This document shows positions 1 to 64,000 of a stretch of 64,000 nt of DNA, one piece after another. Each line of letters opens with the position of its first letter. Position 1 is the first letter of the stretch. The position numbers were made by a program, and so were the translations under genes. This DNA comes from a bacterium (GTDB lineage Bacteria > Patescibacteriota > Minisyncoccia > JACQLN01), in NCBI GenBank assembly GCA_030697795.1, contig JAUYOV010000004.1, positions 11,831 through 75,830 on the forward strand, written 5' to 3'. The notes under the pieces are model-generated. The model was not told where the DNA came from. It made no database searches and was given only the letters and a program-made list of their open reading frames with translations.

Positions 1-167
1 AAGTTAAATTCCGGAACTTCATCCTGAAATTCAATATCTTCTTCGTAATTTTTTTCCCAAACTTTAGCCGATAATTTTTTAACTTTAAAACGGCCCGACT
101 TAGCTGGTTTAACCGATCGGCGTGGAGGAATTTTATTAGGGTCTATAAAAACAAAATCCGAGCTCAT
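1..167 (-). CDS. N-terminal fragment of a minus-strand gene that runs off the window start (MSSDFVFIDPNKIPPRRSVKPAK...); product unknown
   Basis: Reverse-complement ATG at 165-167 opens a frame with no stop before position 1. No ORF-track entry, as it is truncated. Confidence 0.3.
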   Translation of the reverse strand, partial: MSSDFVFIDPNKIPPRRSVKPAKSGRFKVKKLSAKVWEKNYEEDIEFQDEVPEFN

Positions 168-280
168 TTAGTAAGGAAAATAAAAGAAATACGTCTTAAG
201 TTTATCAGTAACGCCTTAATAAAAACAATACCCAGCTTGCCTAGAAAGCTGGGTATTGTTATGCCACGTTTTGCGTGGGT

Positions 281-975
281 CAAGAAAGCCGTAAGCCGAA
301 TTCTGTTCCAATTTTGTTTGAGCAATAGCGAAATTACAAAATTGAGAACCCTGCGAAGCCCGTTAGGGCGAAGTAGGGTAGTCCGCCTTTGCTAAAGCTA
401 CGGCGGATCTCAATTTTTTATCTGTTCGCTACGCTCACAGAAAAAATTGGAGATAATCATCTGTCTGGGATTGTTATTGCTAACAACCTCTGGCGACTCT
501 TCCTTAATAATTTAGATTACTAAGGACACGGTCTTGCACCAAGTGGGGTTTACAACTACCTAGTATTGCTACTAAATAGAATCGCGTTTGACGCGACACT
601 TTTCACCTTTAGACTCAATTTGCATTGAGCTTAGTATAGTCTCTGTTGCATAGGCTCACGGAATCAGCTGTCATCAATGAACCTATATCCAATAAAGGAC
701 ACTTTCCCTGGGCTTGAACCTAATTTTCATTAGATCTGCTCCCGGTTGCATTTCGCAACCACTTGTTTTGCCAATTTAATCTGAGTTTACGAAGCTATTA
801 AATTGAGCACCCTGCGAAGCTTGTTAGAGCGAAGTAGGGCTCCACCGTCGCTAAAGCTATGGTGGATGCTCAACTTTATATTTATTCGCTAAGCTCATAA
901 ATAAAGTTGGCAGGTGTTCGGACTTTCCTCCCCTCGATTACTCTCGGGGCGATTATCTCACTTTCTTGACAATAG
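281..975 (-). ncRNA. rnpB: RNase P RNA (bacterial type A), unusually long (~695 nt) because of two inserted ~115-nt homologous modules
   Basis: On the minus strand: 5' GUCAAGAAAGUGAG...UCGAGGGGAGGAAAGUCCGAACACC (P1/P2/P4 5' strand; compare E. coli GGAGGGGAGGAAAGUCCGGGCUCC) and 3' ACAGAAUUCGGCUUACGGCUUUCUUGACC (compare E. coli ACAGAACCCGGCUUAUCGG). The P1 pairing GUCAAGAAAG/CUUUCUUGAC closes the molecule. No real ORF lies in 170-1000. Confidence 0.7.
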
Positions 976-1006
976 ACATGATAATATTAAAAAAGATAAA
1001 AGTCAA

Positions 1007-1480
1007 TTATAACAAGCTAGCGTTTTTCCCCTTACCATCTAAGGCCTCGTTAACCAATTCATCGGCGCGTTTGTTCTGTTCGCGGGGAATAGATTTAAAA
1101 GATAGTTTTCCGAAATCAAACTTTAAATTCCAAACTTTCATAAAAAGCGCTTGCATTCTTTCTTCGTTAACTTTATATTCCCCACCTAATTGCAAAGCAA
1201 TAAGCTGACTATCCATTCTAAATTCTATATTTAAGTTTTTTGTGCCGTTTTTACCAAAAAGCTGTTTTAGTTTTTTAAGCGCGAAAATCACAGCTTCATA
1301 TTCTGCTTCGTTATTGGTAGAGTCATCCAGAACCTGATTATATTCTTTTATTCTTTTACCAGATTCGTCACAAACCACCACACCCACCGCCGATGGGCCG
1401 GGGTTACCCCTAGAACCTCCATCTGTATAAACAATTACTTTATTAGATTTCATAAAATTAATTCTGCTTGTTGTAATCAA
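1007..1480 (-). CDS. rnhA: Ribonuclease HI
   Basis: VIVYTDGGSRGNPGP...AEYEAVIFAL motifs typical of RNase H type 1. Confidence 0.85.
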   Translation of the reverse strand: MITTSRINFMKSNKVIVYTDGGSRGNPGPSAVGVVVCDESGKRIKEYNQVLDDSTNNEAEYEAVIFALKKLKQLFGKNGTKNLNIEFRMDSQLIALQLGGEYKVNEERMQALFMKVWNLKFDFGKLSFKSIPREQNKRADELVNEALDGKGKNASLL

Positions 1481-3251
1481 TAAGCTTTAATTGTATCTCT
1501 TTATTACCGTTCCATTCGTTAATATCCAACTCATAAACAATATCTAAAGTGTCGCCGATTTTAAAATCTTCAGCAAGCCCAGCTGTGTCGCGTTTGACGC
1601 GATGATTAAAAAATAAAACTGGAAATTCTTTACTTGTTTTTTTATCATGGGCGAAAATTTTCAAATGCTCGGAATTCTTCCCTAAGAAAACAAGTTTTTT
1701 GACTTCAATATTCTTACTTAAAAATTTTGGCTTAAAATTATTCATGCCAAACGGTTCAAACTTTTTAAGTGAATCCATCAAACCCCAATCAATTTCGCCC
1801 AAGTTTATTTCTGCGCTAATTTTTAATTTTTTCTGCAATAACTCTGAAGTTAAAACATTTTTAGCGTATTTATTTAAACCCAATTTTATTTTTTCTGCAT
1901 TAGAAACTTCAAAAGTGCAACCACCGGCCGCAGGATGCCCGCCATACTGTATAAATAAATCTTTAACCGAACCTAAAGCGTCTATTAAATTAAATCCCTC
2001 TATACTACGAAGTGATCCCTTGGCTTTAGTCTCGTCAACACTTTGATAAAGAATTACCGGCCGTTGATAGCGTTCAGCAATTTTAGAAGCCACCAAACCC
2101 AAAAGGTTGACCGACCAATCGGCCGAACCTTCCATAATAAAACTGGGTAATTCTGGATAAGCGTCTATCCGCGAACGGACATCTTTTAAAACTTTCTCTA
2201 CTATCTGCTGGCGCCTACGGTTATTATCGTTGAGCGATAAAACCAATTCATTTATTTTAGATTCGTCGCTACTAGTTAAAAGTTCGTAGGCTAAATTAGC
2301 GTGAGCCATACGGCTGGCCGCGTTAAGGCGCGGGCCTAAAGTAAAACCTAAAGTAAAGCTATCTAAATTAGTAGTAAGGGTTTCTAAGTTATATTTAGCC
2401 TCAACTCCGGCTGACTCCATTAATTTTCTTAGGCCAATTCTTTTGGTTTGAGCCAGAACAATTAAACCATATTTGACCATAACCCTATTTTCATCTAAAA
2501 GCGACACCATATCGGCCACTGTAGCCATAGCCACTAAATCTAAAAGCCATTTTTCTTTACCCTCCGAAGCTTTATGCGTAGGAGGGCTACCTTGAGTTGA
2601 CATCAAAGCACAATAGAGCTTGAACACTAAACCCGCCCCACACAAACCCTTAAACGGATATGTATCGCTTTCTTGATAAGGATTTACAAAAGCCACTGTT
2701 GCTGGGTTTCCTGCCACGGTTTGATGGTGATCTACCACAATCACATCCACACCTTTCTCTTTCGCCCACTCTATTTCTTTAATATTGGTGGTACCGCAAT
2801 CTAAAGTTATTATAAGCTTAGCCCCATTTGAAATTATTGATTCTAAAGCAGTTTGATTAACCCCGTGCCCTTCTTTTTGCCGATCGGGCATATACACCTC
2901 TACTGGATAATTTATGCCTTTAAAATATTCGCCTAAAACCGTGGCTGAACAGACGCCATCTACATCGTAATCAGCGTAGATAACTATTTTTTCCTTGCCC
3001 TGCGAAGCCTTGTGCGAAGCAGGGTTACCATTTATTGCCCGCCTGATTCTCTCACAAGCCTTATCCATATCTTTAAGCAAAAAAGGATCATGCAAACCGC
3101 CATCATATTTTGGATTAAAAAAACTTTCTATTTTTTCTAGCGTATTCAAACCGCGCTCAAACAGCATTTGACTGACCATAGCCGGATACTCCGAAAACTT
3201 AGCTAAAAAATCAGGCCTGGCCTGATCACTAAAAATCCATTTATATTTCAT
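1458..3251 (-). CDS. recJ: Single-stranded-DNA-specific exonuclease RecJ (DHH/DHHA1)
   Basis: DYDVDGVCS and VIVVDHHQ DHH motifs; length 597 aa. Contains two in-frame GC-rich hairpin inserts, both encoding HKAS(Q/E)GKEK. Confidence 0.85.
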   Translation of the reverse strand: MKYKWIFSDQARPDFLAKFSEYPAMVSQMLFERGLNTLEKIESFFNPKYDGGLHDPFLLKDMDKACERIRRAINGNPASHKASQGKEKIVIYADYDVDGVCSATVLGEYFKGINYPVEVYMPDRQKEGHGVNQTALESIISNGAKLIITLDCGTTNIKEIEWAKEKGVDVIVVDHHQTVAGNPATVAFVNPYQESDTYPFKGLCGAGLVFKLYCALMSTQGSPPTHKASEGKEKWLLDLVAMATVADMVSLLDENRVMVKYGLIVLAQTKRIGLRKLMESAGVEAKYNLETLTTNLDSFTLGFTLGPRLNAASRMAHANLAYELLTSSDESKINELVLSLNDNNRRRQQIVEKVLKDVRSRIDAYPELPSFIMEGSADWSVNLLGLVASKIAERYQRPVILYQSVDETKAKGSLRSIEGFNLIDALGSVKDLFIQYGGHPAAGGCTFEVSNAEKIKLGLNKYAKNVLTSELLQKKLKISAEINLGEIDWGLMDSLKKFEPFGMNNFKPKFLSKNIEVKKLVFLGKNSEHLKIFAHDKKTSKEFPVLFFNHRVKRDTAGLAEDFKIGDTLDIVYELDINEWNGNKEIQLKLIDYNKQN

Positions 3252-3258
3252 ACCAATT

Positions 3259-4440
3259 TTATTTATTCTGTGATTCTAACACTTTTATACCCGGCAGTTC
3301 ATCCCCCGCCAAAAATTCTAACATTGCCCCACCGCCAGTAGAAACATACGTCATTTTTTCAATTAAGTTTTGTTCAGCCAAAAAACCAATTAAATCTCCC
3401 CCGCCTATTATTTTTTCGCCTTGGTTTTCGGCTACGGCTTTAGCTATTTCCAACGAACCCTTTCTAAAATCGGACAGTTCAATATAGCCTACCGGACCGT
3501 TCCAAACAATCATTTTAGCTGTTTTAATTATTTCTTTAAAAGAAAAAATTGTTTCTGGCCCAATATCAACCACAAATTCTTCGGGTTTAACATCTTTTAT
3601 CTTTCTTACAGCTACATTCTTAGCTCTGGCTAAAGATTCTGTAACACAAACATCTGCTGGTAAAAATAAATTATTGGAAACAGAACTAATTCTTTTGGCT
3701 TCGGTTAATAACTTTTCTTCTACTAAAGATTTGCCCACGCTTAAACCTTTAGCGTTAAGGATAGTGTTAGCTAAAATACCGCCAAGCAAAATTGCTTCGG
3801 ATTTATTTAAAAATTCCTTAATCAATTTTAACTTTGTATCGGCTTTAGCTCCGCCCATTATAAAAACCAAAGGCTGGCGCGGTTTAGCTCGAACCAGACC
3901 CAACATAGAAACTTCTTTCTCTAAAAGAAAACCGGCGTAAGATTTTAAAAATTTAGGCAGCCCCACCATAGAAGCATGGGCGCGATGGGAATCCGCAAAG
4001 GCATCGTTAACAAAAATATCGCCGTAACTTGCCAATTTTTTAGAAAAATTTTCCTCGTTAGCTTCTTCTTCGGGATGAAACCTTAAATTTTCCAACAACA
4101 AAACCTCGCCTGCTTTAAGGCGCGATATTTTATTTTCCGTTTCTTGGCCAATAACATCTGTACTAAAAAATATTTTGTCCTTAGACCAAAGCTCTTTTAA
4201 CCTGCAAAAAACTGGGTATAAGCTAAAATGCATGTCTCGTCCTTGGGGTCGGCCCAAGTGGGCAATCAATATTATTTTAGCTCCAGCGTCCGAAAGATAA
4301 TTTAGGGTCGGCAAAATCGCGCGAATTCGCCAATCCGCCCCCACTGCGACTTCGCCGTCAACAACAGGCACATTAATGTCGGCTCTTAAAATAACTTTTT
4401 TTCCATTTAGATCGGTTATTTTTTTTAAACTAGGCAACAT
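3259..4440 (-). CDS. pgk: Phosphoglycerate kinase
   Basis: N-terminal KKVILRADINVP; full-length PGK architecture. Confidence 0.9.
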   Translation of the reverse strand: MLPSLKKITDLNGKKVILRADINVPVVDGEVAVGADWRIRAILPTLNYLSDAGAKIILIAHLGRPQGRDMHFSLYPVFCRLKELWSKDKIFFSTDVIGQETENKISRLKAGEVLLLENLRFHPEEEANEENFSKKLASYGDIFVNDAFADSHRAHASMVGLPKFLKSYAGFLLEKEVSMLGLVRAKPRQPLVFIMGGAKADTKLKLIKEFLNKSEAILLGGILANTILNAKGLSVGKSLVEEKLLTEAKRISSVSNNLFLPADVCVTESLARAKNVAVRKIKDVKPEEFVVDIGPETIFSFKEIIKTAKMIVWNGPVGYIELSDFRKGSLEIAKAVAENQGEKIIGGGDLIGFLAEQNLIEKMTYVSTGGGAMLEFLAGDELPGIKVLESQNK

Positions 4441-4443
4441 TGG

Positions 4444-5181
4444 TTATGATTTTTTTATTATTTCATAAAATTCACTACTTTTTAAAGAAGTTCCTCCCAC
4501 CAAAGCACCGTCAATATATGGTTCACTTAAAAACTTACTTGCATTTTCGGCATTAACAGAACCGCCATATAAAAATTTTATCTTTTTAGAATCTTCGCCA
4601 AATATCTTAAAGGCCACGTGCTTGAGTTCGCCTATTATTTGATTTGAGCGCGCTGGGTTATCGGGCTTAGCGTTGGGTGTGGTACTTATAGCCCACACGG
4701 GCTCGTAAGCTACAATTAATTTTTCTAAGTTTGATTTGTCGGCGCCTGTAATACTTTTTTTAAAACTTTTTATAACTTCATCCAAGCGATCATCTTTCTG
4801 AAGTTCACCCACCGCAACTATTACATTAAAATCGGCTGCTAAAGCTGCTTTCATTTTTCTGTTAATGTCTTCGTCGGTTTCACCAAAAATTAAACGGCGC
4901 TCGGAATGACCCACCAAAACCCATGCCACTCCAACGCCTTTTAGCATGGGCAAAGAAACCTCGCCGGTATAAGCCCCTCTTTTTTCCCAAAAAACATCTT
5001 GGGCGCCCCATTTAAAGTGCTTAAAACGTTTTACCAATTCTTCTAAAAAAATAAATGGCGGCAAAAGAACAACCCTTTCAAATTCCTCCACTTTCATTGA
5101 ATGCACCAAACCAGCAGCCAAAGTGATGGCTTCGTTTAAAGTGGTTGGATTTAATTTCCAATTACCTACGATTAGCTTCAT
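4444..5181 (-). CDS. tpiA: Triosephosphate isomerase
   Basis: MKLIVGNWKLNPT..., GHSERR, AYEPVWAIGTG-like motifs. Confidence 0.9.
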   Translation of the reverse strand: MKLIVGNWKLNPTTLNEAITLAAGLVHSMKVEEFERVVLLPPFIFLEELVKRFKHFKWGAQDVFWEKRGAYTGEVSLPMLKGVGVAWVLVGHSERRLIFGETDEDINRKMKAALAADFNVIVAVGELQKDDRLDEVIKSFKKSITGADKSNLEKLIVAYEPVWAISTTPNAKPDNPARSNQIIGELKHVAFKIFGEDSKKIKFLYGGSVNAENASKFLSEPYIDGALVGGTSLKSSEFYEIIKKS

Positions 5182-5191
5182 ATATTAATAA

Positions 5192-5273
5192 ATATATCAT
5201 CCCGAGTAGCATCATGGAGAAGACTATTTATATAAATAAAGAGGCTCCATGTCGTCTGCGAGGGGTGATATAT
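5192..5273. repeat. Copy A of the ~80-nt intergenic hairpin element, a candidate REP-doublet (REPIN-like; core CCGAGCAGCATTATGGAGAAGACT...AGGCTCCATATCGTCTGCGAGG)
   Basis: One of 4 copies sharing a ~60-nt core (about 80-90% identity by eye), with terminal inverted arms (ATATATCATCCC/GGGTGATATAT) that covary between copies. Confidence 0.8.
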
Positions 5274-5289
5274 TTACGCCAATAAACAC

Positions 5290-6282
5290 TTAAATTTTTA
5301 TACTTCTCAAATACTCGGCCACTTCGTCGGGATCAGTATTTATAACTTCACCACCCGTACCTAATTCAAAACCGCCCCAAACACCTACTCTGGGGTTTAT
5401 TTCTAAATGCCAATGGTAAAAACTGTAATCGTGTTCGGCATCGGTGGGCGGAGTATGTATAAAAAAGTTATACGAGGGATTATTTAAACCATGAAAAATT
5501 TTGGCTAAAGAAACTTTTAAAGCTTCGGCCAAATCTTTTAATTCTAAAGTATTTGCTTCTTCAAAAAAAACTTGATGTTTTTTAGGAAAAATTCTTATTT
5601 CGTAAGAAAATCTTGGCACGTAAGGCACTAGAACCACAAAATTATCGTTTTCGAATATTACTCTTTTCTGTTCTTTAAGCTCCCATTCTATAATATCGCA
5701 ATGGACACAGCGTTTTCTTTCTATTTTATATATAGCCGAACCCGATAAACTTCGGCTAATATCCGATGGTATAAAAGGTATGGCCAATATTTGAGAATGC
5801 GGGTGCGACACCGAGGCGCCAGCCTCACGGCCGTGATTATGTATTATTAAAATATAATTAGCGCATTCTTTATTTTTAAGATTATTGTATCTATCGTGAT
5901 AAGCCGAAACAATTTGCCAAACATTTTCGTTATCTAATTCCGCTATACTTTTTTTATGATCTTTAAAAATTACAACTTCGTGATACCCCGCCGAATCTTT
6001 TATTAAATATGGGCCATATCTTTTTTCTGAATTACAAGCCTCGCCTTTTATTATGGGGAACTTATTATTAACAACTTTTATGCCAGAAGAGTAATTTTTT
6101 ATAATTTCGTTGCCGTGAGCTTTGGGGTCTTCGAAGGGACAAAGATTAATTAGGGTTTCTTCGTGGAAATTTTTGTTCAACCCAAAAAAATCCGGCCTTT
6201 TGGATCTGCCAGAAGAAATTATTATCCAATCGCGACTGACCGGATCTTGGCGAAGTTCTGAAGTTTCTTTTTTATTCTCCAT
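5290..6282 (-). CDS. galT: Galactose-1-phosphate uridylyltransferase (HIT-like GalT family)
   Basis: CPF...HPHSQ(I) His-Pro-His active-site motif; ~330 aa. Confidence 0.7.
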   Translation of the reverse strand: MENKKETSELRQDPVSRDWIIISSGRSKRPDFFGLNKNFHEETLINLCPFEDPKAHGNEIIKNYSSGIKVVNNKFPIIKGEACNSEKRYGPYLIKDSAGYHEVVIFKDHKKSIAELDNENVWQIVSAYHDRYNNLKNKECANYILIIHNHGREAGASVSHPHSQILAIPFIPSDISRSLSGSAIYKIERKRCVHCDIIEWELKEQKRVIFENDNFVVLVPYVPRFSYEIRIFPKKHQVFFEEANTLELKDLAEALKVSLAKIFHGLNNPSYNFFIHTPPTDAEHDYSFYHWHLEINPRVGVWGGFELGTGGEVINTDPDEVAEYLRSIKI

Positions 6283-6399
6283 TTTTGACTAAATAGAACA
6301 GAATCGTTTCGAGCGATTTCAAGGAGGTTCAATTTATTTATAAAGAGGGAGGATGTAAGTGCTCCTCCTTGCAGGAGCGAGAAATGATTCTGCGACCAC

Positions 6400-7146
6400 T
6401 TAATTATATTTTCCCCTCCACAAATTTAATCTTACTTTTATAGTATCACGTAACACGCCTAAATAACCTGATAACTTTACATGGCTCTCGGCATCGTTTT
6501 CCCAATAAATAGGAATGATGCTAATTTTATACTTGAATTTTCTAGCCAGAGCCAACACCTCTACATCAAAACCCCAACGATTTATGGTTGCCTTAGAAAA
6601 TATTTTATTAGCAGCTTCAGCCGAAAAACCCTTAAAGCCATTCTGCGTATCCCAGATGCCAAAAACAGCCACCACCTGAATAAAAATATTGCCCATATTG
6701 CCCAGCAAACGCTTAAAGGCTGGTTGCGGTATGGCTTGCGTAGCCCCGATGGCATCTTTATAATCACGCGAGCCAATAACAACATGGAAGCCCTCTTTGA
6801 ATTTGGAAATCATTTTTTCTAGATGCTTGATATCTGTAGAATTATCGGCATCGGTAAAAACCCTGTACTCACCCTTGGCTTCTAGCATGCCTTGCTTAAC
6901 CACAAAACCTTTGCCGTGGTTTTGCTTATTACTGATTACTTTTAACTGGGGCCAATCTTTGGCCAATTTTTGAGCTACCTCGGCCGTGGTATCTTTGGCG
7001 CCATCTACCACAACCAAAACTTCATATGTATAATCTTGAGCAGATAAATATTCCTTGACTCTTTGGAGGGTTTTAGCGATTCTTTTTTCTTCGTTATAAG
7101 AGGGAATTATTATAGATATATATGGATCCATATTGTTTTGATTCAA
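6400..7146 (-). CDS. Family 2 glycosyltransferase (dolichyl-phosphate sugar transferase-like)
   Basis: ISIIIPSYNEE...DADNS GT2 motifs (DxD). Confidence 0.75.
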   Translation of the reverse strand: MNQNNMDPYISIIIPSYNEEKRIAKTLQRVKEYLSAQDYTYEVLVVVDGAKDTTAEVAQKLAKDWPQLKVISNKQNHGKGFVVKQGMLEAKGEYRVFTDADNSTDIKHLEKMISKFKEGFHVVIGSRDYKDAIGATQAIPQPAFKRLLGNMGNIFIQVVAVFGIWDTQNGFKGFSAEAANKIFSKATINRWGFDVEVLALARKFKYKISIIPIYWENDAESHVKLSGYLGVLRDTIKVRLNLWRGKYN

Positions 7147-7204
7147 TTATAGCAAATCCCGTTAGAAACAGCCCGCCCGTGGCGGGCGCGATTTCTAACG
7201 GGAC

Positions 7205-7238
7205 ATAAAAAAACGGCTCCGTTTTTTGTACGGAGCCA
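7205..7238 (-). terminator. Rho-independent terminator after the 7247..7594 gene
   Basis: GGCTCCG-loop-CGGAGCC hairpin followed on the minus strand by a U-run (plus-strand AAAAAAA at 7207-7213). Confidence 0.6.
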
Positions 7239-7246
7239 TAACACCA

Positions 7247-7594
7247 CTATTCGATCTTACCCAATTCGAGCTTAAGCTCTTGCGTCAACTCAGCTAGCTC
7301 ATCTTCATGTTCGCTTGGCTTTTCTGTTTGTTGTACTAACAAACTTAATTGGATCTCTTCACGGACATCTTCTGCTATGCATGCTTTCATTTCTTCTTCT
7401 TGTTTATCTGAAAGAGGCATTGTACCAACAACCAAAGTGAACTTAGCCGGGTTTGTAAAAACAATAGAGCACTTTGTACATATGTAAAGTGGCGACTTGT
7501 TGAAAGTGTCATCAGTTATAAGATCTTGTGAATGACCTATAGATTCATAATCTCTATTGCCACAAACCGCACACTTAAAAGAAACTTTATCCAT
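7247..7594 (-). CDS. Hypothetical protein with N-terminal CxxC...CxxC zinc-ribbon and acidic C-terminus
   Basis: ORF only; CAVCGN...CTKCS. Confidence 0.4.
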   Translation of the reverse strand: MDKVSFKCAVCGNRDYESIGHSQDLITDDTFNKSPLYICTKCSIVFTNPAKFTLVVGTMPLSDKQEEEMKACIAEDVREEIQLSLLVQQTEKPSEHEDELAELTQELKLELGKIE

Positions 7595-7612
7595 TTTTGC
7601 CTCCTTTTTGAT

Positions 7613-7837
7613 TTAGTTAGCCATAGTTAACATTTTTTGCAACGAAATTTCTCCTGTGTAGTAATCCTTATACTTTACGTAGTCTGTGATAAAAATATAA
7701 GCCAAGGAAAAAATAGATCCAAAATGTAAAGAAAGCCAGCTTACTAATCCGTTTTGAAATTGGTGAAAGAACCAAAACGAGGTAAGACCCCAAATCAAAA
7801 TCCCAACACAAGCATGCTGCCTATCGGAAAGTTGCAT
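7613..7837 (-). CDS. Small hypothetical membrane protein
   Basis: Hydrophobic 74-aa ORF in a gene-dense minus-strand run. Confidence 0.3.
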   Translation of the reverse strand: MQLSDRQHACVGILIWGLTSFWFFHQFQNGLVSWLSLHFGSIFSLAYIFITDYVKYKDYYTGEISLQKMLTMAN

Positions 7838-7885
7838 AAATAACCTCCTTTTTAAAGGTACAAAGCTTGAACTAAAATACCAGAA

Positions 7886-8257
7886 TTACGCTATGCGGTC
7901 AAGATAGGTCTGTAAAATAAGCGCGGCGGACGATTCGTCTATTTTTGTAGAATTTTCCGCAGCCATTTTAGAAGAAAATATTTCGTTAATAGTTTCCACC
8001 GAAACATCGGTGCGGGCTTCTAGATCTTCGGAAAATTCAATAATTTTTTGGGCAAACTCATTTACTTCGCCGTTAAAACTTACAGGAATTCCGACAATTA
8101 TTTTTTCTACAGCTTCCGTATTAACAATATCGGCGAGTTCGTTTAAAACGCCTTCGCTATTTAAAATAGTTTTTAAAGGTGTCGCTATTTTTAATAAACT
8201 ATCCCCCTTGGCTAAACCTATTCTTTTTTCACCATAATCAATTCCTAAATAAATCAT
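7886..8257 (-). CDS. ruvX: Holliday junction resolvase-like RuvX/YqgF
   Basis: MIYLGIDYGEKRIGLAKGD N-terminus. Confidence 0.85.
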   Translation of the reverse strand: MIYLGIDYGEKRIGLAKGDSLLKIATPLKTILNSEGVLNELADIVNTEAVEKIIVGIPVSFNGEVNEFAQKIIEFSEDLEARTDVSVETINEIFSSKMAAENSTKIDESSAALILQTYLDRIA

Positions 8258-8267
8258 AAACTAAATA

Positions 8268-8354
8268 CAATCGCATCATTCCGAGCAGCATTATGGAGAA
8301 GACTAAATTATAAATAAAGAGGCTCCATATCGTCTGCGAGGAGTGATGCGATTG
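8268..8354. repeat. Copy B of the ~80-nt hairpin element
   Basis: Same core; terminal arms CAATCGCATCA/TGATGCGATTG. Confidence 0.8.
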
Positions 8355-8359
8355 GAAAA

Positions 8360-8917
8360 TTATATAAAATATATCAAAACCACCAGTGCCAACACAAGAA
8401 CAATAAATTCAAAAATAGCTATAGGATGAAGTTTAAGATAATATTTTCTAAACCAATGATCATGGCCATATCTACTGACAACATTTCTAAGTTCGTTAGG
8501 CGACCATGAGACCATAAAACTATGACCGAATAAACTGCCGTTGATGTCGGAAAAAAACTTATAAGCTCTGTTAGAAAACGGCCACCACCATTTTATGCCC
8601 CAACCCATGCCAACACTATCATGCAAAAAATGGGCTAATAAATTAAGGCCGATAATAAAAGCCCAAAATTGACCAAAGAAATAATAAACTGCCCAAACCA
8701 AAGGAGTAAAAGTTAAAGGAAAATGGGTTAGTTCGCGATGATGACCTTGAACTCTGCCACCAATCCTGCCCCTTTTGGCGAGTTCAACAAAAACATCTAA
8801 ATCGGGAATTAGGTTAGCCAACACGCTCATGATCGTCAACTTCAACGACAAATCAATCTCATAAATATGAGAGGCTAAAATAGAAATCAATATTCCAATT
8901 CCAATATCAAAAGGCAT
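8360..8917 (-). CDS. Membrane-bound metal-dependent hydrolase-like protein (YdjM/DUF457-like)
   Basis: Polytopic membrane protein with a GHHRELTH motif. Confidence 0.45.
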   Translation of the reverse strand: MPFDIGIGILISILASHIYEIDLSLKLTIMSVLANLIPDLDVFVELAKRGRIGGRVQGHHRELTHFPLTFTPLVWAVYYFFGQFWAFIIGLNLLAHFLHDSVGMGWGIKWWWPFSNRAYKFFSDINGSLFGHSFMVSWSPNELRNVVSRYGHDHWFRKYYLKLHPIAIFEFIVLVLALVVLIYFI

Positions 8918-8926
8918 TACGGGGCA

Positions 8927-9691
8927 TTACGACTTTGTTAAAACTTCCGCACCTTTTTTTGTAACAACAACTGTGTGTTCAAAATGCGCAGCTAAACTTT
9001 TGTCTTTTGTCTGATAAACAAAACCATCTAAGCCTAATTCTACCGCAGATTTACCAATTGTTACCATTGGTTCAATTGCTAGAACCATGCCTTCTTTTAA
9101 CAGTGGTTCATCGCCTTTACTGCCATAGTTAGGCAAAAACGGATCTTCCTGTAAATTTTTGCCTACACCATGCCCTGTTAAATCTTTTACCACCGAAAAC
9201 TTGGCCGCTTCCACATGGCGTTGCATTTCCCAAGCGATATCACCCCAATAAATATTGGGCTTTATCATACTAATAGCTAAATCCAGAGCGCCTTCGGTTA
9301 CCAATATAAGTTGTGTAGCTTTTTCAGAAATTTCACCCATGCCAAAAGTTACAGCGCTATCGGTATGATAACCGTTATAAAAAACTCCTAAGTCTAAACT
9401 AATAATATCTCCATTTTTTAAAACCCTATCATCGGGTACGCCATGCACAACTTCATAATTTAAAGAAGCGCATAAAGCAGACGGATAGGCTTTTTTAGCG
9501 CCAGCAGGTTTGTAACCCTTAAAAGAAGATTTAGCTCCATAACCCAAAATAAGCTTCTCGGCCAAATTATCCAAATAACCTAAACTAACACCTTCTTTTA
9601 CTTCTAAAGAAAGCTCTTGTAAAACACGCGCCAGGATTTTTCCTCCTTGGCGCATGATTTCTATTTCTTCTGGTGTTTTGATTTGTATCAT
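8927..9691 (-). CDS. map: Methionine aminopeptidase type I; true start MIQIKTPEE, not the ORF-track start
   Basis: MAP type I fold motifs. The ORF-track start at 9733 is an ATG inside repeat copy C. Confidence 0.9.
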   Translation of the reverse strand: MIQIKTPEEIEIMRQGGKILARVLQELSLEVKEGVSLGYLDNLAEKLILGYGAKSSFKGYKPAGAKKAYPSALCASLNYEVVHGVPDDRVLKNGDIISLDLGVFYNGYHTDSAVTFGMGEISEKATQLILVTEGALDLAISMIKPNIYWGDIAWEMQRHVEAAKFSVVKDLTGHGVGKNLQEDPFLPNYGSKGDEPLLKEGMVLAIEPMVTIGKSAVELGLDGFVYQTKDKSLAAHFEHTVVVTKKGAEVLTKS

Positions 9692-9713
9692 GGTAATGGT
9701 AAAAAATTTAAAA

Positions 9714-9793
9714 AACATTGTCCCGAGCAGCATTATGGAGAAGACTATTTTATAAAATAAAGAGGCTCTATATCGTCTGCGAGGGATAATGTT
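9714..9793. repeat. Copy C of the ~80-nt hairpin element; fills the whole adk-map spacer
   Basis: Same core; arms AACATTGTCCC/GGGATAATGTT. Confidence 0.8.
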
Positions 9794-9795
9794 TT

Positions 9796-10362
9796 TTATA
9801 ACCCCAGTACCTGTTTAATTCGCAAATGAATTTCCTCTATACTACCCATACCATCAACCTTAATCAACCTATTCGATTTTTCGTAATATTCTATAGCTGG
9901 CATTGCATCGGTATTAAACCATTCCAAACGATGACGAATTGATTCTTCGGTATCATCTTTGCGTCCGCGTTTTAAAAGCCTTGTTACTGCTTCGTCTTCT
10001 GTAATATCTATTAAAACAACTTTAATATCTACTCTACCCAACCAACTTAAAACTTCGTCTATTTCTTTGGCTTCATCTAAACGACGAGGTGAGCCGTCAA
10101 AAATTATATTTTCTCCATCTTTTAATTTATAAACTAGTTCCTTCTGCCATAAAAAAGCGGCAATCCACTCTGGGGGCAGACCACCAGAATCCACAACTTC
10201 TTTAACTTTTTTACCAGCTAAAGTCTCTTCTTTTTCTAATAAACGAAAAAGATCGCCGGCGTAAATATAAAGACAGGGTTCTATAAGCTTTTTTAAAAGC
10301 TTAACCTGCGTGCCCTTACCCGACCCCGATCTGCCTAAAACGATTATGGTTTTACTAGACAT
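9796..10362 (-). CDS. adk: Adenylate kinase
   Basis: GRSGSGKGTQ P-loop and DGSPRRLDEA; start taken at MSSKT. Confidence 0.8.
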   Translation of the reverse strand: MSSKTIIVLGRSGSGKGTQVKLLKKLIEPCLYIYAGDLFRLLEKEETLAGKKVKEVVDSGGLPPEWIAAFLWQKELVYKLKDGENIIFDGSPRRLDEAKEIDEVLSWLGRVDIKVVLIDITEDEAVTRLLKRGRKDDTEESIRHRLEWFNTDAMPAIEYYEKSNRLIKVDGMGSIEEIHLRIKQVLGL

Positions 10363-10447
10363 AATAGATCTATAATAGCACAGCAAGATATCTTAAGAAA
10401 AAGCTCCCTTAATGGGAGCTTTTATAACTTTGAGGACTTGAAATCAG

Positions 10448-11062
10448 TCAGTCATCACAGGGTGTAGAACGCCTATAATCTTCGAATCTACTTCCTGTAA
10501 AAAAATACTGCATCGCAAGTTCTTTTAAAACACTTCTATCGCCTTCACAAAAAAGAACAAAGTACTCTGCTATTTTTTCCACTTCTTCTTTTTTCCTTGG
10601 GCAAGACATTCCTCCATCTAATAAATCAAAAAGACGGCCGCGAAGTAAACTGTAACTATCAAGACTTTCTACCAATCTCATTTCATGGAAATCTTCGCTA
10701 TGTTTTCCATGCCTATCCCAAAAAATACAACTAGCCTGCTTGAGAGCTTCGACTATACTTTCAAGATCTTCAACTTTTACTTCTGGAAATAAAAACGCAT
10801 AATTTCCAAAAATATCTGCTATTGATACTCCCAAGAGTCTTATTACTTCCTTGGGCAAAGAAATATCTTTATATGATTTGTTTGATTCTTCTGCACTCGT
10901 AACTCCGTACTCCCTCAACCAGTGTCCCAAGTGAGCTGTATAATATATTGGGTCATTGCCCAACTTAACTTTTTCAAACCCAACATACATCTCAATGACC
11001 TGCGGTGGCTTTTCCAAAGAAAGAAGAGATTCTCTCTTCTTTGATTCTACAGCCTTTTTCAT
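10448..11062 (-). CDS. Hypothetical protein
   Basis: ORF only; no confident family. Confidence 0.4.
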   Translation of the reverse strand: MKKAVESKKRESLLSLEKPPQVIEMYVGFEKVKLGNDPIYYTAHLGHWLREYGVTSAEESNKSYKDISLPKEVIRLLGVSIADIFGNYAFLFPEVKVEDLESIVEALKQASCIFWDRHGKHSEDFHEMRLVESLDSYSLLRGRLFDLLDGGMSCPRKKEEVEKIAEYFVLFCEGDRSVLKELAMQYFFTGSRFEDYRRSTPCDD

Positions 11063-11173
11063 ACAAAACCCCTTTCTTTTTTTAAAAAATGAATGATTTA
11101 AAGAACGACAAGAGTATACTATAAATAAATATAAATATCAAATACGTGCGCATAGAACAGACAGATCAACTAC

Positions 11174-11211
11174 TTGTCCACTTTTCAGGCGATCACATTA
11201 AAAATGGACAA
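11174..11211. repeat. 38-nt palindromic repeat TTGTCCA-N24-TGGACAA, downstream copy flanking the PaaX-like gene
   Basis: Near-identical to the copy at 11786-11823, including the internal ATCACATT. Confidence 0.7.
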
Positions 11212-11231
11212 CTTACTATTATTCTAATTTT

Positions 11232-11786
11232 CTAATTTAAACCAAATCTACTGCGTAAAAAATTGTCATTGGTTATACTTTTGGTAACAATATAATGAAC
11301 ATACTTACCTACTCCAAAAACTTCAGCGATAAAATCAACTTCGTTTTGGCAATTGTATGGATAAATCCAAACACTTTTCTGGAAAGGTATTAAACCCAAA
11401 TTTTTCATTTTTTCTCCCAAAGCATTGCGAGCCGATTTTTTATTTTCTGGAATATCAAAAACGACAATATGCCAATCGCCATCCCATTTTTTAGCTTTTT
11501 TTATAACCAGGCTATCAAACCTATATTCTAAAATCTTTTTCTTGCCTTGTTCGGTAAGAATAATTTTGACTTTATCATCACCCTCCTCTAAAAATTCTAA
11601 AACCTTGGTTTGACGTAACCGCCATAACACCTTTGAAACTTTCCTGGAACTAACACCTTTAACCTTAATATTATAATTAAAACCTCTACCCGATCTAGTG
11701 GTCTTGACCATTGGAATGTAAAACGGATCAAAAAAATATTTGCCAAATATGGTTTTGAGAATAATTTTGGTGATTGTATAAGCCAT
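11232..11786 (-). CDS. PaaX-like winged-helix regulator with Cas2-fold C-terminal domain (paralog 1)
   Basis: W(H/R)IV(V/L)FDIPE...QKSVWIYP PaaX_C/Cas2-like signature; paralog at 50272..50844. Confidence 0.55.
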   Translation of the reverse strand: MAYTITKIILKTIFGKYFFDPFYIPMVKTTRSGRGFNYNIKVKGVSSRKVSKVLWRLRQTKVLEFLEEGDDKVKIILTEQGKKKILEYRFDSLVIKKAKKWDGDWHIVVFDIPENKKSARNALGEKMKNLGLIPFQKSVWIYPYNCQNEVDFIAEVFGVGKYVHYIVTKSITNDNFLRSRFGLN

Positions 11787-11823
11787 TGTCCACTTTTAAT
11801 GCTATCACATTTTTTATGGACAA
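11786..11823. promoter_or_regulatory. Second copy of the TTGTCCA-N24-TGGACAA palindrome, in the divergent promoter region between the PaaX-like gene and the helicase gene
   Basis: Overlaps the PaaX-like start codon; candidate operator. Confidence 0.45.
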
Positions 11824-11884
11824 TTAAGTTTATCTTTTAATACTTCGTATATATAGATTGTAACGACCATCTAAAAATGATTAA

Positions 11885-14806
11885 ATGGTAACCAATATGG
11901 ATCTCTCTAGATTTAAAAAAGAACTAGGCGCCTTAAACCCCGAACAACGCCAAGCGGTGGAGACAATTGAGGGACCGGTTATGGTTATAGCCGGCCCTGG
12001 TACGGGAAAAACACAAATTTTAACTTTGCGGATTGCTAATATTTTAAACAAAACCGACACCAACCCCGAAAATATTCTAGCTTTAACTTTTACTGAATCT
12101 GCTACCGCCAACATGAGGCGTCGTCTAACCAGTTTGATCGGTACGCCTAGCTACTACATTAATATCCATACTTTTCACGGTTTTTGTAACAAGCTTATCC
12201 AAGATTACCCAGAAAACTTTCCAAAAATAATTGGCTCCACCAATGCTAATCAAGTAGATCAAATACAAATTATTAGAAAGATTATAGACGAGCATGGTTT
12301 TAAGAATTTGAAGCCATTCGGTAGTAAGTATTATTACGTTACCGAAATACTAAAAAACATCCGCCAATTAAAAAGCGAAGGTATTGGTCCTGTTGAATTT
12401 AAAAATATAACTTCTAAAATAAATCTCGAAGACCCCAAAGAGGAAAAAAATACCGAACGCTTAAAAGAACTATCTTTGGTATATAAAAAATATCAAGCCG
12501 AACTTTCAAAAAGAAAGCTATACGATTTTGAAGATATGATTTTGGAAACCATAAATTCGCTCAAAAAAGATAAGGATTTTTTGTTAGACCTTCAAGAAAA
12601 ATACCAATACATATTAGTAGACGAACACCAAGACACCAACGGCGCCCAAAATAAAGCCTTAGAGCTTTTAACCAATTATGATGAGAACCCAAACTTGTTT
12701 GTGGTAGGCGACGAAAAACAAGCTATTTACCGTTTTCAAGGCGCTAGTTTAGAAAACTTTTTATATTTTAAAGAAAAGTTTAAAAAAGCGAAATTAGTAG
12801 AATTAAAACAAAATTATCGCTCTACCCAAAAAATATTGGATGCCTCACATAGCTTAATAAAAAAAAATATAGCTGTCTTGGCTTTAACCAAACTCCAAGC
12901 CCAAAAAGGCAGGACCGACCTTCCTAGAAGGTCGGTCCTGCAGGTGGCAACCTGCGCTACACCCGAAATAGAATACCTTTTTATAACTCAAAAAATAAAA
13001 GAACTTCTAAGGCAAAAGGTTGAAGCTAGCAAAATTGCAATCTTATATAGAGAAAATAAAGATGCTTTTTCTGTTTCCGACTTTTTAACTAAACAGAATA
13101 TAAAACACGGCATAGAATCCGATGAAAACATATTAGAAGATATGGATATTAAAAAACTAAATATTCTTTTTGATGCCATAGAAAACTTTCCTTCTTTAGA
13201 ATTTTTAGCTCCAGCCTTACACCTAGATTTTTTAAATATAAACCCCTTAGAAGCTTATAAAGCCATAGAATCAAAAGATTTTAATAGTTCGCCTAATGTG
13301 TCTAACCTATTTAAAAAAATAGGTGAGCTTAAAAAATATAGCCGTAATAATGTTTTTGTTAAATTTTTTGAAAAAGTAATAAACGATACTGGTTTTTTAA
13401 AAAACATACTGGCCGAGGCCAATTACAACGAAAGATTAAATAAACTTCATGCTTTGTTTAGCGAAGTTAAAAAAATAAATTTTGCTAACCACAATTTTTC
13501 TTTACCAAACTATCTAAATCATTTAGAAATTTTAAGGGAACATAACTTGCCTATTCAAATTAAAACAAAAACATTACCCGCAAATGTTCGCTTAATGACG
13601 GCTCACCGAGCCAAAGGCCTAGAATTTGATTATGTATTTATTATAGGCGCCTACAATGGCCATTGGGGCAATAAAAGAAATATGAGCCATATAAAACTCC
13701 CCATAAAAACAAGCTTTGATGCTGATAAAATAGAAAAAAACGAGGATGAGCGCAGATTGTTTTATATGGCCATCACTCGAGCCAAAAAAGAAGCTTACAT
13801 AAGTTATTCCACTTCTTCGTTTGACGGCAAAGAGCAAGTGCCTAGCCAATTTATAAACGAAATCGATCCCGCCTTAAAAGAAGAACATATAATTGAGCAA
13901 AATCCAGAAATTAAAAAAATTGTACTAGCTTCAATTTCTAATAACAAAGCACCAAAAACAAATGAAAAAACTTTTGTGGTAGATATATTTTTGCGCCGTG
14001 GCTTCTCGCCTACCTCGCTAAATAATTATTTAACCTGCCCCTGGAATTTTTTCTATAACAATCTGCTTCGCATACCCAAAGCCCAAGCCAACTATTTAAT
14101 TTATGGCAACGCCAAGCACAAGGCCTTACAGCTTTTTTTTGATGAGAAAGAAAAAAATAAAAAAATAGGCTCTAAATTTATAATAGAAAAATTTATAGAA
14201 GATTTACGAAATTACCCTTTAATACCGAAGGATCATGAAACCTTGCTTAAAAAAGGAATAGAAAGTTTAACCGCCTATTATAATTTTTATAAAGATTCTT
14301 GGCCCGAAAAAACAGTAAACGAATACAACATTAAAGGAGTTAGTTTTAACTTAGGCGCGCAAGAAATAAAACTAAGCGGAAAACTAGATCGCTTAGAACT
14401 AAAACCAAATAGCCCAGCTGTTACAGTAGTAGATTACAAAACTGGAGCCGCCAAAAGCCGAAACGAAATTTTAGGCAACACCAAAAACGCCGATGGTAAT
14501 TATTTTAGACAACTTGTTTTCTACAAATTGCTTTTAGATATGTTACCCAACAAAAAATATAATATGCTGGCTGGTGCAATTGACTTCACTGAACCCCTCG
14601 ACTCCGCTCGACAAGGCTCGGGGCAAGCCGCTCGGGGCAAGCCTGCCTTTAAAAGAGAGGTTTTTGAAATTTCTAACGAAGAAACAAAAGCACTTAAAGA
14701 AACTATCACTAAATGCGCAAATGAAATTTTAAACTTAAAATTTTGGAACAAACTCTGCGGTGAAAAAGATTGTGAATATTGCGAGTTAAGAAAGTTAGTT
14801 TCTTAA
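11885..14806 (+). CDS. UvrD/PcrA-family SF1 helicase fused to a C-terminal PD-(D/E)xK nuclease domain with a Cas4/AddB-like Cys cluster
   Basis: AGPGTGKT Walker A, DEHQDTN motif II, DRLELK...VVDYKTG nuclease core, C...CGEKDCEYC. Contains two in-frame GC-rich inserts. Confidence 0.8.
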   Translation: MVTNMDLSRFKKELGALNPEQRQAVETIEGPVMVIAGPGTGKTQILTLRIANILNKTDTNPENILALTFTESATANMRRRLTSLIGTPSYYINIHTFHGFCNKLIQDYPENFPKIIGSTNANQVDQIQIIRKIIDEHGFKNLKPFGSKYYYVTEILKNIRQLKSEGIGPVEFKNITSKINLEDPKEEKNTERLKELSLVYKKYQAELSKRKLYDFEDMILETINSLKKDKDFLLDLQEKYQYILVDEHQDTNGAQNKALELLTNYDENPNLFVVGDEKQAIYRFQGASLENFLYFKEKFKKAKLVELKQNYRSTQKILDASHSLIKKNIAVLALTKLQAQKGRTDLPRRSVLQVATCATPEIEYLFITQKIKELLRQKVEASKIAILYRENKDAFSVSDFLTKQNIKHGIESDENILEDMDIKKLNILFDAIENFPSLEFLAPALHLDFLNINPLEAYKAIESKDFNSSPNVSNLFKKIGELKKYSRNNVFVKFFEKVINDTGFLKNILAEANYNERLNKLHALFSEVKKINFANHNFSLPNYLNHLEILREHNLPIQIKTKTLPANVRLMTAHRAKGLEFDYVFIIGAYNGHWGNKRNMSHIKLPIKTSFDADKIEKNEDERRLFYMAITRAKKEAYISYSTSSFDGKEQVPSQFINEIDPALKEEHIIEQNPEIKKIVLASISNNKAPKTNEKTFVVDIFLRRGFSPTSLNNYLTCPWNFFYNNLLRIPKAQANYLIYGNAKHKALQLFFDEKEKNKKIGSKFIIEKFIEDLRNYPLIPKDHETLLKKGIESLTAYYNFYKDSWPEKTVNEYNIKGVSFNLGAQEIKLSGKLDRLELKPNSPAVTVVDYKTGAAKSRNEILGNTKNADGNYFRQLVFYKLLLDMLPNKKYNMLAGAIDFTEPLDSARQGSGQAARGKPAFKREVFEISNEETKALKETITKCANEILNLKFWNKLCGEKDCEYCELRKLVS

Positions 14807-15988
14807 TTAATACTCCCTCAACTTATGAATCCTCTCGTGGCCACGTATTTTGTCTAAGGCTTTCGCTTCTATTTGACGTATGCGTTCGCGAGTTACGCCA
14901 AATTCTTTGCCTACTTCTTCTAAAGTATGCGTCGCCCCATCTTCCAAACCAAAACGCATTTGTAATATTTTTTGTTCGCGGGGCGAAAGATCGTCTATTA
15001 TAGATTTAATTTGATCGCGCAATAACTGTTGAGCTGCCACTTGCGAAGGCAATAAAGTTTTTTCGTCTTCTATAAGTTCGCCCAAAGTGCTGTCTTCATC
15101 GCTATCACCCACTGGCGACTCCAAAGAAACCGCTTCTTGCGTAATTTTTTGAATATGCCTAACTTTGGTTACGTCCATATCCATTTCTTGAGCAATTTCT
15201 TCGGCTAAAGGTTCACGGCCCAAATCTTGAAGCAGTCTTCTTTTAACTTGAGTATATTTAGAAATTGTTTCCACCATATGCACCGGAATACGAATAGTGC
15301 GCGCTTGGTCGGCCAGAGCTCTCGTGACTGCTTGGCGAATCCACCATGTAGCATAAGTAGAAAATTTATAACCCTTAGTATAATCAAATTTTTCTACGGC
15401 TTTAGTTAAACCAATATTTCCTTCTTGAATTAAATCAAGCAAGGTTAAATGCGAACTCCTACCCACGTATTTTTTGGCAATCGAAACCACCAAGCGCAAA
15501 TTCGCTTGGGTTAATTTTTGCCTAGCTTCTTGATCGCCTTTTTCTATTCTTTTAGCAAGTTCAACTTCCTCTGGACCGCGTAAAAGTGGAACCCTGCCTA
15601 TTTCGCGTAAATAAATTTGAACCGAATCAAATAATGGCCCTAAACCTGTATGAGAATCTGATTTTTTTGTTTTTTCTTTGCCGGGTACCAAATTTAACCT
15701 TTCTTGCGCACTGATTATCTTTATGTTTATAGATTCTAAGTGGCGATAAAGATGTTCCAAACCAGAAATATCTTGCTCGATGTTGGGAAAAGTTTGAATA
15801 ATTTCCGATTCGGTAATAAAACCCCGGCTTTTGCCACGCCTAACTAAATCGGCTAGTTTTTCTTCGGTCACAACTGGCACCTTAACTTTAGTTTTTGAGC
15901 GGCGCTTTTTAAACTTAACTCGTTTCTTAGAGATCTTTCTTGGTTTGACTTTTCTTTTGGACTTTTTAGATTTATTTTTTTTTGCCAT
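14807..15988 (-). CDS. rpoD: Primary sigma factor RpoD (sigma-70) with lysine-rich N-terminus
   Basis: Regions 2-4 strongly conserved ([13 protein letters not shown]..., [23 protein letters not shown]). Confidence 0.9.
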
Positions 15989-16023
15989 ATTTTTCTATGA
16001 ATTAAATGAATAGTTAAAAATAT

Positions 16024-16187
16024 GTGTCCGCAGTAGCCTTGCTTGGTTCTTTATCGTTACTTGATAAATGCGGGCGAAGGCGGGCCATAAATTTTTCTAA
16101 ATTTGGATGCAAATTCAGCTAAAAATATGAACACCTGCCGAACCTGCCTGCCGGCAGGCAGGGCTCCTAGGGAGCGAAGGCGGACAT
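16024..16187. repeat. GC-rich inverted-repeat element between dnaG and rpoD with central perfect palindrome CCTGCCTGCCGGCAGGCAGG
   Basis: Ends ATGTGTCCGC...GCGGACAT are inverted; GC far above flanking sequence. Confidence 0.55.
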
Positions 16188-16197
16188 CATAAGTTAG

Positions 16198-17949
16198 CTA
16201 CAAATTTAATAATTTTTGAGTAAGTTCACTAAACTCTATAAGCAAAAGATTCAAAGCCTGGCTGTCGCCATCGGCTTCAGCTTTTTTTATATCGGCTTGA
16301 ATAACTTTAAGCTTGGATTGCAAACTTTGTTTTTTTAAACTAACAAGAGTTCTGGCAAATTCGTCTGCCGGATCTATATTAAAATCGGCTATTAGCTCGC
16401 TCATAGCAATTAAGCGAGAATCAGCCGAGTCCGGAATTTTAGCGTCGTTATTTGCCAGCAGACTTTGGGCCAGCGAAAATAAATTTGGCTGGGAGAATAA
16501 TTCTAGCTCCTCATTGCCAAGGCGGCCTTTTAAGTCTGGATATCTTAGTATTAAAGATAACAGATACTCTTCTTGACGTAAACCCGGCAAATCTTTGGGA
16601 GAAATAATAGCTTTAGATAAAGCAATATTTGGAACCTGCGGTTTTTGATTAAAATCCTGAATAACTAACTGTCTTAACTCTAAATTTAAAACGTCTCTAG
16701 CTATACCGGCCTTGTGAGAAAGTTCTTCCAACCAATAATCCCTATCTAATGGCGAAATAATACTTTTTATAAATGGCAAAACATTGGCTAAAACATTTTT
16801 CTTAGATTCCAAAGTTCCAGAAAAATCTTTTAAAGATCTATTTATAATATGCGCTAAATACGGCACCGGTTTTAAAACCGATTCACTCCAAAGTTTTGGA
16901 TTTTCCTTTACAGTATCGGCCGTGTCTTTGCCCGAAGGAATAGAAACTACCGAAACATTTAAACCCGAAGCTATCGCCATATTAACGCCCTTTTTTAAAG
17001 CACTATCCCCCGCTTCATCGGCATCAAACGCCAACATTAATTTTTCGGTGTATCTTTTTATTATGCGCGCGTGGCTTCCGCCAAAAGCCGTACCACAAGT
17101 AGCCACCACATTTTTTACACCAGCCTGATGCGACATAAGCACATCCATTGTGCCTTCGAGAAGTATACAACCTTCGTTTCTAATATACGTTCTAGATTTA
17201 TCTAAACCATAAAGCGCTTGCGATTTGTCGTATAAAATGGTGCTTGGAGTATTTACATATTTTCCGGCATCTTCGTGCACAGTCTTACCTTTTACTTTTT
17301 CGAAAATTCTGCCCGTAAAGCCAATCACCTGCCCTTGACTATCGGCTATAGGAAACATTATGCGGTGTCTAAACCTATCGTGATATTCACGCGTGGTTTC
17401 GCTTTTTACAGCCAGCCCCGATTTATCTATTTCATCGTTGGTATAACCTTCGGAACTTAAAAAATTATGTAACGATTGCCAAGTATCAGGCGCCCAACCA
17501 ATTCTAAAGTTAGTTAAAGATTCTTTAGTTACTCCTCTTTCTTTTAAATATTCTACTGCCCCTAAACCTGGGCGAGATAATAACTGGCGTTCAAAAAACT
17601 TTGTAGCAAGTTCGCAAACTTCGTAAATTCTTTTTCGTTGCGAGCCTAACTGCACATCTTGATCGCGTTTTATTAATTTAACTCCGGCTTTCTCGGCCAG
17701 CATTTTTAACACATCGTAAAATTCCAAACCCTCCATTTTTTGCACAAAAGAAAAAATGTCTCCTCCTTCACCGCAACCAAAACAATGCCAAATCTGTCGA
17801 GCGGGCGTTACCACAAACGAAGGTGTCTTTTCGTGATGAAAAGGACACGAGCCCTTCCAGTTAGCACCAGCTTTTTGCAACTTTAAATAGCCCTGAATAA
17901 CTTCGGCAATATCTAAACGACTTTTTATGTCTTCAACTTGAGAGGTCAT
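16198..17949 (-). CDS. dnaG: DNA primase; true start MTSQVED rather than the ORF-track start
   Basis: CPFHHEKTPSF zinc-binding motif, TOPRIM region. Confidence 0.9.
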   Translation of the reverse strand: MTSQVEDIKSRLDIAEVIQGYLKLQKAGANWKGSCPFHHEKTPSFVVTPARQIWHCFGCGEGGDIFSFVQKMEGLEFYDVLKMLAEKAGVKLIKRDQDVQLGSQRKRIYEVCELATKFFERQLLSRPGLGAVEYLKERGVTKESLTNFRIGWAPDTWQSLHNFLSSEGYTNDEIDKSGLAVKSETTREYHDRFRHRIMFPIADSQGQVIGFTGRIFEKVKGKTVHEDAGKYVNTPSTILYDKSQALYGLDKSRTYIRNEGCILLEGTMDVLMSHQAGVKNVVATCGTAFGGSHARIIKRYTEKLMLAFDADEAGDSALKKGVNMAIASGLNVSVVSIPSGKDTADTVKENPKLWSESVLKPVPYLAHIINRSLKDFSGTLESKKNVLANVLPFIKSIISPLDRDYWLEELSHKAGIARDVLNLELRQLVIQDFNQKPQVPNIALSKAIISPKDLPGLRQEEYLLSLILRYPDLKGRLGNEELELFSQPNLFSLAQSLLANNDAKIPDSADSRLIAMSELIADFNIDPADEFARTLVSLKKQSLQSKLKVIQADIKKAEADGDSQALNLLLIEFSELTQKLLNL

Positions 17950-18119
17950 GCTGGAATTATGTATCAGAAATCGGGAATTAGGAAGTCTAATTTGACATAA
18001 ATAGCTAATCAAGCACTCTCTTATGTTAAACATCCAGTGTTTAACATTGAGGTACATGATAATCCCTTTCAACTCGCAGACTCTGTTCAGGGTATTTATT
18101 CAACACTTAGTGTTGAATA

Positions 18120-18153
18120 AATAAAAGAGAGGCTCCTGTTTAGAAACCTCTCT
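18120..18153 (-). terminator. Rho-independent terminator after the GC-rich gene
   Basis: AGAGAGG...CCTCTCT hairpin followed by a minus-strand U-run. Confidence 0.55.
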
Positions 18154-18173
18154 AGGTACTACTTACTTCTTGT

Positions 18174-18995
18174 TCAGTTGGTGCCGACCAACTCGGCCTC
18201 TTCTTCTGCTTCGAGATGGCCATTGCCGACGGGATCACCATCAACCCCGATCTCGCCTTCAGCGAGGTCTTCGACCACCTCGGCAGTGGTATTGCTGTCG
18301 ACGAGGCCTTTGACAACCCCGATCCCACCGAAGTTGATGTTCACCAGCAGGGCTTTCACTCCGAAACACACGGAGACGAAGTCCCTACCGGTTTCGGTCG
18401 GAGGCTCGAAACCGATGTGGTCGAGAACACTGCGAAAGTCCTCTTCCACGAATTTCCCCGCGCCTTTGAAGACGAAAGTGAGAAGATTCCTCACCACACT
18501 TCCTCCGCCCTGCATCTGGAGCGCATTCGCGAGCCAGACGACGGAGGGGAGTATTAACCCCACGCGGGTTGCCATCTTGAGCGTCTTGATGGCGTCGTCG
18601 CCGAGACCATGCCTCTTGAGTCCCGCCATTTCCATGCTCTCGTCTTGGATCCGCTCTCTCCGCGCTTTTTGCGTGGCATCATCACGGCTATACCGCGCAC
18701 AGCCGTTATGATCGAGGTAGCACGTAATCCAGCACTCGAGCTGGTGACCACCACTTCCTTCCTTGTAGCGGAAGATCTGGCCGGGAGCGAGAACCATTCC
18801 ACTGGCTTTCGCCTGAGTGTAGAGGAAAGTCAAAATCTTATCTCCCGGACAAAGAACACCGTACCCTCCAGTCTCTTCGTCTCTCAGGACCATGACCTCC
18901 TCTTTTCCGATGGCCGTCTGGCGCATATGCACGAACTGCTTGCGCTCGTTCGCAACATCCGCCTGGCGAACTATCTTGTTCGTCTTGGCACTCAT
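18174..18995 (-). CDS. Compositionally foreign (GC ~57%) orphan protein of 273 aa; start at second Met
   Basis: Abrupt GC jump confined to this ORF. Perfect SD AAGGAGG sits 8 nt upstream of the ATG at 18993-18995. Plus-strand ORFs here are high-GC artefacts. Confidence 0.6.
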   Translation of the reverse strand: MSAKTNKIVRQADVANERKQFVHMRQTAIGKEEVMVLRDEETGGYGVLCPGDKILTFLYTQAKASGMVLAPGQIFRYKEGSGGHQLECWITCYLDHNGCARYSRDDATQKARRERIQDESMEMAGLKRHGLGDDAIKTLKMATRVGLILPSVVWLANALQMQGGGSVVRNLLTFVFKGAGKFVEEDFRSVLDHIGFEPPTETGRDFVSVCFGVKALLVNINFGGIGVVKGLVDSNTTAEVVEDLAEGEIGVDGDPVGNGHLEAEEEAELVGTN

Positions 18996-19079
18996 AGCAA
19001 AAACCTCCTTATTGAAAAACCCCTGAATCGCGACCGTCATAGGCCGTCGCCGCCTATATTAAGAACAATTATGTTTATA

Positions 19080-19135
19080 AGTATAGTCTATATCATAACT
19101 CTTGTCAAGAGCCACCCTTAAAATCTCAAGGGTGG
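19080..19135 (-). promoter_or_regulatory. Conserved hairpin (CCACCCTTAAAATCTCAAGGGTGG) plus TTGACA-N18-TATACT promoter upstream of the GC-rich gene
   Basis: The same element recurs upstream of the second GC-rich gene (35935-35990). Confidence 0.5.
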
Positions 19136-19192
19136 GGTTGAAATCACTCATTTTTATTGACTATACTCAACAAAACTGATAAACTCTCGTCA

Positions 19193-19654
19193 ATGAAACT
19201 ATACGAACTATATACTGTTTTAAAACCATCTTTAAACGAAGATGGTCTCAATAAATTTGTTTCCGAAACAACCGAGGCCATGGCTAAAGGCGGTTTTGGA
19301 ATCACATTTTCTAAAATAAAATTGGGAGAATATTTGCCGTACCCTATAAAGCACTGTATTCAAGGTCATACCGTAGATCTGGAACTTTCCGGCGCAGAAG
19401 AAAGTGTTTTTCCTCCAGAAATTGAAATTAAATTACGCCACAGCGAAAATATTTTGCGCTACCTGCTTTTAGCTAAATCAGAAAAAATGTTAAAGAAAAC
19501 AAAACCCTTGCCTGTTTTTGAAGCACGCCCATACAGAACCGAAAGAAGACAATTACCTGTTTTAGAAACTGCTCCGATAGTTGTACAAAAAGAACCGCCG
19601 GTAGAAATTAATACAGAAGAAGTTGATAAAAAAATAGAAGAATTACTTAAATAG
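19193..19654 (+). CDS. rpsF: 30S ribosomal protein S6
   Basis: MKLYELYTVLKP start; rpsF-ssb-rpsR synteny. Confidence 0.85.
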   Translation: MKLYELYTVLKPSLNEDGLNKFVSETTEAMAKGGFGITFSKIKLGEYLPYPIKHCIQGHTVDLELSGAEESVFPPEIEIKLRHSENILRYLLLAKSEKMLKKTKPLPVFEARPYRTERRQLPVLETAPIVVQKEPPVEINTEEVDKKIEELLK

Positions 19655-19699
19655 CAAGATTAGCTTATTAGATCGTTAGCTTCCTAGAAAATTCCTAGA

Positions 19700-19729
19700 A
19701 AGCTAAAAGCTAAAAGCTAAAAGCTAAAA
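19700..19729 (+). repeat. (GCTAAAA)x4 microsatellite directly abutting the ssb start codon
   Basis: Perfect heptamer tandem; no SD present. Confidence 0.8.
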
Positions 19730-20227
19730 ATGAATCTTAACAAAATATTTGTCCTGGGCAATTTAACCCGAGACCCCGAGGTGCGTTCTCTGCCATCGGG
19801 CGGAAGCGTGGCCAGTTTTGCGGTAGCCACCAATAGAGTTTGGAATGATAAAAACGGGCAAAAACAACAAGACACCCAATTTCATAATGTTGTTGTATTT
19901 GGCAAAATGGCCGACATCTGCGCTAAATATCTTAACAAAGGCAAAATGGTTTTGGTGGAAGGCAGAATCCAAAACCGCAGTTGGGATGCGCCAGATGGCA
20001 CAAAAAAATATAGAACCGAAATCGTCGCCGAAGGCATTCAATTAGGGCCAAAAACAGCTGGCGAAACAAGCGGAGCAAGTTTTACATCTAATAGGCCAGA
20101 TACTCCCGTAGCCAATAAACCACAAGGACAAAACCAAAAAGCCGCCTCGCAGAATGCGCGGGAAGAAAATATACCTATAATAGAACAGGATGCGGAAGAA
20201 GTTGATATTTCGGATATACCATTTTAA
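19730..20227 (+). CDS. ssb: Single-stranded DNA-binding protein
   Basis: OB-fold N-terminus, Gly/Gln-rich tail, C-terminal DIPF. Confidence 0.9.
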   Translation: MNLNKIFVLGNLTRDPEVRSLPSGGSVASFAVATNRVWNDKNGQKQQDTQFHNVVVFGKMADICAKYLNKGKMVLVEGRIQNRSWDAPDGTKKYRTEIVAEGIQLGPKTAGETSGASFTSNRPDTPVANKPQGQNQKAASQNAREENIPIIEQDAEEVDISDIPF

Positions 20228-20322
20228 ACTGGATACTGGAAAGTAGAAGATGGTAGGTAGAGAATGTGGGGGTCAAAGATTTTCTCTGACTATAATCTGC
20301 TTTCTACACTCTAAAAATCTAA

Positions 20323-20565
20323 ATGTATAAACCACATACCAAAAAACAAAAGGTAGAAAAAAAACAGTGCTATTTTTGCACCAACGATATTGACGTTGTG
20401 GATTTTAAAGAAGCGGCTGGGCTTAAAAGTTTTTTAACCCATCAATATAAAATCGCTTCTAGAACTCGTACCGGCAACTGTTCTAAGCACCAACGCCGAG
20501 TGGCTAATGCCATTAAGCGGGCTCGCATCGCCGGCTTACTGCCGTTTACGCAACATAAAAGGTAA
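20323..20565 (+). CDS. rpsR: 30S ribosomal protein S18
   Basis: CYFC...KHQRRVANAIKRAR. Confidence 0.9.
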   Translation: MYKPHTKKQKVEKKQCYFCTNDIDVVDFKEAAGLKSFLTHQYKIASRTRTGNCSKHQRRVANAIKRARIAGLLPFTQHKR

Positions 20566-20576
20566 GCTTAATAAGT

Positions 20577-20617
20577 AAAATCCCGCATCTTTTTTAGTTA
20601 AAAAGGTGCGGGATTTG
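20577..20617. terminator. Bidirectional terminator hairpin shared by convergent rpsR and the sigma gene
   Basis: CCCGCATCTTTTTT/AAAAAGGTGCGGG stem with T/A runs on both sides; near-identical copy at 32749-32786. Confidence 0.6.
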
Positions 20618-20628
20618 TTTACACGAGA

Positions 20629-21495
20629 TTAAAAAAGAACTTCTAATTTATTTCTAGCAAAATGAGATCGAAGTTTACCTAAAGCACGTTCTTTTAGTTG
20701 CCGAATTCTTTCCCTTGTCAGATTTATATTTTCGCCTATTTTTTCCAAAGTTTGAGGCTCGGCGCCGTCCAAACCATGATAACGTTTTATTATATAATAT
20801 TCTCTGTCGTTTAAACACTCTCTTACAGCAACAAGAATGGCATGGCTTCTCTCCTTAATTTCAATACTTTCATCTGGCAAAGGGTCATCATCTATCAGGT
20901 TATCCAAAAAAGTCATGTTGCCATCATCATTTACTTCGTAATTTAGAGAAATGGGTTTCTGTGATATTTCTCTTAGGTCATCTATATCTTCTTTAGTTTT
21001 TAGTTCGCTTTCCGAAAGAATTTCTTCTATTTTAGGAATCCGACCTAATACCTGAACCAAACTCGCTTCAAGTTTATTTAATCTGTCTAATTCACCAATC
21101 TTATTTAACGGCAAACGAACAATGCGCGCATGCTCCGCAAGAGTTTGGAGAATTCCTTGCCTTATCCACCAAACTGCGTAAGAAATAAACTTAAAGCCTT
21201 TGTTACCGTCAAACCTTTGAGCAGCTGTAATCAAACCGCTATTACCAGCTTGAATTAGATCGCTAAGAGGCAAACCCTTGTTAATATATTTCTTGGCCAC
21301 ATCCACCACAAAACGAAGATTATTCTTAATTAGTTCGTTTAAAGCCTCTTCATCTCCAAGCTTTATAAGCTTGGCAAGTTCTTGTTCCCTTTCCGCTGGA
21401 AGACCTCCAGAGTTTTCTATATCACGAAAATATATATGAAGAAGATCAGAATTACCATCAAAAACACCCTCAATTGGATCGTCCCCACGAGACAT
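20629..21495 (-). CDS. Alternative sigma-70 family sigma factor
   Basis: Regions 2 and 4 (YAVWWIRQGILQ..., LEKIGENINLTRERIRQLKERAL). Confidence 0.8.
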   Translation of the reverse strand: MSRGDDPIEGVFDGNSDLLHIYFRDIENSGGLPAEREQELAKLIKLGDEEALNELIKNNLRFVVDVAKKYINKGLPLSDLIQAGNSGLITAAQRFDGNKGFKFISYAVWWIRQGILQTLAEHARIVRLPLNKIGELDRLNKLEASLVQVLGRIPKIEEILSESELKTKEDIDDLREISQKPISLNYEVNDDGNMTFLDNLIDDDPLPDESIEIKERSHAILVAVRECLNDREYYIIKRYHGLDGAEPQTLEKIGENINLTRERIRQLKERALGKLRSHFARNKLEVLF

Positions 21496-21601
21496 ATTAA
21501 CCTCCTTTTATTAAAGAACTATCTTTGGAAACAATGCCTGCATCTTAAAATAAAATCAAGCTATAGTCAAAAGCCCTGATTATTCTCGGAGCTTTTTTGC
21601 T

Positions 21602-22633
21602 TTAGGCTATTTGAGTTTCTATAGACTTCTTTTTTATTTCTTCCACTATTTCACTCGAGATTTTAATATTTTCTTTTAAATAAGCTACCGAGGCTTCGGT
21701 GCCTTGCCCTATTTTTTGCCCAGCATATTGATACCACGAACCAGATTTATCTAAAACGCCCAAGCGAACGCCGGTATGCAAAATGTCGGCTAAAGAAGCA
21801 ATACCTTGATTATACATAAGGTCAAATTCGGCCTGCCTAAACGGCGCTGCCACTTTATTTTTTACTACTTTCACGCGCACGCGGTTGCCCACAATTTCTT
21901 CTTTACTTTTTAATTGAGCAATACGGCGAATATCCATTCTTATAGAAGAAAAAAACTTTAAAGCGTTGCCGCCCGGCGTGGTTTCGGGGTTGCCAAACAT
22001 AACACCAAGCTTCATACGAATTTGGTTTGTAAATATAACAGTGGTACCGCTTTTAGCCGCAATGTTCGTAAGCTTGCGTAGTGCTTTAGACATTAACCTG
22101 GCTTGCAAACCCATCTGCATATCGCCCATCTCGCCATCTATTTCGGCTTGTGGCGTTAAAGCCGCCACCGAATCTACCACCACCACGCCTACTCTGCCCG
22201 ATTTTACTAAAGCCTCTACTATATCCAGAGCCTGCTCACCATTATCCGGCTGTGAAATCAAAAGGTTATCTGTATTAACCCCAATTTTTTTGGCGTAGTC
22301 TGGATCAAGCGCATGTTCCGCATCCACGAAAGCTGTTAAACTGCCGCGCTTTTGGGCTTCGGCCACTATGTGCAAAGTTAAAGTTGTTTTGCCAGAACTT
22401 TCAGGGCCATAAATTTCTACTATTCTGCCTTTGGGTATGCCACCTACACCTAATGCTAAATCTAAAGATATGGAACCAGTTGGTATGGCTTCCACATCTA
22501 CTTTAGGCGCGTCGCCCAAAGCCATTATGGCACCCTCGCCAAAACGCTCTCTAATTTCTTTGACTGTTTCCTGCAAACCTTTAATTGATGATTTTACTGA
22601 AATATTTTCCTCTTGAGTTATTTTTTTAGCCAT
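21602..22633 (-). CDS. recA: Recombinase RecA
   Basis: GPESSGKTT Walker A, full-length RecA. Confidence 0.95.
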
Positions 22634-22791
22634 ACTTACTAAATTTCGAAATTCGAATATCGAAATCCGAAACCCTACTTCGCTAAAGCTTCGTAGGGCA
22701 CAGCAATATCACTTATTTGGATTTGCTTGCCCGCCGTAGTTTTAACAGAGGCGGGTTTCGAATTTCTGATTTCGTGCTTCGAATTTTATTT

Positions 22792-23451
22792 TTAAGGATT
22801 ATAAGTTACGCGTTTAATTTCTTTATTTTCTTTTCCAAATCTGCTAACTGCTTTTATTTCGAATGTATTAATACCATTGAGCAACTCTATCTCTTTAACG
22901 AACGAGCCGTCTTCACCCGCAAAAATCGTTTCATTATTTATTGTTAAAACCGAATCCCGCGAAACCTTACCCTTAAATTCTAGCTTGGGATTATCCACAA
23001 TAGTATCGCTTTCAGTAGGATAGTTCAAATTTAAATCTGGTTTTTCTAGAATAACTTTAAACTGCCAGCCAATATAAAATAGCACAAAAACACCGACAGT
23101 ACCCAAAACAAGCCATCTAAAAGAAACTTGTTTTAAGAAATTTAGGCGGTTTAATATTTTATTTTTTGGTTTAGGCAAATCAACATAGCAAATTTGCTGC
23201 CACTCGTTTTCATAACGCAAAGCTAGCTCGTTTTCGTCTAGACCCACCACTTGAGCATATTTTTTTAAAAAACCTTTTACATAAACTCCCGAAGGCAAAT
23301 CGCACCACTCGCCTTTTTCAATTTTTTTTAAGTGCTTGGCCGGAATACCGGTCCTGGCTACTAAATCGCCAAAGCGAATTTTTAAAAACAGCCTACGTTC
23401 TGTAAGATAATCATTTAGTTTAAGATTGTCTTTGGTATAAGCGATGGGCAC
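22792..23451 (-). CDS. RodZ-like HTH (XRE) membrane protein
   Basis: N-terminal Cro/C1-type HTH, single TM, C-terminal beta-rich domain. Confidence 0.5.
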   Translation of the reverse strand: MPIAYTKDNLKLNDYLTERRLFLKIRFGDLVARTGIPAKHLKKIEKGEWCDLPSGVYVKGFLKKYAQVVGLDENELALRYENEWQQICYVDLPKPKNKILNRLNFLKQVSFRWLVLGTVGVFVLFYIGWQFKVILEKPDLNLNYPTESDTIVDNPKLEFKGKVSRDSVLTINNETIFAGEDGSFVKEIELLNGINTFEIKAVSRFGKENKEIKRVTYNP

Positions 23452-23604
23452 GTTACAAAATTAAAATTTAAATATAAAAATTAAAAATTATCGAGAAACT
23501 ATAAGATCAGACTAGCATCACAGAGACTAAGTATCAAGATAAACCTTATAAACTTTTCAAATATATTGTTAACACTTTTTGCCCGATCGAGGGGTGGTTG
23601 TTAA

Positions 23605-23645
23605 CAATAAAAAACCACTCTTCGATTAGACTCAGAGTGGTTTTA
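23605..23645 (-). terminator. Rho-independent terminator after ftsK
   Basis: AAAACCACTCT...AGAGTGGTTTT hairpin plus U-run. Confidence 0.55.
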
Positions 23646-23653
23646 AAAAACTA

Positions 23654-26044
23654 TTAGGAAAAATTTTCTTTGTTTTCCTCTTCTGTGTGTATATCTATAG
23701 CTTCTGGTGGAACTTCTGATTTTACTAAAACCTCTCTAGGTTTAGCCCCTTCACCGGGACCAATCATGCCTTGAGCTTCTAGAATATCGAGTAATCTTGC
23801 GGCGCGGGCGTAGCCGACTCTTAATCGTCTCTGGAGTAAAGAAGCCGAAGCTTTACCAGCCTGCATAATAGCTTCTTTGGCTTGGAGTAAAAGTTCATCT
23901 TCGTCACTAGAATCCATTTTATCAAAACTTACACCGGTAAGTATTGGTCTATGATCTGAGACAGCTTTTTCCAAACCAAGCGCTTCTTCTGGATTAGCAT
24001 CAGGCGCGTCTTCGGGTAGATTAGATCTTATAAACGAAACAACTTTTTTAACTTCTTTTTCCGAAACAAAAGTGCCTTGAATACGTTTGGGCTTGGGCGA
24101 ATCAGAAGTTACAAAAAGCATATCGCCCATGCCTAAAAGTTTTTCGGCGCCAGCCGAATCTATAATTGTCCGTGAATCTATTTGCGAAGCCACCGCAAAA
24201 GCTATGCGCGTGGTAATGTTAGCTTTAATTAAACCCGTAATAACTTCTACCGAGGGCCGCTGTGTGGCTAAAACCAAATGTATGCCCACCGCCCGCGCCA
24301 TCTGCGCTAAACGCACTACTGTAGCTTCTATTTCACGCCCGTAAGTAGACATTAAGTCGGCCAGTTCATCTATAATGATAACCAAATAAGGCATTAAATC
24401 GTCGCCTTTTTTAGCATCAACTTGAGAATTAAAACCGCCAATATCTCTAACTTTTTTTTCGGAAAGCAGGCTATATCTTCTTTCCATTTCTGAAGTCGCC
24501 CATTTTAAAGCCGACACCGCTTTTTTAGGCTCTACTATAACTGGGGTTAAAAGATGCGGAATACCATTATACAAAGTTAATTCAACTCTTTTAGGATCAA
24601 TCATTATAAAGCGTAAAATTTCTGGCGAATGTTGATACAGCAAATTAACAATTAACGAATTTATGGCTACGCTTTTACCCGAACCCGTGGCGCCCGCAAT
24701 AAGCAGATGAGGCATTCTGGTTAAAGCCGACCACATCGACCGGCCAGAAACATCTTTGCCTAAACCAATATTTAAAAAGTTTTTATGCTCCGAAGCCTCA
24801 AAACCCTGAAGCAAAGCTTTTAAACGCACCACCATAGATTTTTGATTGGGTATTTCTATGCCCACTAAAGATTTTCCCGGAATCGGCGCTTCTATTCTTA
24901 AAGATTCTCCGCCTAGGGCTAAAGATAAATCTTTTTGCAAAGCTAATATGCTAGCCAGTTTGACTCCAGTGGCTGGTTTTAAAGTAAACTGGGTTACCGC
25001 AGGGCCAATATTAACTTCCGACATTTCTACCGGAATATTAAAATTCTCTAAAGTTTTCTGAATAATTATGGCATTGCCCTTAATGTCGCCCGTCACCGGC
25101 ATAGAGCCTTCGTCTTCTAATAAATCTAATGGTGGAAATTTATAGTTAACGGAAAGTGGCAACACACTAAATCCGCTCGCCATATTTTCTTGTTTCTTTT
25201 TTGAAACCTCATCTGACTTGGCCATTACTGACGTACCTTGAGGAGAATTTATAGTGACAGTGTCTTCAGCCGGTTTGGGCGCTTCAACTTTTTTAGCGGT
25301 TTGAGGTAGTTTAGCTTTGCTGGCTAACGTTGCAATTTTAGTTACTAAACCTTTTTCTAAAACTAATTTTTTTTCTGGAATCATTTCGCCATTTTCGTCC
25401 GCCTTAAAAACAAATTTTTCTTTTATTTGATCTTTCAAAGGCAAACGAAAAACAATCAACATAGCCGAAAAGAAAAACGCCACAAAAAATATTAAAGAAC
25501 CCCAAAAACCAAACATCTGCCTAAACGGCCAGCCAAAATAATAACCCATTTTACCGCCAGCCTGATTTTGCGAAAATATTTCCATCAAGCCCAAAAAACT
25601 TAAAATTAGAACACTGCCCCCGATTATAGTGGAACCTAATATTTTTTTCTTGTCGGAAGTTAAAATAAAAAACGACATTAAAAACATCGTTAAAGGCACA
25701 AAGAAACTACCGGAACCAAACATATAATCGGCACCGGCTGTAATGGCTTCGGAAAAAGATCCCGACAAGCCAAAGAAAGCTAAGGTAGTTACCAAAGCCA
25801 CAGCCAGCAAAAGAACGCCCACTACGCTTCTTTTAACGCTTGATTCTAAATGGAGCCAAGAAGTTGTTCTTTTTGGCTTTTTTACTTGAGATTTTTTAAG
25901 ATTTTTAATATCCTCCTTTTCTTTTTCAGCAGGCATTAGGTTTAATCTATTACTAGAAAATAATAACATACAAAAAAGCCAAATAACAACAACGTTTTTC
26001 AGGAAGGGCGGTCCTTCCGATAGATTTCCTGCTATTTTTGGCAA
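23654..26044 (-). CDS. ftsK: DNA translocase FtsK/SpoIIIE; true start downstream of the ORF-track start, whose first codons overlap a REP
   Basis: GATGSGKS Walker A, C-terminal gamma wHTH domain, N-terminal TM segments. Confidence 0.9.
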   Translation of the reverse strand: MPKIAGNLSEGPPFLKNVVVIWLFCMLLFSSNRLNLMPAEKEKEDIKNLKKSQVKKPKRTTSWLHLESSVKRSVVGVLLLAVALVTTLAFFGLSGSFSEAITAGADYMFGSGSFFVPLTMFLMSFFILTSDKKKILGSTIIGGSVLILSFLGLMEIFSQNQAGGKMGYYFGWPFRQMFGFWGSLIFFVAFFFSAMLIVFRLPLKDQIKEKFVFKADENGEMIPEKKLVLEKGLVTKIATLASKAKLPQTAKKVEAPKPAEDTVTINSPQGTSVMAKSDEVSKKKQENMASGFSVLPLSVNYKFPPLDLLEDEGSMPVTGDIKGNAIIIQKTLENFNIPVEMSEVNIGPAVTQFTLKPATGVKLASILALQKDLSLALGGESLRIEAPIPGKSLVGIEIPNQKSMVVRLKALLQGFEASEHKNFLNIGLGKDVSGRSMWSALTRMPHLLIAGATGSGKSVAINSLIVNLLYQHSPEILRFIMIDPKRVELTLYNGIPHLLTPVIVEPKKAVSALKWATSEMERRYSLLSEKKVRDIGGFNSQVDAKKGDDLMPYLVIIIDELADLMSTYGREIEATVVRLAQMARAVGIHLVLATQRPSVEVITGLIKANITTRIAFAVASQIDSRTIIDSAGAEKLLGMGDMLFVTSDSPKPKRIQGTFVSEKEVKKVVSFIRSNLPEDAPDANPEEALGLEKAVSDHRPILTGVSFDKMDSSDEDELLLQAKEAIMQAGKASASLLQRRLRVGYARAARLLDILEAQGMIGPGEGAKPREVLVKSEVPPEAIDIHTEEENKENFS
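26000..26032. repeat. REP1 palindrome CAGGAAGGGCGGTCCTTCCGATAGATTTCCTGC at the 3' end of RAYT-1
   Basis: Further copies at 26526-26542 (inside RAYT-1), 26735-26750, 59691-59722; related sequence inside the helicase CDS at 12909-12941. Confidence 0.8.
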
Positions 26045-26706
26045 TCTTTATAGGAAAGCCAATCAAGAATAAAATCATCAAAGTCCTTTACACCGTCGAA
26101 ATAATCTGGAAAAGCTTTTTTGTTGATAATTTTTTGCTCTAATCTTTGAACACCTACATAATCAAGATAACTGGAATAATTATAACCATTTAAAAAATTT
26201 TGGGCCGCTAATTTATTTTTAATACCAGTTTCTTTCCAGTTAGGTTCAATCAACTTAATAGAATTTAAGTGTGTATAGGCAAAAATATATTTCAGATATT
26301 CATCTCTTTCAATATGTTTTGCTTGAAACCTTCCCTGAAATAAAGAACCGCTACGATCATGTCTTTTATTGAAATACATGGAATAACCGGTGGATACTTT
26401 TCCCATAAATTTAGAGAGTCCACCTTCTACAGTTTCTCTTGCAAGTAAATGGAAATGATTCGGCATTAATACATGTGCGCCTAAAGCAGTAATATCATCG
26501 CCAGTATTTACATCAAAAATATCTGGGAAGGACCGCCCTTCCAAAAGAAGCTCATTGATATCTACACGGTCATTGTTATTACAAAGATAAAGGAGCATCA
26601 AAAAACGTCTATATTCGCCTGTAGATTCAAATATAGTCCTCTTATCCACACCTCGATTGTAGATATGATAATATTCCCCTACAGAGAAAGTGAATTTACG
26701 TTGCAT
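26032..26706 (-). CDS. REP-associated tyrosine transposase (RAYT; IS200-like HuH Y1 transposase), copy 1
   Basis: GEYYHIYNRGV, HuH motif LMPNHFHLL, catalytic-Tyr helix region; flanked by REP1 palindromes. Confidence 0.7.
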   Translation of the reverse strand: MQRKFTFSVGEYYHIYNRGVDKRTIFESTGEYRRFLMLLYLCNNNDRVDINELLLEGRSFPDIFDVNTGDDITALGAHVLMPNHFHLLARETVEGGLSKFMGKVSTGYSMYFNKRHDRSGSLFQGRFQAKHIERDEYLKYIFAYTHLNSIKLIEPNWKETGIKNKLAAQNFLNGYNYSSYLDYVGVQRLEQKIINKKAFPDYFDGVKDFDDFILDWLSYKDCQK

Positions 26707-26766
26707 TCAATAATTATAATTCCTTAGGGTATTTATCGGAAGGGCGGTCCTTTTTAGGCCTAGGGT

Positions 26767-26795
26767 TTGACACAGGATTGGCTATGGTTTAGACT
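26767..26795 (+). promoter_or_regulatory. Putative sigma-70 promoter (TTGACA-N17-TAGACT) for the tRNA cluster, followed by a 15-nt tandem direct repeat at 26806-26835
   Basis: Hexamer match only; weak -10. Confidence 0.3.
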
Positions 26796-26840
26796 GATTT
26801 TTACTGTTCTTCATGATAAAGTTCTTCATGATAAATAAGT

Positions 26841-26918
26841 GTCGGGGGTAGCTCAATTGGTCAGAGCGGCTGACTGTGGATCAGACTGTGTCGGTTCAAA
26901 CCCGGCTCCCCGGCACCA
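26841..26918 (+). tRNA. tRNA-His (anticodon GTG) with G-1:C73
   Basis: Manual cloverleaf: G-1, acceptor TCGGGGG/TCCCCGG, D-arm GCTC/GAGC, anticodon loop CTGTGGA, T-arm GTCGG-TTCAAAC-CCGGC. Confidence 0.7.
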
Positions 26919-26927
26919 AAATTTAAT

Positions 26928-27013
26928 GGGCGTGCGGCTGAAAGGACTCCTCTGGACAGTTGGAGAAATCCGATTGAAGCTGGTGTCAGGAAATCCAGTC
27001 ACGCCCACCAATC
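26928..27013 (+). other. tRNA-like element (perfect 7-bp acceptor-type stem GGGCGTG/CACGCCC, terminal ACCA) with no canonical cloverleaf
   Basis: 86 nt between the two tRNAs. Possible degenerate class-II tRNA or tRNA-derived structured RNA; identity unresolved. Confidence 0.3.
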
Positions 27014-27017
27014 GTGT

Positions 27018-27123
27018 TCCGCGGTAACTCAGAGTGCTGACTTAAGGGCCGCAAGCCCCGGCCGGTTAGAGTGCCTAGCTGATAACTAGGAGGTCGTTGG
27101 TTCGAATCCAACCCGCGGAGCCA
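27018..27123 (+). tRNA. tRNA-Ile (anticodon GAT) carrying a ~31-nt hairpin insertion in the D-loop
   Basis: Acceptor TCCGCGG/CCGCGGA, D-stem ACTC/GAGT, anticodon arm CCTAG-CTGATAA-CTAGG, T-arm GTTGG-TTCGAAT-CCAAC, G73-CCA. Insert 27033-27063 AGTGCTGACTTAAGGGCCGCAAGCCCCGGCC. Confidence 0.5.
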
Positions 27124-27127
27124 AAAA

Positions 27128-27162
27128 CAAATCCCGCTTAGGCAAAAACGCCAAGCGGGATT
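27128..27162 (+). terminator. Rho-independent terminator after the tRNA cluster
   Basis: AAATCCCGCTTAGGC...GCCAAGCGGGATTT hairpin plus T-run. Confidence 0.6.
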
Positions 27163-27621
27163 TTATATTTTTTCTAACCATTTTTCTTTACCACAAACTA
27201 GGCAGATGACTCCGTGCAAAGCCTCTGATTGATTTTCTACTTCCCAAATCACAGATCTTGATACTGGAAGATTTATCTTTGCCGTATAACCTAAAAGTAG
27301 GGTCTGATTCTGTCTAACAAAATCAACTATACTCATAACACCAAGCTTAATCGCTTCAAAAAAGAATCCAGAAATAAAATCGGTGCGTGCGCCATAATTA
27401 ACTTCAGATTCCCAAACAAAGACATTCTCTTTTAGTTGAAAAAAAATAAGAGGTAATGAGTCTTTAAAAATAACTGCTCCTGGCGGAGCATCTTCTGGAG
27501 TATTTGCTATAAAAGTAAAAACCCTATTAACTATATCCATCTCCGGAAAATTAATAATGATCACGCCAGTATATTCTCTAGATATTTTTGTAACAGTAGA
27601 AATGTCCAGCAATAGAGACAT
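27163..27621 (-). CDS. Hypothetical protein
   Basis: ORF only. Confidence 0.4.
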   Translation of the reverse strand: MSLLLDISTVTKISREYTGVIIINFPEMDIVNRVFTFIANTPEDAPPGAVIFKDSLPLIFFQLKENVFVWESEVNYGARTDFISGFFFEAIKLGVMSIVDFVRQNQTLLLGYTAKINLPVSRSVIWEVENQSEALHGVICLVCGKEKWLEKI

Positions 27622-27657
27622 GGCCTGCCTTCTTTCTTTTTGTTTTAAAGAACAAAA

Positions 27658-28128
27658 TTATTTGTACACTTTTATAAACTTTAAAATTCTGGCTTCGTCG
27701 TAATAATCAAATTTATCTAACCTACCCCAAGCTGTTAAAGCAATAAGCTTGTCGTTGTTCGTTCTTGGGGTCAAAACCACACCTGTTTTGTATTTGGCCA
27801 CAATATTTTTTAAACTATCAATAATTTCTGGCGGGGCATCAGGGTGATAAGAAATCCAAACACCGCCAGCCACCAAGTTAGCTATTAAAGTTTGATCCGG
27901 CAATTCCTCGGTATAAACCCCCCAGTTAGCTTTATCGGCATAATGCCAACCAGAAACAGGCGGGCTGGTAAGATATATTCCCGGTAAAGGTTCGCCCGGT
28001 TTTATAACTTCGTTAGGTTGAATAGGTACAGCTTCGCCTGGTTTTTCTGAAGGTGATTTGATAAACCAAAAAATACCTAGGCCGGTTAATAAAACTATTA
28101 CTAAAATTGTGATTCTTTTTCTGCTCAC
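27658..28128 (-). CDS. Membrane-anchored DUF3105-like protein
   Basis: N-terminal TM; domain resemblance only. Confidence 0.45.
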   Translation of the reverse strand: MSRKRITILVIVLLTGLGIFWFIKSPSEKPGEAVPIQPNEVIKPGEPLPGIYLTSPPVSGWHYADKANWGVYTEELPDQTLIANLVAGGVWISYHPDAPPEIIDSLKNIVAKYKTGVVLTPRTNNDKLIALTAWGRLDKFDYYDEARILKFIKVYK

Positions 28129-28132
28129 TAAA

Positions 28133-28828
28133 TTATTTTAAATATTTATCTATAGCAACCTTAAACTGAGCAAATGGGTTTGATCTATCCACCCCCACAA
28201 CTAACTCTCCATTTATAAACGTTGCTGGCGTACCAGAAACACCAACTGAACGACCATAATCTGTATCATCTTTAACGGCTTGGGTATATTTTCCAGTATC
28301 CAAACAAGAATCAAATTCCTCGCTGTTAAAACCTAACTCGCTCGCAAATTTTTTTAAATTTTCTTTACTAAAAGCGCCCTCGTTTTCGCCTTTTTGCCTA
28401 TTTAATAATAGGTCGTGATATTGCCAAAACTTGCCTTGATCGTTAGCGCATCTAGCCGCTTCAGCCGCCCAAAAAGATTCTGGACCCAAAAAAGCGAAAT
28501 CGCGCCATTGCATCTTGGCTTGGCCATTCTTTATATATTGTTCGCGTAATATGGGTTCTACATCCTTAAAAAAGAATCCGCAAAAAGGGCACTGATAATC
28601 GGCAAATTCAATAATAGTTATCTTGGCTTTTTCGTCTCCCAATACAGGCAAATTGCCTAATTCAACTTTAACCGGTTTTGCGCCAATTTGGGCTGTAGTA
28701 TCAACATTACCCGTACCCCTAAACCAAACCGCGCCAGCCACCAAAAGACCGGCTACTACAATAGATATGGGAATAGATAAAGAACTTTTTAAAGGAGATG
28801 TGTTGTTTGTTTCTTGTTGTGGTTCCAT
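28133..28828 (-). CDS. DsbA-family thiol:disulfide oxidoreductase
   Basis: CPFCGFF CxxC thioredoxin fold, N-terminal TM. Confidence 0.75.
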   Translation of the reverse strand: MEPQQETNNTSPLKSSLSIPISIVVAGLLVAGAVWFRGTGNVDTTAQIGAKPVKVELGNLPVLGDEKAKITIIEFADYQCPFCGFFFKDVEPILREQYIKNGQAKMQWRDFAFLGPESFWAAEAARCANDQGKFWQYHDLLLNRQKGENEGAFSKENLKKFASELGFNSEEFDSCLDTGKYTQAVKDDTDYGRSVGVSGTPATFINGELVVGVDRSNPFAQFKVAIDKYLK

Positions 28829-28886
28829 ATTAATGAAATATTTTAATTATTTAGAAATCTTAGCAGGAAAAAATATAAATAAGCAA

Positions 28887-29681
28887 CTATTCGGAAATAA
28901 CTATAAAAACCTGTTTTAAATCCTTGGTATTAAAAAAGGGTCGCACTAAAGCTTTTTTAAAAGGAGCAGAATCACTGCTACTGACCTTGGTAACTTCTCC
29001 TACTAAAAAACCTCTTTCAAAAAAACCATCAAGCCCGGAACTCAAAAGAACTTGTCCGCTCCTTAATTCTGATTCTTTTAATACTAAATCTAAATTGAGA
29101 GCTCCGCTGGCCGAACCCGTTATCACACCCTTGGCTCCACCATCTTCCGAAACAGCCGTAACCTTGCTTTGGGCCGATGTTATTAAAATAATTCGACTTT
29201 CTTTAGCCAGAGCTTCTTTAACACGCCCCACCAAAATATTTCCCGAAAGAATAACCGAGTTGCCAACCTTAACACCATCTTTAGCGCCTTTGTTTACTAA
29301 TAAAGAATCTCCGGCTTGAAACGGATCCAGAGACAGGGTATCGGCCAAGATTATTTTTTTAGATTCTTTCTGGCCCAAACTTAAAGCTTTTCGCAAAAAA
29401 TCATTTTCTTCTTTTAACTGCAAAATTTTAAAATATTCTCCCCTGAAAAAATCCTTTTCACTTTTTAAAAAAATATTTTCTTTTATTAAATTTCTTACCC
29501 CAAAAACATTTTTAAATAAAAAACTGCTTTCTTCACCTATATAAAAAACTGATTTGGTGATGGGCGCCACGCCAAATCGGTTTAGCAAGTTTACTGAAAA
29601 ACTAAAGAAACCAGCTTTATCTAAAAAAAATAAGATGGTCGCCGTAAAAAGAGTTATAACAATTTTCTGCCAACTAGACAT
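28887..29681 (-). CDS. mreC: Rod shape-determining protein MreC
   Basis: Immediately downstream of mreB; N-terminal TM plus coiled-coil and beta domains. Confidence 0.65.
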   Translation of the reverse strand: MSSWQKIVITLFTATILFFLDKAGFFSFSVNLLNRFGVAPITKSVFYIGEESSFLFKNVFGVRNLIKENIFLKSEKDFFRGEYFKILQLKEENDFLRKALSLGQKESKKIILADTLSLDPFQAGDSLLVNKGAKDGVKVGNSVILSGNILVGRVKEALAKESRIILITSAQSKVTAVSEDGGAKGVITGSASGALNLDLVLKESELRSGQVLLSSGLDGFFERGFLVGEVTKVSSSDSAPFKKALVRPFFNTKDLKQVFIVISE

Positions 29682-29683
29682 AA

Positions 29684-30745
29684 TTAATCTTTCGGCGCAG
29701 TAGTGTAGTCCTTTGAGACTAAAAGTTCTCTATATTTTTCTGTATCTTCTAAAACTATACCCGTACCACGAGCCACCGCGGTTAAAGGATCATCGGCCAC
29801 TTTAACCGCAATGCCTGTTTCCTTGTTTATTAATTCATCTATGCCGCGCAGTAAACTGCCGCCGCCCGCTAAAACTATACCCCGCTTCATAATATCACCC
29901 AAAAGTTCGGGCGGAGTCTTTTCTACAATTTCCCTAACCATATCCACAATAGTTTTAACGGATGGTAATATAGCTTTTTTAACGTCTTTGGAAGTTATAA
30001 TAACCTCCTTGGGTAAGCCAGTTATTAAATCGCGCCCGCGCATAGTGGTTTCAAGTTTTTCACTTAAATCTATAACGCTACCCACTGCTATTTTTACCTC
30101 TTCGGCCGAACGAGGTCCTAAAAGTAAATTGTGGTCGTCGCGCGCCAATTGAATAATATCTTCATTTAGTTTTTCGCCCGCTATTCTTAAACTTCGCCCC
30201 GCCACTAAACCACCTAAAGAAATAACCGCTACCTCCGTGGTGCCACCGCCGATATCTACAATCATATTGCCCAAAGCTTCCTGAACAGGCAATCTGGCGC
30301 CTAAAGCCGCCGCCACAGGCTCTTCTATCAACATAACTTCTCTAGCGCCGGCATTGCGCGCCGCTTCTTCTACCGCTCTTTTTTCTACTTCGGTTACACC
30401 CGATGGAATTCCAATAACTACCCGAGGCCGAGGCACCATATAAAAAGACTCACCGTGAACTTTTTGGAAAAAATGCTTAAGCATCTGCTCGGTCACTTCA
30501 AAATCAGAAATAACGCCATTAGCCAAAGGTTTAATCGCTACAATATGATTAGGTGTTCGGCCCAACATTTTTTGGGCTTCTCGGCCAATAGCTAAAACCT
30601 GCCCTGTTTTTTTATTAACCGCAACTAAAGAAGGTTCGTTAACCACAATGCCACGATCCTTAACATAAATAAGGGTGTTGACTGTTCCCAGATCAACACC
30701 TATATCTTTAGCAAAATGACCAAAAAATTTATTCAGTAAATACAT
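29684..30745 (-). CDS. mreB: Rod shape-determining actin homolog MreB
   Basis: DLGTVNTLIYV..., full actin-fold motifs. Confidence 0.9.
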   Translation of the reverse strand: MYLLNKFFGHFAKDIGVDLGTVNTLIYVKDRGIVVNEPSLVAVNKKTGQVLAIGREAQKMLGRTPNHIVAIKPLANGVISDFEVTEQMLKHFFQKVHGESFYMVPRPRVVIGIPSGVTEVEKRAVEEAARNAGAREVMLIEEPVAAALGARLPVQEALGNMIVDIGGGTTEVAVISLGGLVAGRSLRIAGEKLNEDIIQLARDDHNLLLGPRSAEEVKIAVGSVIDLSEKLETTMRGRDLITGLPKEVIITSKDVKKAILPSVKTIVDMVREIVEKTPPELLGDIMKRGIVLAGGGSLLRGIDELINKETGIAVKVADDPLTAVARGTGIVLEDTEKYRELLVSKDYTTAPKD

Positions 30746-30841
30746 AACACAGAATTTCTAATTTCCAATATCTAAATCCTAAACAATTTCTAAATTCTAA
30801 TTTTCCAGAATATATTTGGAGCATTGTGATTTGAGATTTGT

Positions 30842-32128
30842 TTAGAGTTTAGTGCTTAGGATTTGGAGTTCGATTAGAAATTTTTCTAACTCTTTTAGTT
30901 TAACCATCTCCACTTTCTCGCTGGCGCGATTTTTGACCTCCACACTTTCTTGCGCCAAAGTTTTATCGCTAACTATTATCCGATATGGAATACCAATTAA
31001 ATCAGCATCCGACAACTTTACACCGGCCGATTCTTCGCGATCATCCCATAAGACGTCAAACGTCTTTAAAGATTGATACAGCTTCTCGGCTTCTTTCTTG
31101 GTATCGCCCAATGAAACTAAATGAATTAAAAACGGAGCCACGCTCTTTGGCCACTTCATTCCAGCCTCATCGTTAAAAACTTCGGCCAGCACTCCAACTA
31201 AACGGCTCATACCTATACCATAACTGCCTAAGTATGGCGGTTTATCTTTACCATCGGAATCTTTAAAATTAATCCCCATTTTTTCGGAATAAACTGTGCC
31301 AAATCTAAATATATTTCCAATTTCAACGGAACTAGCTTCTTCAACTTGTCCACCGCATTTTGGACAAGGATCCCCAATCTTGTGAGTATAAATTTCTTTG
31401 TTTTGCGCCCAATCACATTCGCCAGCCGGCGAATTGCAGAAATAAATATTATCTTCACCTACTGGGCTTACTAACTGAAATTCATGTGTATGACCCGAAG
31501 TAAACACACCGCCCGAAGCTTCAACCACCTTAACATCTTTTAATCCAACCCTGTTAAACACTCGTAAATAAGCATCTTTAACTTCCCAGTAAAATTTGTC
31601 TAGATCTTCCCCTGTGGTATGCAAACTATATAAATCTTTCATCATAAACTCCCGCCCGCGCAATAGGCCTGACTTAGCCCGAGCCTCGTTTCTAAACTTG
31701 GTAGAAAAGTGATAAAGCTTAATCGGTAAATTTTTATAGCTTAAAGAATTTTTCCTAACTACATCTAAAAATATTTCCTCGTGTGTAAAAGAAAGTCCAT
31801 ATTCTTTTTCGTCTACCGATTTAAACTGATACATTATCTGTTTAACATTTGGATCTGCCCAACGGCCGGTTTCATTCCAAACATCGCGAGGATGAAGTAA
31901 TGGCATTAAAACTTCGGCACTGCCAATAGCATTCATTTCTTCACGCACGATTTGTTCTATTTTTTGATAAACCCGCCAACCTAAAGGCAAAAAGGTGTAT
32001 GAACCCGCCATAAGCTTGTCTACAAAACCCCCACGCAAAAGCAACCTAGCATTAGTAGCTGTTTCGTCCTTTGGATCATCCCTGCGAGTGTTTATAAACG
32101 ATTGAGAGTAACGCATAAGAGTTATCAC
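30842..32128 (-). CDS. proS: Prolyl-tRNA synthetase (short form lacking the INS editing domain)
   Basis: MRYSQSF..LLRGG..YTFLPLGWRV..IVREEMN..G..EVLMP, closely paralleling E. coli ProRS motifs. Confidence 0.85.
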   Translation of the reverse strand: MITLMRYSQSFINTRRDDPKDETATNARLLLRGGFVDKLMAGSYTFLPLGWRVYQKIEQIVREEMNAIGSAEVLMPLLHPRDVWNETGRWADPNVKQIMYQFKSVDEKEYGLSFTHEEIFLDVVRKNSLSYKNLPIKLYHFSTKFRNEARAKSGLLRGREFMMKDLYSLHTTGEDLDKFYWEVKDAYLRVFNRVGLKDVKVVEASGGVFTSGHTHEFQLVSPVGEDNIYFCNSPAGECDWAQNKEIYTHKIGDPCPKCGGQVEEASSVEIGNIFRFGTVYSEKMGINFKDSDGKDKPPYLGSYGIGMSRLVGVLAEVFNDEAGMKWPKSVAPFLIHLVSLGDTKKEAEKLYQSLKTFDVLWDDREESAGVKLSDADLIGIPYRIIVSDKTLAQESVEVKNRASEKVEMVKLKELEKFLIELQILSTKL

Positions 32129-32316
32129 TAATATAGCTAATCGACGCTAATATAGCGAATTAATTTTTATTAGCTATATTCGCTTTCAATTCGCCATATT
32201 CGCGAAAAGTATTGATAGATTTTAACACCCCATTCAATGTCTGACAATTATTTTGACAAAAAACTATCTAGGTGTTAATTTATTAAAGTTCTTTAAACCT
32301 ATAAAAAGGAGAGGTT

Positions 32317-32745
32317 ATGCTTACCACTAGGCATGTAATAGGCTCAATGACATTGGAGTTGTGTCGGCTTTTGATTGAGTTAGACAGACTGTTTGTAGGC
32401 AATCTGGACGGATGGTTGCCCATAACTAGAATCGAATTAGAGTATATAAGACCAAAAAAGATACGCAGTCATACCAAAGACCTAAAAGTTAAGCTTCTGC
32501 CCGAAAATTGGCCAGTTGAATCGGAAATCTTCTGTAAATTATGTAAAACTGGAAATATCTGGAATGTTTGTGAGGTAACAATAAAAGCGCCTCATGTGCA
32601 CAGCTCGGAAATAGGCGGCATAGATATAGTTCTGCCGGTAATCGGTGGAAATATACTCTTGCCAAATGAGGTAGGATCCCCGAGTTCTGACGTGATAACA
32701 AACATAATGATTCAATCAAAACTCCGGAATAAGTTATACTCCTAA
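32317..32745 (+). CDS. Hypothetical protein
   Basis: ORF only; followed by a terminator. Confidence 0.4.
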   Translation: MLTTRHVIGSMTLELCRLLIELDRLFVGNLDGWLPITRIELEYIRPKKIRSHTKDLKVKLLPENWPVESEIFCKLCKTGNIWNVCEVTIKAPHVHSSEIGGIDIVLPVIGGNILLPNEVGSPSSDVITNIMIQSKLRNKLYS

Positions 32746-32748
32746 AAT

Positions 32749-32786
32749 GATCCCGCACCTTTTTAATTAAAAAGGTGCGGAATTTT
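32749..32786. terminator. Second copy of the CCCGCACCTTTTT/AAAAAGGTGCGG terminator hairpin
   Basis: Same stem as 20577-20617. Confidence 0.55.
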
Positions 32787-32789
32787 ATT

Positions 32790-32823
32790 TAGCATGAGCC
32801 ATGCGATCGCATGACTCATGCTA
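32790..32823. repeat. GCGATCGC-core palindrome TAGCATGAGCCATGCGATCGCATGACTCATGCTA (REP3 family)
   Basis: Family members at 50245-50280, 50896-50929, 52902-52931. Confidence 0.7.
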
Positions 32824-32862
32824 TTTTTTAAAAAAAGAAGAATATTTCTTCTTTTTTTAAAA

Positions 32863-33942
32863 TCAGAAAAATTTAACTATATCTTTCCAAGTTACAAAAA
32901 ACATTAGCGCGAGCAACAAAAGAAACCCTCCTATATTTACAGTATTTTCAAATTTTTGGCTTAAGGGCGAACCCTTAATTTTTTCTACTATTAAAAACAC
33001 TAATCTGCCGCCATCCAGCGCTGGAAAAGGCATAATATTTAGTATGGCCAAATTAACAGATAGTATGGCTACTAAATTTAATAAATAAACCATGCCCATG
33101 TTGTAAGCTTCGCCCGTCAAAGAAGCTATGCCAATGGGGCCAGTAATTTCACCCATAACTCTGCCTTCAATAAGTAAGGTTTTAAAAAACAAAAACAAAG
33201 CCGAGCCAATCACCCAAACCATAAAACCTAAATCTTTTAAACCACTCCATAAAAATAAATACCAGGGCGATTTAACTAAACCTGTTTTGGCCAGAGCCAC
33301 GCCCAAAGCGCCTTCACTTTGTGGAGGATTAACACGCGGGGTTATTTTAATATCTACATTTTCTTTGCCTCTTAATAAAACTAAATTTATTTCTTGACCA
33401 GCTTCGCCTTCTACAAAAGATTTAAATTCCGAAATTTCGGAAAATGTTTTTAAGGTGCCATCTGACAATTTTATGCCACTAATAGCATCGCCCATTTTAA
33501 TGTCTGCGTTTGACGCGGGAGAATTTTCAGCCAGAGCCGTAATTTGAATTTTAATATTTGTGGCCTTGGCACTATTGGTTTCGTCTAAAACCATCGGCCG
33601 GCCCATTAAATTTCCAAAACTTAAAAGCACATAGGCCAAAACTAAATTCATAAAAACACCAGCGCAAACTATCTTAACTCTTTTGGATATTTTAAGCGAA
33701 GAAAAACTACCGGCTTCGTTTCTGTGTTCGCCCGATTCACCAAATATTTTTACAAAACCACCAAACGGAATTAAATTAAAAGAAAAAACCGTCTCGCCTC
33801 TTTTTATAGAAAAAACCTTTGGCGGAAAGCCAAAGCCAAATTCTTCCACCTTGGCACCGGCCTTTTTGGCGGTTATGTAATGACCGTATTCGTGAACCAA
33901 AACCAAAGCAGATAATACGATAAAAAATACTAGGATAGTCAT
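32863..33942 (-). CDS. rseP: RseP-like site-2 zinc metalloprotease (M50) with PDZ
   Basis: HEYGHY HExxH motif, LDGG motif. Confidence 0.8.
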   Translation of the reverse strand: MTILVFFIVLSALVLVHEYGHYITAKKAGAKVEEFGFGFPPKVFSIKRGETVFSFNLIPFGGFVKIFGESGEHRNEAGSFSSLKISKRVKIVCAGVFMNLVLAYVLLSFGNLMGRPMVLDETNSAKATNIKIQITALAENSPASNADIKMGDAISGIKLSDGTLKTFSEISEFKSFVEGEAGQEINLVLLRGKENVDIKITPRVNPPQSEGALGVALAKTGLVKSPWYLFLWSGLKDLGFMVWVIGSALFLFFKTLLIEGRVMGEITGPIGIASLTGEAYNMGMVYLLNLVAILSVNLAILNIMPFPALDGGRLVFLIVEKIKGSPLSQKFENTVNIGGFLLLLALMFFVTWKDIVKFF

Positions 33943-34099
33943 AAATGTCTAATATCCAATTACTAATATCGAATCAATGACTAATTTATAAATGCCTAAT
34001 TTTGAATTTAGTTATTAGACATTGGGATTTGATTAGAAATTATCCCTCGATTGGGCTCGGGATCCTGAGCCTGTCGAAGGAGGTATTAGAAATTGGAAA

Positions 34100-34654
34100 T
34101 TAACTCATAAGCTCTTTTTCTTTTTTATTTTTTAAATCTTCCAACGCCTGATTATTTTCTTTCATCGCCTTTTCTATTTCATCCTTTTTTCTAAACTTAA
34201 TATCTTCCGATTTTTCTTGCTGAGCGCTTTTTACAGCCTCATCCCGCAACCTACGAGTTCTTATTTTTGCTTCTTCCAATTTTTGAGAAACAAGCTTTAT
34301 AAGTTCTTGCCTGCGTTCTTGAGTTAACTGGGGCAAACTTATTCTAATACTTTTACTGTCGGCAATTGGTTGAGCGCCAATATTAGCGTTAGTAATAGCT
34401 TTGGCTATCGGTTCTAAAGCGCTTTTATCCCAAGGCTCTACAACCAAAGTTCTGGCATCCAGCGAACTTATGCTGGCCATACCTTTTATTGGAGTTTTAT
34501 TGCCAAAATAATCAACCAAAATATCTTCCACCAAAGCCGGCGAGGCTCGGTTACTGCGTATTTTTGATAGTTCGCCCGTCAAAAATGTGGTGGCTTCTTT
34601 TAGCTTATTTTTAAAATCTTGCGTCTCCATAACAATAAAACCAGCATAACACAA
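34100..34654 (-). CDS. frr: Ribosome recycling factor
   Basis: Full-length RRF. Confidence 0.9.
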   Translation of the reverse strand: MCYAGFIVMETQDFKNKLKEATTFLTGELSKIRSNRASPALVEDILVDYFGNKTPIKGMASISSLDARTLVVEPWDKSALEPIAKAITNANIGAQPIADSKSIRISLPQLTQERRQELIKLVSQKLEEAKIRTRRLRDEAVKSAQQEKSEDIKFRKKDEIEKAMKENNQALEDLKNKKEKELMS

Positions 34655-34691
34655 AAAAGTCTAGATTATAAACCCTCTCGATTTATTCCCC

Positions 34692-34720
34692 ACATGTTCA
34701 ACATTCAATGTTGAACATGT
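34692..34720. repeat. REP2 palindrome ACATGTTCAACATTCAATGTTGAACATGT, left flank of RAYT-2
   Basis: Perfect palindrome; copies at 34901-34925 (inside the CDS) and 35390-35418. Confidence 0.85.
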
Positions 34721-34734
34721 TATAATTTTGATAT

Positions 34735-35391
34735 ATGAGAAAAACAATTTTGGCCGAAGGCGAATATTATCATATCTATAATCGTGGTGTAGAGAAAAGA
34801 AACATATTTTTAAACGATAACGATAAGTGGCGATTTATGACCCTCTTACTAATATTTCAAGGCAAGGGTCATATTGATAATATGCAACGTATTGTTAAAC
34901 TTGTTCAACATTCAATGTTGAACAAAGAACCATTTGACGACATCCTTTTGAATAAAAAGGTTGAACTGATATGTTTCTGTCTGATGCCAAATCATTATCA
35001 CCTTATATTAAAAGAAATTAAAAATGGAGGAATTTCTAGTTTTGGGCAAAGATTAGGTAACAGTTATACAAAATATTTCAACACTAAATATAAACGCACT
35101 GGACACTTATTTGGTGGAAGATTTCAAACGGTTCACATAACTCAAAATACATATCTCAAACATTTATCTTCTTATATACACAATAATCTAACAGAACTAA
35201 ATAATTGGAAAAAATTGGAAAACGAATATTTTTGGTCAAGTCTGCCAGATTATGTAAATAAAAACCGATGGGATAAGTTTCTAAACCCGGAAATAATTCT
35301 AAACCAGTTTAGGGGTAAAAATGATTATCTAAATTACATCAAAAATAATCGAAACAAAATTAAAAAACTAGATGGTTACTATATAGATTAA
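34735..35391 (+). CDS. REP-associated tyrosine transposase (RAYT), copy 2
   Basis: GEYYHIYNRGV, LMPNHYHLIL HuH motif; paralog of 26032..26706. Confidence 0.7.
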   Translation: MRKTILAEGEYYHIYNRGVEKRNIFLNDNDKWRFMTLLLIFQGKGHIDNMQRIVKLVQHSMLNKEPFDDILLNKKVELICFCLMPNHYHLILKEIKNGGISSFGQRLGNSYTKYFNTKYKRTGHLFGGRFQTVHITQNTYLKHLSSYIHNNLTELNNWKKLENEYFWSSLPDYVNKNRWDKFLNPEIILNQFRGKNDYLNYIKNNRNKIKKLDGYYID

Positions 35392-35418
35392 TTGTTCAAC
35401 ATTCAATGTTGAACAATT
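35390..35418. repeat. REP2 palindrome, right flank of RAYT-2
   Basis: AATTGTTCAACATTCAATGTTGAACAATT. Confidence 0.85.
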
Positions 35419-35431
35419 GGATCAGAGAGAT

Positions 35432-35470
35432 AATAAAAAGAGGCGTTCGATTAAGTCGAACGCCTCGGTG
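35432..35470 (-). terminator. Rho-independent terminator (GAGGCGTTCGA...TCGAACGCCTC plus U-run) ending the GC-rich small-gene transcript
   Basis: Strong 11-bp stem followed by a minus-strand TTTTT. Confidence 0.6.
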
Positions 35471-35647
35471 AGGATCTGCTTCCCCATGGCTCTCCATTTT
35501 TGATTCAATCGGTTCAAAAACGGGGACAAAAGACCTTTTCGTAGTGTGGTTTAAGTTACCAACTTCGTCGCATTCCTCTCACCTCCTTTCGTACACGCCG
35601 CTTGGTTTTCTCCAGAGGCGGCGGCCGAAGTTACCAGCTCACAGAGC

Positions 35648-35872
35648 CTATTTCTTGTTTCCCATCATGGCTTTGGCGGTCAGCAGACCAACGAAACCGG
35701 ATCCCACTCCCACCATCATCCATAACCCCATAGGCACAGGGTCTGGATGGGAATTGAATGAAGCCCCCAAGGCGATGCGTATATCATTCCCGATCTGGAA
35801 ACCAAACTGCACCGCCATTACGCTGAAACCCGCCGTCAGAATCGACGCGAAAAACATGATTACCTTTCTCAT
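35648..35872 (-). CDS. Small glycine-zipper membrane protein (74 aa) in a GC-rich island; start at MRKV
   Basis: GC ~50% island 35430-36000; SD GAAGGGG; two TM helices with GxxxG repeats. Confidence 0.45.
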   Translation of the reverse strand: MRKVIMFFASILTAGFSVMAVQFGFQIGNDIRIALGASFNSHPDPVPMGLWMMVGVGSGFVGLLTAKAMMGNKK

Positions 35873-35934
35873 TTTTTCCCCTTCTAAAGGGTTAAGAGTA
35901 TTTGTTAGTGTACTATCCTTTTCTAGCCTGTCTC

Positions 35935-35990
35935 TATCATAGCATAGTCCAATATGGCTTGTCAACCCCGCTCTTGAAATCTCAAGGGCG
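35935..35990 (-). promoter_or_regulatory. Second copy of the conserved hairpin (CCCCGCTCTTGAAATCTCAAGGGCGGGG) plus TTGACA element, upstream of the GC-rich small gene
   Basis: Aligns with 19080-19135 (ATAGTC...CTTGTCAA...CCnCCCTTnAAATCTCAAGGGnGGGG). Confidence 0.45.
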
Positions 35991-36074
35991 GGGCAAAAAG
36001 CCATACAAAAAACCTCATTTTAAGAGGCTTTTTTCTATCGAAGTGGAACTTCGATAGATTTCTTCGATAGATTT

Positions 36075-37205
36075 TTACTTTGGAAGTATAAAAAGCGAAC
36101 TTTGGTTAGATTTCTTGCCAGAACCGCTGGTTCCGGCAATTATTTTATCTGGGTTTTTAGGATCAACCCATAGAGTCCTAATTTGCCTAGCAGTGCCAAG
36201 TTTTCGTATCTGCCAAAATTTGCCGGCATCTTTGCTAGAATAAATAAAATTGCTAGCTGAAACAAAAATATTCGGCGAACTTCTGCCGCCAAAAGCTATA
36301 TCGGTTACGGGCAAAATGTCGTTAGCAATAACAATGTCCGCCGCCTGCCAGTTTATGCCAAAATCGTAAGACTTTATTAAACCAAACTTGCTAGTTAAAT
36401 AAACTCCGCCATCGGCTGGATTATATAAAACCTTTTCAATAAATTTAGCATTTTTAAAAGATCTTAGACCTTCGGTATCGTCCGTCCAACTTGCGCCACC
36501 ATCTGGCGAGGTAAATATGCTTCCAGAAAAAGTGGTAACCAACATTTGGCTAGAACTACTAGGGTTAATAAGCAAATAATTTATGGCCTTGCCAAATTCT
36601 TGTTGCAACTTCCAAGTTTCGCCGCCATCTTGGCTTTTTAATAAATTGCCCTCGCCCGTGGCCACCCACACAATATTGGGATTATGCGGATCCACCGCCA
36701 CATCAAAAACTGGGAAATTTGCGCGGGAAGTCAAATAAACTTCTTTAAACGAAAGTCCGCCATCTTCGGTTTTTAAAACCTTGCCCGACTTATTTTGATA
36801 CACCGCCAAATAAAATTTATCGGGAATGTCTTTGTTATAATTTGGAAAACGTGGATCGGCCGCTAAGGCAAAAACACTGGCCCGAGGAGCTAATATATTA
36901 TTTTTATCTCCAAGTTTATACCAAACCTCACCGCCATCGACACTTTTTAAAACTCCAGCGCCTAAAGTGGCAGCGTATAAAATTCTGGAATCTTTAGGGT
37001 TAGATTTGATTTCTAAAATATTTAATCTGTTTATACTGCCGCCCGTAGCCAAAGCACCTATCTTTTTCCAGGTAGTGCCCCTATCCACGCTAATAAAAAA
37101 ACCGCCTTGCGGGTTTAAAAATTCGCCAAAATAAACCTGCCCCACAAACAAAGCTATTGAGCCTAATACGGCAATAAAAATTATAAATTTTAATAAACCA
37201 GCCAT
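36075..37205 (-). CDS. BNR/Asp-box repeat beta-propeller protein, membrane-anchored or secreted
   Basis: Repeated S-x-D-G-G-x-(T/S)-W Asp-boxes. Confidence 0.6.
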   Translation of the reverse strand: MAGLLKFIIFIAVLGSIALFVGQVYFGEFLNPQGGFFISVDRGTTWKKIGALATGGSINRLNILEIKSNPKDSRILYAATLGAGVLKSVDGGEVWYKLGDKNNILAPRASVFALAADPRFPNYNKDIPDKFYLAVYQNKSGKVLKTEDGGLSFKEVYLTSRANFPVFDVAVDPHNPNIVWVATGEGNLLKSQDGGETWKLQQEFGKAINYLLINPSSSSQMLVTTFSGSIFTSPDGGASWTDDTEGLRSFKNAKFIEKVLYNPADGGVYLTSKFGLIKSYDFGINWQAADIVIANDILPVTDIAFGGRSSPNIFVSASNFIYSSKDAGKFWQIRKLGTARQIRTLWVDPKNPDKIIAGTSGSGKKSNQSSLFILPK

Positions 37206-37208
37206 TTA

Positions 37209-37967
37209 CTATATTTTAAAAAATAGATTCTCTAAAACCAACCGCGCGTTAACATTTGTAGATATTAAAAGACTTTTTGCCTGGGCCAGATTTTCTATAA
37301 ATTCGGCTTTATCTTTTTTATTAGCGTTAGTTAACAATTCAACTCTTAATTTAATAAGCCAAATATCTAACACTGGAAAGAAATTTTCTTTTTTGGCTAT
37401 TTCTTCGGCTAAATCAATTCTTTCTGCCAAAGTAAGATTTTGAACATTACCAAGCTTGCTAACAATTATATCATCTTTTGGGCTACGGGTTTTATTAAAA
37501 ATATCCTCGTTATAGAAAGGCAGGCTAACTACTCTAGAAATAATAGTTTTTGGTATATTTTTAATATTATTAGCCAGAATAAAAAAAATAGTATTACCCG
37601 TTGGCTCTTCCAGTGTTTTTAAAAGCGCATTCCAAGCTTCTTCGTTTAAATATTCGGCTTCTTTTATAAAGATGCCTTTATATTTAAAGTGGCTAGAGGT
37701 TAACGAGGCAAAATCTTTAAGCTTTCTTATTTGAGCTATGCCTATTTCCTTCTTGCCTTCCTCCCTGCTTATAAAAAGAGTATCGGGGTGAAATTCTTTT
37801 TCTATTTGTTTTTTATCTTCGGCTTTATTTATTTTAACCAAAAAATTCTTGGCTAAATTTATTTGGTATTCAAAATCAGAACCATACAAAAGCAAGGCGT
37901 GGGGAATAGTATTGTTTTTTAAAACTAAATCTAAATATTTTAATTGGCGCGAGTACATAAAATTCAT
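37209..37967 (-). CDS. holB: DNA polymerase III delta-prime subunit; start at MNFMYS, not the ORF-track start
   Basis: PHALLLYG motif. The ORF-track start is an ATG inside repeat copy D. Confidence 0.65.
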   Translation of the reverse strand: MNFMYSRQLKYLDLVLKNNTIPHALLLYGSDFEYQINLAKNFLVKINKAEDKKQIEKEFHPDTLFISREEGKKEIGIAQIRKLKDFASLTSSHFKYKGIFIKEAEYLNEEAWNALLKTLEEPTGNTIFFILANNIKNIPKTIISRVVSLPFYNEDIFNKTRSPKDDIIVSKLGNVQNLTLAERIDLAEEIAKKENFFPVLDIWLIKLRVELLTNANKKDKAEFIENLAQAKSLLISTNVNARLVLENLFFKI

Positions 37968-37969
37968 CA

Positions 37970-38058
37970 GCAGAAATATTATCTTGAGCAGCATTGTGGA
38001 GAAGACTATTTATATAATAAAGAGGCTCCACATCGTCTGCGAGAGATAATGTTTCTGC
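37970..38058. repeat. Copy D of the ~80-nt hairpin element
   Basis: Same core; arms GCAGAAATATTATCT/AGATAATGTTTCTGC. Confidence 0.8.
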
Positions 38059-38069
38059 TAAAACAAAAA

Positions 38070-39074
38070 CTATCTTTTTGCAAATAACGCTCTTTTATAT
38101 AATTCCAAGTTTTCTAAAGCGATGCCCGTACCTTTAACCACACAAAGTATAGGATCATCCGCCACATAACAAGGCACGCCCGTTTCTTGAGTTATTAAAC
38201 TATCTAAATTTCGCAATAAAGCTGTACCGCCGGAAATGATCATACCTTTATCCATAATATCGGCCGAAAGTTCGGGCGGAGTTTCCTGTAAAACCATTTT
38301 TACTGTTTTTATAATTTCCGCCAATGTATCTTTTATAGCTTTAGGAATTTCGTTGGAATGAAGTTCTATGGTTTTAGGCAGGCCTGCCACTAGATCGCGC
38401 CCGCGGATTTCTAATATTTCTTCTTCTTTTTTTGGCACAGCCGAACCAATAGCAATTTTAATCTGCTCGGCCGTACGCTCACCCACAGCTAAATTATGTA
38501 CTTTATGAATATAATTTTGAATAGCTGTATCTATGGCATTGCCACCCACCCGAGCCGAAGCCCACGCCACAATCCCGCCTAAAGATATTACAGCCACCTC
38601 CGTAGTGCCTCCGCCTATATCTATTATCATATTACCCGAAGCCTCGTTTATAGGTATGCCAGCGCCTAAAGCGGCCAGAATCGGTTCCTTAACCACGTAA
38701 GCTGCTTTGGCGCCCGCTTTTAAGGTAGCTTCTATAACAGCGCGCCTTTCGGTTGATGTGACACCAGCCGGAACCGCCACCATAACTTCTGGCCTAAAAA
38801 AACTAAACTTGCCTGTTATTTTTTTAATAAAATGACGAATCATCGCCTCGGTTATGCGGTAATCGGCTATAACCCCATCTCTAACCGGACGCACCGCCAT
38901 AATACTATCGTGGGTGCGGCCAATCATTTCTTTGGCTTCGTGCCCCACCGCCATAATTTTATTTTCATCTAAAGAAACCGCTACCACTGAAGGCTCGTTA
39001 ATAACCACTCCTTTTGACGGAACAAATACCAAAATATTGGCTGTGCCTAAATCTATGCCTATTTTTATGGCCAT
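38070..39074 (-). CDS. Second MreB-like actin homolog
   Basis: MAIKIGIDLGTANILVFV...; paralog of 29684..30745. Confidence 0.85.
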   Translation of the reverse strand: MAIKIGIDLGTANILVFVPSKGVVINEPSVVAVSLDENKIMAVGHEAKEMIGRTHDSIMAVRPVRDGVIADYRITEAMIRHFIKKITGKFSFFRPEVMVAVPAGVTSTERRAVIEATLKAGAKAAYVVKEPILAALGAGIPINEASGNMIIDIGGGTTEVAVISLGGIVAWASARVGGNAIDTAIQNYIHKVHNLAVGERTAEQIKIAIGSAVPKKEEEILEIRGRDLVAGLPKTIELHSNEIPKAIKDTLAEIIKTVKMVLQETPPELSADIMDKGMIISGGTALLRNLDSLITQETGVPCYVADDPILCVVKGTGIALENLELYKRALFAKR

Positions 39075-39269
39075 AATAGTATAAATTACGAAATTCTAAT
39101 ATCTAAATTCGAAACAATATCTAAATATTAAATTATAATTTGGAATTTTGAACATTGTGATTTGTTTAGAATTTAGTGCTTAGTATTTATAATTTTCTGC
39201 CGACTTTATACTAACATCCTAAAACCATTTTTCAAACTAATCAAAGTATGCTAATTTAAAGTCGTTAAA

Positions 39270-40601
39270 ATGACTATAAAAACCAGACGAATTTTGCTTA
39301 GCATGGCCGTGGTTATATTCTTAGCCGCAGGCTCTGTTTTGCTTATGTATGCCCGGGGCTACCGCTGGGATTTTTCCAGCAACAAATTTGTACTTTCGGG
39401 CGCCATATATGTTGAATCGGTCTACCCAAAAGAAACAGAAATTACCTATAACGGCAAAGTTTACAATAAAAATGGATCGGCTTTAATAAAGAATCTTTTG
39501 CCTTCAAAAAAATACAGAGTCAGCGTTTCTAAAGATAGTTTTCAAACTTGGGAAAAAGAATTTCAAGTAACTCCGGGCTTGGTAACAAATACCGAAAATA
39601 TAGTACTTTTCCCCAAACAATTACAAAACCAAATAGTTTGGCCAGAAACATCAGGTTTGAATGACTTTACAATTTCTGTTAACGAAAAAAATATTGCTGT
39701 AAAAATAAATACGGCTAAGGTTTTGGTGCGCGACCTGACCAATATAAACGCCACTTCAACCGAATTAAAATTCCCCGATAAATTAAAAAACAAAAGCGTA
39801 AGTTTTTTAGAAAATAATAAAGGCTGGTCTAAAGATTCACAAAAATTAATTATTTTGAGAGAAACCGCCAAAGCTATTAAAAATTGGTATATTTACGATT
39901 CCTCTAATGATTCATTTACCAATCTAACTACCTTATACGAAAAAAAACTTGTGCTTAAAAACCCCAGCCCCACGCCCTTGCCTACTAAATTTGCAGCCAC
40001 AAAACTAAAATGGTTTGGTGAAAATGGCATAATCGCTTTAATAGACGACAAACTAATTTTATTAGATATAAAAGAAGAAACAGTAACCGATCTTAATTTT
40101 AGCGGTATAGAAAATTTTGACGTTTTTGAAAATAAAATAATCGCCATTAAAAACCCGAATATTCTTTTACTAATGGATTCGGCTGTGCAAAATATTTCGG
40201 CTTTGGGCGAAACCAAATTTGAAAACCCTAACACAATATATTTTTCACCCGAAGGTGATAAAGCGGTTTACAGAGATCTTGGTGGAAAAAATTTAGGCGT
40301 TATTTGGTTAAAAGAAACAACCAAGGGACAGCCCCGCAAGGCAAATAATCAAGAAGTTATATATGTAAATAACGAGAATACGGGAAATATCGATAATGAA
40401 ATCTATTGGCACCACTTTGGCGAATATGTTTTATTTAACGAAGTAGAGTCTCTTAAAACTGCCGAAATAGACACTCGTTCCAATGTAAACATCGCCTCCT
40501 GGCCAGAAAATAAAATTAATAAAACCGTTTATCTACCGAAAGAATCTAGGCTATATATTCTGGAAAACTCTACTGTGAAAGTTGTTGAGGGGAAGTTTTA
40601 A
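39270..40601 (+). CDS. Hypothetical membrane-anchored protein (possible PEGA-like domain)
   Basis: N-terminal TM; weak PEGA-like YRVSVSKDSF. Confidence 0.4.
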   Translation: MTIKTRRILLSMAVVIFLAAGSVLLMYARGYRWDFSSNKFVLSGAIYVESVYPKETEITYNGKVYNKNGSALIKNLLPSKKYRVSVSKDSFQTWEKEFQVTPGLVTNTENIVLFPKQLQNQIVWPETSGLNDFTISVNEKNIAVKINTAKVLVRDLTNINATSTELKFPDKLKNKSVSFLENNKGWSKDSQKLIILRETAKAIKNWYIYDSSNDSFTNLTTLYEKKLVLKNPSPTPLPTKFAATKLKWFGENGIIALIDDKLILLDIKEETVTDLNFSGIENFDVFENKIIAIKNPNILLLMDSAVQNISALGETKFENPNTIYFSPEGDKAVYRDLGGKNLGVIWLKETTKGQPRKANNQEVIYVNNENTGNIDNEIYWHHFGEYVLFNEVESLKTAEIDTRSNVNIASWPENKINKTVYLPKESRLYILENSTVKVVEGKF

Positions 40602-40637
40602 TAATAAATCTCTAATATAAATATAAATAATTAAACT

Positions 40638-40712
40638 CCTCCCCGCACAGAGTGCGGGGTTTCCTATATGGAATTAAAAAGAGCAACATCTCTGTTGCTC
40701 TTTGAGTTTTTT
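40638..40712 (+). terminator. Tandem terminator hairpins (CCCCGCACAGAGTGCGGGG; AGAGCAACATCTCTGTTGCTCT plus T-run)
   Basis: Two stems each followed by T-runs. Confidence 0.6.
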
Positions 40713-40749
40713 ACTGTGGGACTCTGTAAAATTTGATCTGGAATATATA

Positions 40750-41151
40750 TCAAATCTCCGGAATTTTGGTATGAGGCAGTCTATTATAGTCGTAGTGCCT
40801 CCGAACAACCTCGCTTTCTGGACCAGCAAATGCTTCTACTATTCTGAAATCTGGTAACAAAAACTCACTCCCTTTTCCAATAACTCTGAAATATGTCCAC
40901 TTTTCTGGTATTAAACCCTTACATACACAAGGAAAAGAAAATTGCTCTTCTCCTAATTTCTTCTCCGATACCCAGTACTTACTTGACCAATACCAAGGCG
41001 AAAAAACTGCATAAAATAAAGTAACTCCGCCTTTTTCTTTTTTGAGTTCTGACCTTATCAGATCTTCGTGAAAACATACTCCCCGCTCATGAGCGAGAAA
41101 CACAGGGCACCATATTTTAGTGCCATTAGGAAGAACTCGGTGCAACATCAT
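40750..41151 (-). CDS. Hypothetical protein
   Basis: ORF only. Confidence 0.4.
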   Translation of the reverse strand: MMLHRVLPNGTKIWCPVFLAHERGVCFHEDLIRSELKKEKGGVTLFYAVFSPWYWSSKYWVSEKKLGEEQFSFPCVCKGLIPEKWTYFRVIGKGSEFLLPDFRIVEAFAGPESEVVRRHYDYNRLPHTKIPEI

Positions 41152-41239
41152 AATTAAACCCTCCTTAGTTAAGGAACAATCCGTTAAAAATCTGCTCTGA
41201 ACGAGTATACACGCATATTTAATTTACGTCAAGGCAACC

Positions 41240-41275
41240 TAAAAACAGCCACGTTTGACGTGGCTGTTTTTGATG
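41240..41275 (-). terminator. Terminator after rpsI
   Basis: AACAGCCACGTTTGACGTGGCTGTT hairpin plus U-run. Confidence 0.6.
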
Positions 41276-41285
41276 TATCTGAAAA

Positions 41286-41807
41286 TTAACGCTTCGAGAA
41301 TTGCGGAGCTCGTCTTGCTTTTTTCAAACCATACTTGCGGCGTTCTTTTTCGCGTGGATCACGGCGCAACATTCCAGATTTTTTAAGTTTCTTTCTAAAG
41401 TTTAAATCAAATTTAACCAGAGCTCGGGCAATACCTAAACGAATAGACTCGGCCTGCGAATTTGTGCCCCCACCATTCACTTTAACCGAAACCTTAAAAT
41501 GATCGGCAGCTTTTAAACGGTTTAAAGATTCCAAAGCCATTTCTACAAAAGCCGGCGTGCTGCCAAAATAATCTTTTAATGTTTTGCCATTAACCACAAA
41601 ACCACCCTGCGCAGCGGATTCTTTAGGGTTAGTTGTAAAAATTCTAACTCTAGCGATAGATCTTTTCCTGCGCCCAACTGCCTCAAAATATTTTTTAGAA
41701 TCTTTTTTATCGGTATTAAAAACAGTGGCCTCTTCTTTTTCTTCGGCAATTACTTCTTGAACTGGTAACAACACTTCCTTTTTTTTAATTTGAGTTTTAG
41801 TAGCCAT
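41286..41807 (-). CDS. rpsI: 30S ribosomal protein S9 (with N-terminal extension)
   Basis: C-terminal ...GLKKARRAPQFSKR. Confidence 0.9.
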   Translation of the reverse strand: MATKTQIKKKEVLLPVQEVIAEEKEEATVFNTDKKDSKKYFEAVGRRKRSIARVRIFTTNPKESAAQGGFVVNGKTLKDYFGSTPAFVEMALESLNRLKAADHFKVSVKVNGGGTNSQAESIRLGIARALVKFDLNFRKKLKKSGMLRRDPREKERRKYGLKKARRAPQFSKR

Positions 41808-41813
41808 ATTATT

Positions 41814-42188
41814 TTACTCGCCTTTTAAACCTCCTTTTAACAACTTCAAGTTAGCCATAAACTTATTTCGTAATCTATTTTTAGGCAACATGCCATAAAC
41901 CGCCATTTTAAAAACCTCTCTGGAATCTCTGTCCATTTGTTCCTCTAAGGTTCTTGTTCTTATGCCGCTGGGATAACCAGAATAAACATGATATTTTTTA
42001 TCTTCTAATTTATTGCCAGTAAATTTCAACTTGTCGGTATTATAAACAGTTACTTTGCGATTAAGATCTGGCCTATTAAGCGAAAAATCGGCACTGTCTT
42101 TGCCGCGCAAAACCACAGCCACTTGAGTCGCGAGCCGACCGAGTATTTCCCCTTTGGCATCAAATTTATATTCTTTATTTGTATTCAT
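41814..42188 (-). CDS. rplM: 50S ribosomal protein L13; start at MNTNKEY
   Basis: KGEILGRLATQVAVVLRGK. Confidence 0.9.
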   Translation of the reverse strand: MNTNKEYKFDAKGEILGRLATQVAVVLRGKDSADFSLNRPDLNRKVTVYNTDKLKFTGNKLEDKKYHVYSGYPSGIRTRTLEEQMDRDSREVFKMAVYGMLPKNRLRNKFMANLKLLKGGLKGE

Positions 42189-42226
42189 ATTCGTGTATTC
42201 GCGTGCATTCGTATATTGGTGTCGCG

Positions 42227-42577
42227 TTAAACGAATTCTATAAGGCACATCCTAGCGCCATCTTTTCTAACTTCTCCTAGTTTGATTATTCTGGTATAGC
42301 CACCGTTTCTATCTTTATACTTTGGACCAATTTCTTTAACCAATTTATTAACAGCCTGTTCCGACAAAAACTTGGCAATAAGTTTTATATTAGCCAAACC
42401 ACCTTTTTTGGCTTTCGTAACAAACGGAGAAATAACTGTGCCTAATTCTTTAGCTTTGGCTTCGGTTGTTTTTATTCTGCCTCTTAAAATTAAAGCTAAG
42501 CACAGGCTTTTAAGCAAAGCCTTTCTTACTTTCTTTACCCTGCCAAATTTTCTACCTTTCTTAGATACGTGTCGCAT
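42227..42577 (-). CDS. rplQ: 50S ribosomal protein L17
   Basis: MRHVSKKGRKFGR... L17 N-terminus. Confidence 0.9.
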   Translation of the reverse strand: MRHVSKKGRKFGRVKKVRKALLKSLCLALILRGRIKTTEAKAKELGTVISPFVTKAKKGGLANIKLIAKFLSEQAVNKLVKEIGPKYKDRNGGYTRIIKLGEVRKDGARMCLIEFV

Positions 42578-42609
42578 AAATCTTATAAGACCTATCAGTC
42601 CAATCGGAC

Positions 42610-43353
42610 TTATTCTGCTTTCTTAGACTTTTTAGCTGGTTTCTTCGTTACCTCTTCTTCCGTAATTTCTATCTCACCCAAAATTTTAATATGTTCATCC
42701 AAAATATCTACAGCTTTCTTAAAAGCTTCTTCTGGCCTTATGGAGCCATCTGTTTCAATTTCAAAAATTAATTTATTAAAATCAGTTCTATCGCCTACAC
42801 GCATATTCTCGGCACTAAATTTAACCCTTCTAACCGGAGTATAAATAGCATCAAGGGCAATACTGCCGATGGCTATTTTATCTTTCTTGCGTCGTTCTAT
42901 TGGCTCGTAACCTATGCCCGGTGTAATTTCGGCTTCGATTTCTAAGGTAGCTTTTTTGTCGGTCAATGTAGCTATGTAAGCCTCGGTATTTACAATTTCC
43001 ACTTCACCGCCAACTTTTTGAAAGTCTCCCGCCGTAACTTTCCTTTCGCCTTTAACAGATAATTTTATTGTTATAGCTTCTTCTTTAAAAAGCTTAAATC
43101 TTACTTGTTTTAAGTTTAAAAGAATATGGATAACATCTTCCATCACATTGGGAATTGTAGAAAATTCATGGTCCACCCCTGTTATTTTTACAGTAGTAAT
43201 GGCAGCTCCTGGAATGGAAGACAAAAGCACCCTGCGCAAAGCATTACCTAAAGTAGTGCCATAGCCAGGGTAAAGCGAATCAACTTCTATGACCGCCAAA
43301 TTTCCTTCTTTTTTTACGATCTTTGGTGACTGTGGCAGTGAAAATTTTTGCAT
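42610..43353 (-). CDS. rpoA: DNA-directed RNA polymerase alpha subunit, N-terminal domain only (247 aa; no alpha-CTD)
   Basis: Alpha-NTD motifs; ends in a short lysine-rich tail where the CTD would be. Confidence 0.85.
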   Translation of the reverse strand: MQKFSLPQSPKIVKKEGNLAVIEVDSLYPGYGTTLGNALRRVLLSSIPGAAITTVKITGVDHEFSTIPNVMEDVIHILLNLKQVRFKLFKEEAITIKLSVKGERKVTAGDFQKVGGEVEIVNTEAYIATLTDKKATLEIEAEITPGIGYEPIERRKKDKIAIGSIALDAIYTPVRRVKFSAENMRVGDRTDFNKLIFEIETDGSIRPEEAFKKAVDILDEHIKILGEIEITEEEVTKKPAKKSKKAE

Positions 43354-43425
43354 ACTTTTTATTTATAACCGTCCAGGTTGGTCTAGTTTAGCTCGACGAA
43401 GCTGGATCGGAATTATTTAATTATT

Positions 43426-44031
43426 TTATCTTGAATAATATTCCAAAACTTTTGAAACCTCTACCGGTAGTCCAGCCAAAAATTCTTTATCGGGTATGCT
43501 GATTACTTTTCCGGAAAGCTTTTCTCTGTCTAATTCTAACCATCTGGGTGGATTAAATTTCTTTAAAATGGTTCTGGTTTCAGAAAAAGTTTTCTTGGCT
43601 TTGCTGGATTCTTTAATATCAACTAATTCACCGGGACTAACCGAATAAGATGGTGAACTAACTTTCTTACTATTTATTGTAATATGGCCATGCCCAACCA
43701 ACTGTCTGGAAGCGCGCCTAGTTGGTGCCAACCCCAATCTAAAAACTACGTTGTCTAGCCGGCGTTCTAAAAGTTCCATCATTATTTGAGGCGTAACGCC
43801 ACTTTTTTTAGAAGCTGTATCAAAATATTTTCTAAATTGTTTTTCTCTTAAGCCATAAATAAGCTTAAGTTTTTGTTTTTCGGCTTGCTGAACACCATAT
43901 TCCGAAAGACGGCGACGAATATTTTTGCCGTGCTGTCCCGGTGGATAAGGTTTGCGAACCATACCGCATTTAGCGGAATCACATAATTTATAGCCCAAGC
44001 GTCTACATTTTTTACAAGTTGATTGATACAT
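43426..44031 (-). CDS. rpsD: 30S ribosomal protein S4
   Basis: Zinc-ribbon CKKCRR, S4 domain. Confidence 0.9.
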   Translation of the reverse strand: MYQSTCKKCRRLGYKLCDSAKCGMVRKPYPPGQHGKNIRRRLSEYGVQQAEKQKLKLIYGLREKQFRKYFDTASKKSGVTPQIMMELLERRLDNVVFRLGLAPTRRASRQLVGHGHITINSKKVSSPSYSVSPGELVDIKESSKAKKTFSETRTILKKFNPPRWLELDREKLSGKVISIPDKEFLAGLPVEVSKVLEYYSR

Positions 44032-44100
44032 GTTTAGCTTTCTAGCTTCTTAGCTTTCTAGCTTCTTAGGATTTAACTAAAAAGCTAATAAACTAACATC

Positions 44101-44541
44101 CTAGACTCTACGCGGTTTAGGCGGTTTAGGACCATTGTGTGGCACCGGAGTTACGTCTTTTATAGAAGTAACATTTAAGCCCTGTCCCACCAAAGCCCTA
44201 ACGGCGGACTCCCTACCCGAACCAATGCCTTTAACAAAAACCACCACATCCTTTAAGCCAACCTTTTTCATTTTTTCTCCCAAAGTTTCGATTATTCTAT
44301 TAGCAGCGTATGGTGTAGCTTTTCTTGGACCCTTAAAACCCAAAGCACCGGCCGAAGATTGAGCAATTAAATTTCCCCCGGCATCTGTAAAACTAACTAA
44401 AGTATTATTGTAACTAGCTTGAATATAAACTCTACCCTTTTCTACAGCGCCAACTTTACGGCTCTGTACTGGAGCCACTTTAGCTTCGCTAGAAGCCTCA
44501 CCTGTTTTATCTTCTTTTTCTATAATTCTTTTTTTACCCAT
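44101..44541 (-). CDS. rpsK: 30S ribosomal protein S11
   Basis: Conserved S11 core. Confidence 0.9.
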   Translation of the reverse strand: MGKKRIIEKEDKTGEASSEAKVAPVQSRKVGAVEKGRVYIQASYNNTLVSFTDAGGNLIAQSSAGALGFKGPRKATPYAANRIIETLGEKMKKVGLKDVVVFVKGIGSGRESAVRALVGQGLNVTSIKDVTPVPHNGPKPPKPRRV

Positions 44542-44670
44542 CCTTCGCTCCTCGCTTCGCTCAGAGCTACGGATGGCAAGCCATCTTTTTTACTGAAGGA
44601 ATCCAATAGCCTTTTGTGGCGAAGGATGTCCTTCCGTAGCTTTAGCGAAGGAGGACTACATTAATTAATT

Positions 44671-45057
44671 TTATGTCTTCTGCGCTGTTGGTTTTCTGCC
44701 CGAACCCATCGTCTTTCTGGTGTTGCCTCTTCGTGTTCTGTTATTAGTTTTTGTCTGTTGACCACGAACCGGCAAACCGCGCATATGCCTAATACCTTGA
44801 TACGAACCAATTTCTTTCTTTCTTTTTATGTTCTGTGTTATTTCCCTTTTTAGTTCTCCTTCTATCTTAAAATTCTTTTCAATATACTCTTTAATTTTAT
44901 TGGCTTCATCCGAAGTTAAATCCTTAGCTCTTTTATCTGGATCAATTTTTGTGGATTTTAAAATACCCTTAGCCAAAGTTAAGCCCACGCCAAAAATATA
45001 AGTTAAGGCGACTTCAACTCTTTTATTATCTGGAATATTTATGCCGGCGATTCTCAT
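44671..45057 (-). CDS. rpsM: 30S ribosomal protein S13
   Basis: MRIAGINIP... S13. Confidence 0.9.
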
Positions 45058-45148
45058 TACTTTTCTCTAATATGGCGAATTGACGCGAATATGGCTAATA
45101 ATAAGAATTCATTCGTATATTAGCTTTGATTAGCTATATTGGCGAAAA

Positions 45149-45265
45149 CTATGCGCCTTGGCGCTGTTTATGTTTAGGATTCGAACAAATAACGTAAATG
45201 CGCCCCTTACGTCGAACGGTCTTACACTTATTACAAATTTTTTTAACTGATGGTTGAACTTTCAC
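45149..45265 (-). CDS. rpmJ: 50S ribosomal protein L36 (GTG start), missed by the ORF track
   Basis: Translation (M)[37 protein letters not shown]; canonical L36 with C-x2-C...C-x-H-x2-C zinc ribbon. Confidence 0.8.
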
Positions 45266-45335
45266 AAATAGCTTTTAGCTTTTAGCTTTTAGCTTCCTAG
45301 GTTTACCCTAAAAAGCTAGTCAGCTAAGAAGCTAA

Positions 45336-45551
45336 CTACCTCCCCCTATAAACAATCCTGCCTCTTTTAGGGTCGTATGGAGAAAATTCCATAGCAACTT
45401 TATCTCCCGGAAGAATGCGAATAAAATTTAGCCTCATCTTACCTGAAAGATGGGCTAGTACCTCCATGCCATCGTCTAATTTAACCTTAAACATGGCGCT
45501 GGGAAGAGCCTCTAATACGACTCCTTCCTTTCGGATAGCATCCTTTTTCAT
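45336..45551 (-). CDS. infA: Translation initiation factor IF-1
   Basis: Full-length S1-like IF-1. Confidence 0.9.
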
Positions 45552-45660
45552 TATTTAGTAACTGCCAGAGTATAACAAATAGAATTATACCCGTCAAATG
45601 GCTTAAAATCAAGTAAATATAGCTACAAATATAGCTACATTGACACCTGAAATGAGTCTG

Positions 45661-46173
45661 CTATATAATTGAACTATTGCCGTTAGGCACTCGAGGACCC
45701 TTAATCGGGTCCGTTTTCGTTAAGGCCATAACCGAATCTTTAAGAGAAATAAACTGTTTATCGCTTATCTTACCTAAACGGCGAATCAATCTCTTGCTAC
45801 TCCAAAGGCGTAATTGCGATAATATTGCCGATCTTTCCAATCCATGCAAAATGAAAAAGTAATGAAATTTATCCTCTTTTTTCTTAGAAGTTAGAGGCAA
45901 ACCCCAAAACATTTCTTTATTAAACTTGCGCAAAACAAGAATTGGTCTTTCAAAAAATTCGTTCTTGCCATCTTCTTCTACACCAATATTCGCGCCCAAA
46001 GAACACCACCAAATTTCTTGCTCACGGAAAAGAGGCGGTTTATTATGTTCCTCTATATTTGATTTTAATGCATGCCACTTTTGAAAATCCTTTTTCATGC
46101 TTATATATATTTTACCAGCCCAACCACAATTAAAAAACCGCCCCGACTTTCCTTGGAAAGATTTTAATTTCAA
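45661..46173 (-). CDS. MazF/PemK/EndoA-family endoribonuclease toxin-like protein
   Basis: EIWWCSLGANIGVEEDG...RPILVLRK...LPLTSKK parallels the MazF/EndoA core; no adjacent antitoxin. Confidence 0.5.
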   Translation of the reverse strand: MKLKSFQGKSGRFFNCGWAGKIYISMKKDFQKWHALKSNIEEHNKPPLFREQEIWWCSLGANIGVEEDGKNEFFERPILVLRKFNKEMFWGLPLTSKKKEDKFHYFFILHGLERSAILSQLRLWSSKRLIRRLGKISDKQFISLKDSVMALTKTDPIKGPRVPNGNSSII

Positions 46174-46262
46174 GGATACTTATAATAAAAGCCCCTGACT
46201 TTCGTCGGGGACATATACCAAGGTTTAACCTTGATAGACTATTTCAAGAGATGATTTTGGAT

Positions 46263-46514
46263 TCATATAAATTTATTTTTAGATTTATATTTTAAGTACA
46301 TTAAATCTATAAGTGAAGATACTATATAACTGATAACTACTGAGATAATGGAGAAAAAAATAAATCCAGAAAAATAGAAATATTTTTGAGATATACCATA
46401 TTCTGGCGCATATTCAAGGACTATAAAACTTTTAAAATATATTAAAATTTCAAGGATCACAAATACAATTATAAATGATAAAATTTTTATTTTTGTTAAT
46501 TTGAAAAAATTCAT
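46263..46514 (-). CDS. Small hypothetical membrane protein in an extremely AT-rich (~22% GC) segment
   Basis: ORF only; composition outlier. Confidence 0.3.
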   Translation of the reverse strand: MNFFKLTKIKILSFIIVFVILEILIYFKSFIVLEYAPEYGISQKYFYFSGFIFFSIISVVISYIVSSLIDLMYLKYKSKNKFI

Positions 46515-46556
46515 CTTAATACTCTACTCCTTGAGATATTGGACTTACAAAGCTTT

Positions 46557-48284
46557 CTAAAGCCCTATGATGCTTACATTTACTCTATCTGGGTTGGATG
46601 GAATTGAGCGTACCCAGAACGGCCAAAGGTTAACTTCTATACGATCAGCCTTGTAATCGGCAATGTCTATATCCTTTTTTTTCTTATTTAAAACGCTTTT
46701 CTTGAAAGTTTCCATATTAAATTCGTCCATTACGTCGTATTTGACGTTTAGAGTTGCTGAAACAGTTCCTTTTTGGTAATCAACTAAGGGTTGCTTCAAA
46801 AAAGAAACATCTTTAGAACTAGTTAAAAGAGTTTTGCTTTCATCTATATCGTTAGAAATTCTTTTATTTATATAGGCATCTAAATCATCATTTTTAAAAA
46901 CTATGGCTCTAGCCACCATTTTTACCGTAGCTGTAAATTTTTCGCTGGCCACGCCAACCTCCGGCGAAACAGAACTTGAAGCTAACTCTTCGTTATAAGC
47001 TTCGGGCCAAAATTTGAAACCTTGTGGTAAGTTTTGTTTAAACAAATCAAACTCGGGTTTTATTTTTTCTTTCAAACTATCGTAGGCATTGGTAGCGTCA
47101 TCGTTGGAAACAATTTTGGCTCCTTGGGCACCGCCGCCTGTCATGGCTTCTTTAGAAACAGCATAAATTTTATTTCCTTTGGCAGTACCTTTAAATGCGG
47201 GCATCGTAAACTTAGAGGGGGCAATATTATAAGAATCCCCGCCTTCGGCCGCAATAACATTGGTTGTAATCTCTCCGGGAACTATTTTCCCACTCTTTGT
47301 TGTGTACCCTGGCACATTAACACTGGCTGTTGTCCAGAATATTTTGCCTGCCCCGACTCCTGTGGAGGGGCTGCTTTCGGATTGAAATCTAGAAGGCACA
47401 AATTTTTGCACCTGCGTTGAATAAGTATTATATATAGTTATCTTCCCCTTGGCTTTATCAGAAGAACTTTGCGTACCCGAAGCCACAAATTCACTGCTTG
47501 CCATTTTTTCGCTCGTTAAAAGTTCGCCCGGTATTAAACCTTTTTCCAAGTTTATTTTAGAATCTTTACCGGAAACAAAAACATCGACACTGCCATTTTT
47601 AGCTTCGCGTGTTGGGTAAATTAAAATATCGGCTTTAGGCAACACCCTGCTAAAAACAGCAAAAGAAACAGCCAGAGCCACAACTACCACCAAACCAACA
47701 AAAGCGCTGGGGCTTAAAAACTTTTTACGATTTATTTTTCTTAATTCGTTAAAAACACCCGCTTTAGAACGTTCCTCTCTGTATGATTTTAAAAAACTAG
47801 CGCCGTTTTCACCTTTATTTTTCTTTAAATAAAAATCTTCGGCTTTTTTATCGCTTGATTTACTAATATGTGAAGACCTCGGCATGGCCTTGGTTTTAGC
47901 AGTTAAAACAGCTTGCTGTTTTTTTTGAGAAGATATCCCTATGGGTATTCCTCTTTTTCTTGGAATAATATCGCTTATTCTGCCTGTAGTAGCAATTGCT
48001 GGCGAAGCCATAACGCCAGATTCATCATCACCATTCAAACCAGCTACGGCCAGCCCCGCCCGTTCGGCAAAAATCTTACCCATTAGATCGCTTGTGATCA
48101 CAGTCAAGTCTTTGCCGTATTCTTCGGCAATATCTTTTATAAGATGGGCATCTACTATATTTTGTAAGATTCTAGCGCCTGTGGGAATTACTAGATCTAT
48201 GGTATCGGCTTCGGCAGACTGTATTTTTTCCATGGCCGATTGGATATCTTCGTGGAGTTCTATATATATATTTTCTTTTGACAT
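46557..48284 (-). CDS. Hypothetical bitopic membrane protein (cytoplasmic N-domain, one TM, large extracytoplasmic domain)
   Basis: ORF only; TM near residue 190. Confidence 0.45.
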   Translation of the reverse strand: MSKENIYIELHEDIQSAMEKIQSAEADTIDLVIPTGARILQNIVDAHLIKDIAEEYGKDLTVITSDLMGKIFAERAGLAVAGLNGDDESGVMASPAIATTGRISDIIPRKRGIPIGISSQKKQQAVLTAKTKAMPRSSHISKSSDKKAEDFYLKKNKGENGASFLKSYREERSKAGVFNELRKINRKKFLSPSAFVGLVVVVALAVSFAVFSRVLPKADILIYPTREAKNGSVDVFVSGKDSKINLEKGLIPGELLTSEKMASSEFVASGTQSSSDKAKGKITIYNTYSTQVQKFVPSRFQSESSPSTGVGAGKIFWTTASVNVPGYTTKSGKIVPGEITTNVIAAEGGDSYNIAPSKFTMPAFKGTAKGNKIYAVSKEAMTGGGAQGAKIVSNDDATNAYDSLKEKIKPEFDLFKQNLPQGFKFWPEAYNEELASSSVSPEVGVASEKFTATVKMVARAIVFKNDDLDAYINKRISNDIDESKTLLTSSKDVSFLKQPLVDYQKGTVSATLNVKYDVMDEFNMETFKKSVLNKKKKDIDIADYKADRIEVNLWPFWVRSIPSNPDRVNVSIIGL

Positions 48285-48425
48285 ATTTGCCTATGAACGT
48301 TAGTGACTAGCTGAAAAAAATGCCCTCCAAAGTTTGAGCGTTTAGCCTTCGTAGCCGAAGTTACTTCGGCGGAGTAGGCAAGGAGGGTTACAATATTATT
48401 TATTATATACTATATTTGATAAAAT

Positions 48426-50144
48426 CTATTCCACAGTAGCTCTGATTCTACGAATACCTGCACTTGAACTCTCTTCTTTAACTATACGAAACTTTCCTAT
48501 CTCACCAGTACTAGAAACATGTGGACCGCCACATAGTTCGCGAGAAAAATCGGCTATTGAATAAACCTTAACTTGATCGGGATAATTTCCCTGATAGAAA
48601 AACAAAGCTCCAGATTTTTTAGCTTCTGCCAGTGGCATAGTTTTTATCTTAACTGGATAATTTGCGGCAATGGCTTCGTTAACCAAATTTTCTACTTTTT
48701 TAATTTCTTCGTCTGTTAACTTACGATTAAAAACAAAATCAAAGCGAGTTCTTTCTATGGTTATGTCCGACCCACGTTGAGAAACTTCGTCGCCCAAAAC
48801 TTTATGCAAAGCGGCGTTTAGCAAATGCGTGGCCGTGTGCAAACGAGTTTTTATTTTCATCTCTTCGGCGTTGGCCGCGGTTAAGTCGCCTTCTGTGATT
48901 CCATGACCGCCAAATTTCTTCTCCGCCCCCGCCCGCGAAATTTCTTGGTGTTTTTTAAACTTTTCTTCAAAATCTTTTTCGTCTATACTCCTGCCAGATT
49001 TTATTGAAAGATCTTTGGTCAAATCAAAAGGAAATCCGTATGTAGTGTGTAATATAAATGGATCTACACCTTTCTCAAATTGTTTTAGACCCGAATATAA
49101 AGTTTCTCTAAATTTGTCTTCTTCTTTCTTAATTTCCTCTAAAATAAGGATTTTTTTTGTTTTCAGTTCCTGATAAAAGTTTCCATAACTCTCAATAACT
49201 GTTTCGGCTATAGGTATCTGAGATTTATCCGGATGAGTTATCCTGCGAATTAAACGCCTTAAAATATAACCTCTATCTGTATTAGATGGCACGACATCAT
49301 CGCTGATCATAAACACAGAAGCTCTAATGTGGTCGGCTATTATTCTTTTCGATCTCTGATCCTTCTCGGGTGTATTTTCCTCTATTTTTTTAAAAATAAA
49401 CTCAAACAAATCCGTCTCAAAAATATTTTGTTTCTCTTGAACTGCAACAGCTAACCTTTCTAAACCCATACCAGTGTCAACTCCCTTGATAGCCAAAGGT
49501 TCTAGAGTCTTATCGGCCTTACAGTAGTATTCGTTAAACACTATATTCCAAACCTCTACTGCCGCTTGACCTGAGCTTGTCGAAGGTTTAACGTATATTT
49601 CTGTAGTAGGTCCACACGGACCTTCCGCGCCGGTTGGACCCCAAAAATTATCTTTTCTACCAAACTTTTCTATTTTAGTAATTCCTAAAGATCTCCAAAT
49701 TTCTTCGGATTCCGTATCGGCAGGAACAATTAGACCAAAGCCCTCTTGCCCTGAGTCCATCGAAGGGTCAAAAACACTAACGTAATCAATCGCAAGATCC
49801 ATTTCTTTGGTTATAAATTCGTAAGCGTATTTAATAGCATCGGACTTAAAATAACCGCCAAAACTAAAATTCCCTAACATTTCAAAAAATGTTAGGTGGG
49901 TTTCATCGCCAACTTCATCTATATCAGAAGTGCGAAAAGATTTTTGAACAGAAACAGTATTTTTAGAACCAAAATCTTTTACTGGGTCTTTTTGACCTAT
50001 AAAGTAAGGCTTAAACTGCTGCATACCTGCGGTTGTTAAAAGAACCGAAGGATCGGTTGGCACAAGCGAACTAGACGGCACCACCTTATGCCCCCTTTCT
50101 TCAAAGAATTTTAAAAACCTTTGCCGAATCTCTTGAGAATCCAT
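48426..50144 (-). CDS. alaS: Alanyl-tRNA synthetase (short form, 572 aa); start at MDSQEIRQ
   Basis: Class II motifs, FLKFFEERGHK, editing-domain HxxxH region. Carries in-frame GC-rich inserts. Confidence 0.85.
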   Translation of the reverse strand: MDSQEIRQRFLKFFEERGHKVVPSSSLVPTDPSVLLTTAGMQQFKPYFIGQKDPVKDFGSKNTVSVQKSFRTSDIDEVGDETHLTFFEMLGNFSFGGYFKSDAIKYAYEFITKEMDLAIDYVSVFDPSMDSGQEGFGLIVPADTESEEIWRSLGITKIEKFGRKDNFWGPTGAEGPCGPTTEIYVKPSTSSGQAAVEVWNIVFNEYYCKADKTLEPLAIKGVDTGMGLERLAVAVQEKQNIFETDLFEFIFKKIEENTPEKDQRSKRIIADHIRASVFMISDDVVPSNTDRGYILRRLIRRITHPDKSQIPIAETVIESYGNFYQELKTKKILILEEIKKEEDKFRETLYSGLKQFEKGVDPFILHTTYGFPFDLTKDLSIKSGRSIDEKDFEEKFKKHQEISRAGAEKKFGGHGITEGDLTAANAEEMKIKTRLHTATHLLNAALHKVLGDEVSQRGSDITIERTRFDFVFNRKLTDEEIKKVENLVNEAIAANYPVKIKTMPLAEAKKSGALFFYQGNYPDQVKVYSIADFSRELCGGPHVSSTGEIGKFRIVKEESSSAGIRRIRATVE

Positions 50145-50244
50145 TGTGGCTTTATTGTAACGGAAAAAGGCTAATAAAATCAAAGTTGCTCAATCGCCCT
50201 ACCATCTAATATTTCGTATATTTAACTTCTTTAATAAAATCCAC

Positions 50245-50280
50245 TTAGCACGAGTCATGCGATAGCAGTTCTCATGCTAA
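50245..50280. repeat. REP3-family palindrome (degenerate) overlapping the 3' end of PaaX-like paralog 2
   Basis: TTAGCACGAGTCATGCGATAGCAGTTCTCATGCTAA. Confidence 0.6.
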
Positions 50281-50844
50281 ATCAAAAATCTTGAGCAAGT
50301 GTAATTCATTATCTAAATCCGTAGCCGTAATAATTCTAACGTAGGAACGAATACTAAAATATTCAATCAAGAAATTGATTTCATCTTGGCAAGGATAAGG
50401 CTGTATCAAAACACTTTTTTGATATTCATAAAAACCTAATCTTTTTAGAGTTTCTCTTAAAGCTTCGCGGGCAGGTTTATGTTTTTCTGGTATATCAAAT
50501 AAAACTATTCGCCATTTTTTATCCCAGACTTTAGGTTTTTTGATTCCCATATTGTCTATATTAAAGGTAATGGCTTTATCCTTGCCTTTGTCTGTTAAAA
50601 TCATAGTTAAAGAACCGTCGGGGTTTTCATGTTCGCGGATAAGTTTGGATTTATACAAGCTGGCTATAGCTCTTTCTAAAGACTGTTTGTTAATTTTTTT
50701 CCATTCTTCAGCCGTGCTTTCTAATACTCGAAAATATTGTTTAGAGGTTCTGGCAAAGCTAAGACCTATTCCAGTAAATAAAAGTAATAATGCTTTTTGT
50801 TGGTTGGGACCTAAGCGTTGAATTTTCTTTTTCAAATTAATCAT
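50272..50844 (-). CDS. PaaX-like winged-helix regulator with Cas2-fold C-terminal domain (paralog 2)
   Basis: WRIVLFDIPEKHKPAREALRETLKRLGFYEYQKSVLIQP. Confidence 0.55.
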   Translation of the reverse strand: MINLKKKIQRLGPNQQKALLLLFTGIGLSFARTSKQYFRVLESTAEEWKKINKQSLERAIASLYKSKLIREHENPDGSLTMILTDKGKDKAITFNIDNMGIKKPKVWDKKWRIVLFDIPEKHKPAREALRETLKRLGFYEYQKSVLIQPYPCQDEINFLIEYFSIRSYVRIITATDLDNELHLLKIFDLA

Positions 50845-50895
50845 TCTTCTGCATTATTTTATTAGTTAGTTATTATATTATAATTATGGTAATTA

Positions 50896-50929
50896 TAGCA
50901 CGAGAACTGCGATCGCAGTTCTCGTGCTA
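50896..50929. promoter_or_regulatory. Perfect 34-nt palindrome TAGCACGAGAACTGCGATCGCAGTTCTCGTGCTA in the promoter region of PaaX-like paralog 2
   Basis: REP3 family; candidate operator. Confidence 0.5.
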
Positions 50930-51039
50930 AGTTGAGGGGAAAAAAAGAAACAAAAAACAGAACAGATCCGATCTAGATTAAATTACTTATCTTATCAGCT
51001 AGCAAAAAGCAAAATAAAGCAAAATAAAAAAGGAGACTG

Positions 51040-51072
51040 CAGTTTTTGCAGTCTCCCTTTTGCTCGGGCGAA
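51040..51072. terminator. Bidirectional terminator hairpin GGAGACTGCAGTTTTTGCAGTCTCC
   Basis: Stem flanked by A-run and T-run. Confidence 0.5.
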
Positions 51073-51155
51073 GGTTGAACCTTCGGGTTTAAAATCAGAG
51101 ATAAAGCAATAAAAAAAGCGCGGAACCCTTTTGTAGGCTCCGCGCGATAAGTCTC

Positions 51156-51635
51156 TTACTTTTCCTTTTCTTTAGAATCTTCTTCGGAAGCCGGGACTGA
51201 AAGCTCAAACTTGAAAAGATCAGAAAAATAAAAAATAGCTACTGTTATAGCCGTCCAAAAACAAACATTGTAAGGATTTGCCTCATATCTAAACATATAA
51301 AAGCCCCCACAAATAATCGGCGTTACTATCGTAAGTGTATAAAAAATACAGATCAAAAACCATGATCGATTCTTCATATCCAAAACATCTATATTTTTCT
51401 TTTCCATATGGCGAGTAGCAAGAACAAGTAAAGGTACAAATGGTGTTACAATAATACTGGCAAAAAACATTGGAATTTTTTCCAAGTCAAATGATCTTGT
51501 TTTGCTTGATGTAGTTACTTTAACAGAAAAAATAAATTCGATTACATAAGAAGAATGGAAAGTGCAAACTATACATCCGACCACATAAAGAAGAAATATT
51601 ACCAAGCACAACCACTCCCATACTTCTGAATACAT
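51156..51635 (-). CDS. Hypothetical polytopic membrane protein
   Basis: ORF only; own terminator at 51120-51155. Confidence 0.4.
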   Translation of the reverse strand: MYSEVWEWLCLVIFLLYVVGCIVCTFHSSYVIEFIFSVKVTTSSKTRSFDLEKIPMFFASIIVTPFVPLLVLATRHMEKKNIDVLDMKNRSWFLICIFYTLTIVTPIICGGFYMFRYEANPYNVCFWTAITVAIFYFSDLFKFELSVPASEEDSKEKEK

Positions 51636-51721
51636 TATGAGTCCTCCTTTTTGGGTAAAGGGTAAAGGATTTTAAATGAACCAATGGTATATTATACCAA
51701 TGCTGTTATTTTGTCAAATTA

Positions 51722-52690
51722 CTTGTAATGTCTCATATCTTATGCATAGGTTTTAGTTAGTATTTGAGCCATCTTTTGAGCAGGGGTTAAACCCTGTAAA
51801 CCTAGATGTGGACGATGGTTGATAAACTTGTCAGTGTAGGTTTTTAAGGAGCTATTCAAGGTGGTTAGAGACTGATTTAAGGATACTTTTCTCCAGAGTT
51901 CTTCGTCAATGGTTCTAATGAATCTCTCTACTATGGAATTGTCTCTAGGTTTTCTGATTCTTGAATAACGATGCAGAATCTTTAACTTGTTTAATTCTTG
52001 AACAAACTCTTTCTGAAACTCGGGACCATTATCTGTTTGAATCATCCCTACTTTAAAAGGTAATCTAGTTAAAGCTGATCGTAAAGCTCGGCTGGCTGAT
52101 GCCATAGAAAGTTTTTCTGTAACAATACAGACTGGATATATATCTGGTAGCCACATCCACGAAAACATACTGGTATCTTCTAGATTGATTTTTAACCATT
52201 AGATGCTTGGTATCTAACAAAACTAGCTTGCCGTCCTCTTGGGGTCTAAAGATGGGAGGTAGTTGTCTGTGTCTCCTTTGGTATCTATGTTTTGATTTAA
52301 TCAGCTGGTTTCTTTTAAGGACGCGGTAGGTTGTTATGTTGGTAATGCTGATACCTTGAGCCTTCAGGTAAAGAACTATCTTTTGATGACACCAACCCTC
52401 GGTTTTTCTTAAATGAATAATCTTTTCTTCTAACTCCAGAGAGGTCTGCTTGGGATGGGCACTTAAAGGCATCGGTCGAAAACTTTGAAGAGTGGGATAC
52501 ATACCCAACCAGCGGCTGATGGTAGATTGGTTGAAACCAAAGTATCTACTGATTCTCGACTGCGACCAACCTAACTCTTTAAGTTGCCAAACTTGGCGTC
52601 TGACTGCGATAATGTTTTTGTGAATGTGCATATATGGTGAGTGTATCATTTGACTACTCACCTATGCATTTTGAATGAAACATTACAATT
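51722..52690 (-). mobile_element. IS481-family-like insertion sequence (~970 bp) with imperfect ~30-bp terminal inverted repeats (TTGTAATGTYTCAT...ATGCATAGGT)
   Basis: Left IR 51722-51752 matches the reverse complement of right IR 52655-52690; encodes an HTH plus DDE (rve) transposase. Confidence 0.7.
51740..52661 (-). pseudogene. IS481-like DDE transposase split into two overlapping ORFs by a frameshift in a T5/A5 homopolymer (~52112-52116)
   Basis: The ORFs 52065..52661 (HTH plus start of rve) and 51740..52168 (DNGPEF...rve core) are related by a +1 shift. IS481 transposases are normally single-ORF. Confidence 0.55.
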
Positions 52691-53876
52691 ACTCTATAAC
52701 TCCTCCGCCTAGCAGTTCTTCACCCTGATAAAATACTACCGATTGGCCAGAGGCGACAGCGCGGACTGGTTTTTCAAAAACCACCTTCCACCGAGCTGAG
52801 CTCGGTCCGCTTTCAAGCTTTGATAACATTGCCGAAATTGGTTCTTGTCTGTAACGAATAGATGCCTGAATTTTAACCAACTTCTCTGATTCCTCTTTTG
52901 TACACCGAGCATACGATCGTATGCTCGGTGTATCATTATTTATAAAACTAACATTAGTAGCAATTAACTCTTTTGATTCTAAAGCCGACATATCTGTAAT
53001 AGGCGAAACGATTAAAGTATTAGTTTCGTAATCTTTTTTAGCAACGTAATACGGCCCAGTACCTCCTATGCCGATTCCTTTTCGTTGGCCAATGGTGTAA
53101 AAATATAAACCGGCATGTGTGCCAATTTTTTGCCCAGAAGTTGTAACAATATCGCCAATTTCTTTTTTAACGTACGGCTTTATAAATTCTTTAATATCCA
53201 CCGGCCCCATAAAACAAATTCCCTGTGAATCCTTTTTATTTGCCGTAGATAAACCCGCACCTTTCGCAAGTTTTCTAACTTCCGCTTTAGAGTCTATTTC
53301 GCCTATGGGGAATAAGCACTTAGCCAGTTGTTTTTGCTTGAGAGTCCAAAGGAAATAGGACTGATCTTTGTCTAAATAGCGAGCACGCAATAGCTTATAG
53401 CTTTTAGCTTTTAGCTTATTAGAATTTGAAAATTGGAAATTAAAAATTGGAAATTCCCGCGCCACGCGAGCATAGTGGCCCGTGGCAATATAATCAGCTC
53501 CAAGAGAAATAGCTTTTTCAAAAAATAAACCAAATTTAATTTCTTTATTACACATTACATCTGGGTTTGGAGTTCGCCCAACTGCATATTCGCGAAGCAT
53601 ATAATCTACCACCAAAGCTTTATATTCTTTTGTAAAATCCCAAGTTTCAAAGGGTATATTTAATTTTAAACAAACCCGCATAGCATCAGCACGATCTTCC
53701 TGCCACAAGCAAGGCCAAGCTGGATCGCTCCAGTTTTTCATAAATACACCGATTACATTATAGCCTTCATTTTTCAATAACAAAGCAGCAACAGAGCTAT
53801 CAACTCCGCCACTCATGCCTACATAAACCTTTCGACTCCGCTCAGGGCAAGTTTTTTGACCAACCGTATTTGACAT
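52689..53876 (-). CDS. mnmA: tRNA-specific 2-thiouridylase MnmA
   Basis: VGMSGGVDSSV PP-loop. Carries three in-frame repeat insertions; the IS abuts its stop codon. Confidence 0.85.
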   Translation of the reverse strand: MSNTVGQKTCPERSRKVYVGMSGGVDSSVAALLLKNEGYNVIGVFMKNWSDPAWPCLWQEDRADAMRVCLKLNIPFETWDFTKEYKALVVDYMLREYAVGRTPNPDVMCNKEIKFGLFFEKAISLGADYIATGHYARVAREFPIFNFQFSNSNKLKAKSYKLLRARYLDKDQSYFLWTLKQKQLAKCLFPIGEIDSKAEVRKLAKGAGLSTANKKDSQGICFMGPVDIKEFIKPYVKKEIGDIVTTSGQKIGTHAGLYFYTIGQRKGIGIGGTGPYYVAKKDYETNTLIVSPITDMSALESKELIATNVSFINNDTPSIRSYARCTKEESEKLVKIQASIRYRQEPISAMLSKLESGPSSARWKVVFEKPVRAVASGQSVVFYQGEELLGGGVIE

Positions 53877-53933
53877 AAACTAATAAATATCATTTTTTGT
53901 CTACTTTGTCATCATTGGGTTACAATTAACCAT

Positions 53934-54383
53934 ATGAAAAAGTTTTTTTTGATTCTAATTCCCTTGGTTTTAATCTGCTTGAGTGTTACTTGGTTTGTTT
54001 TAAAAGAAAAATCAAACTATCAAACAGATTTTAAAATTCTTCGGCTGGGCGATGCCGAATTAAAAGTTGAACTAGCCCAAAGCCAAGGCGCGCGAGCTCA
54101 AGGCTTAGGCGGTAGAAAATCTCTACCGCAAGGCCAAGGTATGCTTTTTATTTTTGATAAACCCGATGTTTATCCTTTCTGGATGCGCGATATGAATTTC
54201 CCTATAGATATTATTTGGCTAGATTCCGATTTTAGAGTTGTAGACCTAGCCGAAGACGTTAAACCAGAAACTTATCCGAATTATTTTGTGCCAACTAAAA
54301 AAGCGCTCTATGTTTTAGAAACTAGCGCCGGTTGGAGCAAAAAAAATAATATTAAAACAGGTTCCAAAGCTATTTTGAGGTAA
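53934..54383 (+). CDS. DUF192-family secreted protein
   Basis: Signal/TM then MLFIF...PFWMRD...IDIIW. Confidence 0.65.
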   Translation: MKKFFLILIPLVLICLSVTWFVLKEKSNYQTDFKILRLGDAELKVELAQSQGARAQGLGGRKSLPQGQGMLFIFDKPDVYPFWMRDMNFPIDIIWLDSDFRVVDLAEDVKPETYPNYFVPTKKALYVLETSAGWSKKNNIKTGSKAILR

Positions 54384-54445
54384 TACAAATATGCCAATAA
54401 ACCATGTTATCCTTAAAAAACCAAAGTTTGATTATAACTTCAATG

Positions 54446-56167
54446 TTAACTGGGTTTTATATCCGAAAGCAGCGAACGTAAACCTTCTATATCGGCTGGA
54501 GGTTCTTTGGTTTTATTTTTCTTTTTAAACGGACGTGCTTGATTGCCCGCGTGGTTAATCACTCCACCCCTTTGTAAAGCGTCTTGCAAACTGGTTGGCT
54601 TAAATTGTTCCGAGATAACTTGCTGCTTAACTTCGTTTAATTTATATAAATGATTCTTGCAATATATGGGGCGCACACCATCGGGTTTAAATGGCACCCA
54701 AACTTTTTCGCCCCCTTCCCAACAAATGGCCTCGAATAAATCTTTATCACTTTTTGGTTTAGCTGAAGATGCCGCGGGCGAAGCTTTGGGAGAACTCTGA
54801 AAAGCCCTATCGTCGTAATCATCTTCCATCCTAGAATCTTTTTTATTAGACGTCATTAACTCTCTAACGCCCGCCCAATCCGCTATTTCATTTTCTACTT
54901 TTTCGCGCGGCGTGCCATAAGTTTCCCTAGAGTGCTTAATAATTTCGTCACGACTACTTACAACTGGTTTGGGATAGGGCGCCAATGTTGTAGCCGAAAA
55001 AGCCCGAGAGGCTACGCCATCTATCATAAGTTTTAAATAAATATTGTACTTAGCCAAATTAACAATGTCAGTGGCCACAAATTCTGGCATAAACTCTTTT
55101 TCTAAAAACTCGGCATCTTCCGCGCCTATTCTAAAAGAAACCAGTGTGCCCACGTTGCCAAATATAGCGTCGCGCACCGCCGTGCTCTTGGAGCCAGCTA
55201 CGTTCTGCACCAATTGAGCAATGTATTGATTGGCCAAAATAAGAGCTAAGCGGTACTTGCGGGCTTCGGAAAGAATATTGCCAAAAGATTCAGTAGCAAA
55301 ATTTTGAAACTCGTCCACATATAAATAAAAATCTCGGCGGTCTTCTTCGGGAATATCTACCCGGCTCATAGCGGCCAGTTGCAATTTAGTAACCAATAAC
55401 CCGCCTAAAAGTTTGGAATTATCTTCGCCAATTTTACCTTTAGAAAGATTCATTATTAAAATCTTGCCTTCGTCCATTACTTTACGCATATCTATAGCGC
55501 TATTGACCTGTCCCACAATATTGCGAATAACCGCGGCCGAAAGAAACTGTCCCACTTTATTTTGAATAGCCGGCGTGGCTTCGGCGGCAAAGCGATCAGT
55601 GTATTTAGCAAATTCATCTACCCAAAAAGATTTAACCATAGGGTCCTTAATTTGATCCACCACTTGCTTTCTGTAATCTTTATTGGACAGCATGCGCATA
55701 ATGCCTAAAACCGTAGCGCCGGGGTAATCTAATAAAGCTAAAATTGTATTATTTAAAATATATTCCATTCTAGCCGACCAAACATCGGGCCAGATTTTTT
55801 TAAATACACCCATCAAACCCGAAGCCACCAAATGTTTTTTCTCGGCCTCCACGTTTTCTATAGCGTTAAAAGCGATGGGCATATCTAAATCGGAAGGGTC
55901 AAAGTAAATTACGTCTTTGATGCGTTCCGGTGGAATAAATTCCAAAATTTTATCGGCCGAATCGCCGTGAGGGTCTATAAAGCCTAAGCCCTTGCCGTGA
56001 ATAATATCGGAAATAATCATATTTTCCAGCATAGTGGTTTTACCCATACCGGTTTTACCGATTATATAGGTGTGCCTTCTGCGATCATCCAGTTTAATGC
56101 CAAACCGCCGCTTTTCATTGCGGAAATTTGTCTCTGCGAACAAAGTTATCTCATTATTATCATTCAT
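54446..56167 (-). CDS. VirD4/TraG/TrwB-like coupling-protein-family P-loop ATPase (FtsK/HerA superfamily)
   Basis: Walker A IIGKTGMGKTT, Walker B LYVDEFQNF, DPHGD motif. Confidence 0.55.
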   Translation of the reverse strand: MNDNNEITLFAETNFRNEKRRFGIKLDDRRRHTYIIGKTGMGKTTMLENMIISDIIHGKGLGFIDPHGDSADKILEFIPPERIKDVIYFDPSDLDMPIAFNAIENVEAEKKHLVASGLMGVFKKIWPDVWSARMEYILNNTILALLDYPGATVLGIMRMLSNKDYRKQVVDQIKDPMVKSFWVDEFAKYTDRFAAEATPAIQNKVGQFLSAAVIRNIVGQVNSAIDMRKVMDEGKILIMNLSKGKIGEDNSKLLGGLLVTKLQLAAMSRVDIPEEDRRDFYLYVDEFQNFATESFGNILSEARKYRLALILANQYIAQLVQNVAGSKSTAVRDAIFGNVGTLVSFRIGAEDAEFLEKEFMPEFVATDIVNLAKYNIYLKLMIDGVASRAFSATTLAPYPKPVVSSRDEIIKHSRETYGTPREKVENEIADWAGVRELMTSNKKDSRMEDDYDDRAFQSSPKASPAASSAKPKSDKDLFEAICWEGGEKVWVPFKPDGVRPIYCKNHLYKLNEVKQQVISEQFKPTSLQDALQRGGVINHAGNQARPFKKKNKTKEPPADIEGLRSLLSDIKPS

Positions 56168-56203
56168 ATTGATATAGGTCTTATAAGACCTATTAGACTT
56201 ATC

Positions 56204-57520
56204 TTAATAGGAAGGAAGCCCTGCTGGCGGTTCGCCTTTTTTGGCCTGAACCCTAGGCAAACTGGGCGCCATAACCACTCGGCCCGGAAAGTGAAATACC
56301 GTTGCTAATTCTTCTATATTCATAACAGACATAACTTTAGGACGTCCTCTAATTCTATATTGATACAATAACCATTTCTTTTTCTGCGCTTCTTTCATTT
56401 TTTTGAAAGGAAATCTGCCGGCAGTTAAAGTGGCATTATTTCTTTTGATAGCATTCAAATTTTGCGTACTAAATTGGTTAAAACCCGAAGATATATGAAA
56501 AAAATTTGGGATGTAAAAAGCATCCTTAGTAGCTATATATACAACTCTTATAACTGTTTCAAAAGCTACTTTAGCAATTTTTCGCTCAATAGCTTCTATA
56601 ATTTCTTTTTCGCCAGAGGTAAGAAACTGCATTAAAGAATGAGGTTTATCGCTTTTAGGCGTGCCCCATTCAAAAGGTTCAAATTCTGGAGTTTTAAACG
56701 GAGCCTGCACCGCGCCTTTAGCATAGTCGGATAATTCTTTTTTTAATAACGCCAACATATATGAACCCTGCGGCACTTCTTTTTTAGGACGGCCCACCAA
56801 TTTTAAAACTGTTTCCATAGCCAGATTTTTCCAAGTGTCATCTGTTGGCCTTATGGCGATTTGGATCCAGCCCTGTTCACCTTTTTTCAACCGAGTTAAT
56901 GTTTCCGTTATACCAGCTAAAGGGTCAACCAACGCAATATTAGAACCGCCTTCTTTGCTCGTTTCTGTTTTTAATTCAAAATCTTTGTAGGTGCGTATGG
57001 GATAGCCGTCCTCACGGCCCAATCTAAATTCAGAGCCAAAAAGATTATGCGTTTCGTTGGGAATTATCATGGGCACATTGGCTGTATAATCTTCGGCATC
57101 AAAAATTTCGGCCTGGGGATATTGAGCATAAATAGCCGCTTCTACTAAATTTCTAAATTGATTTAAGGTGCGAATATAAAAATGCAGTTCGCCTTCGAAA
57201 GAAGTTATTTCTAAACTAAACCATTCTTGGACGCGGCCCTCCACATAACGCTTCCACCAACTACCTTTAAAAAGAGTGCTTTGAATAATTGCCAAAACCT
57301 GCTCCATGGCTAGCGGGCTTTTTTCCACATCTGGCGGCAAGCGGAACTCCAGCATCTCCCATTTAAACTTTTTCATAGTACGAATGCGGATATAATACAA
57401 CCACGCGTCCCATAAAAATGGCGCCAAAAGAATAGGCAAGAAAACCCAGCCCCATAGCCAAATATGGTGCCAGACTATTCCCAAAACATCGAACATTAAA
57501 CTAAACGGATTTTGGATCAT
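56204..57520 (-). CDS. Hypothetical membrane protein (N-terminal TM hairpin), putative partner of the ATPase
   Basis: ORF only. Confidence 0.4.
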   Translation of the reverse strand: MIQNPFSLMFDVLGIVWHHIWLWGWVFLPILLAPFLWDAWLYYIRIRTMKKFKWEMLEFRLPPDVEKSPLAMEQVLAIIQSTLFKGSWWKRYVEGRVQEWFSLEITSFEGELHFYIRTLNQFRNLVEAAIYAQYPQAEIFDAEDYTANVPMIIPNETHNLFGSEFRLGREDGYPIRTYKDFELKTETSKEGGSNIALVDPLAGITETLTRLKKGEQGWIQIAIRPTDDTWKNLAMETVLKLVGRPKKEVPQGSYMLALLKKELSDYAKGAVQAPFKTPEFEPFEWGTPKSDKPHSLMQFLTSGEKEIIEAIERKIAKVAFETVIRVVYIATKDAFYIPNFFHISSGFNQFSTQNLNAIKRNNATLTAGRFPFKKMKEAQKKKWLLYQYRIRGRPKVMSVMNIEELATVFHFPGRVVMAPSLPRVQAKKGEPPAGLPSY

Positions 57521-57704
57521 CTTATTATATATTTTATCATTTTACCCCGTGTAATCCAAAATAAGTTATGCAGTATAAAATAGAGTGATATTATCCAGAA
57601 AATTAAGCGGAATGAACAAGTACGTAAGAAAGGATTTTACGGGACTTTGTAATCTTAATAAAACAAAAAGAGCGAAGCGGTTTTACGCTTCGCTCTAACA
57701 CGAA

Positions 57705-59579
57705 CTACTTCTTTTCCAAAACCTTGACCATGACCGAGCCAAAACCTTCCGGCAAAACCCAATCTAGTTTTTTCTCCAGACTAGTCGTATCGTTGTAGAT
57801 AGTGAGTTCTTCCAGAACAGGCAATAACATCGTCGACACCAACCCCGTTGAGTCTGACTTGGTTGAGTCTATTTTAGCCGCCTCAGAAATAGCGGTCAAC
57901 AAACTATCAACCGATACTTCTGTTGGCAAAGGCTGGCTAAAAGCAAGGATGACTTTCAAAATGGCTTTGGGTTCAGGACCATTCATGAAGTCAAAAACAT
58001 CTTGCAGGTTTCCAAACTCAACCGAACTGGGAGTGTCGTCATAATCAGCATCTTTGCCCAAAGAATACAGTGAGCCCACGGTCAAACTGTAGATGCCGGC
58101 CGCAAATGTATCCGGCACAGCTACTATCACATTGAAATCAGCATCCTTACTTCCTCCGACCCTTAAGCTAAATTTGACCGACAGGTCGCTACCGGCCGTG
58201 ACCACACTATCTGCTTCAAGCGCGATCGGCATAGCAAACAAAGCATCGTCCACTACATCCACGCTCATTTGGATACTACGGAACTCCAAATTGGCGTATC
58301 CGTTGGCCACGGAGTTCAAATAGACGCTAAAGACAAAATCGAACAGTGCCTCACCCAACACGTCTATCACCCCAGAATTGGGAAAAGCATAGATTCTCTC
58401 GCGCTCAACCTTTAAATCGGAATTAGTGAAGCTCGCCTCTGTTCGGACTTTCAGGCTCTTGCCGGTGGAATTATCCAACCGGTTGGCCAATGGCGACAAG
58501 AGCGTAACTCCTGTCATTATAGCCTGATTGAATAAGCCAAAACCGGACAGTTGCGTTCGAGCCATTCGGTGATTCATGCTAAAGGCTTTTTCACCAAAAA
58601 TGGAAGCGCTGAAGACCAGCGGAATCATATCGGGCTCTTGGCCAATCACACCTCCGACTCCGGGCATGCGATCATAAAGAATTGTTCCTAGAACTTTGTT
58701 GCCCAGAGTGGCAAATTTGAAAGGCGAGTTGAGATTACTTATCTCGCCCAGAACCTCGGCGCCGATTATCGGGATCGAAGTCTGACCATTGCCTAAAAAA
58801 GGATGGCCGAAACCGAGAATATTGTTACCCTCAACATAGGTTGCCGTTCCCACGGCTCCGATATTTACTTCATCGCCCGTAAATAAGGCAGCAGCCAAGG
58901 AACTGCCGGGTTTAAATTCTTGTTCGATTTTGCCGCCAACTCCAGCAGAACCGGATGCCGCGAGCAAATTGAGATGACTCTCGTCGCCCAATTTGTCGGC
59001 ATACTTTCGCATAGCCGCATCAAGCAGACGGTTGTTCACACCCGACATCAATAGGGGCAAAGCCAATGGTCTAACAATGTTTCCATTCCAAACCACCGGC
59101 TTACTGGATCTGATTTCCGGGTCGATGATGCCTTTTTGCATCCACTCAATTGGGGTTGCAAAAAAATAGTAAGGTGAGCTGTTCTCCGAATCAAAGCCCA
59201 TGGACAAAGCACCAATCACGCCGTCTTTTGTAAAAACTGGTGAACCCGACTGGCCACGAACCGCAGGACGCGAGGATTTGAACATGACCACTGGCATCGG
59301 TGGGACAAAATCGTCCACCACCGAAACCAATGCAACTTCAAAGTCTTCCATCTCGCCAAAAACAGAAGTTCGCACATACATCTTTGTTCCTGCGGGCATA
59401 GCCCGAACTGAATCCAATGGCACAATCTTGGTGAGATCCCAAGAAGAAGTATCCATATTGTTCGTTTCTACAACCACACCCTCATCTTCTGCGTTCGAGG
59501 ACAACACTGTTTTGCTTTTGCTATCACAGGCCAAAAGGCCAAGAGTGATAGCGAAAAGCCAAGTCAAATGATGAAACAT
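57705..59579 (-). CDS. Lipoprotein with a trypsin-like/SpoIVB-like serine protease motif
   Basis: Lipobox LGLLAC; RGQSGSPVF (GxSGSP serine-protease signature); GC ~45%. Confidence 0.45.
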   Translation of the reverse strand: MFHHLTWLFAITLGLLACDSKSKTVLSSNAEDEGVVVETNNMDTSSWDLTKIVPLDSVRAMPAGTKMYVRTSVFGEMEDFEVALVSVVDDFVPPMPVVMFKSSRPAVRGQSGSPVFTKDGVIGALSMGFDSENSSPYYFFATPIEWMQKGIIDPEIRSSKPVVWNGNIVRPLALPLLMSGVNNRLLDAAMRKYADKLGDESHLNLLAASGSAGVGGKIEQEFKPGSSLAAALFTGDEVNIGAVGTATYVEGNNILGFGHPFLGNGQTSIPIIGAEVLGEISNLNSPFKFATLGNKVLGTILYDRMPGVGGVIGQEPDMIPLVFSASIFGEKAFSMNHRMARTQLSGFGLFNQAIMTGVTLLSPLANRLDNSTGKSLKVRTEASFTNSDLKVERERIYAFPNSGVIDVLGEALFDFVFSVYLNSVANGYANLEFRSIQMSVDVVDDALFAMPIALEADSVVTAGSDLSVKFSLRVGGSKDADFNVIVAVPDTFAAGIYSLTVGSLYSLGKDADYDDTPSSVEFGNLQDVFDFMNGPEPKAILKVILAFSQPLPTEVSVDSLLTAISEAAKIDSTKSDSTGLVSTMLLPVLEELTIYNDTTSLEKKLDWVLPEGFGSVMVKVLEKK

Positions 59580-59690
59580 AAAAACCTCCGCGGATTAAGG
59601 TAAAAAAATCAAAGAACACGAATATGCATTAAAGCAAATATTTGACTAGATGTCAAATAAGTTTGTTTTTATCAGACTTTCTTAAAATAA

Positions 59691-59722
59691 CAGGAAGGGC
59701 GGTCCTTCCGATAAATTTCCTA
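59691..59722. repeat. Distant copy of REP1 (CAGGAAGGGCGGTCCTTCCGATAAATTTCCTAG)
   Basis: About 33 kb from RAYT-1. Confidence 0.75.
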
Positions 59723-59740
59723 GGTTTTTAGCAAATAAAA

Positions 59741-59768
59741 ATCGTCCCCGTTTTATTGGGGACGAAAT
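59741..59768. terminator. Terminator hairpin TCGTCCCCGTTTTATTGGGGACGA
   Basis: 8-bp stem, flanked by A and T runs. Confidence 0.5.
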
Positions 59769-59789
59769 CATAAAGGTAGACTTTTTGAG

Positions 59790-60125
59790 TCATCTCTCGG
59801 CGGTGCAGTCAGGGTCGTGAAGTGGAATACTTACATCATCTTTTATTATTTCTTCTAGATCCTCAATCCAAACCAATCTAGGGAAGACAACAGACATTTT
59901 AGTACCACTACAAGTTGCCTTTGTTGACTCCAAAAGAGATCTACATTTCTTGGCCATTTCTTGCCTAAGAGACAAAAAATGTTCATTCTCGTGAGAAACA
60001 GCTATAGGAACTGATAAACAATCTTTTTCAACTAATTTAAAATCTCCGAATTTATTTTCGGATCTAACATTATACATCAAATACCAAGCCATGACCGACC
60101 TTCCTTTTTTAGAGTTAAAGAACAA
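59790..60125 (-). CDS. Hypothetical protein
   Basis: ORF only. Confidence 0.35.
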   Translation of the reverse strand: MFFNSKKGRSVMAWYLMYNVRSENKFGDFKLVEKDCLSVPIAVSHENEHFLSLRQEMAKKCRSLLESTKATCSGTKMSVVFPRLVWIEDLEEIIKDDVSIPLHDPDCTAER

Positions 60126-60192
60126 ATCCGATAGACTATAATCTACAACATTTCGACTAATAAAATCAAATCCCTAGTGGCTAGTCCCTATT

Positions 60193-61224
60193 TTAGACTA
60201 AATGATATTTGTTATCGTCTTTCTTTTTAAAGCCGTTTAAATTTAGAATAATTGTGCTTGGTTTTACCATTCTTTTATCTAGAACGGATTTAACCACATC
60301 TTCCCGAGTCATTGGGCCTTTAGCTGTGAGCACGCTTTTAATTACATCCTTAACTGTGCCAGCTTCAAAACCCCAATCTTTTAAAGCATATAAACCTCGG
60401 CCCACCAAAACGAACCGGCCGTCTTTTATAAGTTCGTTGTGAACTGTTTGAGGTAAAGCTATGCGTTTAGAAAAACTAGCTTTATTAATTTCGCTGGCAA
60501 CTTCGGTAAAGTGCATCGGCTTTTGCACGCGCTTCATTACCAAATAAGCTTTGTCGCGCACACCCCGAGGCGAAACTTCGGCCCAAGAAATCATGCCCCA
60601 TTCGCCAAAAGAATTTTTAGAAATATTTTTAGCCGAAGTTAAATAGGCCAAAACCATATCTTTGTTTAAAATAGCATTATGTTTCTTAGCCCAATTAATC
60701 ATTTCTTCAAAACCCACCACTTTCTTTTCTTTCTTTAACTGGCTAGTTAAATGTGCCACCAAAGCTTCTTGATTTTTTACATGAGAATTGTCTAAAGCCC
60801 AGCGAGGCCAAAAATTTTCGTCTTCTTTGGTTCGCACAAAACTACCCGCCAAGTTTAAGAAAAACATAGTGGCGCCTTCGTATTTATTGGTGGCTTCTGG
60901 TTTTGTTTCAAAGTGAGTAGAAGCAAAACTGGCCTTTAAATCGTTTTCATCCATAACACCGCCATTAGCTTTAATAAAATCGTTTAAAACTATAATCACT
61001 GGTTTTATAGTAGGTTCGTTGGAAGCGCTTTTAATATGCTTTAAAGCATCGGCTTCTATTTGGCGAACCCTTTCGCGGGTAATGCCATAGCGCTGGCCTA
61101 TGGCCTCTAAAGTTTCGTAATCATCTTTACCAATGCCAAATCGGGACAAAATTATGTCCTTGGAGCGATCCGACAAGTTATCCACTAATCGGCTAACAAT
61201 TTTTTTGATATCAAACTTGACCAT
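60193..61224 (-). CDS. Protein with N-terminal sigma-70 region-4 HTH fused to a ~280-aa domain of unknown function
   Basis: RFGIGKDDYETLEAIGQRYGITRERVRQIEADALKHIK parallels the rpoD region 4 in this window ([27 protein letters not shown]). Confidence 0.55.
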   Translation of the reverse strand: MVKFDIKKIVSRLVDNLSDRSKDIILSRFGIGKDDYETLEAIGQRYGITRERVRQIEADALKHIKSASNEPTIKPVIIVLNDFIKANGGVMDENDLKASFASTHFETKPEATNKYEGATMFFLNLAGSFVRTKEDENFWPRWALDNSHVKNQEALVAHLTSQLKKEKKVVGFEEMINWAKKHNAILNKDMVLAYLTSAKNISKNSFGEWGMISWAEVSPRGVRDKAYLVMKRVQKPMHFTEVASEINKASFSKRIALPQTVHNELIKDGRFVLVGRGLYALKDWGFEAGTVKDVIKSVLTAKGPMTREDVVKSVLDKRMVKPSTIILNLNGFKKKDDNKYHLV

Positions 61225-61352
61225 TTTGGTAAACCCAGTAAAGCACCTCTAGAAACTAGATGCAACCGAGCTAATATTAACTTTTAAGCTTTTATATACT
61301 ATCATTACCCAAAACATATGTCAACTACCCATAGTACCCAAGCAAAACTAGG

Positions 61353-62240
61353 CTATTTATGCTTGGAGCCCGCCCAAAGACTTAATATGGGACTTGCCAA
61401 AAATATAGAGGAATAAGTTCCAAAAAAAACCCCTATAAGCAAGACAAGTGATAGATTTTTAGTGCTGGCCCCACCTAAAAAGTAACTGGCCAAAAGCACT
61501 AAAAACACCGTGAAAGAAGTATTTATAGAACGGGCTAAAGTTTGGTTAACGCTGTTATTTATAGTTGTAGAAAAGTTTTCGGCAGGATTTTTTCTTAAGT
61601 TTTCTCTGATTCTATCAAAAACCACAATGGTATCGTGAACCGAAAAACCTAAAATAGTTAAAATGGCCGTAACAAAATAAGCATCAACTTCTATACCGTA
61701 AAAATGCCCCAGAACAGCAAAGAGGCCCATAGGAATCGTAACATCATGCACCAGCGCAACAATGGCTATAACGCCATACTTCCAAGAAGAAACTGGTTTT
61801 GATACTTTTCTAAAAGCCCAAGCAATATAGGCCACTATCAAGACTAAAACGTAAGCGAGCGCCTTAACAGATTTTTTTTGAAGTTCTTTACCTATAACCG
61901 GTCCAATGGAATCAAATTTTTTCTCTTCTATGGGAAAAGCATCATTAAGATCCCGCTTCATAGCCTCGTGCGTATTTTCATTGACCGATCTAAATTTTAA
62001 AATTAAGCCCTTATCGCCGGTAGGCTGTAAAACAGAACTTTCTAATTTATAAAAAGATAAAGACTTTAAAACATCTTCATTGGCAGGGCGTGTATCTTTA
62101 AATTCAATTTCCCACTGTGAACCGCCCGTAAAATCAATACCAAATTTTAAACCCCAAAACAGCACAGGCAAAATACTAACGACAACCAATATTGCCGAAA
62201 TGGTTAAATATATTTTTCTGTTGGGAATTACAGCGAGCAT
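61353..62240 (-). CDS. secF: Protein translocase subunit SecF
   Basis: FGIDFTGG motif, 6 TM. Confidence 0.9.
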   Translation of the reverse strand: MLAVIPNRKIYLTISAILVVVSILPVLFWGLKFGIDFTGGSQWEIEFKDTRPANEDVLKSLSFYKLESSVLQPTGDKGLILKFRSVNENTHEAMKRDLNDAFPIEEKKFDSIGPVIGKELQKKSVKALAYVLVLIVAYIAWAFRKVSKPVSSWKYGVIAIVALVHDVTIPMGLFAVLGHFYGIEVDAYFVTAILTILGFSVHDTIVVFDRIRENLRKNPAENFSTTINNSVNQTLARSINTSFTVFLVLLASYFLGGASTKNLSLVLLIGVFFGTYSSIFLASPILSLWAGSKHK

Positions 62241-62373
62241 AATTTATAAATTTCTAATATCTAATTTCTAATCAAATTCTAATGCCTAATAACTAAAGTA
62301 TAAATTTTGGCATTAGACCTTTGGTAATTAGTCATTGATTAGGAATTAGTAATTAGATGTTAGTCATTTTTTA

Positions 62374-63702
62374 TTATTGTTTCCACAAAAACTTTACCCT
62401 CTCTAATCTTGTGCCTTCAAAAACTCTTAAAAATGTTCTGGTTAAAGTAATAGCAGAAAACATTGAAATTAAAATACCAATAATAAGCGTTAAGGCAAAA
62501 CCCCTAACCAAACTGGAACCAAAAGTATAAAGCACACCAGCCGTAATTAAACTAGAAACATTAGAATCGCGAATAGATGTCCAGGCTCTGGCAAAACCCT
62601 CTTTGACAGCAAGTCCAAAGGCCTTGCCGCTTCTTAATTCTTCTTTCATCCTTTCAAAGATTAAAACATTAGCATCCACCGCCATACCAATAGAAAGAAT
62701 AAAACCCGTAATGCCTGCCAAAGTTAGGGTAACTGGAATCAATTTAAATATAGCCAGAGAAATTATGGTATAAATTATTAAAGCCAAAACCGCCATAATA
62801 CCAGCCAAGCGATACCATATAATCATAAACAGCACCACTAAAACAAAACCTATAATACCTGCCACCAAACTCTTTTCCAAAGAAGCCTGGCCCAGCGTGG
62901 CGCCTACGCTTTGCTGTGAAATTAATTCTATAGGCACAGGCAAAGCGCCAGAATTTAAACGCTCCACCAAAGTTTTAGCTTCATCTATAGAAAAATTACC
63001 AGTTATTTGAGCGCTACCGTCTAAAATTTCCTGCTGAACCACTGGAGCCGATATGGGCAAACCATCTAAATAGATAGCTAACTGCTTACCCACGTTCTTT
63101 TTGGTTATTTCGGCAAAAAGTTGCTTGCCAATATCGTCAAATTCTAATAAAACTTCTGGACGAGTTGTTTGAGAATCAAAAGCCAAGCTAGCTTTTTTAA
63201 TATAACGGCCACTTAAACCGGAAGAAACAAAGTAAGGATCGGCTTGGGACAAATCTGGCTCTTTACCGCCTAGCAAATCAAGAGCTTTTTTTACTTCTTC
63301 TTCGCTACGCTGTTCTTTAAATTCTAAAAATGGAGTTTGGCCAATCAGTTTTATGGCTTGATTGATATCTTTTACGCCCGCGAGTTCCACAATCAGCCTC
63401 CAATTTTCGCCCGAATGATTTACAGTTATGGCAGGCTCCGAAACTCCAAAAAAATTAACTCGGCGTTCCACCACATCTTTTAAGCCATTCATATAAGAAT
63501 CTTTCTCGCTTTCTTCTACTTGAGAAAGATCAGCCTGATAAACCAAATGCGTGCCCCCCAAAAGATCTAAACCCAAACGAAATGGTTTTAGAAAAAAGTT
63601 TGGATAAAAACTATCAGTATCATTATTACCTGCTGGATAAATAAAAAGACCAGCTATAATAGCTAAAACTAATATAAGAGGTATAACAATTCTCGGAGAC
63701 AT
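62374..63702 (-). CDS. secD: Protein translocase subunit SecD
   Basis: LGLDLLGGTHLVYQ motif, RND-like TM bundle. Confidence 0.9.
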   Translation of the reverse strand: MSPRIVIPLILVLAIIAGLFIYPAGNNDTDSFYPNFFLKPFRLGLDLLGGTHLVYQADLSQVEESEKDSYMNGLKDVVERRVNFFGVSEPAITVNHSGENWRLIVELAGVKDINQAIKLIGQTPFLEFKEQRSEEEVKKALDLLGGKEPDLSQADPYFVSSGLSGRYIKKASLAFDSQTTRPEVLLEFDDIGKQLFAEITKKNVGKQLAIYLDGLPISAPVVQQEILDGSAQITGNFSIDEAKTLVERLNSGALPVPIELISQQSVGATLGQASLEKSLVAGIIGFVLVVLFMIIWYRLAGIMAVLALIIYTIISLAIFKLIPVTLTLAGITGFILSIGMAVDANVLIFERMKEELRSGKAFGLAVKEGFARAWTSIRDSNVSSLITAGVLYTFGSSLVRGFALTLIIGILISMFSAITLTRTFLRVFEGTRLERVKFLWKQ

Positions 63703-63852
63703 TGAATTTATTTATTTAACATCATGTATAACAGCTAAAAAATATTTTGGCAAGTCAAAACAACCAAACTAACAATGTTAACGCAATCAACGATCGTTTA
63801 TTATATTAACATTGTGTTGGGTATTGATTTATTTCAGGTATAACTAAAAAAT

Positions 63853-64000
63853 TATAAAATCTTCAATTGTTTCAAGGCCTTTTCGTAAGTATCGTAAACA
63901 TCGCGGGCTTGGTTGTAAGAAAGCCTGTAAGTGGCATCGTGCACCAGAGAATTTCTAACTTTGTGCACGCGCCAAACATCGTTAATATTGGGCAAATGTT
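63853..64000 (-). CDS. C-terminal fragment of a gene running off the window end; carries an Rx4-6H HEPN-like motif (VRNSLVHD)
   Basis: Frame ...HLPNINDVWRVHKVRNSLVHDATYRLSYNQARDVYDTYEKALKQLKIL* with TAA at 63853-63855. Confidence 0.3.

Follow-up and report, generated by a model that had tools for sequence, protein, structure and literature searches.

The window, a 64 kb stretch of the genome of an ultra-small groundwater Patescibacteria (CPR) bacterium, carries an mnmA gene on its reverse strand that contains several repeat-like segments in frame and is followed by an insertion sequence (Table 1). The encoded protein scores 412.5 bits against NF001138 (NCBIfam, whole protein; cut-off 284) and 373.5 bits against TIGR00420 (cut-off 237), contains Pfam PF03054, PF20259 and PF20258, and matches PDB 2hma with an E-value of 1.5e-90. 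The Pfam scan covered 6 of the window's ORFs. Its AlphaFold model (pLDDT 89.3) reaches TM scores of 0.83/0.90 to 2hma and 2det, with an rmsd of 2.2-2.7 A to 2hma, 2det and 2deu, and displays the three-domain fold of MnmA: a PP-loop HUP domain, a PRC barrel and a C-terminal beta-barrel. The PP-loop motif SGGVDS (S22-S27), Cys109 and Cys221 are invariant across 83 orthologs, and we take the two cysteines to be the equivalents of the catalytic cysteines of E. coli MnmA. Profile scores, domains, structural match and model together bear out the assignment made in the earlier note: the reading frame is an intact mnmA gene encoding a putative tRNA 2-thiouridine(34) synthase, for which s2U34 activity is predicted. 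This allele (P0001) is known from a single assembly (1 contig).

Table 1. Coordinates of the features discussed, as positions within the window
Feature	Position	Strand	Basis
mnmA coding sequence, 395 aa, intact	52689..53876	-	NCBIfam, PDB match, AlphaFold model, invariant residues
IS481-like insertion sequence, 966 bp, single copy in window	51723..52688	-	inverted repeats, transposase ORFs
Target duplication TTAC (GTAA in gene sense), 4 bp, right copy, with the mnmA stop codon	52689..52692	.	
GC-rich 24-nt in-frame insert CAAAAAACTTGCCCTGAGCGGAGT, QKTCPERS, codons 7-14	53835..53858	-	codon alignment with orthologs
GC-rich family core CGACTCCGCTCAGGGCAAG in mnmA N-terminus	53833-53851	+	
GC-rich family copies in frame in 973-aa ORF (PLDSARQGSGQAARGKPA)	14593..14648	+	
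Two GC-rich copies in frame in alaS: STSSGQAA (49565-49576), DSGQEGFGLI (49745-49756)	49565..49756	-	
AT-rich 63-nt block, codons 141-161 (EFPIFNFQFSNSNKLKAKSYK)	53394..53456	-	TRF, ortholog alignment
Intergenic (TAGCTTT)n element, closest relative of the mnmA (CTAAAAG)n half	45267..45300	+	family D18, 91%/34 nt
32-nt perfect palindrome TACACCGAGCATACGATCGTATGCTCGGTGTA, within 42-nt insert 52890-52931 (codons 316-329, TPSIRSYARCTKEE)	52901..52932	.	
Intergenic CGATCG palindrome family member TAGCACGAGAACTGCGATCGCAGTTCTCGTGCTA	50896..50929	.	
Intergenic palindrome family member between convergent genes, one mismatch	32790..32823	.	
12-nt insert CCGAGCTCAGCT (gene sense), PSSA, codons 358-361	52794-52805		
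Palindrome CCGAGCTGAGCTCGG (+ strand reading), made by the 12-nt insert	52791..52805	.	codon alignment

The terminal inverted repeats of the IS481-like element, TTGTAATGT (51723-51731) and ACATTACAA (52680-52688), are perfectly complementary over their terminal 9 nt, within arms of 32 nt that are 78% complementary. The right repeat had previously been placed within 2 nt of the mnmA stop codon (TTA on the + strand, 52689-52691); the gap is in fact 0 nt, and the left copy of the TTAC duplication lies at 51719-51722. Two open reading frames, 52065-52661 and 51740-52168, match positions 3-166 and 168-283 (of 284) of the transposase family NF033577, and IS481 is the best family for both halves (E 8e-21 and 1e-23). 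The two halves score 75 and 84 bits where the cut-off is 224, each lowered by the split of the ORF. This split is a +1 frameshift at an A5 run, more likely a mutation or a homopolymer error; programmed frameshifting was considered and rejected, given that the shift is +1 at an A5 run rather than the usual -1. The element shares with the IS481 family a DDE transposase, short inverted repeats, a short target duplication and a length of ~1 kb, and differs from it in having a split transposase with both halves below the family cut-off. No second copy was found in the window or in the fetched loci of relatives. Comparison with relatives lacking the element had been suggested as a check, and the IS is absent after mnmA in all 10 of the relatives examined.

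Alignment with the closest orthologs revealed four in-frame inserts in mnmA, with sizes relative to the nearest orthologs of +24, +54, +42 and +12 nt, each a multiple of 3. The earlier note had described three repeat families in frame, and this much holds: all of its features are present where it put them or within a few bases, the three segments are insertions relative to both the nearest orthologs and solved MnmA structures, and each represents a repeat family also found in other parts of the window or in related genomes. What it missed was the fourth insert (PSSA). All four lie in the N-terminal tail or in loops between beta-strands of the predicted model, in which the stretches of lowest mean pLDDT outside the core are residues 1-10 (45), 141-160 (60-69), 311-330 (62-74) and 351-360 (76); no part of the model other than the insert sites is of low confidence. 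The nearest ortholog shares only 84% identity, too little to define target duplications or clean junctions for these short inserts.

The GC-rich element proposed near the N-terminus was indeed observed, as a family core and a codon-aligned insert within the first codons of the gene. With at most 1 mismatch allowed, 5 copies of the core GCTCRGGGCAAG lie in the window, where 0.25 would be expected (0/100 shuffles reach 5), and this and the other repeat family copy numbers are small because the covered sequence amounts to 64 kb of genome. Further copies lie in alaS and in the 973-aa ORF, where the segment has TCGACTCCGCTC in common with the mnmA copy, and both alaS copies are missing from most alaS orthologs. 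The orthologs P0002, P0004 and P0007 lack the 24-nt insert with MSN..RKVY kept, and P0012 carries a related N-terminal CTTGCCCTGAG element at the same position. The insert is modelled with pLDDT <50, and the element gave no RNA structure signal (z +1.6). A GC-island scan at 13/18 GC proved too unspecific for use.

The AT-rich block, earlier delimited at ~53393-53450, opens with an (AATTTCC)-type array and continues with a (CTAAAAG)n array; TRF resolves the two over 53390-53455 as ATAGCTT x4.3 and ATTGGAAATTAAAA x2.7. The segment exceeds its counterpart in P0002 and P0007 by 54 nt, and the claim that it has no equivalent in E. coli MnmA is supported by its absence in the alignment with S. pneumoniae MnmA and by the correspondingly shorter E. 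coli protein. Its first half aligns with D1 leader elements in the window, its second half matches an intergenic element of family D18 at 91% identity across 34 nt, and both heptamer-repeat modules occur elsewhere in the window directly upstream of start codons. The model places the block at the tip of a beta-hairpin (E136-141/E159-164). The third CTAAAAG unit reads CTATAAG exactly where a perfect repeat would create an in-frame TAA, a variant that we count as probable selection on the reading frame. The block is made of heptamer leader-type arrays and is not a discrete mobile element; a role as RNA structure was also considered and rejected, the fold giving no signal (z -1.0).

The 30-nt palindrome noted earlier (52902-52931, encoding TPSIRSYARC) is exact and extends to 32 nt. 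Perfect palindromes of at least 18 nt number 5 in the window, as opposed to 0-1 in shuffled windows, and the mnmA palindrome folds as RNA into a hairpin of -24.8 kcal/mol (z -7.7). The 42-nt insert that holds it is absent in P0002, P0007 and P0018 and occupies the modelled loop between E300-311 and E334-339. Family members conform to the consensus YGAG-N4-5-CGATCG-N4-5-CTCR. Across CPR loci, 12/50 CGATCG sites had at least 10 of 13 flanking positions complementary, compared with 1/481 for 12 other hexamer centres. A 22-nt core pattern retrieved 19 metagenome loci, each match being a perfect palindrome of 28-40 nt, and two of these loci lie in frame within genes, for a membrane protein and a KsgA-like protein. 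The elements are usually located just 3' of genes and some resemble bidirectional terminators; the mnmA palindrome is itself predicted to be terminator-like on the + strand, facing a promoter-like site in the IS end. CGATCG as such is not enriched in the window (8 versus 5.98 expected; 23/100 shuffles reach 8). Family members free of stops in all frames (9/21 versus 24% expected) represent a signal too weak to build on, and the two intergenic copies in the window contain stops. Viral contigs searched with the palindrome core gave no match, an Rfam scan of the window at the gathering threshold returned two tRNAs only, and we found no description of these CPR elements in the literature; the family appears to be undescribed so far. 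The remaining insert, PSSA, is common to P0003, P0017 and P0028, takes a variant form in P0019, and lies in the modelled loop between E347-353 and E363-372.

Among 120 orthologs, at least 4 extra residues were found in the N-terminal tail of 65, after aa 140 in 80, after aa 315 in 10 and after aa 356 in 51. The expansion of the aa-140 and aa-356 loops in most CPR orthologs could also mean that these loops have a function. Peptides of the EFPI(S/F)NFQF type occur at the same site in >20/120 CPR orthologs, with identity down to ~50%, and GPSSA is present in 4 other orthologs. At the DNA level, the aa-140 site carries different heptamer arrays by lineage (AAATTCA, CGAAATC, CCCCAAA, AAAGTTC and GCAAAGT). 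These arrays emerged from an MnmA protein scan of genome contigs, which returned mostly 45-50% identical genes of Bacillota or other CPR and one close locus, and was no help with empty-site junctions. The sister clade of P0002, 4, 5, 6, 7 and 9 is without all four inserts, and P0003, P0012 and P0017 have some of them in common with the window gene.

Because related inserts stand at the same sites in other CPR orthologs, those in the window gene are old and patchy rather than recent hits. Nor are they private to this gene or demonstrably recent: the nearest relatives lack the inserts and more distant CPR orthologs carry related ones. The earlier note had reasoned that inserted peptides in distant orthologs would count against its proposal, and in part such peptides exist, namely the EFPI(S/F)NFQF type, GPSSA and the P0012 N-terminal element. 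Its picture of mnmA as an insertion hot spot is not supported in that form: the neighbouring alaS is likewise affected, with at least 5 patchy insert sites, and the mnmA sites coincide with loops. The TrwB-like and DUF8128 genes have almost no such sites. Since the four positions fall in loops and match low-confidence stretches of the model, tolerance is a better explanation than targeting, and the "hot spots" are most simply permissive loops.

We favor, with a probability of roughly 0.65, a reading in which a working mnmA carries pieces of the genome's own repeats at four permissive surface positions, translated as floppy loops. Three source repeats would be involved: the GC-rich TCGAC..GCTCRGGGCAAG type, found within this window inside genes only; AT-rich heptanucleotide arrays, whose usual place is immediately upstream of start codons; and CGATCG-centred perfect palindromes. 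Copies would reach coding DNA through a copy-and-paste or template-switch process, and selection would spare those that have a length divisible by 3, are free of stops in the frame used and fall in a loop. As only such copies survive, the same four sites would be length-variable clade-wide. The inserts would be old, and their patchy distribution suggests that they were gained, lost or exchanged between related lineages. The IS481-like insertion would be a separate, lineage-specific event directly after the stop codon that duplicated GTAA and left mnmA intact, with the element's own frameshifted transposase gene 27 nt downstream and oriented like mnmA.

It is possible, albeit doubtful, that there was no recurrent insertion at hot spots and that each site was instead hit once, in an ancestor of the present Patescibacteria clade, with the insert evolving in place thereafter and being precisely lost more than once. 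The palindrome would then have changed yet stayed self-complementary, for instance via intrastrand template switching that corrects quasi-palindromes, and template switching has been proposed to maintain perfect coding palindromes in Nematomorpha mitochondria (PMC6649704). Consistent with such a history, the distance from the F311 codon to the palindrome centre downstream of it is 27-30 nt in the window gene, P0011, P0012, P0013 and P0003, whereas arm lengths run from 10 to 19 nt, so that the centre is fixed and the boundaries vary. Every member of the P0010-14 + P0021 clade has an insert at this site, comprising perfect palindromes in P0011 and P0013, quasi-palindromes (9-10/10-11) in P0012/14/21, and an insert inferred from the peptide only in P0010. 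A single compensated pair change at an orthologous site separates P0013 from P0012/14/21, and the N-terminal tails of the window protein and P0012 are homologous across the insert. A neighbor-joining tree, admittedly a crude basis for a gain/loss argument, nevertheless requires at least 5 independent precise losses versus 3 gains under this history. The CGATCG core also differs in frame between window/P0011 and P0013/P0012, the P0003 palindrome is centred on CTGCAG, and P0004 has an unrelated GC-rich element at the palindrome site. Finally, HDSMRLLQQSHA is common to P0003 and P0010 despite their different clades, which argues for exchange between lineages.

For the AT-rich block, we regard it as improbable that replication slippage (tandem duplication) in a tolerant hairpin made the sequence in place, with nothing imported. 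Slippage would account for the tandem heptamers and for the differing heptamer arrays that many CPR orthologs hold at exactly the aa-140 site, but single 7-nt unit additions would shift the frame, the 34 nt shared at 91% with the intergenic copy include non-repeat flanks, and the remaining half can be aligned to the D1 leader family. That the inserts are functional and selected, as additional loops binding tRNA or a partner, or as an intragenic hairpin at which transcription or translation pauses or ends between MnmA domains, seems to us highly unlikely. The expanded aa 140 and aa 356 loops in most CPR orthologs, the very stable palindrome hairpin and its terminator-like + strand opposite the promoter-like site in the IS end would fit a function; the nearest relatives do without all four inserts, however, sequences at one site are unrelated between lineages, the segments are of low confidence in the model, and their DNA is in common with non-coding repeats. 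An assembly or annotation artefact, through chimeric joins or a true start codon downstream of the GC-rich element, is scarcely credible even with the window allele coming from one contig only, as the inserts are internal and in frame with conserved MnmA sequence on both sides, the conserved MSN start precedes the N-terminal insert, and assemblies made independently from several samples contain equivalent inserts.

CPR/Patescibacteria proteins frequently exceed their homologues in length and vary more in size, and where the added segments come from has seldom been worked out. In the present case of a conserved enzyme, each of four additional loops can be connected with a DNA motif that is repetitive or palindromic; for three of the four, the motif belongs to a family with further copies in the window or in genomes of relatives, and empty-site orthologs are at hand for comparison, providing a concrete case of non-coding DNA turned protein sequence in a reduced genome. 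The specificity for CGATCG as against other centres suggests a sequence-specific process, one amenable to searching, and exact self-complementarity may be actively maintained by template-switch correction or by a CGATCG-specific enzyme. We tentatively raise the idea that this groundwater Patescibacteria clade harbors an undescribed class of DNA element, a perfect palindrome with an invariant GAG-N4-5-CGATCG-N4-5-CTC frame and variable positions actively kept self-complementary, spreading to gene 3' ends and into loops of housekeeping proteins, and forming with the heptamer arrays and GC-rich elements a general repeat-to-protein route in CPR. If true, non-coding repeats would supply new disordered protein segments in CPR genomes. 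In practice, inserts of this kind can lead alignments, phylogenies and gene calls astray in these genomes.

Several known systems resemble these elements in part. The cyanobacterial HIP1 sequence (GCGATCGC), tied to orphan methyltransferases recognising CGATCG and GATC (PMC4390886, PMC5861425), has the same CGATCG/GCGATCGC core as the window palindromes and likewise occurs inside and outside genes. HIP1 is, however, an 8-mer that is 15-300-fold over-represented, whereas CGATCG is not enriched here (8 versus ~6), which sets the window elements apart from HIP1, and about a quarter of the CGATCG sites here centre perfect palindromes of 28-40 nt, unlike HIP1. REP elements are palindromic repeats of 20-40 bp that lie mainly outside genes, close to gene 3' ends (PMC3733652), and carry a GTAG or CGTC tag; the window palindromes start with aTAGCA or gTACAC in place of such a tag, and their arms differ between copies yet remain perfectly complementary, unlike those of REP elements. 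In Borg proteins, tandem DNA repeats within ORFs add intrinsically disordered segments and evolve fast (PMC9879509). The unit here, at 7 nt, is instead not divisible by three, the arrays double as 5' leader modules, and the host is a bacterial housekeeping gene.

Nematomorpha mitochondrial genes contain perfect inverted repeats in translated sequence that are gained and lost dynamically, with an arm identity that is apparently all-or-nothing and suggests active symmetrisation such as template switching (PMC6649704). Those arms reach 284 bp and encode conserved protein regions, in contrast to the bacterial elements described here, which are loop-adding insertions of 20-40 nt with a fixed hexamer centre. 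The closest analogue would be the Rickettsia palindromic elements (RPEs), a dispersed family with intergenic and protein-coding copies that are tolerated in frame in housekeeping genes, such as an RPE-7-like insert of 63-84 bp in pheT, and whose proliferation was old and lineage-specific (PMC1779305). RPEs are imperfect, 100-150 bp long and confined to Rickettsiales, whereas the window elements are 12-63 nt, fall into three unrelated families and belong to Patescibacteria, with palindromes that are perfect and CGATCG-centred; they are not RPEs themselves, and a relationship in sequence would not be expected. The likeness is one of behaviour: in both cases, copies lie in intergenic and coding DNA alike, in frame and compatible with the protein fold.

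The 395-aa product of the ORF at 52689-53876 (-) matches solved MnmA structures (E about 1e-90), contains the three Pfam MnmA domains and passes the NCBIfam MnmA equivalog model (412 bits against a cut-off of 284). Its predicted structure (pLDDT 89.3) gives TM scores of 0.83/0.90 on S. pneumoniae and E. coli MnmA, and 83 orthologs share its PP-loop and both conserved cysteines without exception. An identical protein is recorded from a 278-kb MAG contig, and the closest relatives come from Patescibacteria (CPR) MAGs, many derived from groundwater.

Inserts were called from a protein alignment of 25 sequences and from codon alignments with those orthologs for which DNA was available (seven at first, ten later). 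The closest relatives served as reference: P0002 at 84% identity, and P0004-7 and P0009 at about 80%. The three in-frame repeat inserts listed by the earlier note were all recovered: the GC-rich string near the N-terminus at 53833-53851, the AT-rich block as two tandem arrays at 53390-53455, and the 30-nt palindrome exactly at 52902-52931, extending to 32 nt. The count, however, is four, as a PSSA insert had gone unlisted. Outside the MnmA core, the low-confidence stretches of the model (residues 1-10, 141-160, 311-330 and 351-360) are exactly these four inserts, and every insert sits in the N-terminal tail or in a loop between two predicted beta-strands.

Features of the mnmA region, its repeat families and related loci (window positions unless codons or loci, L, are named)
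Feature	Position	Length	Remarks
N-terminal insert	codons 7-14	24 nt	QKTCPERS; absent from closest relatives
AT-rich block	codons 141-161	54 nt	extra relative to closest relatives
Palindrome-bearing insert	codons 316-329	42 nt	relative to closest relatives
PSSA insert	codons 358-361	12 nt	creates 15-nt palindrome CCGAGCTGAGCTCGG (+ strand reading)
IS481-like element	51723-52688	966 bp	terminal inverted repeats TTGTAATGT/ACATTACAA; TTAC duplicated
Frameshift region of IS transposase	52090-52140		minus strand CAGAAAAACTTT
alaS	48426-50183		GC-rich inserts in frame at 49565-49576 and 49745-49756; most orthologs lack them
CGATCG palindromes, window	50896-50929; 32790-32823; 52901-52932		second with one mismatch; third in mnmA
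CGATCG palindromes, related loci	L002 5897/6671/7315; L008 6202/6862; L009 831/6129; L090-L108
D1	30753-30803; 33944-33994; 39084-39134; 62242-62292	51 nt	AT-rich, AATTTCT-like heptamers; upstream of minus-strand start codons
Composite element	19660-19735; 44026-44110; 45258-45340		(TAGCTTT)n-TAGCTTCCTAGG-...-CTAAAAAGCTA
Intergenic element	5190-5275; 8283-8340; 9711-9796; 37986-38043	~86 nt	copies 81-86% alike
CAGGAAGGGCGGTCCTTCCGATA.. repeat	26000-26045; 26525-26542; 59691-59736		second copy reverse complement
Small selfish-type genes in relatives	L001 1562-1816; L004 2321-2695; L006 7392-7754; L009 2795-3157

Regarding the proposal that mnmA is an insertion hot spot, such spots do exist: in 120 CPR orthologs, length differences cluster at the four sites that carry the window inserts. 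Counting sequences with at least 4 extra residues, 65/120 are expanded in the N-terminal tail, 80/120 after aa 140 (by up to 47 aa), 10/120 after aa 315 and 51/120 after aa 356, with about a dozen further singleton sites. However, the sites are loops, neighbouring alaS has at least five comparable patchy inserts, and the TrwB-like and DUF8128 genes have almost none; the simplest reading is therefore tolerance filtered by selection, and targeting is not required. Other patchy inserts are seen in alaS orthologs (PSTALGAG, TRTDADLTRNN, GPSLDSGSPSGRP), and the listed TTG start of alaS probably over-extends the ORF by 13 codons, given that orthologs begin MDSQEIRQ.

The insert families have counterparts outside mnmA. 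Within the window (38% G+C), the GC-rich core GCTCRGGGCAAG occurs 5 times with one mismatch allowed, against 0.25 expected; copies are in frame in alaS (STSSGQAA, DSGQEGFGLI) and in a 973-aa ORF (PLDSARQGSGQAARGKPA), whose copy has the 12-mer TCGACTCCGCTC in common with that of mnmA. Related GC-rich pieces occur elsewhere in relatives' mnmA (PGRAS in P0004/6, ACGEPAES in P0007, VPSAAEG in P0004), and KACLERLVPSHVEGS lies at another mnmA position in P0018/23. A separate intergenic element of ~86 nt, whose ends are GTCCCGAGCAGC...GTCTGCGAGGGA and which has outer inverted repeats, had no match in Rfam; relatives' short GC-rich mnmA inserts (GTCCCGAGTGCAGCCGAGGGA in L006, GTCCCGAGCCATGTTGAGGGA in L008) look like its two ends joined.

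The (CTAAAAG)n half of the AT-rich block has 91% identity over 34 nt, non-repeat flanks included, to intergenic positions 45267-45300. The first two composite-element copies, each directly adjoining a start codon, can be aligned with this half as well. The remaining half matches, when inverted, the leader-type element D1, found 2-10 nt upstream of four gene starts. In mnmA the third heptamer reads CTATAAG at the very point where an exact repeat would give an in-frame TAA, a change that directly records selection on the frame. Inserts at aa 140 in CPR orthologs are recognisable as translated heptamer arrays (EFPISNFQF..., IENSLKIENCK, IRNPKSEI, KSQIPNPKSQ, NSKFKIQN), an origin confirmed in the DNA of GTDB CPR genomes with differing heptamers. 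D1 contains the motif TTGGAAATT (gene sense) and resembles a shared 5' leader or promoter module; in two composite-element copies, (AAAGCTA)n lies 0-3 nt ahead of an ATG (genes with starts at 19730, +, and 44031, -).

The most interesting by-product of the analysis is a family of loop-less perfect palindromes, 20-38 nt long and centred on CGATCG, which recur in the window and related loci, mostly just 3' of genes. Across CPR loci, 12 of 50 distinct CGATCG sites had at least 10 of 13 complementary flanking positions (8 perfect), against 1 of 481 sites for twelve other hexamer centres. Copies follow the frame YGAG-N4-5-CGATCG-N4-5-CTCR; elsewhere they differ yet stay self-complementary. Searching with a 22-nt core pattern returned 19 metagenome loci, almost all from Hainich groundwater and all perfect 28-40-nt palindromes, two of them in frame in a 539-aa membrane protein (RITSIRSYARDT) and a KsgA-like protein (PHTASMRSHARCMF); the core was not found in viral contigs. 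The mnmA copy folds into a hairpin (-24.8 kcal/mol) with no U-tract in the sense direction. Among the intergenic copies, some combine A-tract, hairpin and T-tract and resemble bidirectional terminators. Three consecutive palindromes (CCGCACCTTTTTAATTAAAAAGGTGCGG, a CGATCG copy and an A/T-rich 17+17-nt one) separate two convergent genes at 32753-32862. Beside its in-frame palindrome, the KsgA-like gene (L098 752-1186 (-)) bears a low-complexity KDNKDNKDKNNIDKNNIDKNN stretch, and is thus another CPR housekeeping gene with repeat-derived filler. Another repeat, CAGGAAGGGCGGTCCTTCCGATA.., carries a short GC hairpin, and two copies are 83% alike over 46 nt.

Neighbour-joining pairs the window gene with a sister clade that has none of the four inserts. 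Inserted peptides in distant orthologs, which the earlier note had named as evidence against its reading, were found in part: the more distant P0003 shares the EFPI-type block, a palindrome and GPSSA, P0012 has the N-terminal element at the same position, and P0017, P0019 and P0028 have GPSSA or a variant. The inserts are therefore old and patchy, not recent, and may reflect repeated gain, repeated precise loss or allelic exchange. At the aa-315 site, P0011 has a 36-38-nt CGATCG palindrome, P0013 one of 20 nt, P0012/14/21 a 9/10 quasi-palindrome and P0003 a 36-nt palindrome centred on CTGCAG. Evolution in place is favoured by a palindrome centre that is fixed 27-30 nt past the F311 codon with arms varying from 10 to 19 nt, and by the one compensated pair change between P0013 and P0012/14/21. 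Against it, the reading frame of the core is not constant, P0004 carries an unrelated element here, and HDSMRLLQQSHA is common to P0003 and P0010 across clades.

The IS481-like element ends directly against the mnmA stop codon; the earlier note had put its right inverted repeat within 2 nt of it. Its target duplication in gene sense, GTAA, spans the last base of the final Glu codon and TAA, and mnmA was thus left unchanged. Comparison with relatives, as the earlier note had proposed, found the IS after mnmA in 0 of 10 related loci; apart from it they retain the order DUF8128, TrwB-like, DUF192, mnmA, PaaX_M-like, alaS. The window has a single copy of the IS, and the related loci examined have none. 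Two overlapping ORFs match the IS481 transposase model (positions 3-166 and 168-283), with a +1 shift between them at an A5 run near 52114-52118 (profile position about 167). Mutation (a pseudogene) or homopolymer error is thus indicated, not programmed frameshifting of the standard -1 type. Within the right end of the IS, a promoter-like site, TTGCCA-18-GATAAT with TG (52584-52613, +), is directed out of the element and antisense into mnmA, and the mnmA palindrome (52900-52933, +) scores terminator-like on that strand. The interval between DUF8128 and the TrwB-like gene is occupied in some relatives by small selfish-type genes (GIY-YIG, or 23S_rRNA_IVP/bAvd four-helix-bundle) and is free of them in the window.

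Collectively, the earlier observation is confirmed and its interpretation partly supported: the segments lie in loops, in frame and without stops in the frame used; they are related to non-coding repeats and differ between relatives. We infer that some process copies repeat segments into genes, where they would survive only if harmless. The all-or-nothing perfection and strict CGATCG centre suggest that palindromes are perfected by template-switch correction, a mechanism put forward for the coding palindromes of Nematomorpha mitochondria (PMC6649704), or by a CGATCG-specific enzyme. A literature search, covering part of the journals, found no description of such elements in CPR genomes. In behaviour the window elements resemble Rickettsia palindromic elements, scattered repeats that housekeeping genes tolerate in frame (PMC1779305), but they differ in size, sequence and host and so are not members of that family. 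Cyanobacterial HIP1 has the CGATCG core in common with the window palindromes (PMC4390886, PMC5861425), although CGATCG is not over-represented in the window, and the GTAG/CGTC tag of REPs (PMC3733652) is missing from them. The mnmA heptamer block is similar to tandem repeats that give rise to disordered regions of Borg proteins (PMC9879509), except that its repeat unit is not a multiple of three.

Follow-up and report, generated by a model that had tools for sequence, protein, structure and literature searches.

Three open reading frames of 573, 438 and 624 aa lie on the minus strand of the window (the whole 64,000-nucleotide stretch of DNA that was analyzed), as given in a preliminary description, and code for a soluble P-loop ATPase, a membrane protein of the DUF8128 family and a lipoprotein serine peptidase, respectively. 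That description had read the three as one module, possibly the remnant of a conjugative or DNA-uptake system with a dedicated periplasmic protease. The genes and the features around them are collected in Table 1.

Table 1. Genes and sequence features at the locus, in window coordinates.
Feature	Position	Strand	Basis
T4CP-family (VirD4/TrwB-like) P-loop ATPase, soluble, 573 aa	54446..56167	-	Pfam, PDB sequence, AlphaFold, Foldseek
C-terminal treble-clef zinc-finger module of the ATPase, aa ~476-506	54650..54742	-	Pfam, NCBIfam, alignment
Walker A codons (GKTGMGKT), aa 37-44 of the ATPase	56036..56059	-	Translation; family alignment
DUF8128 (PF26449) membrane partner, 438 aa	56204..57520	-	Pfam, AlphaFold, Foldseek
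Hydrophobic Trp-rich membrane segment of DUF8128, aa 8-46, then RIRTMKKFK	57383..57499	-	Kyte-Doolittle; AlphaFold helix
Intrinsic-terminator-like hairpin (11 bp, 7 G-C) and T-run, ends the peptidase unit upstream of DUF8128	57669..57696	-	Hairpin scan
Lipoprotein serine peptidase, 624 aa	57705..59579	-	Lipobox, invariant S111, H259 and D303, partial S55 match
Promoter-like site of the peptidase gene (TTGACA, 17 nt, TTTAAT; TG one base upstream of the second hexamer)	59628..59656	-	Read from sequence
46-nt two-copy repeat (REP1)	59691..59736	.	Repeat family D14, 83% identity
Terminator-like hairpin (8 bp, 6 G-C) and T-run, ends the small ORF	59742..59765	-	Sequence; hairpin scan
Small ORF, up to 111 aa	59790..60125	-	Between sigma4/HARE-HTH gene and peptidase
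Sigma-70 region 4 and HARE-HTH DNA-binding protein, 343 aa	60193..61224	-	Pfam Sigma70_r4 2.4e-13, HARE-HTH 2.6e-8
secF (61353-62240) and secD (62374-63702), upstream of the trio	61353..63702	-	Pfam of equivalent genes in related loci

The ATPase belongs to the VirD4/TrwB-type coupling-protein (T4CP) family, in agreement with its earlier designation as VirD4/TraG-like. It scored 44.3 bits (1.4e-11) against Pfam TrwB_AAD_bind, with a cut-off of 20.5, and passed the cut-off of TraG-D_C (7e-6); it fell under those of FtsK_SpoIIIE (16 bits vs 24) and DUF87, and reached 14 bits against NCBIfam VirB4_CagE, which has a cut-off of 643. TrwB was the best PDB match both by sequence (2.6e-6, followed by DotL at 7.7e-4) and by Foldseek of the AlphaFold model (pLDDT 79.8), where TrwB (1e-11) was followed by Cag-beta (2e-11), DotL (5e-11), HerA (7e-11) and the VirB4 C-terminal domain (3.6e-9). 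The nucleotide-binding domain contains an all-alpha insertion (aa ~108-232), and a disordered linker joins it to a zinc-finger tail at the C-terminus. The Walker A motif, DPHGD (aa 65-69) and Walker B (LYVDEF, aa 282-287) were read from the translation as previously noted; G37, K38, T39, G40, G42 and K43 of Walker A were invariant among 40 aligned homologues, the motif residues as a whole were mostly invariant and the catalytic motifs are intact. The polypeptide has no transmembrane segment, its alignment to TrwB-deltaN70 beginning at query residue 27 and its model opening with beta strands. The tail matched Pfam zf_Tbcl_2 (4.8e-7) and NCBIfam TIGR04272 (2.6e-7). The family consensus of this finger is CxxC-x17-CxxC, with C482 and C503 invariant; the window protein departs from it in knuckle 1, which reads C-W-E-G with another residue for its second Cys, and in the final ligand, a His (C-K-N-H). 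The window ATPase has lost one Cys ligand, and the finger is absent altogether from some family members (e.g., in locus L005).

The 438-aa protein is a member of DUF8128 (3,735 clusters at 50% identity), an assignment available in precomputed form for the identical protein and for each homologue listed. A full-text literature search for DUF8128 found no paper. A hydrophobic anchor at the N-terminus of the protein leads into an alpha/beta body on the cytoplasmic side, and the C-terminal tail, which is disordered and conserved, ends in KKGEPPxGLP, with P431, P432, L435 and P436 invariant. Kyte-Doolittle windows reached 1.2-1.6 over aa 8-30 and dropped below 0 past aa 33. The N-terminal transmembrane hairpin of the preliminary description was borne out as a hydrophobic stretch of roughly 40 residues followed by an R/K cluster; the hairpin itself is only possible, because the AlphaFold model (pLDDT 85, pTM 0.77) has aa 5-51 as a single long helix. 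In a Foldseek search with this model, the sole PDB chains at E<1e-3 were TrwK/VirB4 of R388 (E 2.6e-4, TM about 0.32, rmsd about 10 A). Foldseek suggests this predicted likeness to VirB4; hhalign of DUF8128 against TrwK and against TrsD of pGO1 gave no match, and a Pfam search gave no hit backing it.

The neighborhood survey retained 80 species-level loci, three of which end at a contig edge, leaving 77 informative for ATPase adjacency. The ATPase gene lay next to DUF8128, downstream and on the same strand, in 67 of these, separated from it by a median of 16 nt, which upholds the earlier view of the 438-aa protein as its partner. It did not adjoin DUF8128 in the other 10, with YceG in its place in six, so co-transcription of the two genes is not obligatory. 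The ATPase was ~60% identical across lineages in which DUF8128 was ~39% identical. DUF8128 is carried by at least 591 species-representative genomes. Patescibacteria lineages were named for nearly all of the 80 loci, and in the seven otherwise titled (L048, L057, L073, L082, L085, L087, L088) DUF8128 still adjoins Sec genes or the sigma4/HARE-HTH gene. The latter gene was found directly upstream of DUF8128 on the same strand in 70/80 loci (median gap about 48 nt), and SecF abuts DUF8128 where that gene is missing; SecDF was upstream in 55/80 loci and SecA further upstream in 15/80. The resulting order, SecD-SecF-(sigma region 4/HARE-HTH protein)-DUF8128-ATPase-MnmA, was the same in related loci read individually, and forms part of a longer conserved housekeeping block that runs from SecA-SecDF to MnmA, AlaRS and ComEC and also holds EF-P. 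A relaxase, VirB3, VirB4, VirB6 or VirB8 turned up within about 8 kb at none of the 80 loci, and at the sequence level TrwB matched 68 of the ORFs and TrwK none. DUF8128 and the ATPase are a vertically inherited, chromosomal core system of Patescibacteria. The two proteins probably act together, although part of their adjacency could be inherited gene order rather than shared function given the length of the conserved block, a caveat that applies above all to SecDF and to the HTH protein.

The 624-aa protein is a lipoprotein with a serine motif, as had been noted. Its lipobox (LLAC) has a Cys18 that at least 90% of relatives retain, and the motif G109-x-S111-G112-S113-P114 and residues S111, H259 and D303 are invariant among them. 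It is a distantly S55/trypsin-like serine peptidase with the Ser-bearing barrel first. The GxSGSP motif and an invariant GFGH histidine are shared with SpoIVB-type S55 peptidases and the chymotrypsin fold. Unlike SpoIVB-type S55 peptidases, only the C-terminal third of the profile is matched (positions 124-206 of 210 in relatives) and at the N-terminus of the protein (residues ~68-149 of the relatives), there is no PDZ domain, and a C-terminal region of roughly 300 aa matches no family; H259 and D303 also follow the serine, an apparent circular permutation. The window protein scored 11.9 bits against Peptidase_S55, under the cut-off, whereas relatives passed at 27-34 bits across the half that bears the Ser.

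The peptidase gene was found in 0/80 related loci, and copies occur in unrelated contexts (one 50% identical; one 38% identical in a 4.5-Mb genome). Its GC (0.476, against 0.386 +/- 0.044 for the genes of the window) and GC3 (0.51) are atypical (z = 2.1 and 2.4), so the elevated GC earlier attributed to the whole region is essentially a property of this gene, with the ATPase at 0.415 and DUF8128 at 0.399. The gene has its own promoter-like site, omitted by the promoter scan because the scan accepts a second hexamer only with A as its second base, and ends in a strong terminator ahead of DUF8128. The repeat and the terminator reported upstream of it were both located; the repeat contains the hairpin GGAAGG-ACCG-CCCTTCC and has its second copy at 26000-26045, upstream of ftsK. 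The small ORF was likewise found in 0/80 loci, with a weak match (2.2e-5) to the same-position ORF of the close relative L004; ORFs of 99 and 128 aa occupy this position in L004 and L008. Only in close relatives is the conserved trio of sigma4/HARE-HTH, DUF8128 and ATPase genes interrupted by the peptidase and small ORF. The sigma4/HARE-HTH gene is the ancestral upstream neighbor of DUF8128; in the window the two are parted by the cassette, which is independently transcribed, compositionally atypical and a recent, lineage-specific insertion. The peptidase is very probably unrelated to the DUF8128-ATPase pair, and the three-gene module did not survive these comparisons. The preliminary description had itself named a best match to HerA/FtsK and neighbors not conserved together as grounds against its reading; the ATPase matches neither best and DUF8128 is conserved with it, but the protease is not.

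T4CP homologues have been reported in 2,918 of 3,035 Patescibacteria genomes and VirB4 in 2,417, with only 148 of 5,713 T4CP homologues near virB4 and the virB4 loci near dnaA/dnaN (Quinonero-Coronel et al., 2025; PMC12102498). The window ATPase is one of these orphan homologues, having the same NCBI product name and Pfam domains. In Southlakia epibionticum, a sigma4/HARE-HTH gene with both domains of the window protein (SEML1_0294) directly precedes a T4CP-like gene (SEML1_0293, 921 aa), and both families are flagged as core and Patescibacteria-enriched (Wang et al., 2023; PMC10633639, Tables S1 and S2). The ATPase domain of SEML1_0293 begins at residue 402, the size expected of a DUF8128-ATPase fusion, and from these coordinates we infer that it would be one. 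SEML1_0294 and the T4SS genes were called essential and SEML1_0293 non-essential (PMC10633639), so at least one function belongs to the HTH protein alone.

Like type IV coupling proteins (VirD4/TrwB/TraD/TraG, Cag-beta, DotL), the window ATPase has a P-loop nucleotide-binding domain with an inserted all-alpha domain and a DPxGD after Walker A. It differs from them in lacking an N-terminal transmembrane domain in the same polypeptide and having a separate dedicated membrane partner, in the absence of relaxase, accessory Dtr and mating-pair genes nearby, and in being chromosomal, vertically inherited, highly conserved and equipped with a C-terminal treble-clef zinc finger. The pair together also resembles VirB4 (TrwK) with VirB3, comprising a membrane helix, a non-ATPase domain of roughly 400 aa and a same-superfamily ATPase of roughly 450 aa; in the split TrsD/TrsE of pGO1, TrsD, related to the N-terminal part of VirB4, is encoded just upstream of the ATPase (PMC12102498), as is DUF8128. 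Unlike these systems, the motor is T4CP-like and not VirB4-like by sequence, neither TrsD nor TrwK is detectably similar to DUF8128 by sequence or by profile, and VirB3, VirB6 and VirB8 are absent nearby. The ATPase shares the ASCE P-loop superfamily with FtsK/SpoIIIE and HerA, the latter close behind TrwB by fold, but the cut-offs of FtsK_SpoIIIE and DUF87 were not reached, a canonical FtsK is encoded separately and a NurA-type partner is lacking.

The best explanation overall, which we hold to be slightly better than an even bet, is that DUF8128 and the ATPase form a membrane-tethered two-part translocase working without a type IV secretion system; its independence from the T4SS is put at the same modest advantage. 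The functional unit would be a two-gene operon, DUF8128 then the soluble ATPase, ancestrally preceded by the sigma4/HARE-HTH gene. DUF8128 would provide the membrane anchor that canonical coupling proteins hold in their own N-terminus and a cytoplasmic scaffold of predicted VirB4-like fold, and would tether and arrange the ATPase on the cytoplasmic membrane, where the motor presumably forms a hexamer like that of TrwB and would spend ATP moving a polymer at or across the membrane. The peptidase and small ORF, inserted in this lineage only, would have no functional tie to the trio. Physical interaction, hexameric assembly, substrate and direction of transport are features that we infer. The substrate is tentatively nucleic acid, a guess we put below even odds, judging by the chemistry of the T4CP family, the tail with its zinc finger and the HTH protein to which the pair is linked.

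Less probably, at perhaps one chance in several, the pair is the missing T4SS coupling protein of Patescibacteria, encoded away from virB4 and delivering substrates, with DUF8128 a VirB4 adaptor in place of the usual transmembrane domain. The family and fold of the ATPase fit this, the VirB4-like predicted fold of DUF8128 could mediate docking, T4CP genes are often far from virB4 (PMC12102498), and the S. epibionticum T4SS cluster has no recognizable coupling protein (PMC10633639). Against it, T4CP homologues occur in more genomes than VirB4 and seldom near it, SEML1_0293 is non-essential where T4SS genes are essential, and the neighborhoods are unlike (SecDF for the pair, dnaA/dnaN for virB4). 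That SecDF association would instead suit an accessory motor working with the Sec machinery in protein export or membrane-protein handling, and DotL and Cag-beta, among the top fold matches, are coupling proteins that recruit protein substrates. This reading is improbable; EF-P, MnmA, AlaRS and ComEC, unrelated housekeeping genes, share the block, so the gene order may be inherited and not functional, SecDF is not among the listed S. epibionticum flanking genes SEML1_0287-0298 (PMC10633639), and the zinc-finger tail and HTH neighbor favor nucleic acid.

T4CP and FtsK are related hexameric translocases, and an anchor, a motor and a winged-helix reader would mimic FtsK architecture, the HTH protein reading DNA polarity like the FtsK gamma domain; replacement of FtsK/SpoIIIE as the division-site chromosome translocase is nonetheless very unlikely, since the window itself codes for a canonical FtsK of 796 aa (23654-26044), complete with alpha, motor and gamma domains, and the ATPase fell short of the FtsK_SpoIIIE cut-off. 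The decaying conjugative or DNA-uptake remnant with its own extracytoplasmic protease is the most improbable reading. Its ATPase family is best known from conjugation and an IS remnant lies nearby (51740-52661), but the motifs are intact and conservation very high, distribution is vertical across at least 591 species, the pair sits in a housekeeping block with no relaxase, mating-pair or other T4SS genes found nearby, and the protease is missing from 80/80 loci, separate in transcription and composition, and outside the unit.

That orphan T4CP homologues are widespread in Patescibacteria was already known (PMC12102498). Neither Quinonero-Coronel et al. (2025) nor Wang et al. (2023) describes DUF8128 as the partner, the existence of split and of apparently fused forms, or the SecDF-linked synteny.

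The window comes from the chromosome of a Patescibacteria (CPR) bacterium, and its other genes are housekeeping genes (RpoD, DnaG, RecA, MreB, FtsK, RecJ, PGK, aminoacyl-tRNA synthetases and SecDF). Three ORFs that a preliminary description had read as one module, possibly the remnant of a conjugative or type-IV-like system with its own protease, were found exactly where they had been placed, all on the minus strand, and the motifs reported in them were confirmed in translation: the 573-aa ATPase has Walker A, DPHGD and Walker B, the 438-aa protein a hydrophobic segment at its N-terminus, and the 624-aa peptidase a lipobox and a GQSGSP motif. Proteins identical to these are recorded from an NCBI metagenome-assembled genome, where they are encoded on a 278-kb contig. 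The upstream terminator-like hairpin was confirmed at 59765-59742, as was the repeat upstream of the peptidase (46 nt, 59691-59736), which has a second copy at 26000-26045. The finding as written was nevertheless partly wrong. The two copies of the 46-nt repeat are 83% identical, contain the hairpin GGAAGG-ACCG-CCCTTCC and are both intergenic, one ahead of the peptidase gene and the other ahead of ftsK, each a minus-strand gene; the repeat could be a regulatory or terminator-like element. A search of the 50-64 kb part of the window for RNA elements gave no Rfam match.

Features of the locus in the window and their recovery in 80 species-level DUF8128 loci
Feature	Position	Strand	Basis	Placement relative to DUF8128	Loci
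ATPase ORF, 573 aa	54446-56167	-	translation	directly downstream, same strand	67/80
DUF8128 ORF, 438 aa	56204-57520	-	translation
Peptidase ORF, 624 aa	57705-59579	-	translation		0/80
HTH gene (sigma-70 region 4 + HARE-HTH)	60193-61224	-		directly upstream	70/80
SecD + SecF				upstream	55/80
MnmA				downstream	30/80
AlaRS				downstream	23/80
111-aa ORF					0/80
DUF192 gene					0/80

The ATPase scored above the Pfam cut-offs for TrwB_AAD_bind (44.3 bits; cut-off 20.5) and TraG-D_C (26.4 bits; cut-off 22) and below those for FtsK_SpoIIIE (16 bits; cut-off 24) and DUF87/HerA. Its NCBIfam matches were exclusively to conjugative coupling proteins, all far under their equivalog cut-offs, and TIGR00929 (VirB4_CagE) gave 14.4 bits against a cut-off of 643. 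TrwB of R388 was the best solved relative in a search of PDB sequences, the ATPase aligning from its residue 27 onward with a TrwB form truncated by 70 N-terminal residues. TrwB chains were also the top Foldseek matches of the predicted AlphaFold model (pLDDT 79.8; the two Walker motifs separated by an inserted all-alpha domain, aa 108-232), at E 1e-11 and a target-normalised TM-score of 0.60-0.64; TrwB, Cag-beta and DotL ranked best, HerA followed closely and the VirB4 C-terminal domain was slightly lower. In phmmer searches of related loci a single R388 TrwB query (R388 sequence from NC_028464) matched 68 ATPase ORFs, a TrwK (VirB4) query matched 0 of the ATPase ORFs of the 80 loci and a TrsE query gave just 10 weak matches. 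On the Pfam thresholds and the TrwB matches the earlier label of VirD4/TraG-like, for which TrwB_AAD_bind had been named as a profile to check, is correct at both family and fold level.

Translation, model and TrwB alignment contained no N-terminal transmembrane domain in the ATPase polypeptide, which starts with MNDNNEITLFAETNFRNEKRRFG and in the AlphaFold model opens with beta strands. Two defining features of canonical type IV coupling proteins (T4CPs) are absent from it, namely this domain and linkage to relaxase or mating-pair genes. Both Walker motifs are intact, and the motif residues and all catalytic residues are invariant in the family alignment. The ATPase is ~60% identical to homologues from lineages where DUF8128 is ~39% identical, and is as conserved as core housekeeping proteins; given this strong conservation and the invariant catalytic residues it is not a decaying remnant. 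After a disordered linker the family form ends in a CxxC-x17-CxxC treble-clef zinc finger. The finger of the window ATPase (54650-54742, minus strand) departs from this form, with C-W-E-G as knuckle 1 and C-K-N-H as knuckle 2, such that one Cys is missing and one ligand is His; because the knuckles deviate from the family consensus, this finger may bind zinc less strongly. In part of the family the finger is missing wholly, e.g., from the 476-aa ATPase at the fetched locus L005.

The 438-aa partner was assigned to DUF8128 from the precomputed annotation of an identical protein on record (P0001) and its homologues: PF26449.1 is recorded for P0001 and for all 120 homologues listed, and PF26449 also for the DUF8128 genes of four fetched loci (L001, L004, L005, L008). 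The family comprises 3,735 clusters at 50% identity and is present in at least 591 species-representative genomes. The record titles of the 80 listed loci are nearly all Patescibacteria lineages. Seven loci are titled Gammaproteobacteria, Bdellovibrionales, Binatia or 'Patescibacteria group' (L048, L057, L073, L082, L085, L087, L088); all seven retain Sec genes or the HTH gene beside DUF8128, with the ATPase adjacent in five. A confident AlphaFold model (pLDDT 85, pTM 0.77) was obtained for the window protein, with a long N-terminal helix over a hydrophobic, Trp-rich stretch (aa 8-46), an alpha/beta body and a disordered, conserved tail ending in KKGEPPxGLP. Since a basic cluster follows the hydrophobic stretch, the body would be cytoplasmic under the positive-inside rule.

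A Foldseek search of this model, a check proposed in the preliminary description, returned R388 TrwK/VirB4 chains as the only PDB chains at E<1e-3; TrwK chains filled the first 13 places, with E of at least 0.04 beyond them, but the TM-score against TrwK was low (~0.32). No similarity was detected by hhalign between a 55-sequence DUF8128 profile and either R388 TrwK or TrsD of pGO1, which is a VirB4-N-terminal-like protein. A DUF8128 profile search of PDB sequences gave no match, and all 55 members searched against Pfam at E<=10 gave scattered noise only. Because of the low TM-score and the empty profile comparisons with TrwK and TrsD, we regard the VirB4 likeness of the predicted fold as a lead rather than as established.

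The ORFs of the 80 species-level DUF8128 loci were searched with the window proteins, and the outcome divides the proposed three-gene module. Three loci without the ATPase end at a contig edge, leaving the ATPase adjacent to DUF8128 in 67 of 77 informative loci, but the peptidase was not kept with them in any of the 80. The median estimated gap was 16 nt between DUF8128 and the ATPase and ~48 nt between the HTH gene and DUF8128, and SecF abuts DUF8128 in loci without the HTH gene; SecA, EF-P and ComEC recur farther away. In six loci (L062, L066, L069, L070, L081, L086) YceG/MltG (endolytic murein transglycosylase) takes the position immediately after DUF8128 that the ATPase has in most others, and in those genomes the ATPase must lie elsewhere or be lost. 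A substitute ATPase at loci lacking the T4CP-like gene was rejected, the downstream ORF being YceG/MltG, Dus or another unrelated protein. No DUF8128-ATPase fusion protein was found among the best 120 or 150 matches listed or in the 80 loci. Gene-by-gene annotation of L001, L004, L005 and L008 agreed with this picture, and their Pfam lists contained zero relaxase or VirB genes. Single-sequence phmmer searches with TrwC, pGO1 MobA, VirB3, VirB6, VirB8, TrsC, TrsD, TrsF and TrsL gave 0 matches within ~8 kb across the 80 loci, which together with the intact, highly conserved ATPase speaks against a conjugative remnant. From the neighbourhood counts, the conserved unit is (HTH gene)-DUF8128-ATPase within a long housekeeping synteny block. 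Small insertions were seen between DUF8128 and the ATPase: a 75-aa ORF in L001 (Portnoybacteria), conserved in 0 of 80 loci, and a 120-aa 23S_rRNA_IVP-family gene in L008 (L008:9350-9712), the closest relative with a DUF8128 88% identical. The latter indicates that the operon tolerates them.

Only the closest relatives, L004 and L008 (DUF8128 71% and 88% identical to the window protein, respectively), share the placement of the peptidase and a small upstream ORF, which separate the HTH gene from DUF8128. The window peptidase is preceded by a promoter-like site (TTGACA, 17 nt, TTTAAT, with TG ahead of the second hexamer) and its unit is ended by a strong terminator (57696-57669). Its GC content of 0.476 and GC3 of 0.51 are ~2 SD above the window genes, while the ATPase and DUF8128 are ordinary. 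A 50%-identical copy lies on another contig between dnaE and rpmF/nusB/rnc, and a 38%-identical copy lies among sulfatases and other unrelated genes in a 4.5-Mb genome; the 557 relatives come mostly from large genomes, the few named ones being Gemmatimonadota. In L004 the peptidase at the same position (L004:3984-5909) is ~36-38% identical to that of the window, with flanking genes at 71-83%, and is no closer to it than are copies from large non-CPR genomes, a pattern that suggests either fast evolution or the exchange of the resident copy for a foreign one. The peptidase is an insertion and not part of the conserved trio of HTH gene, DUF8128 and ATPase, and this adjoining protease should not be read as a component of the system. 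The neighbourhood counts and the evidence for this insertion together contradict a conjugative remnant with a dedicated protease.

As an enzyme the peptidase looks real. S111 (in GxSGSP), H259 (in GFGH) and D303 did not vary among 40 relatives, and their motifs point to catalytic roles. The predicted signal peptide ends in a lipobox (MFHHLTWLFAITLGLLAC), with Cys18 kept in at least 90% of relatives. Against Peptidase_S55 the window protein scored 11.9 bits, below the cut-off of 25; relatives reached 27-34 bits, yet the match, located at their N-terminus, is confined to positions 124-206 of the 210 in the profile, its final third with the Ser. His259 and Asp303 are C-terminal to Ser111 and 44 residues apart, a spacing comparable to that of His57 and Asp102 in chymotrypsin. 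This order, with Ser before His and Asp, is the reverse of that in chymotrypsin-fold peptidases. The N-terminal match to the Ser half and the His and Asp following the Ser suggest a circularly permuted S55/chymotrypsin-like fold with the Ser barrel N-terminal. No PDZ domain was matched by Pfam in the window peptidase or in four relatives, unlike SpoIVB, in which a PDZ precedes the peptidase domain. The C-terminal region of ~300 aa matches no family.

Several other features were observed in the window. A strong GC island contains a 288-aa ORF (18174-19040, minus strand; GC 0.559, z = +4.0 against window genes; GC3 0.67) that overlaps plus-strand ORFs at 18178-18711 and 18609-19121, with no Pfam match to the ORF and no Rfam match in the region. 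An IS remnant (51156-52661, minus strand) carries an rve/rve_3 integrase core and HTH_32/HTH_23 divided between two overlapping, apparently frameshifted ORFs (51740-52168 and 52065-52661), along with a 159-aa hydrophobic ORF; it is inserted between a PaaX_M gene and mnmA, two genes with little or nothing between them in L004 and L005. A multi-copy intergenic element of ~60-86 nt, GAGCAGCATTATGGAGAAGACTA...AAAGAGGCTCCAT.TCGTCTGCGAGGG, occurs at 5190-5275, 8283-8353, 9711-9796 and 37986-38056 with a partial copy at 52597-52619 (copies 81-91% identical). A 47-nt AT-rich intergenic repeat with the core ATTTCTAATATCTAAAT has five copies (22636, 30747, 33938, 39078, 62236), several just downstream of minus-strand genes and one adjoining secF. 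Canonical ftsK (23654-26044, minus strand) encodes alpha, motor and gamma domains; an IS200-like Y1 transposase ORF (26032-26706, minus strand) lies directly upstream of it, and a tRNA-His is at 26841-26918.

VirD4-type T4CP homologues have been reported in 2,918 of 3,035 Patescibacteria genomes (~96%) against 2,417 with VirB4; only 148 of 5,713 T4CP homologues were near virB4, Patescibacteria virB4 loci adjoin dnaA/dnaN, and the authors wrote that exaptation 'cannot be ruled out' (Quinonero-Coronel et al., 2025; PMC12102498). In S. epibionticum, SEML1_0294 has the Sigma70_r4 + HARE-HTH architecture of the HTH gene and is essential; the gene after it, SEML1_0293, codes for 921 aa with TrwB_AAD_bind at residues 402-719 (Wang et al., 2023; PMC10633639). 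The ~400 residues ahead of that ATPase domain are DUF8128-sized and, on the published domain coordinates, make SEML1_0293 the one candidate for a DUF8128-ATPase fusion. SEML1_0293 was called non-essential, although its normalised Tn-seq reads drop from 5817 to 2940 to 1372 whereas those of its neighbours SEML1_0291, 0292 and 0295 are flat or rising, and the HTH-gene and T4CP-like families were both flagged as core and Patescibacteria-enriched (PMC10633639). Earlier publications cover the ATPase family and its orphan occurrence in Patescibacteria, and Pfam catalogues DUF8128; a full-text literature search found no paper that mentions DUF8128. Absent from the searchable literature are the obligate-looking DUF8128-ATPase pairing, the lead to a VirB4-like fold, and the conserved trio with its SecDF context and its probable Saccharibacteria fusion.

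Across Patescibacteria, an intact T4CP-family ATPase that is soluble and a DUF8128 protein anchored in the membrane are inherited together, encoded almost end to end in the same orientation. We infer that DUF8128 stands in for the missing transmembrane domain, tethering the ATPase hexamer at the membrane, and the pair would act without a co-located T4SS. Its substrate would be a polymer, most likely nucleic acid, given the activity of its TrwB, FtsK and HerA relatives, the zinc-finger tail and the linked HTH protein. The pair could instead serve as the coupling protein of a distant Patescibacteria T4SS, which is plausible but disfavoured, as the distribution and essentiality data count against it. 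A Sec-associated protein-handling motor has the synteny as the one observation in its favour. An FtsK substitute was rejected, a canonical FtsK being present in the window at 23654-26044. An anti-phage defence system of the MADS mad8/HerA type was likewise rejected: the ATPase matches mad8 in PADLOC at 1.5e-14, a family-level similarity, but DUF8128, the peptidase and the small ORF gave zero PADLOC matches and the neighbourhood is housekeeping.

For a membrane-tethered nucleic-acid motor, acquisition of host nucleic acids is a speculative role, attractive because the uptake route in Patescibacteria is unresolved. In its fullest form, the trio would be an ancient, Patescibacteria-specific, T4SS-independent nucleic-acid translocase, a VirB4/VirD4-like motor split into membrane scaffold and ATPase (fused in Saccharibacteria) that moves DNA or RNA across the cytoplasmic membrane as the host nucleic-acid uptake route of these nucleotide-auxotrophic epibionts; we consider this complete reading improbable. 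The DUF8128-ATPase pair is itself a widespread, well-defined and genetically testable system.

Much of bacterial diversity belongs to Patescibacteria, which lack nucleotide synthesis and must obtain nucleic acids, or components of them, from their hosts. The route of this import across the membrane was described as unresolved in a 2026 preprint on host-RNA feeding. The present analysis gives the ATPase a membrane partner of its own and a constant place on the chromosome. This makes it a concrete candidate for import, and one open to genetic tests, as the tractable S. epibionticum has an apparent orthologue. In the field of type IV secretion the pair would exemplify a VirD4-like ATPase functioning outside any secretion apparatus, and a VirB4-like fold of DUF8128 would bear on the divergence of VirB4 and VirD4.
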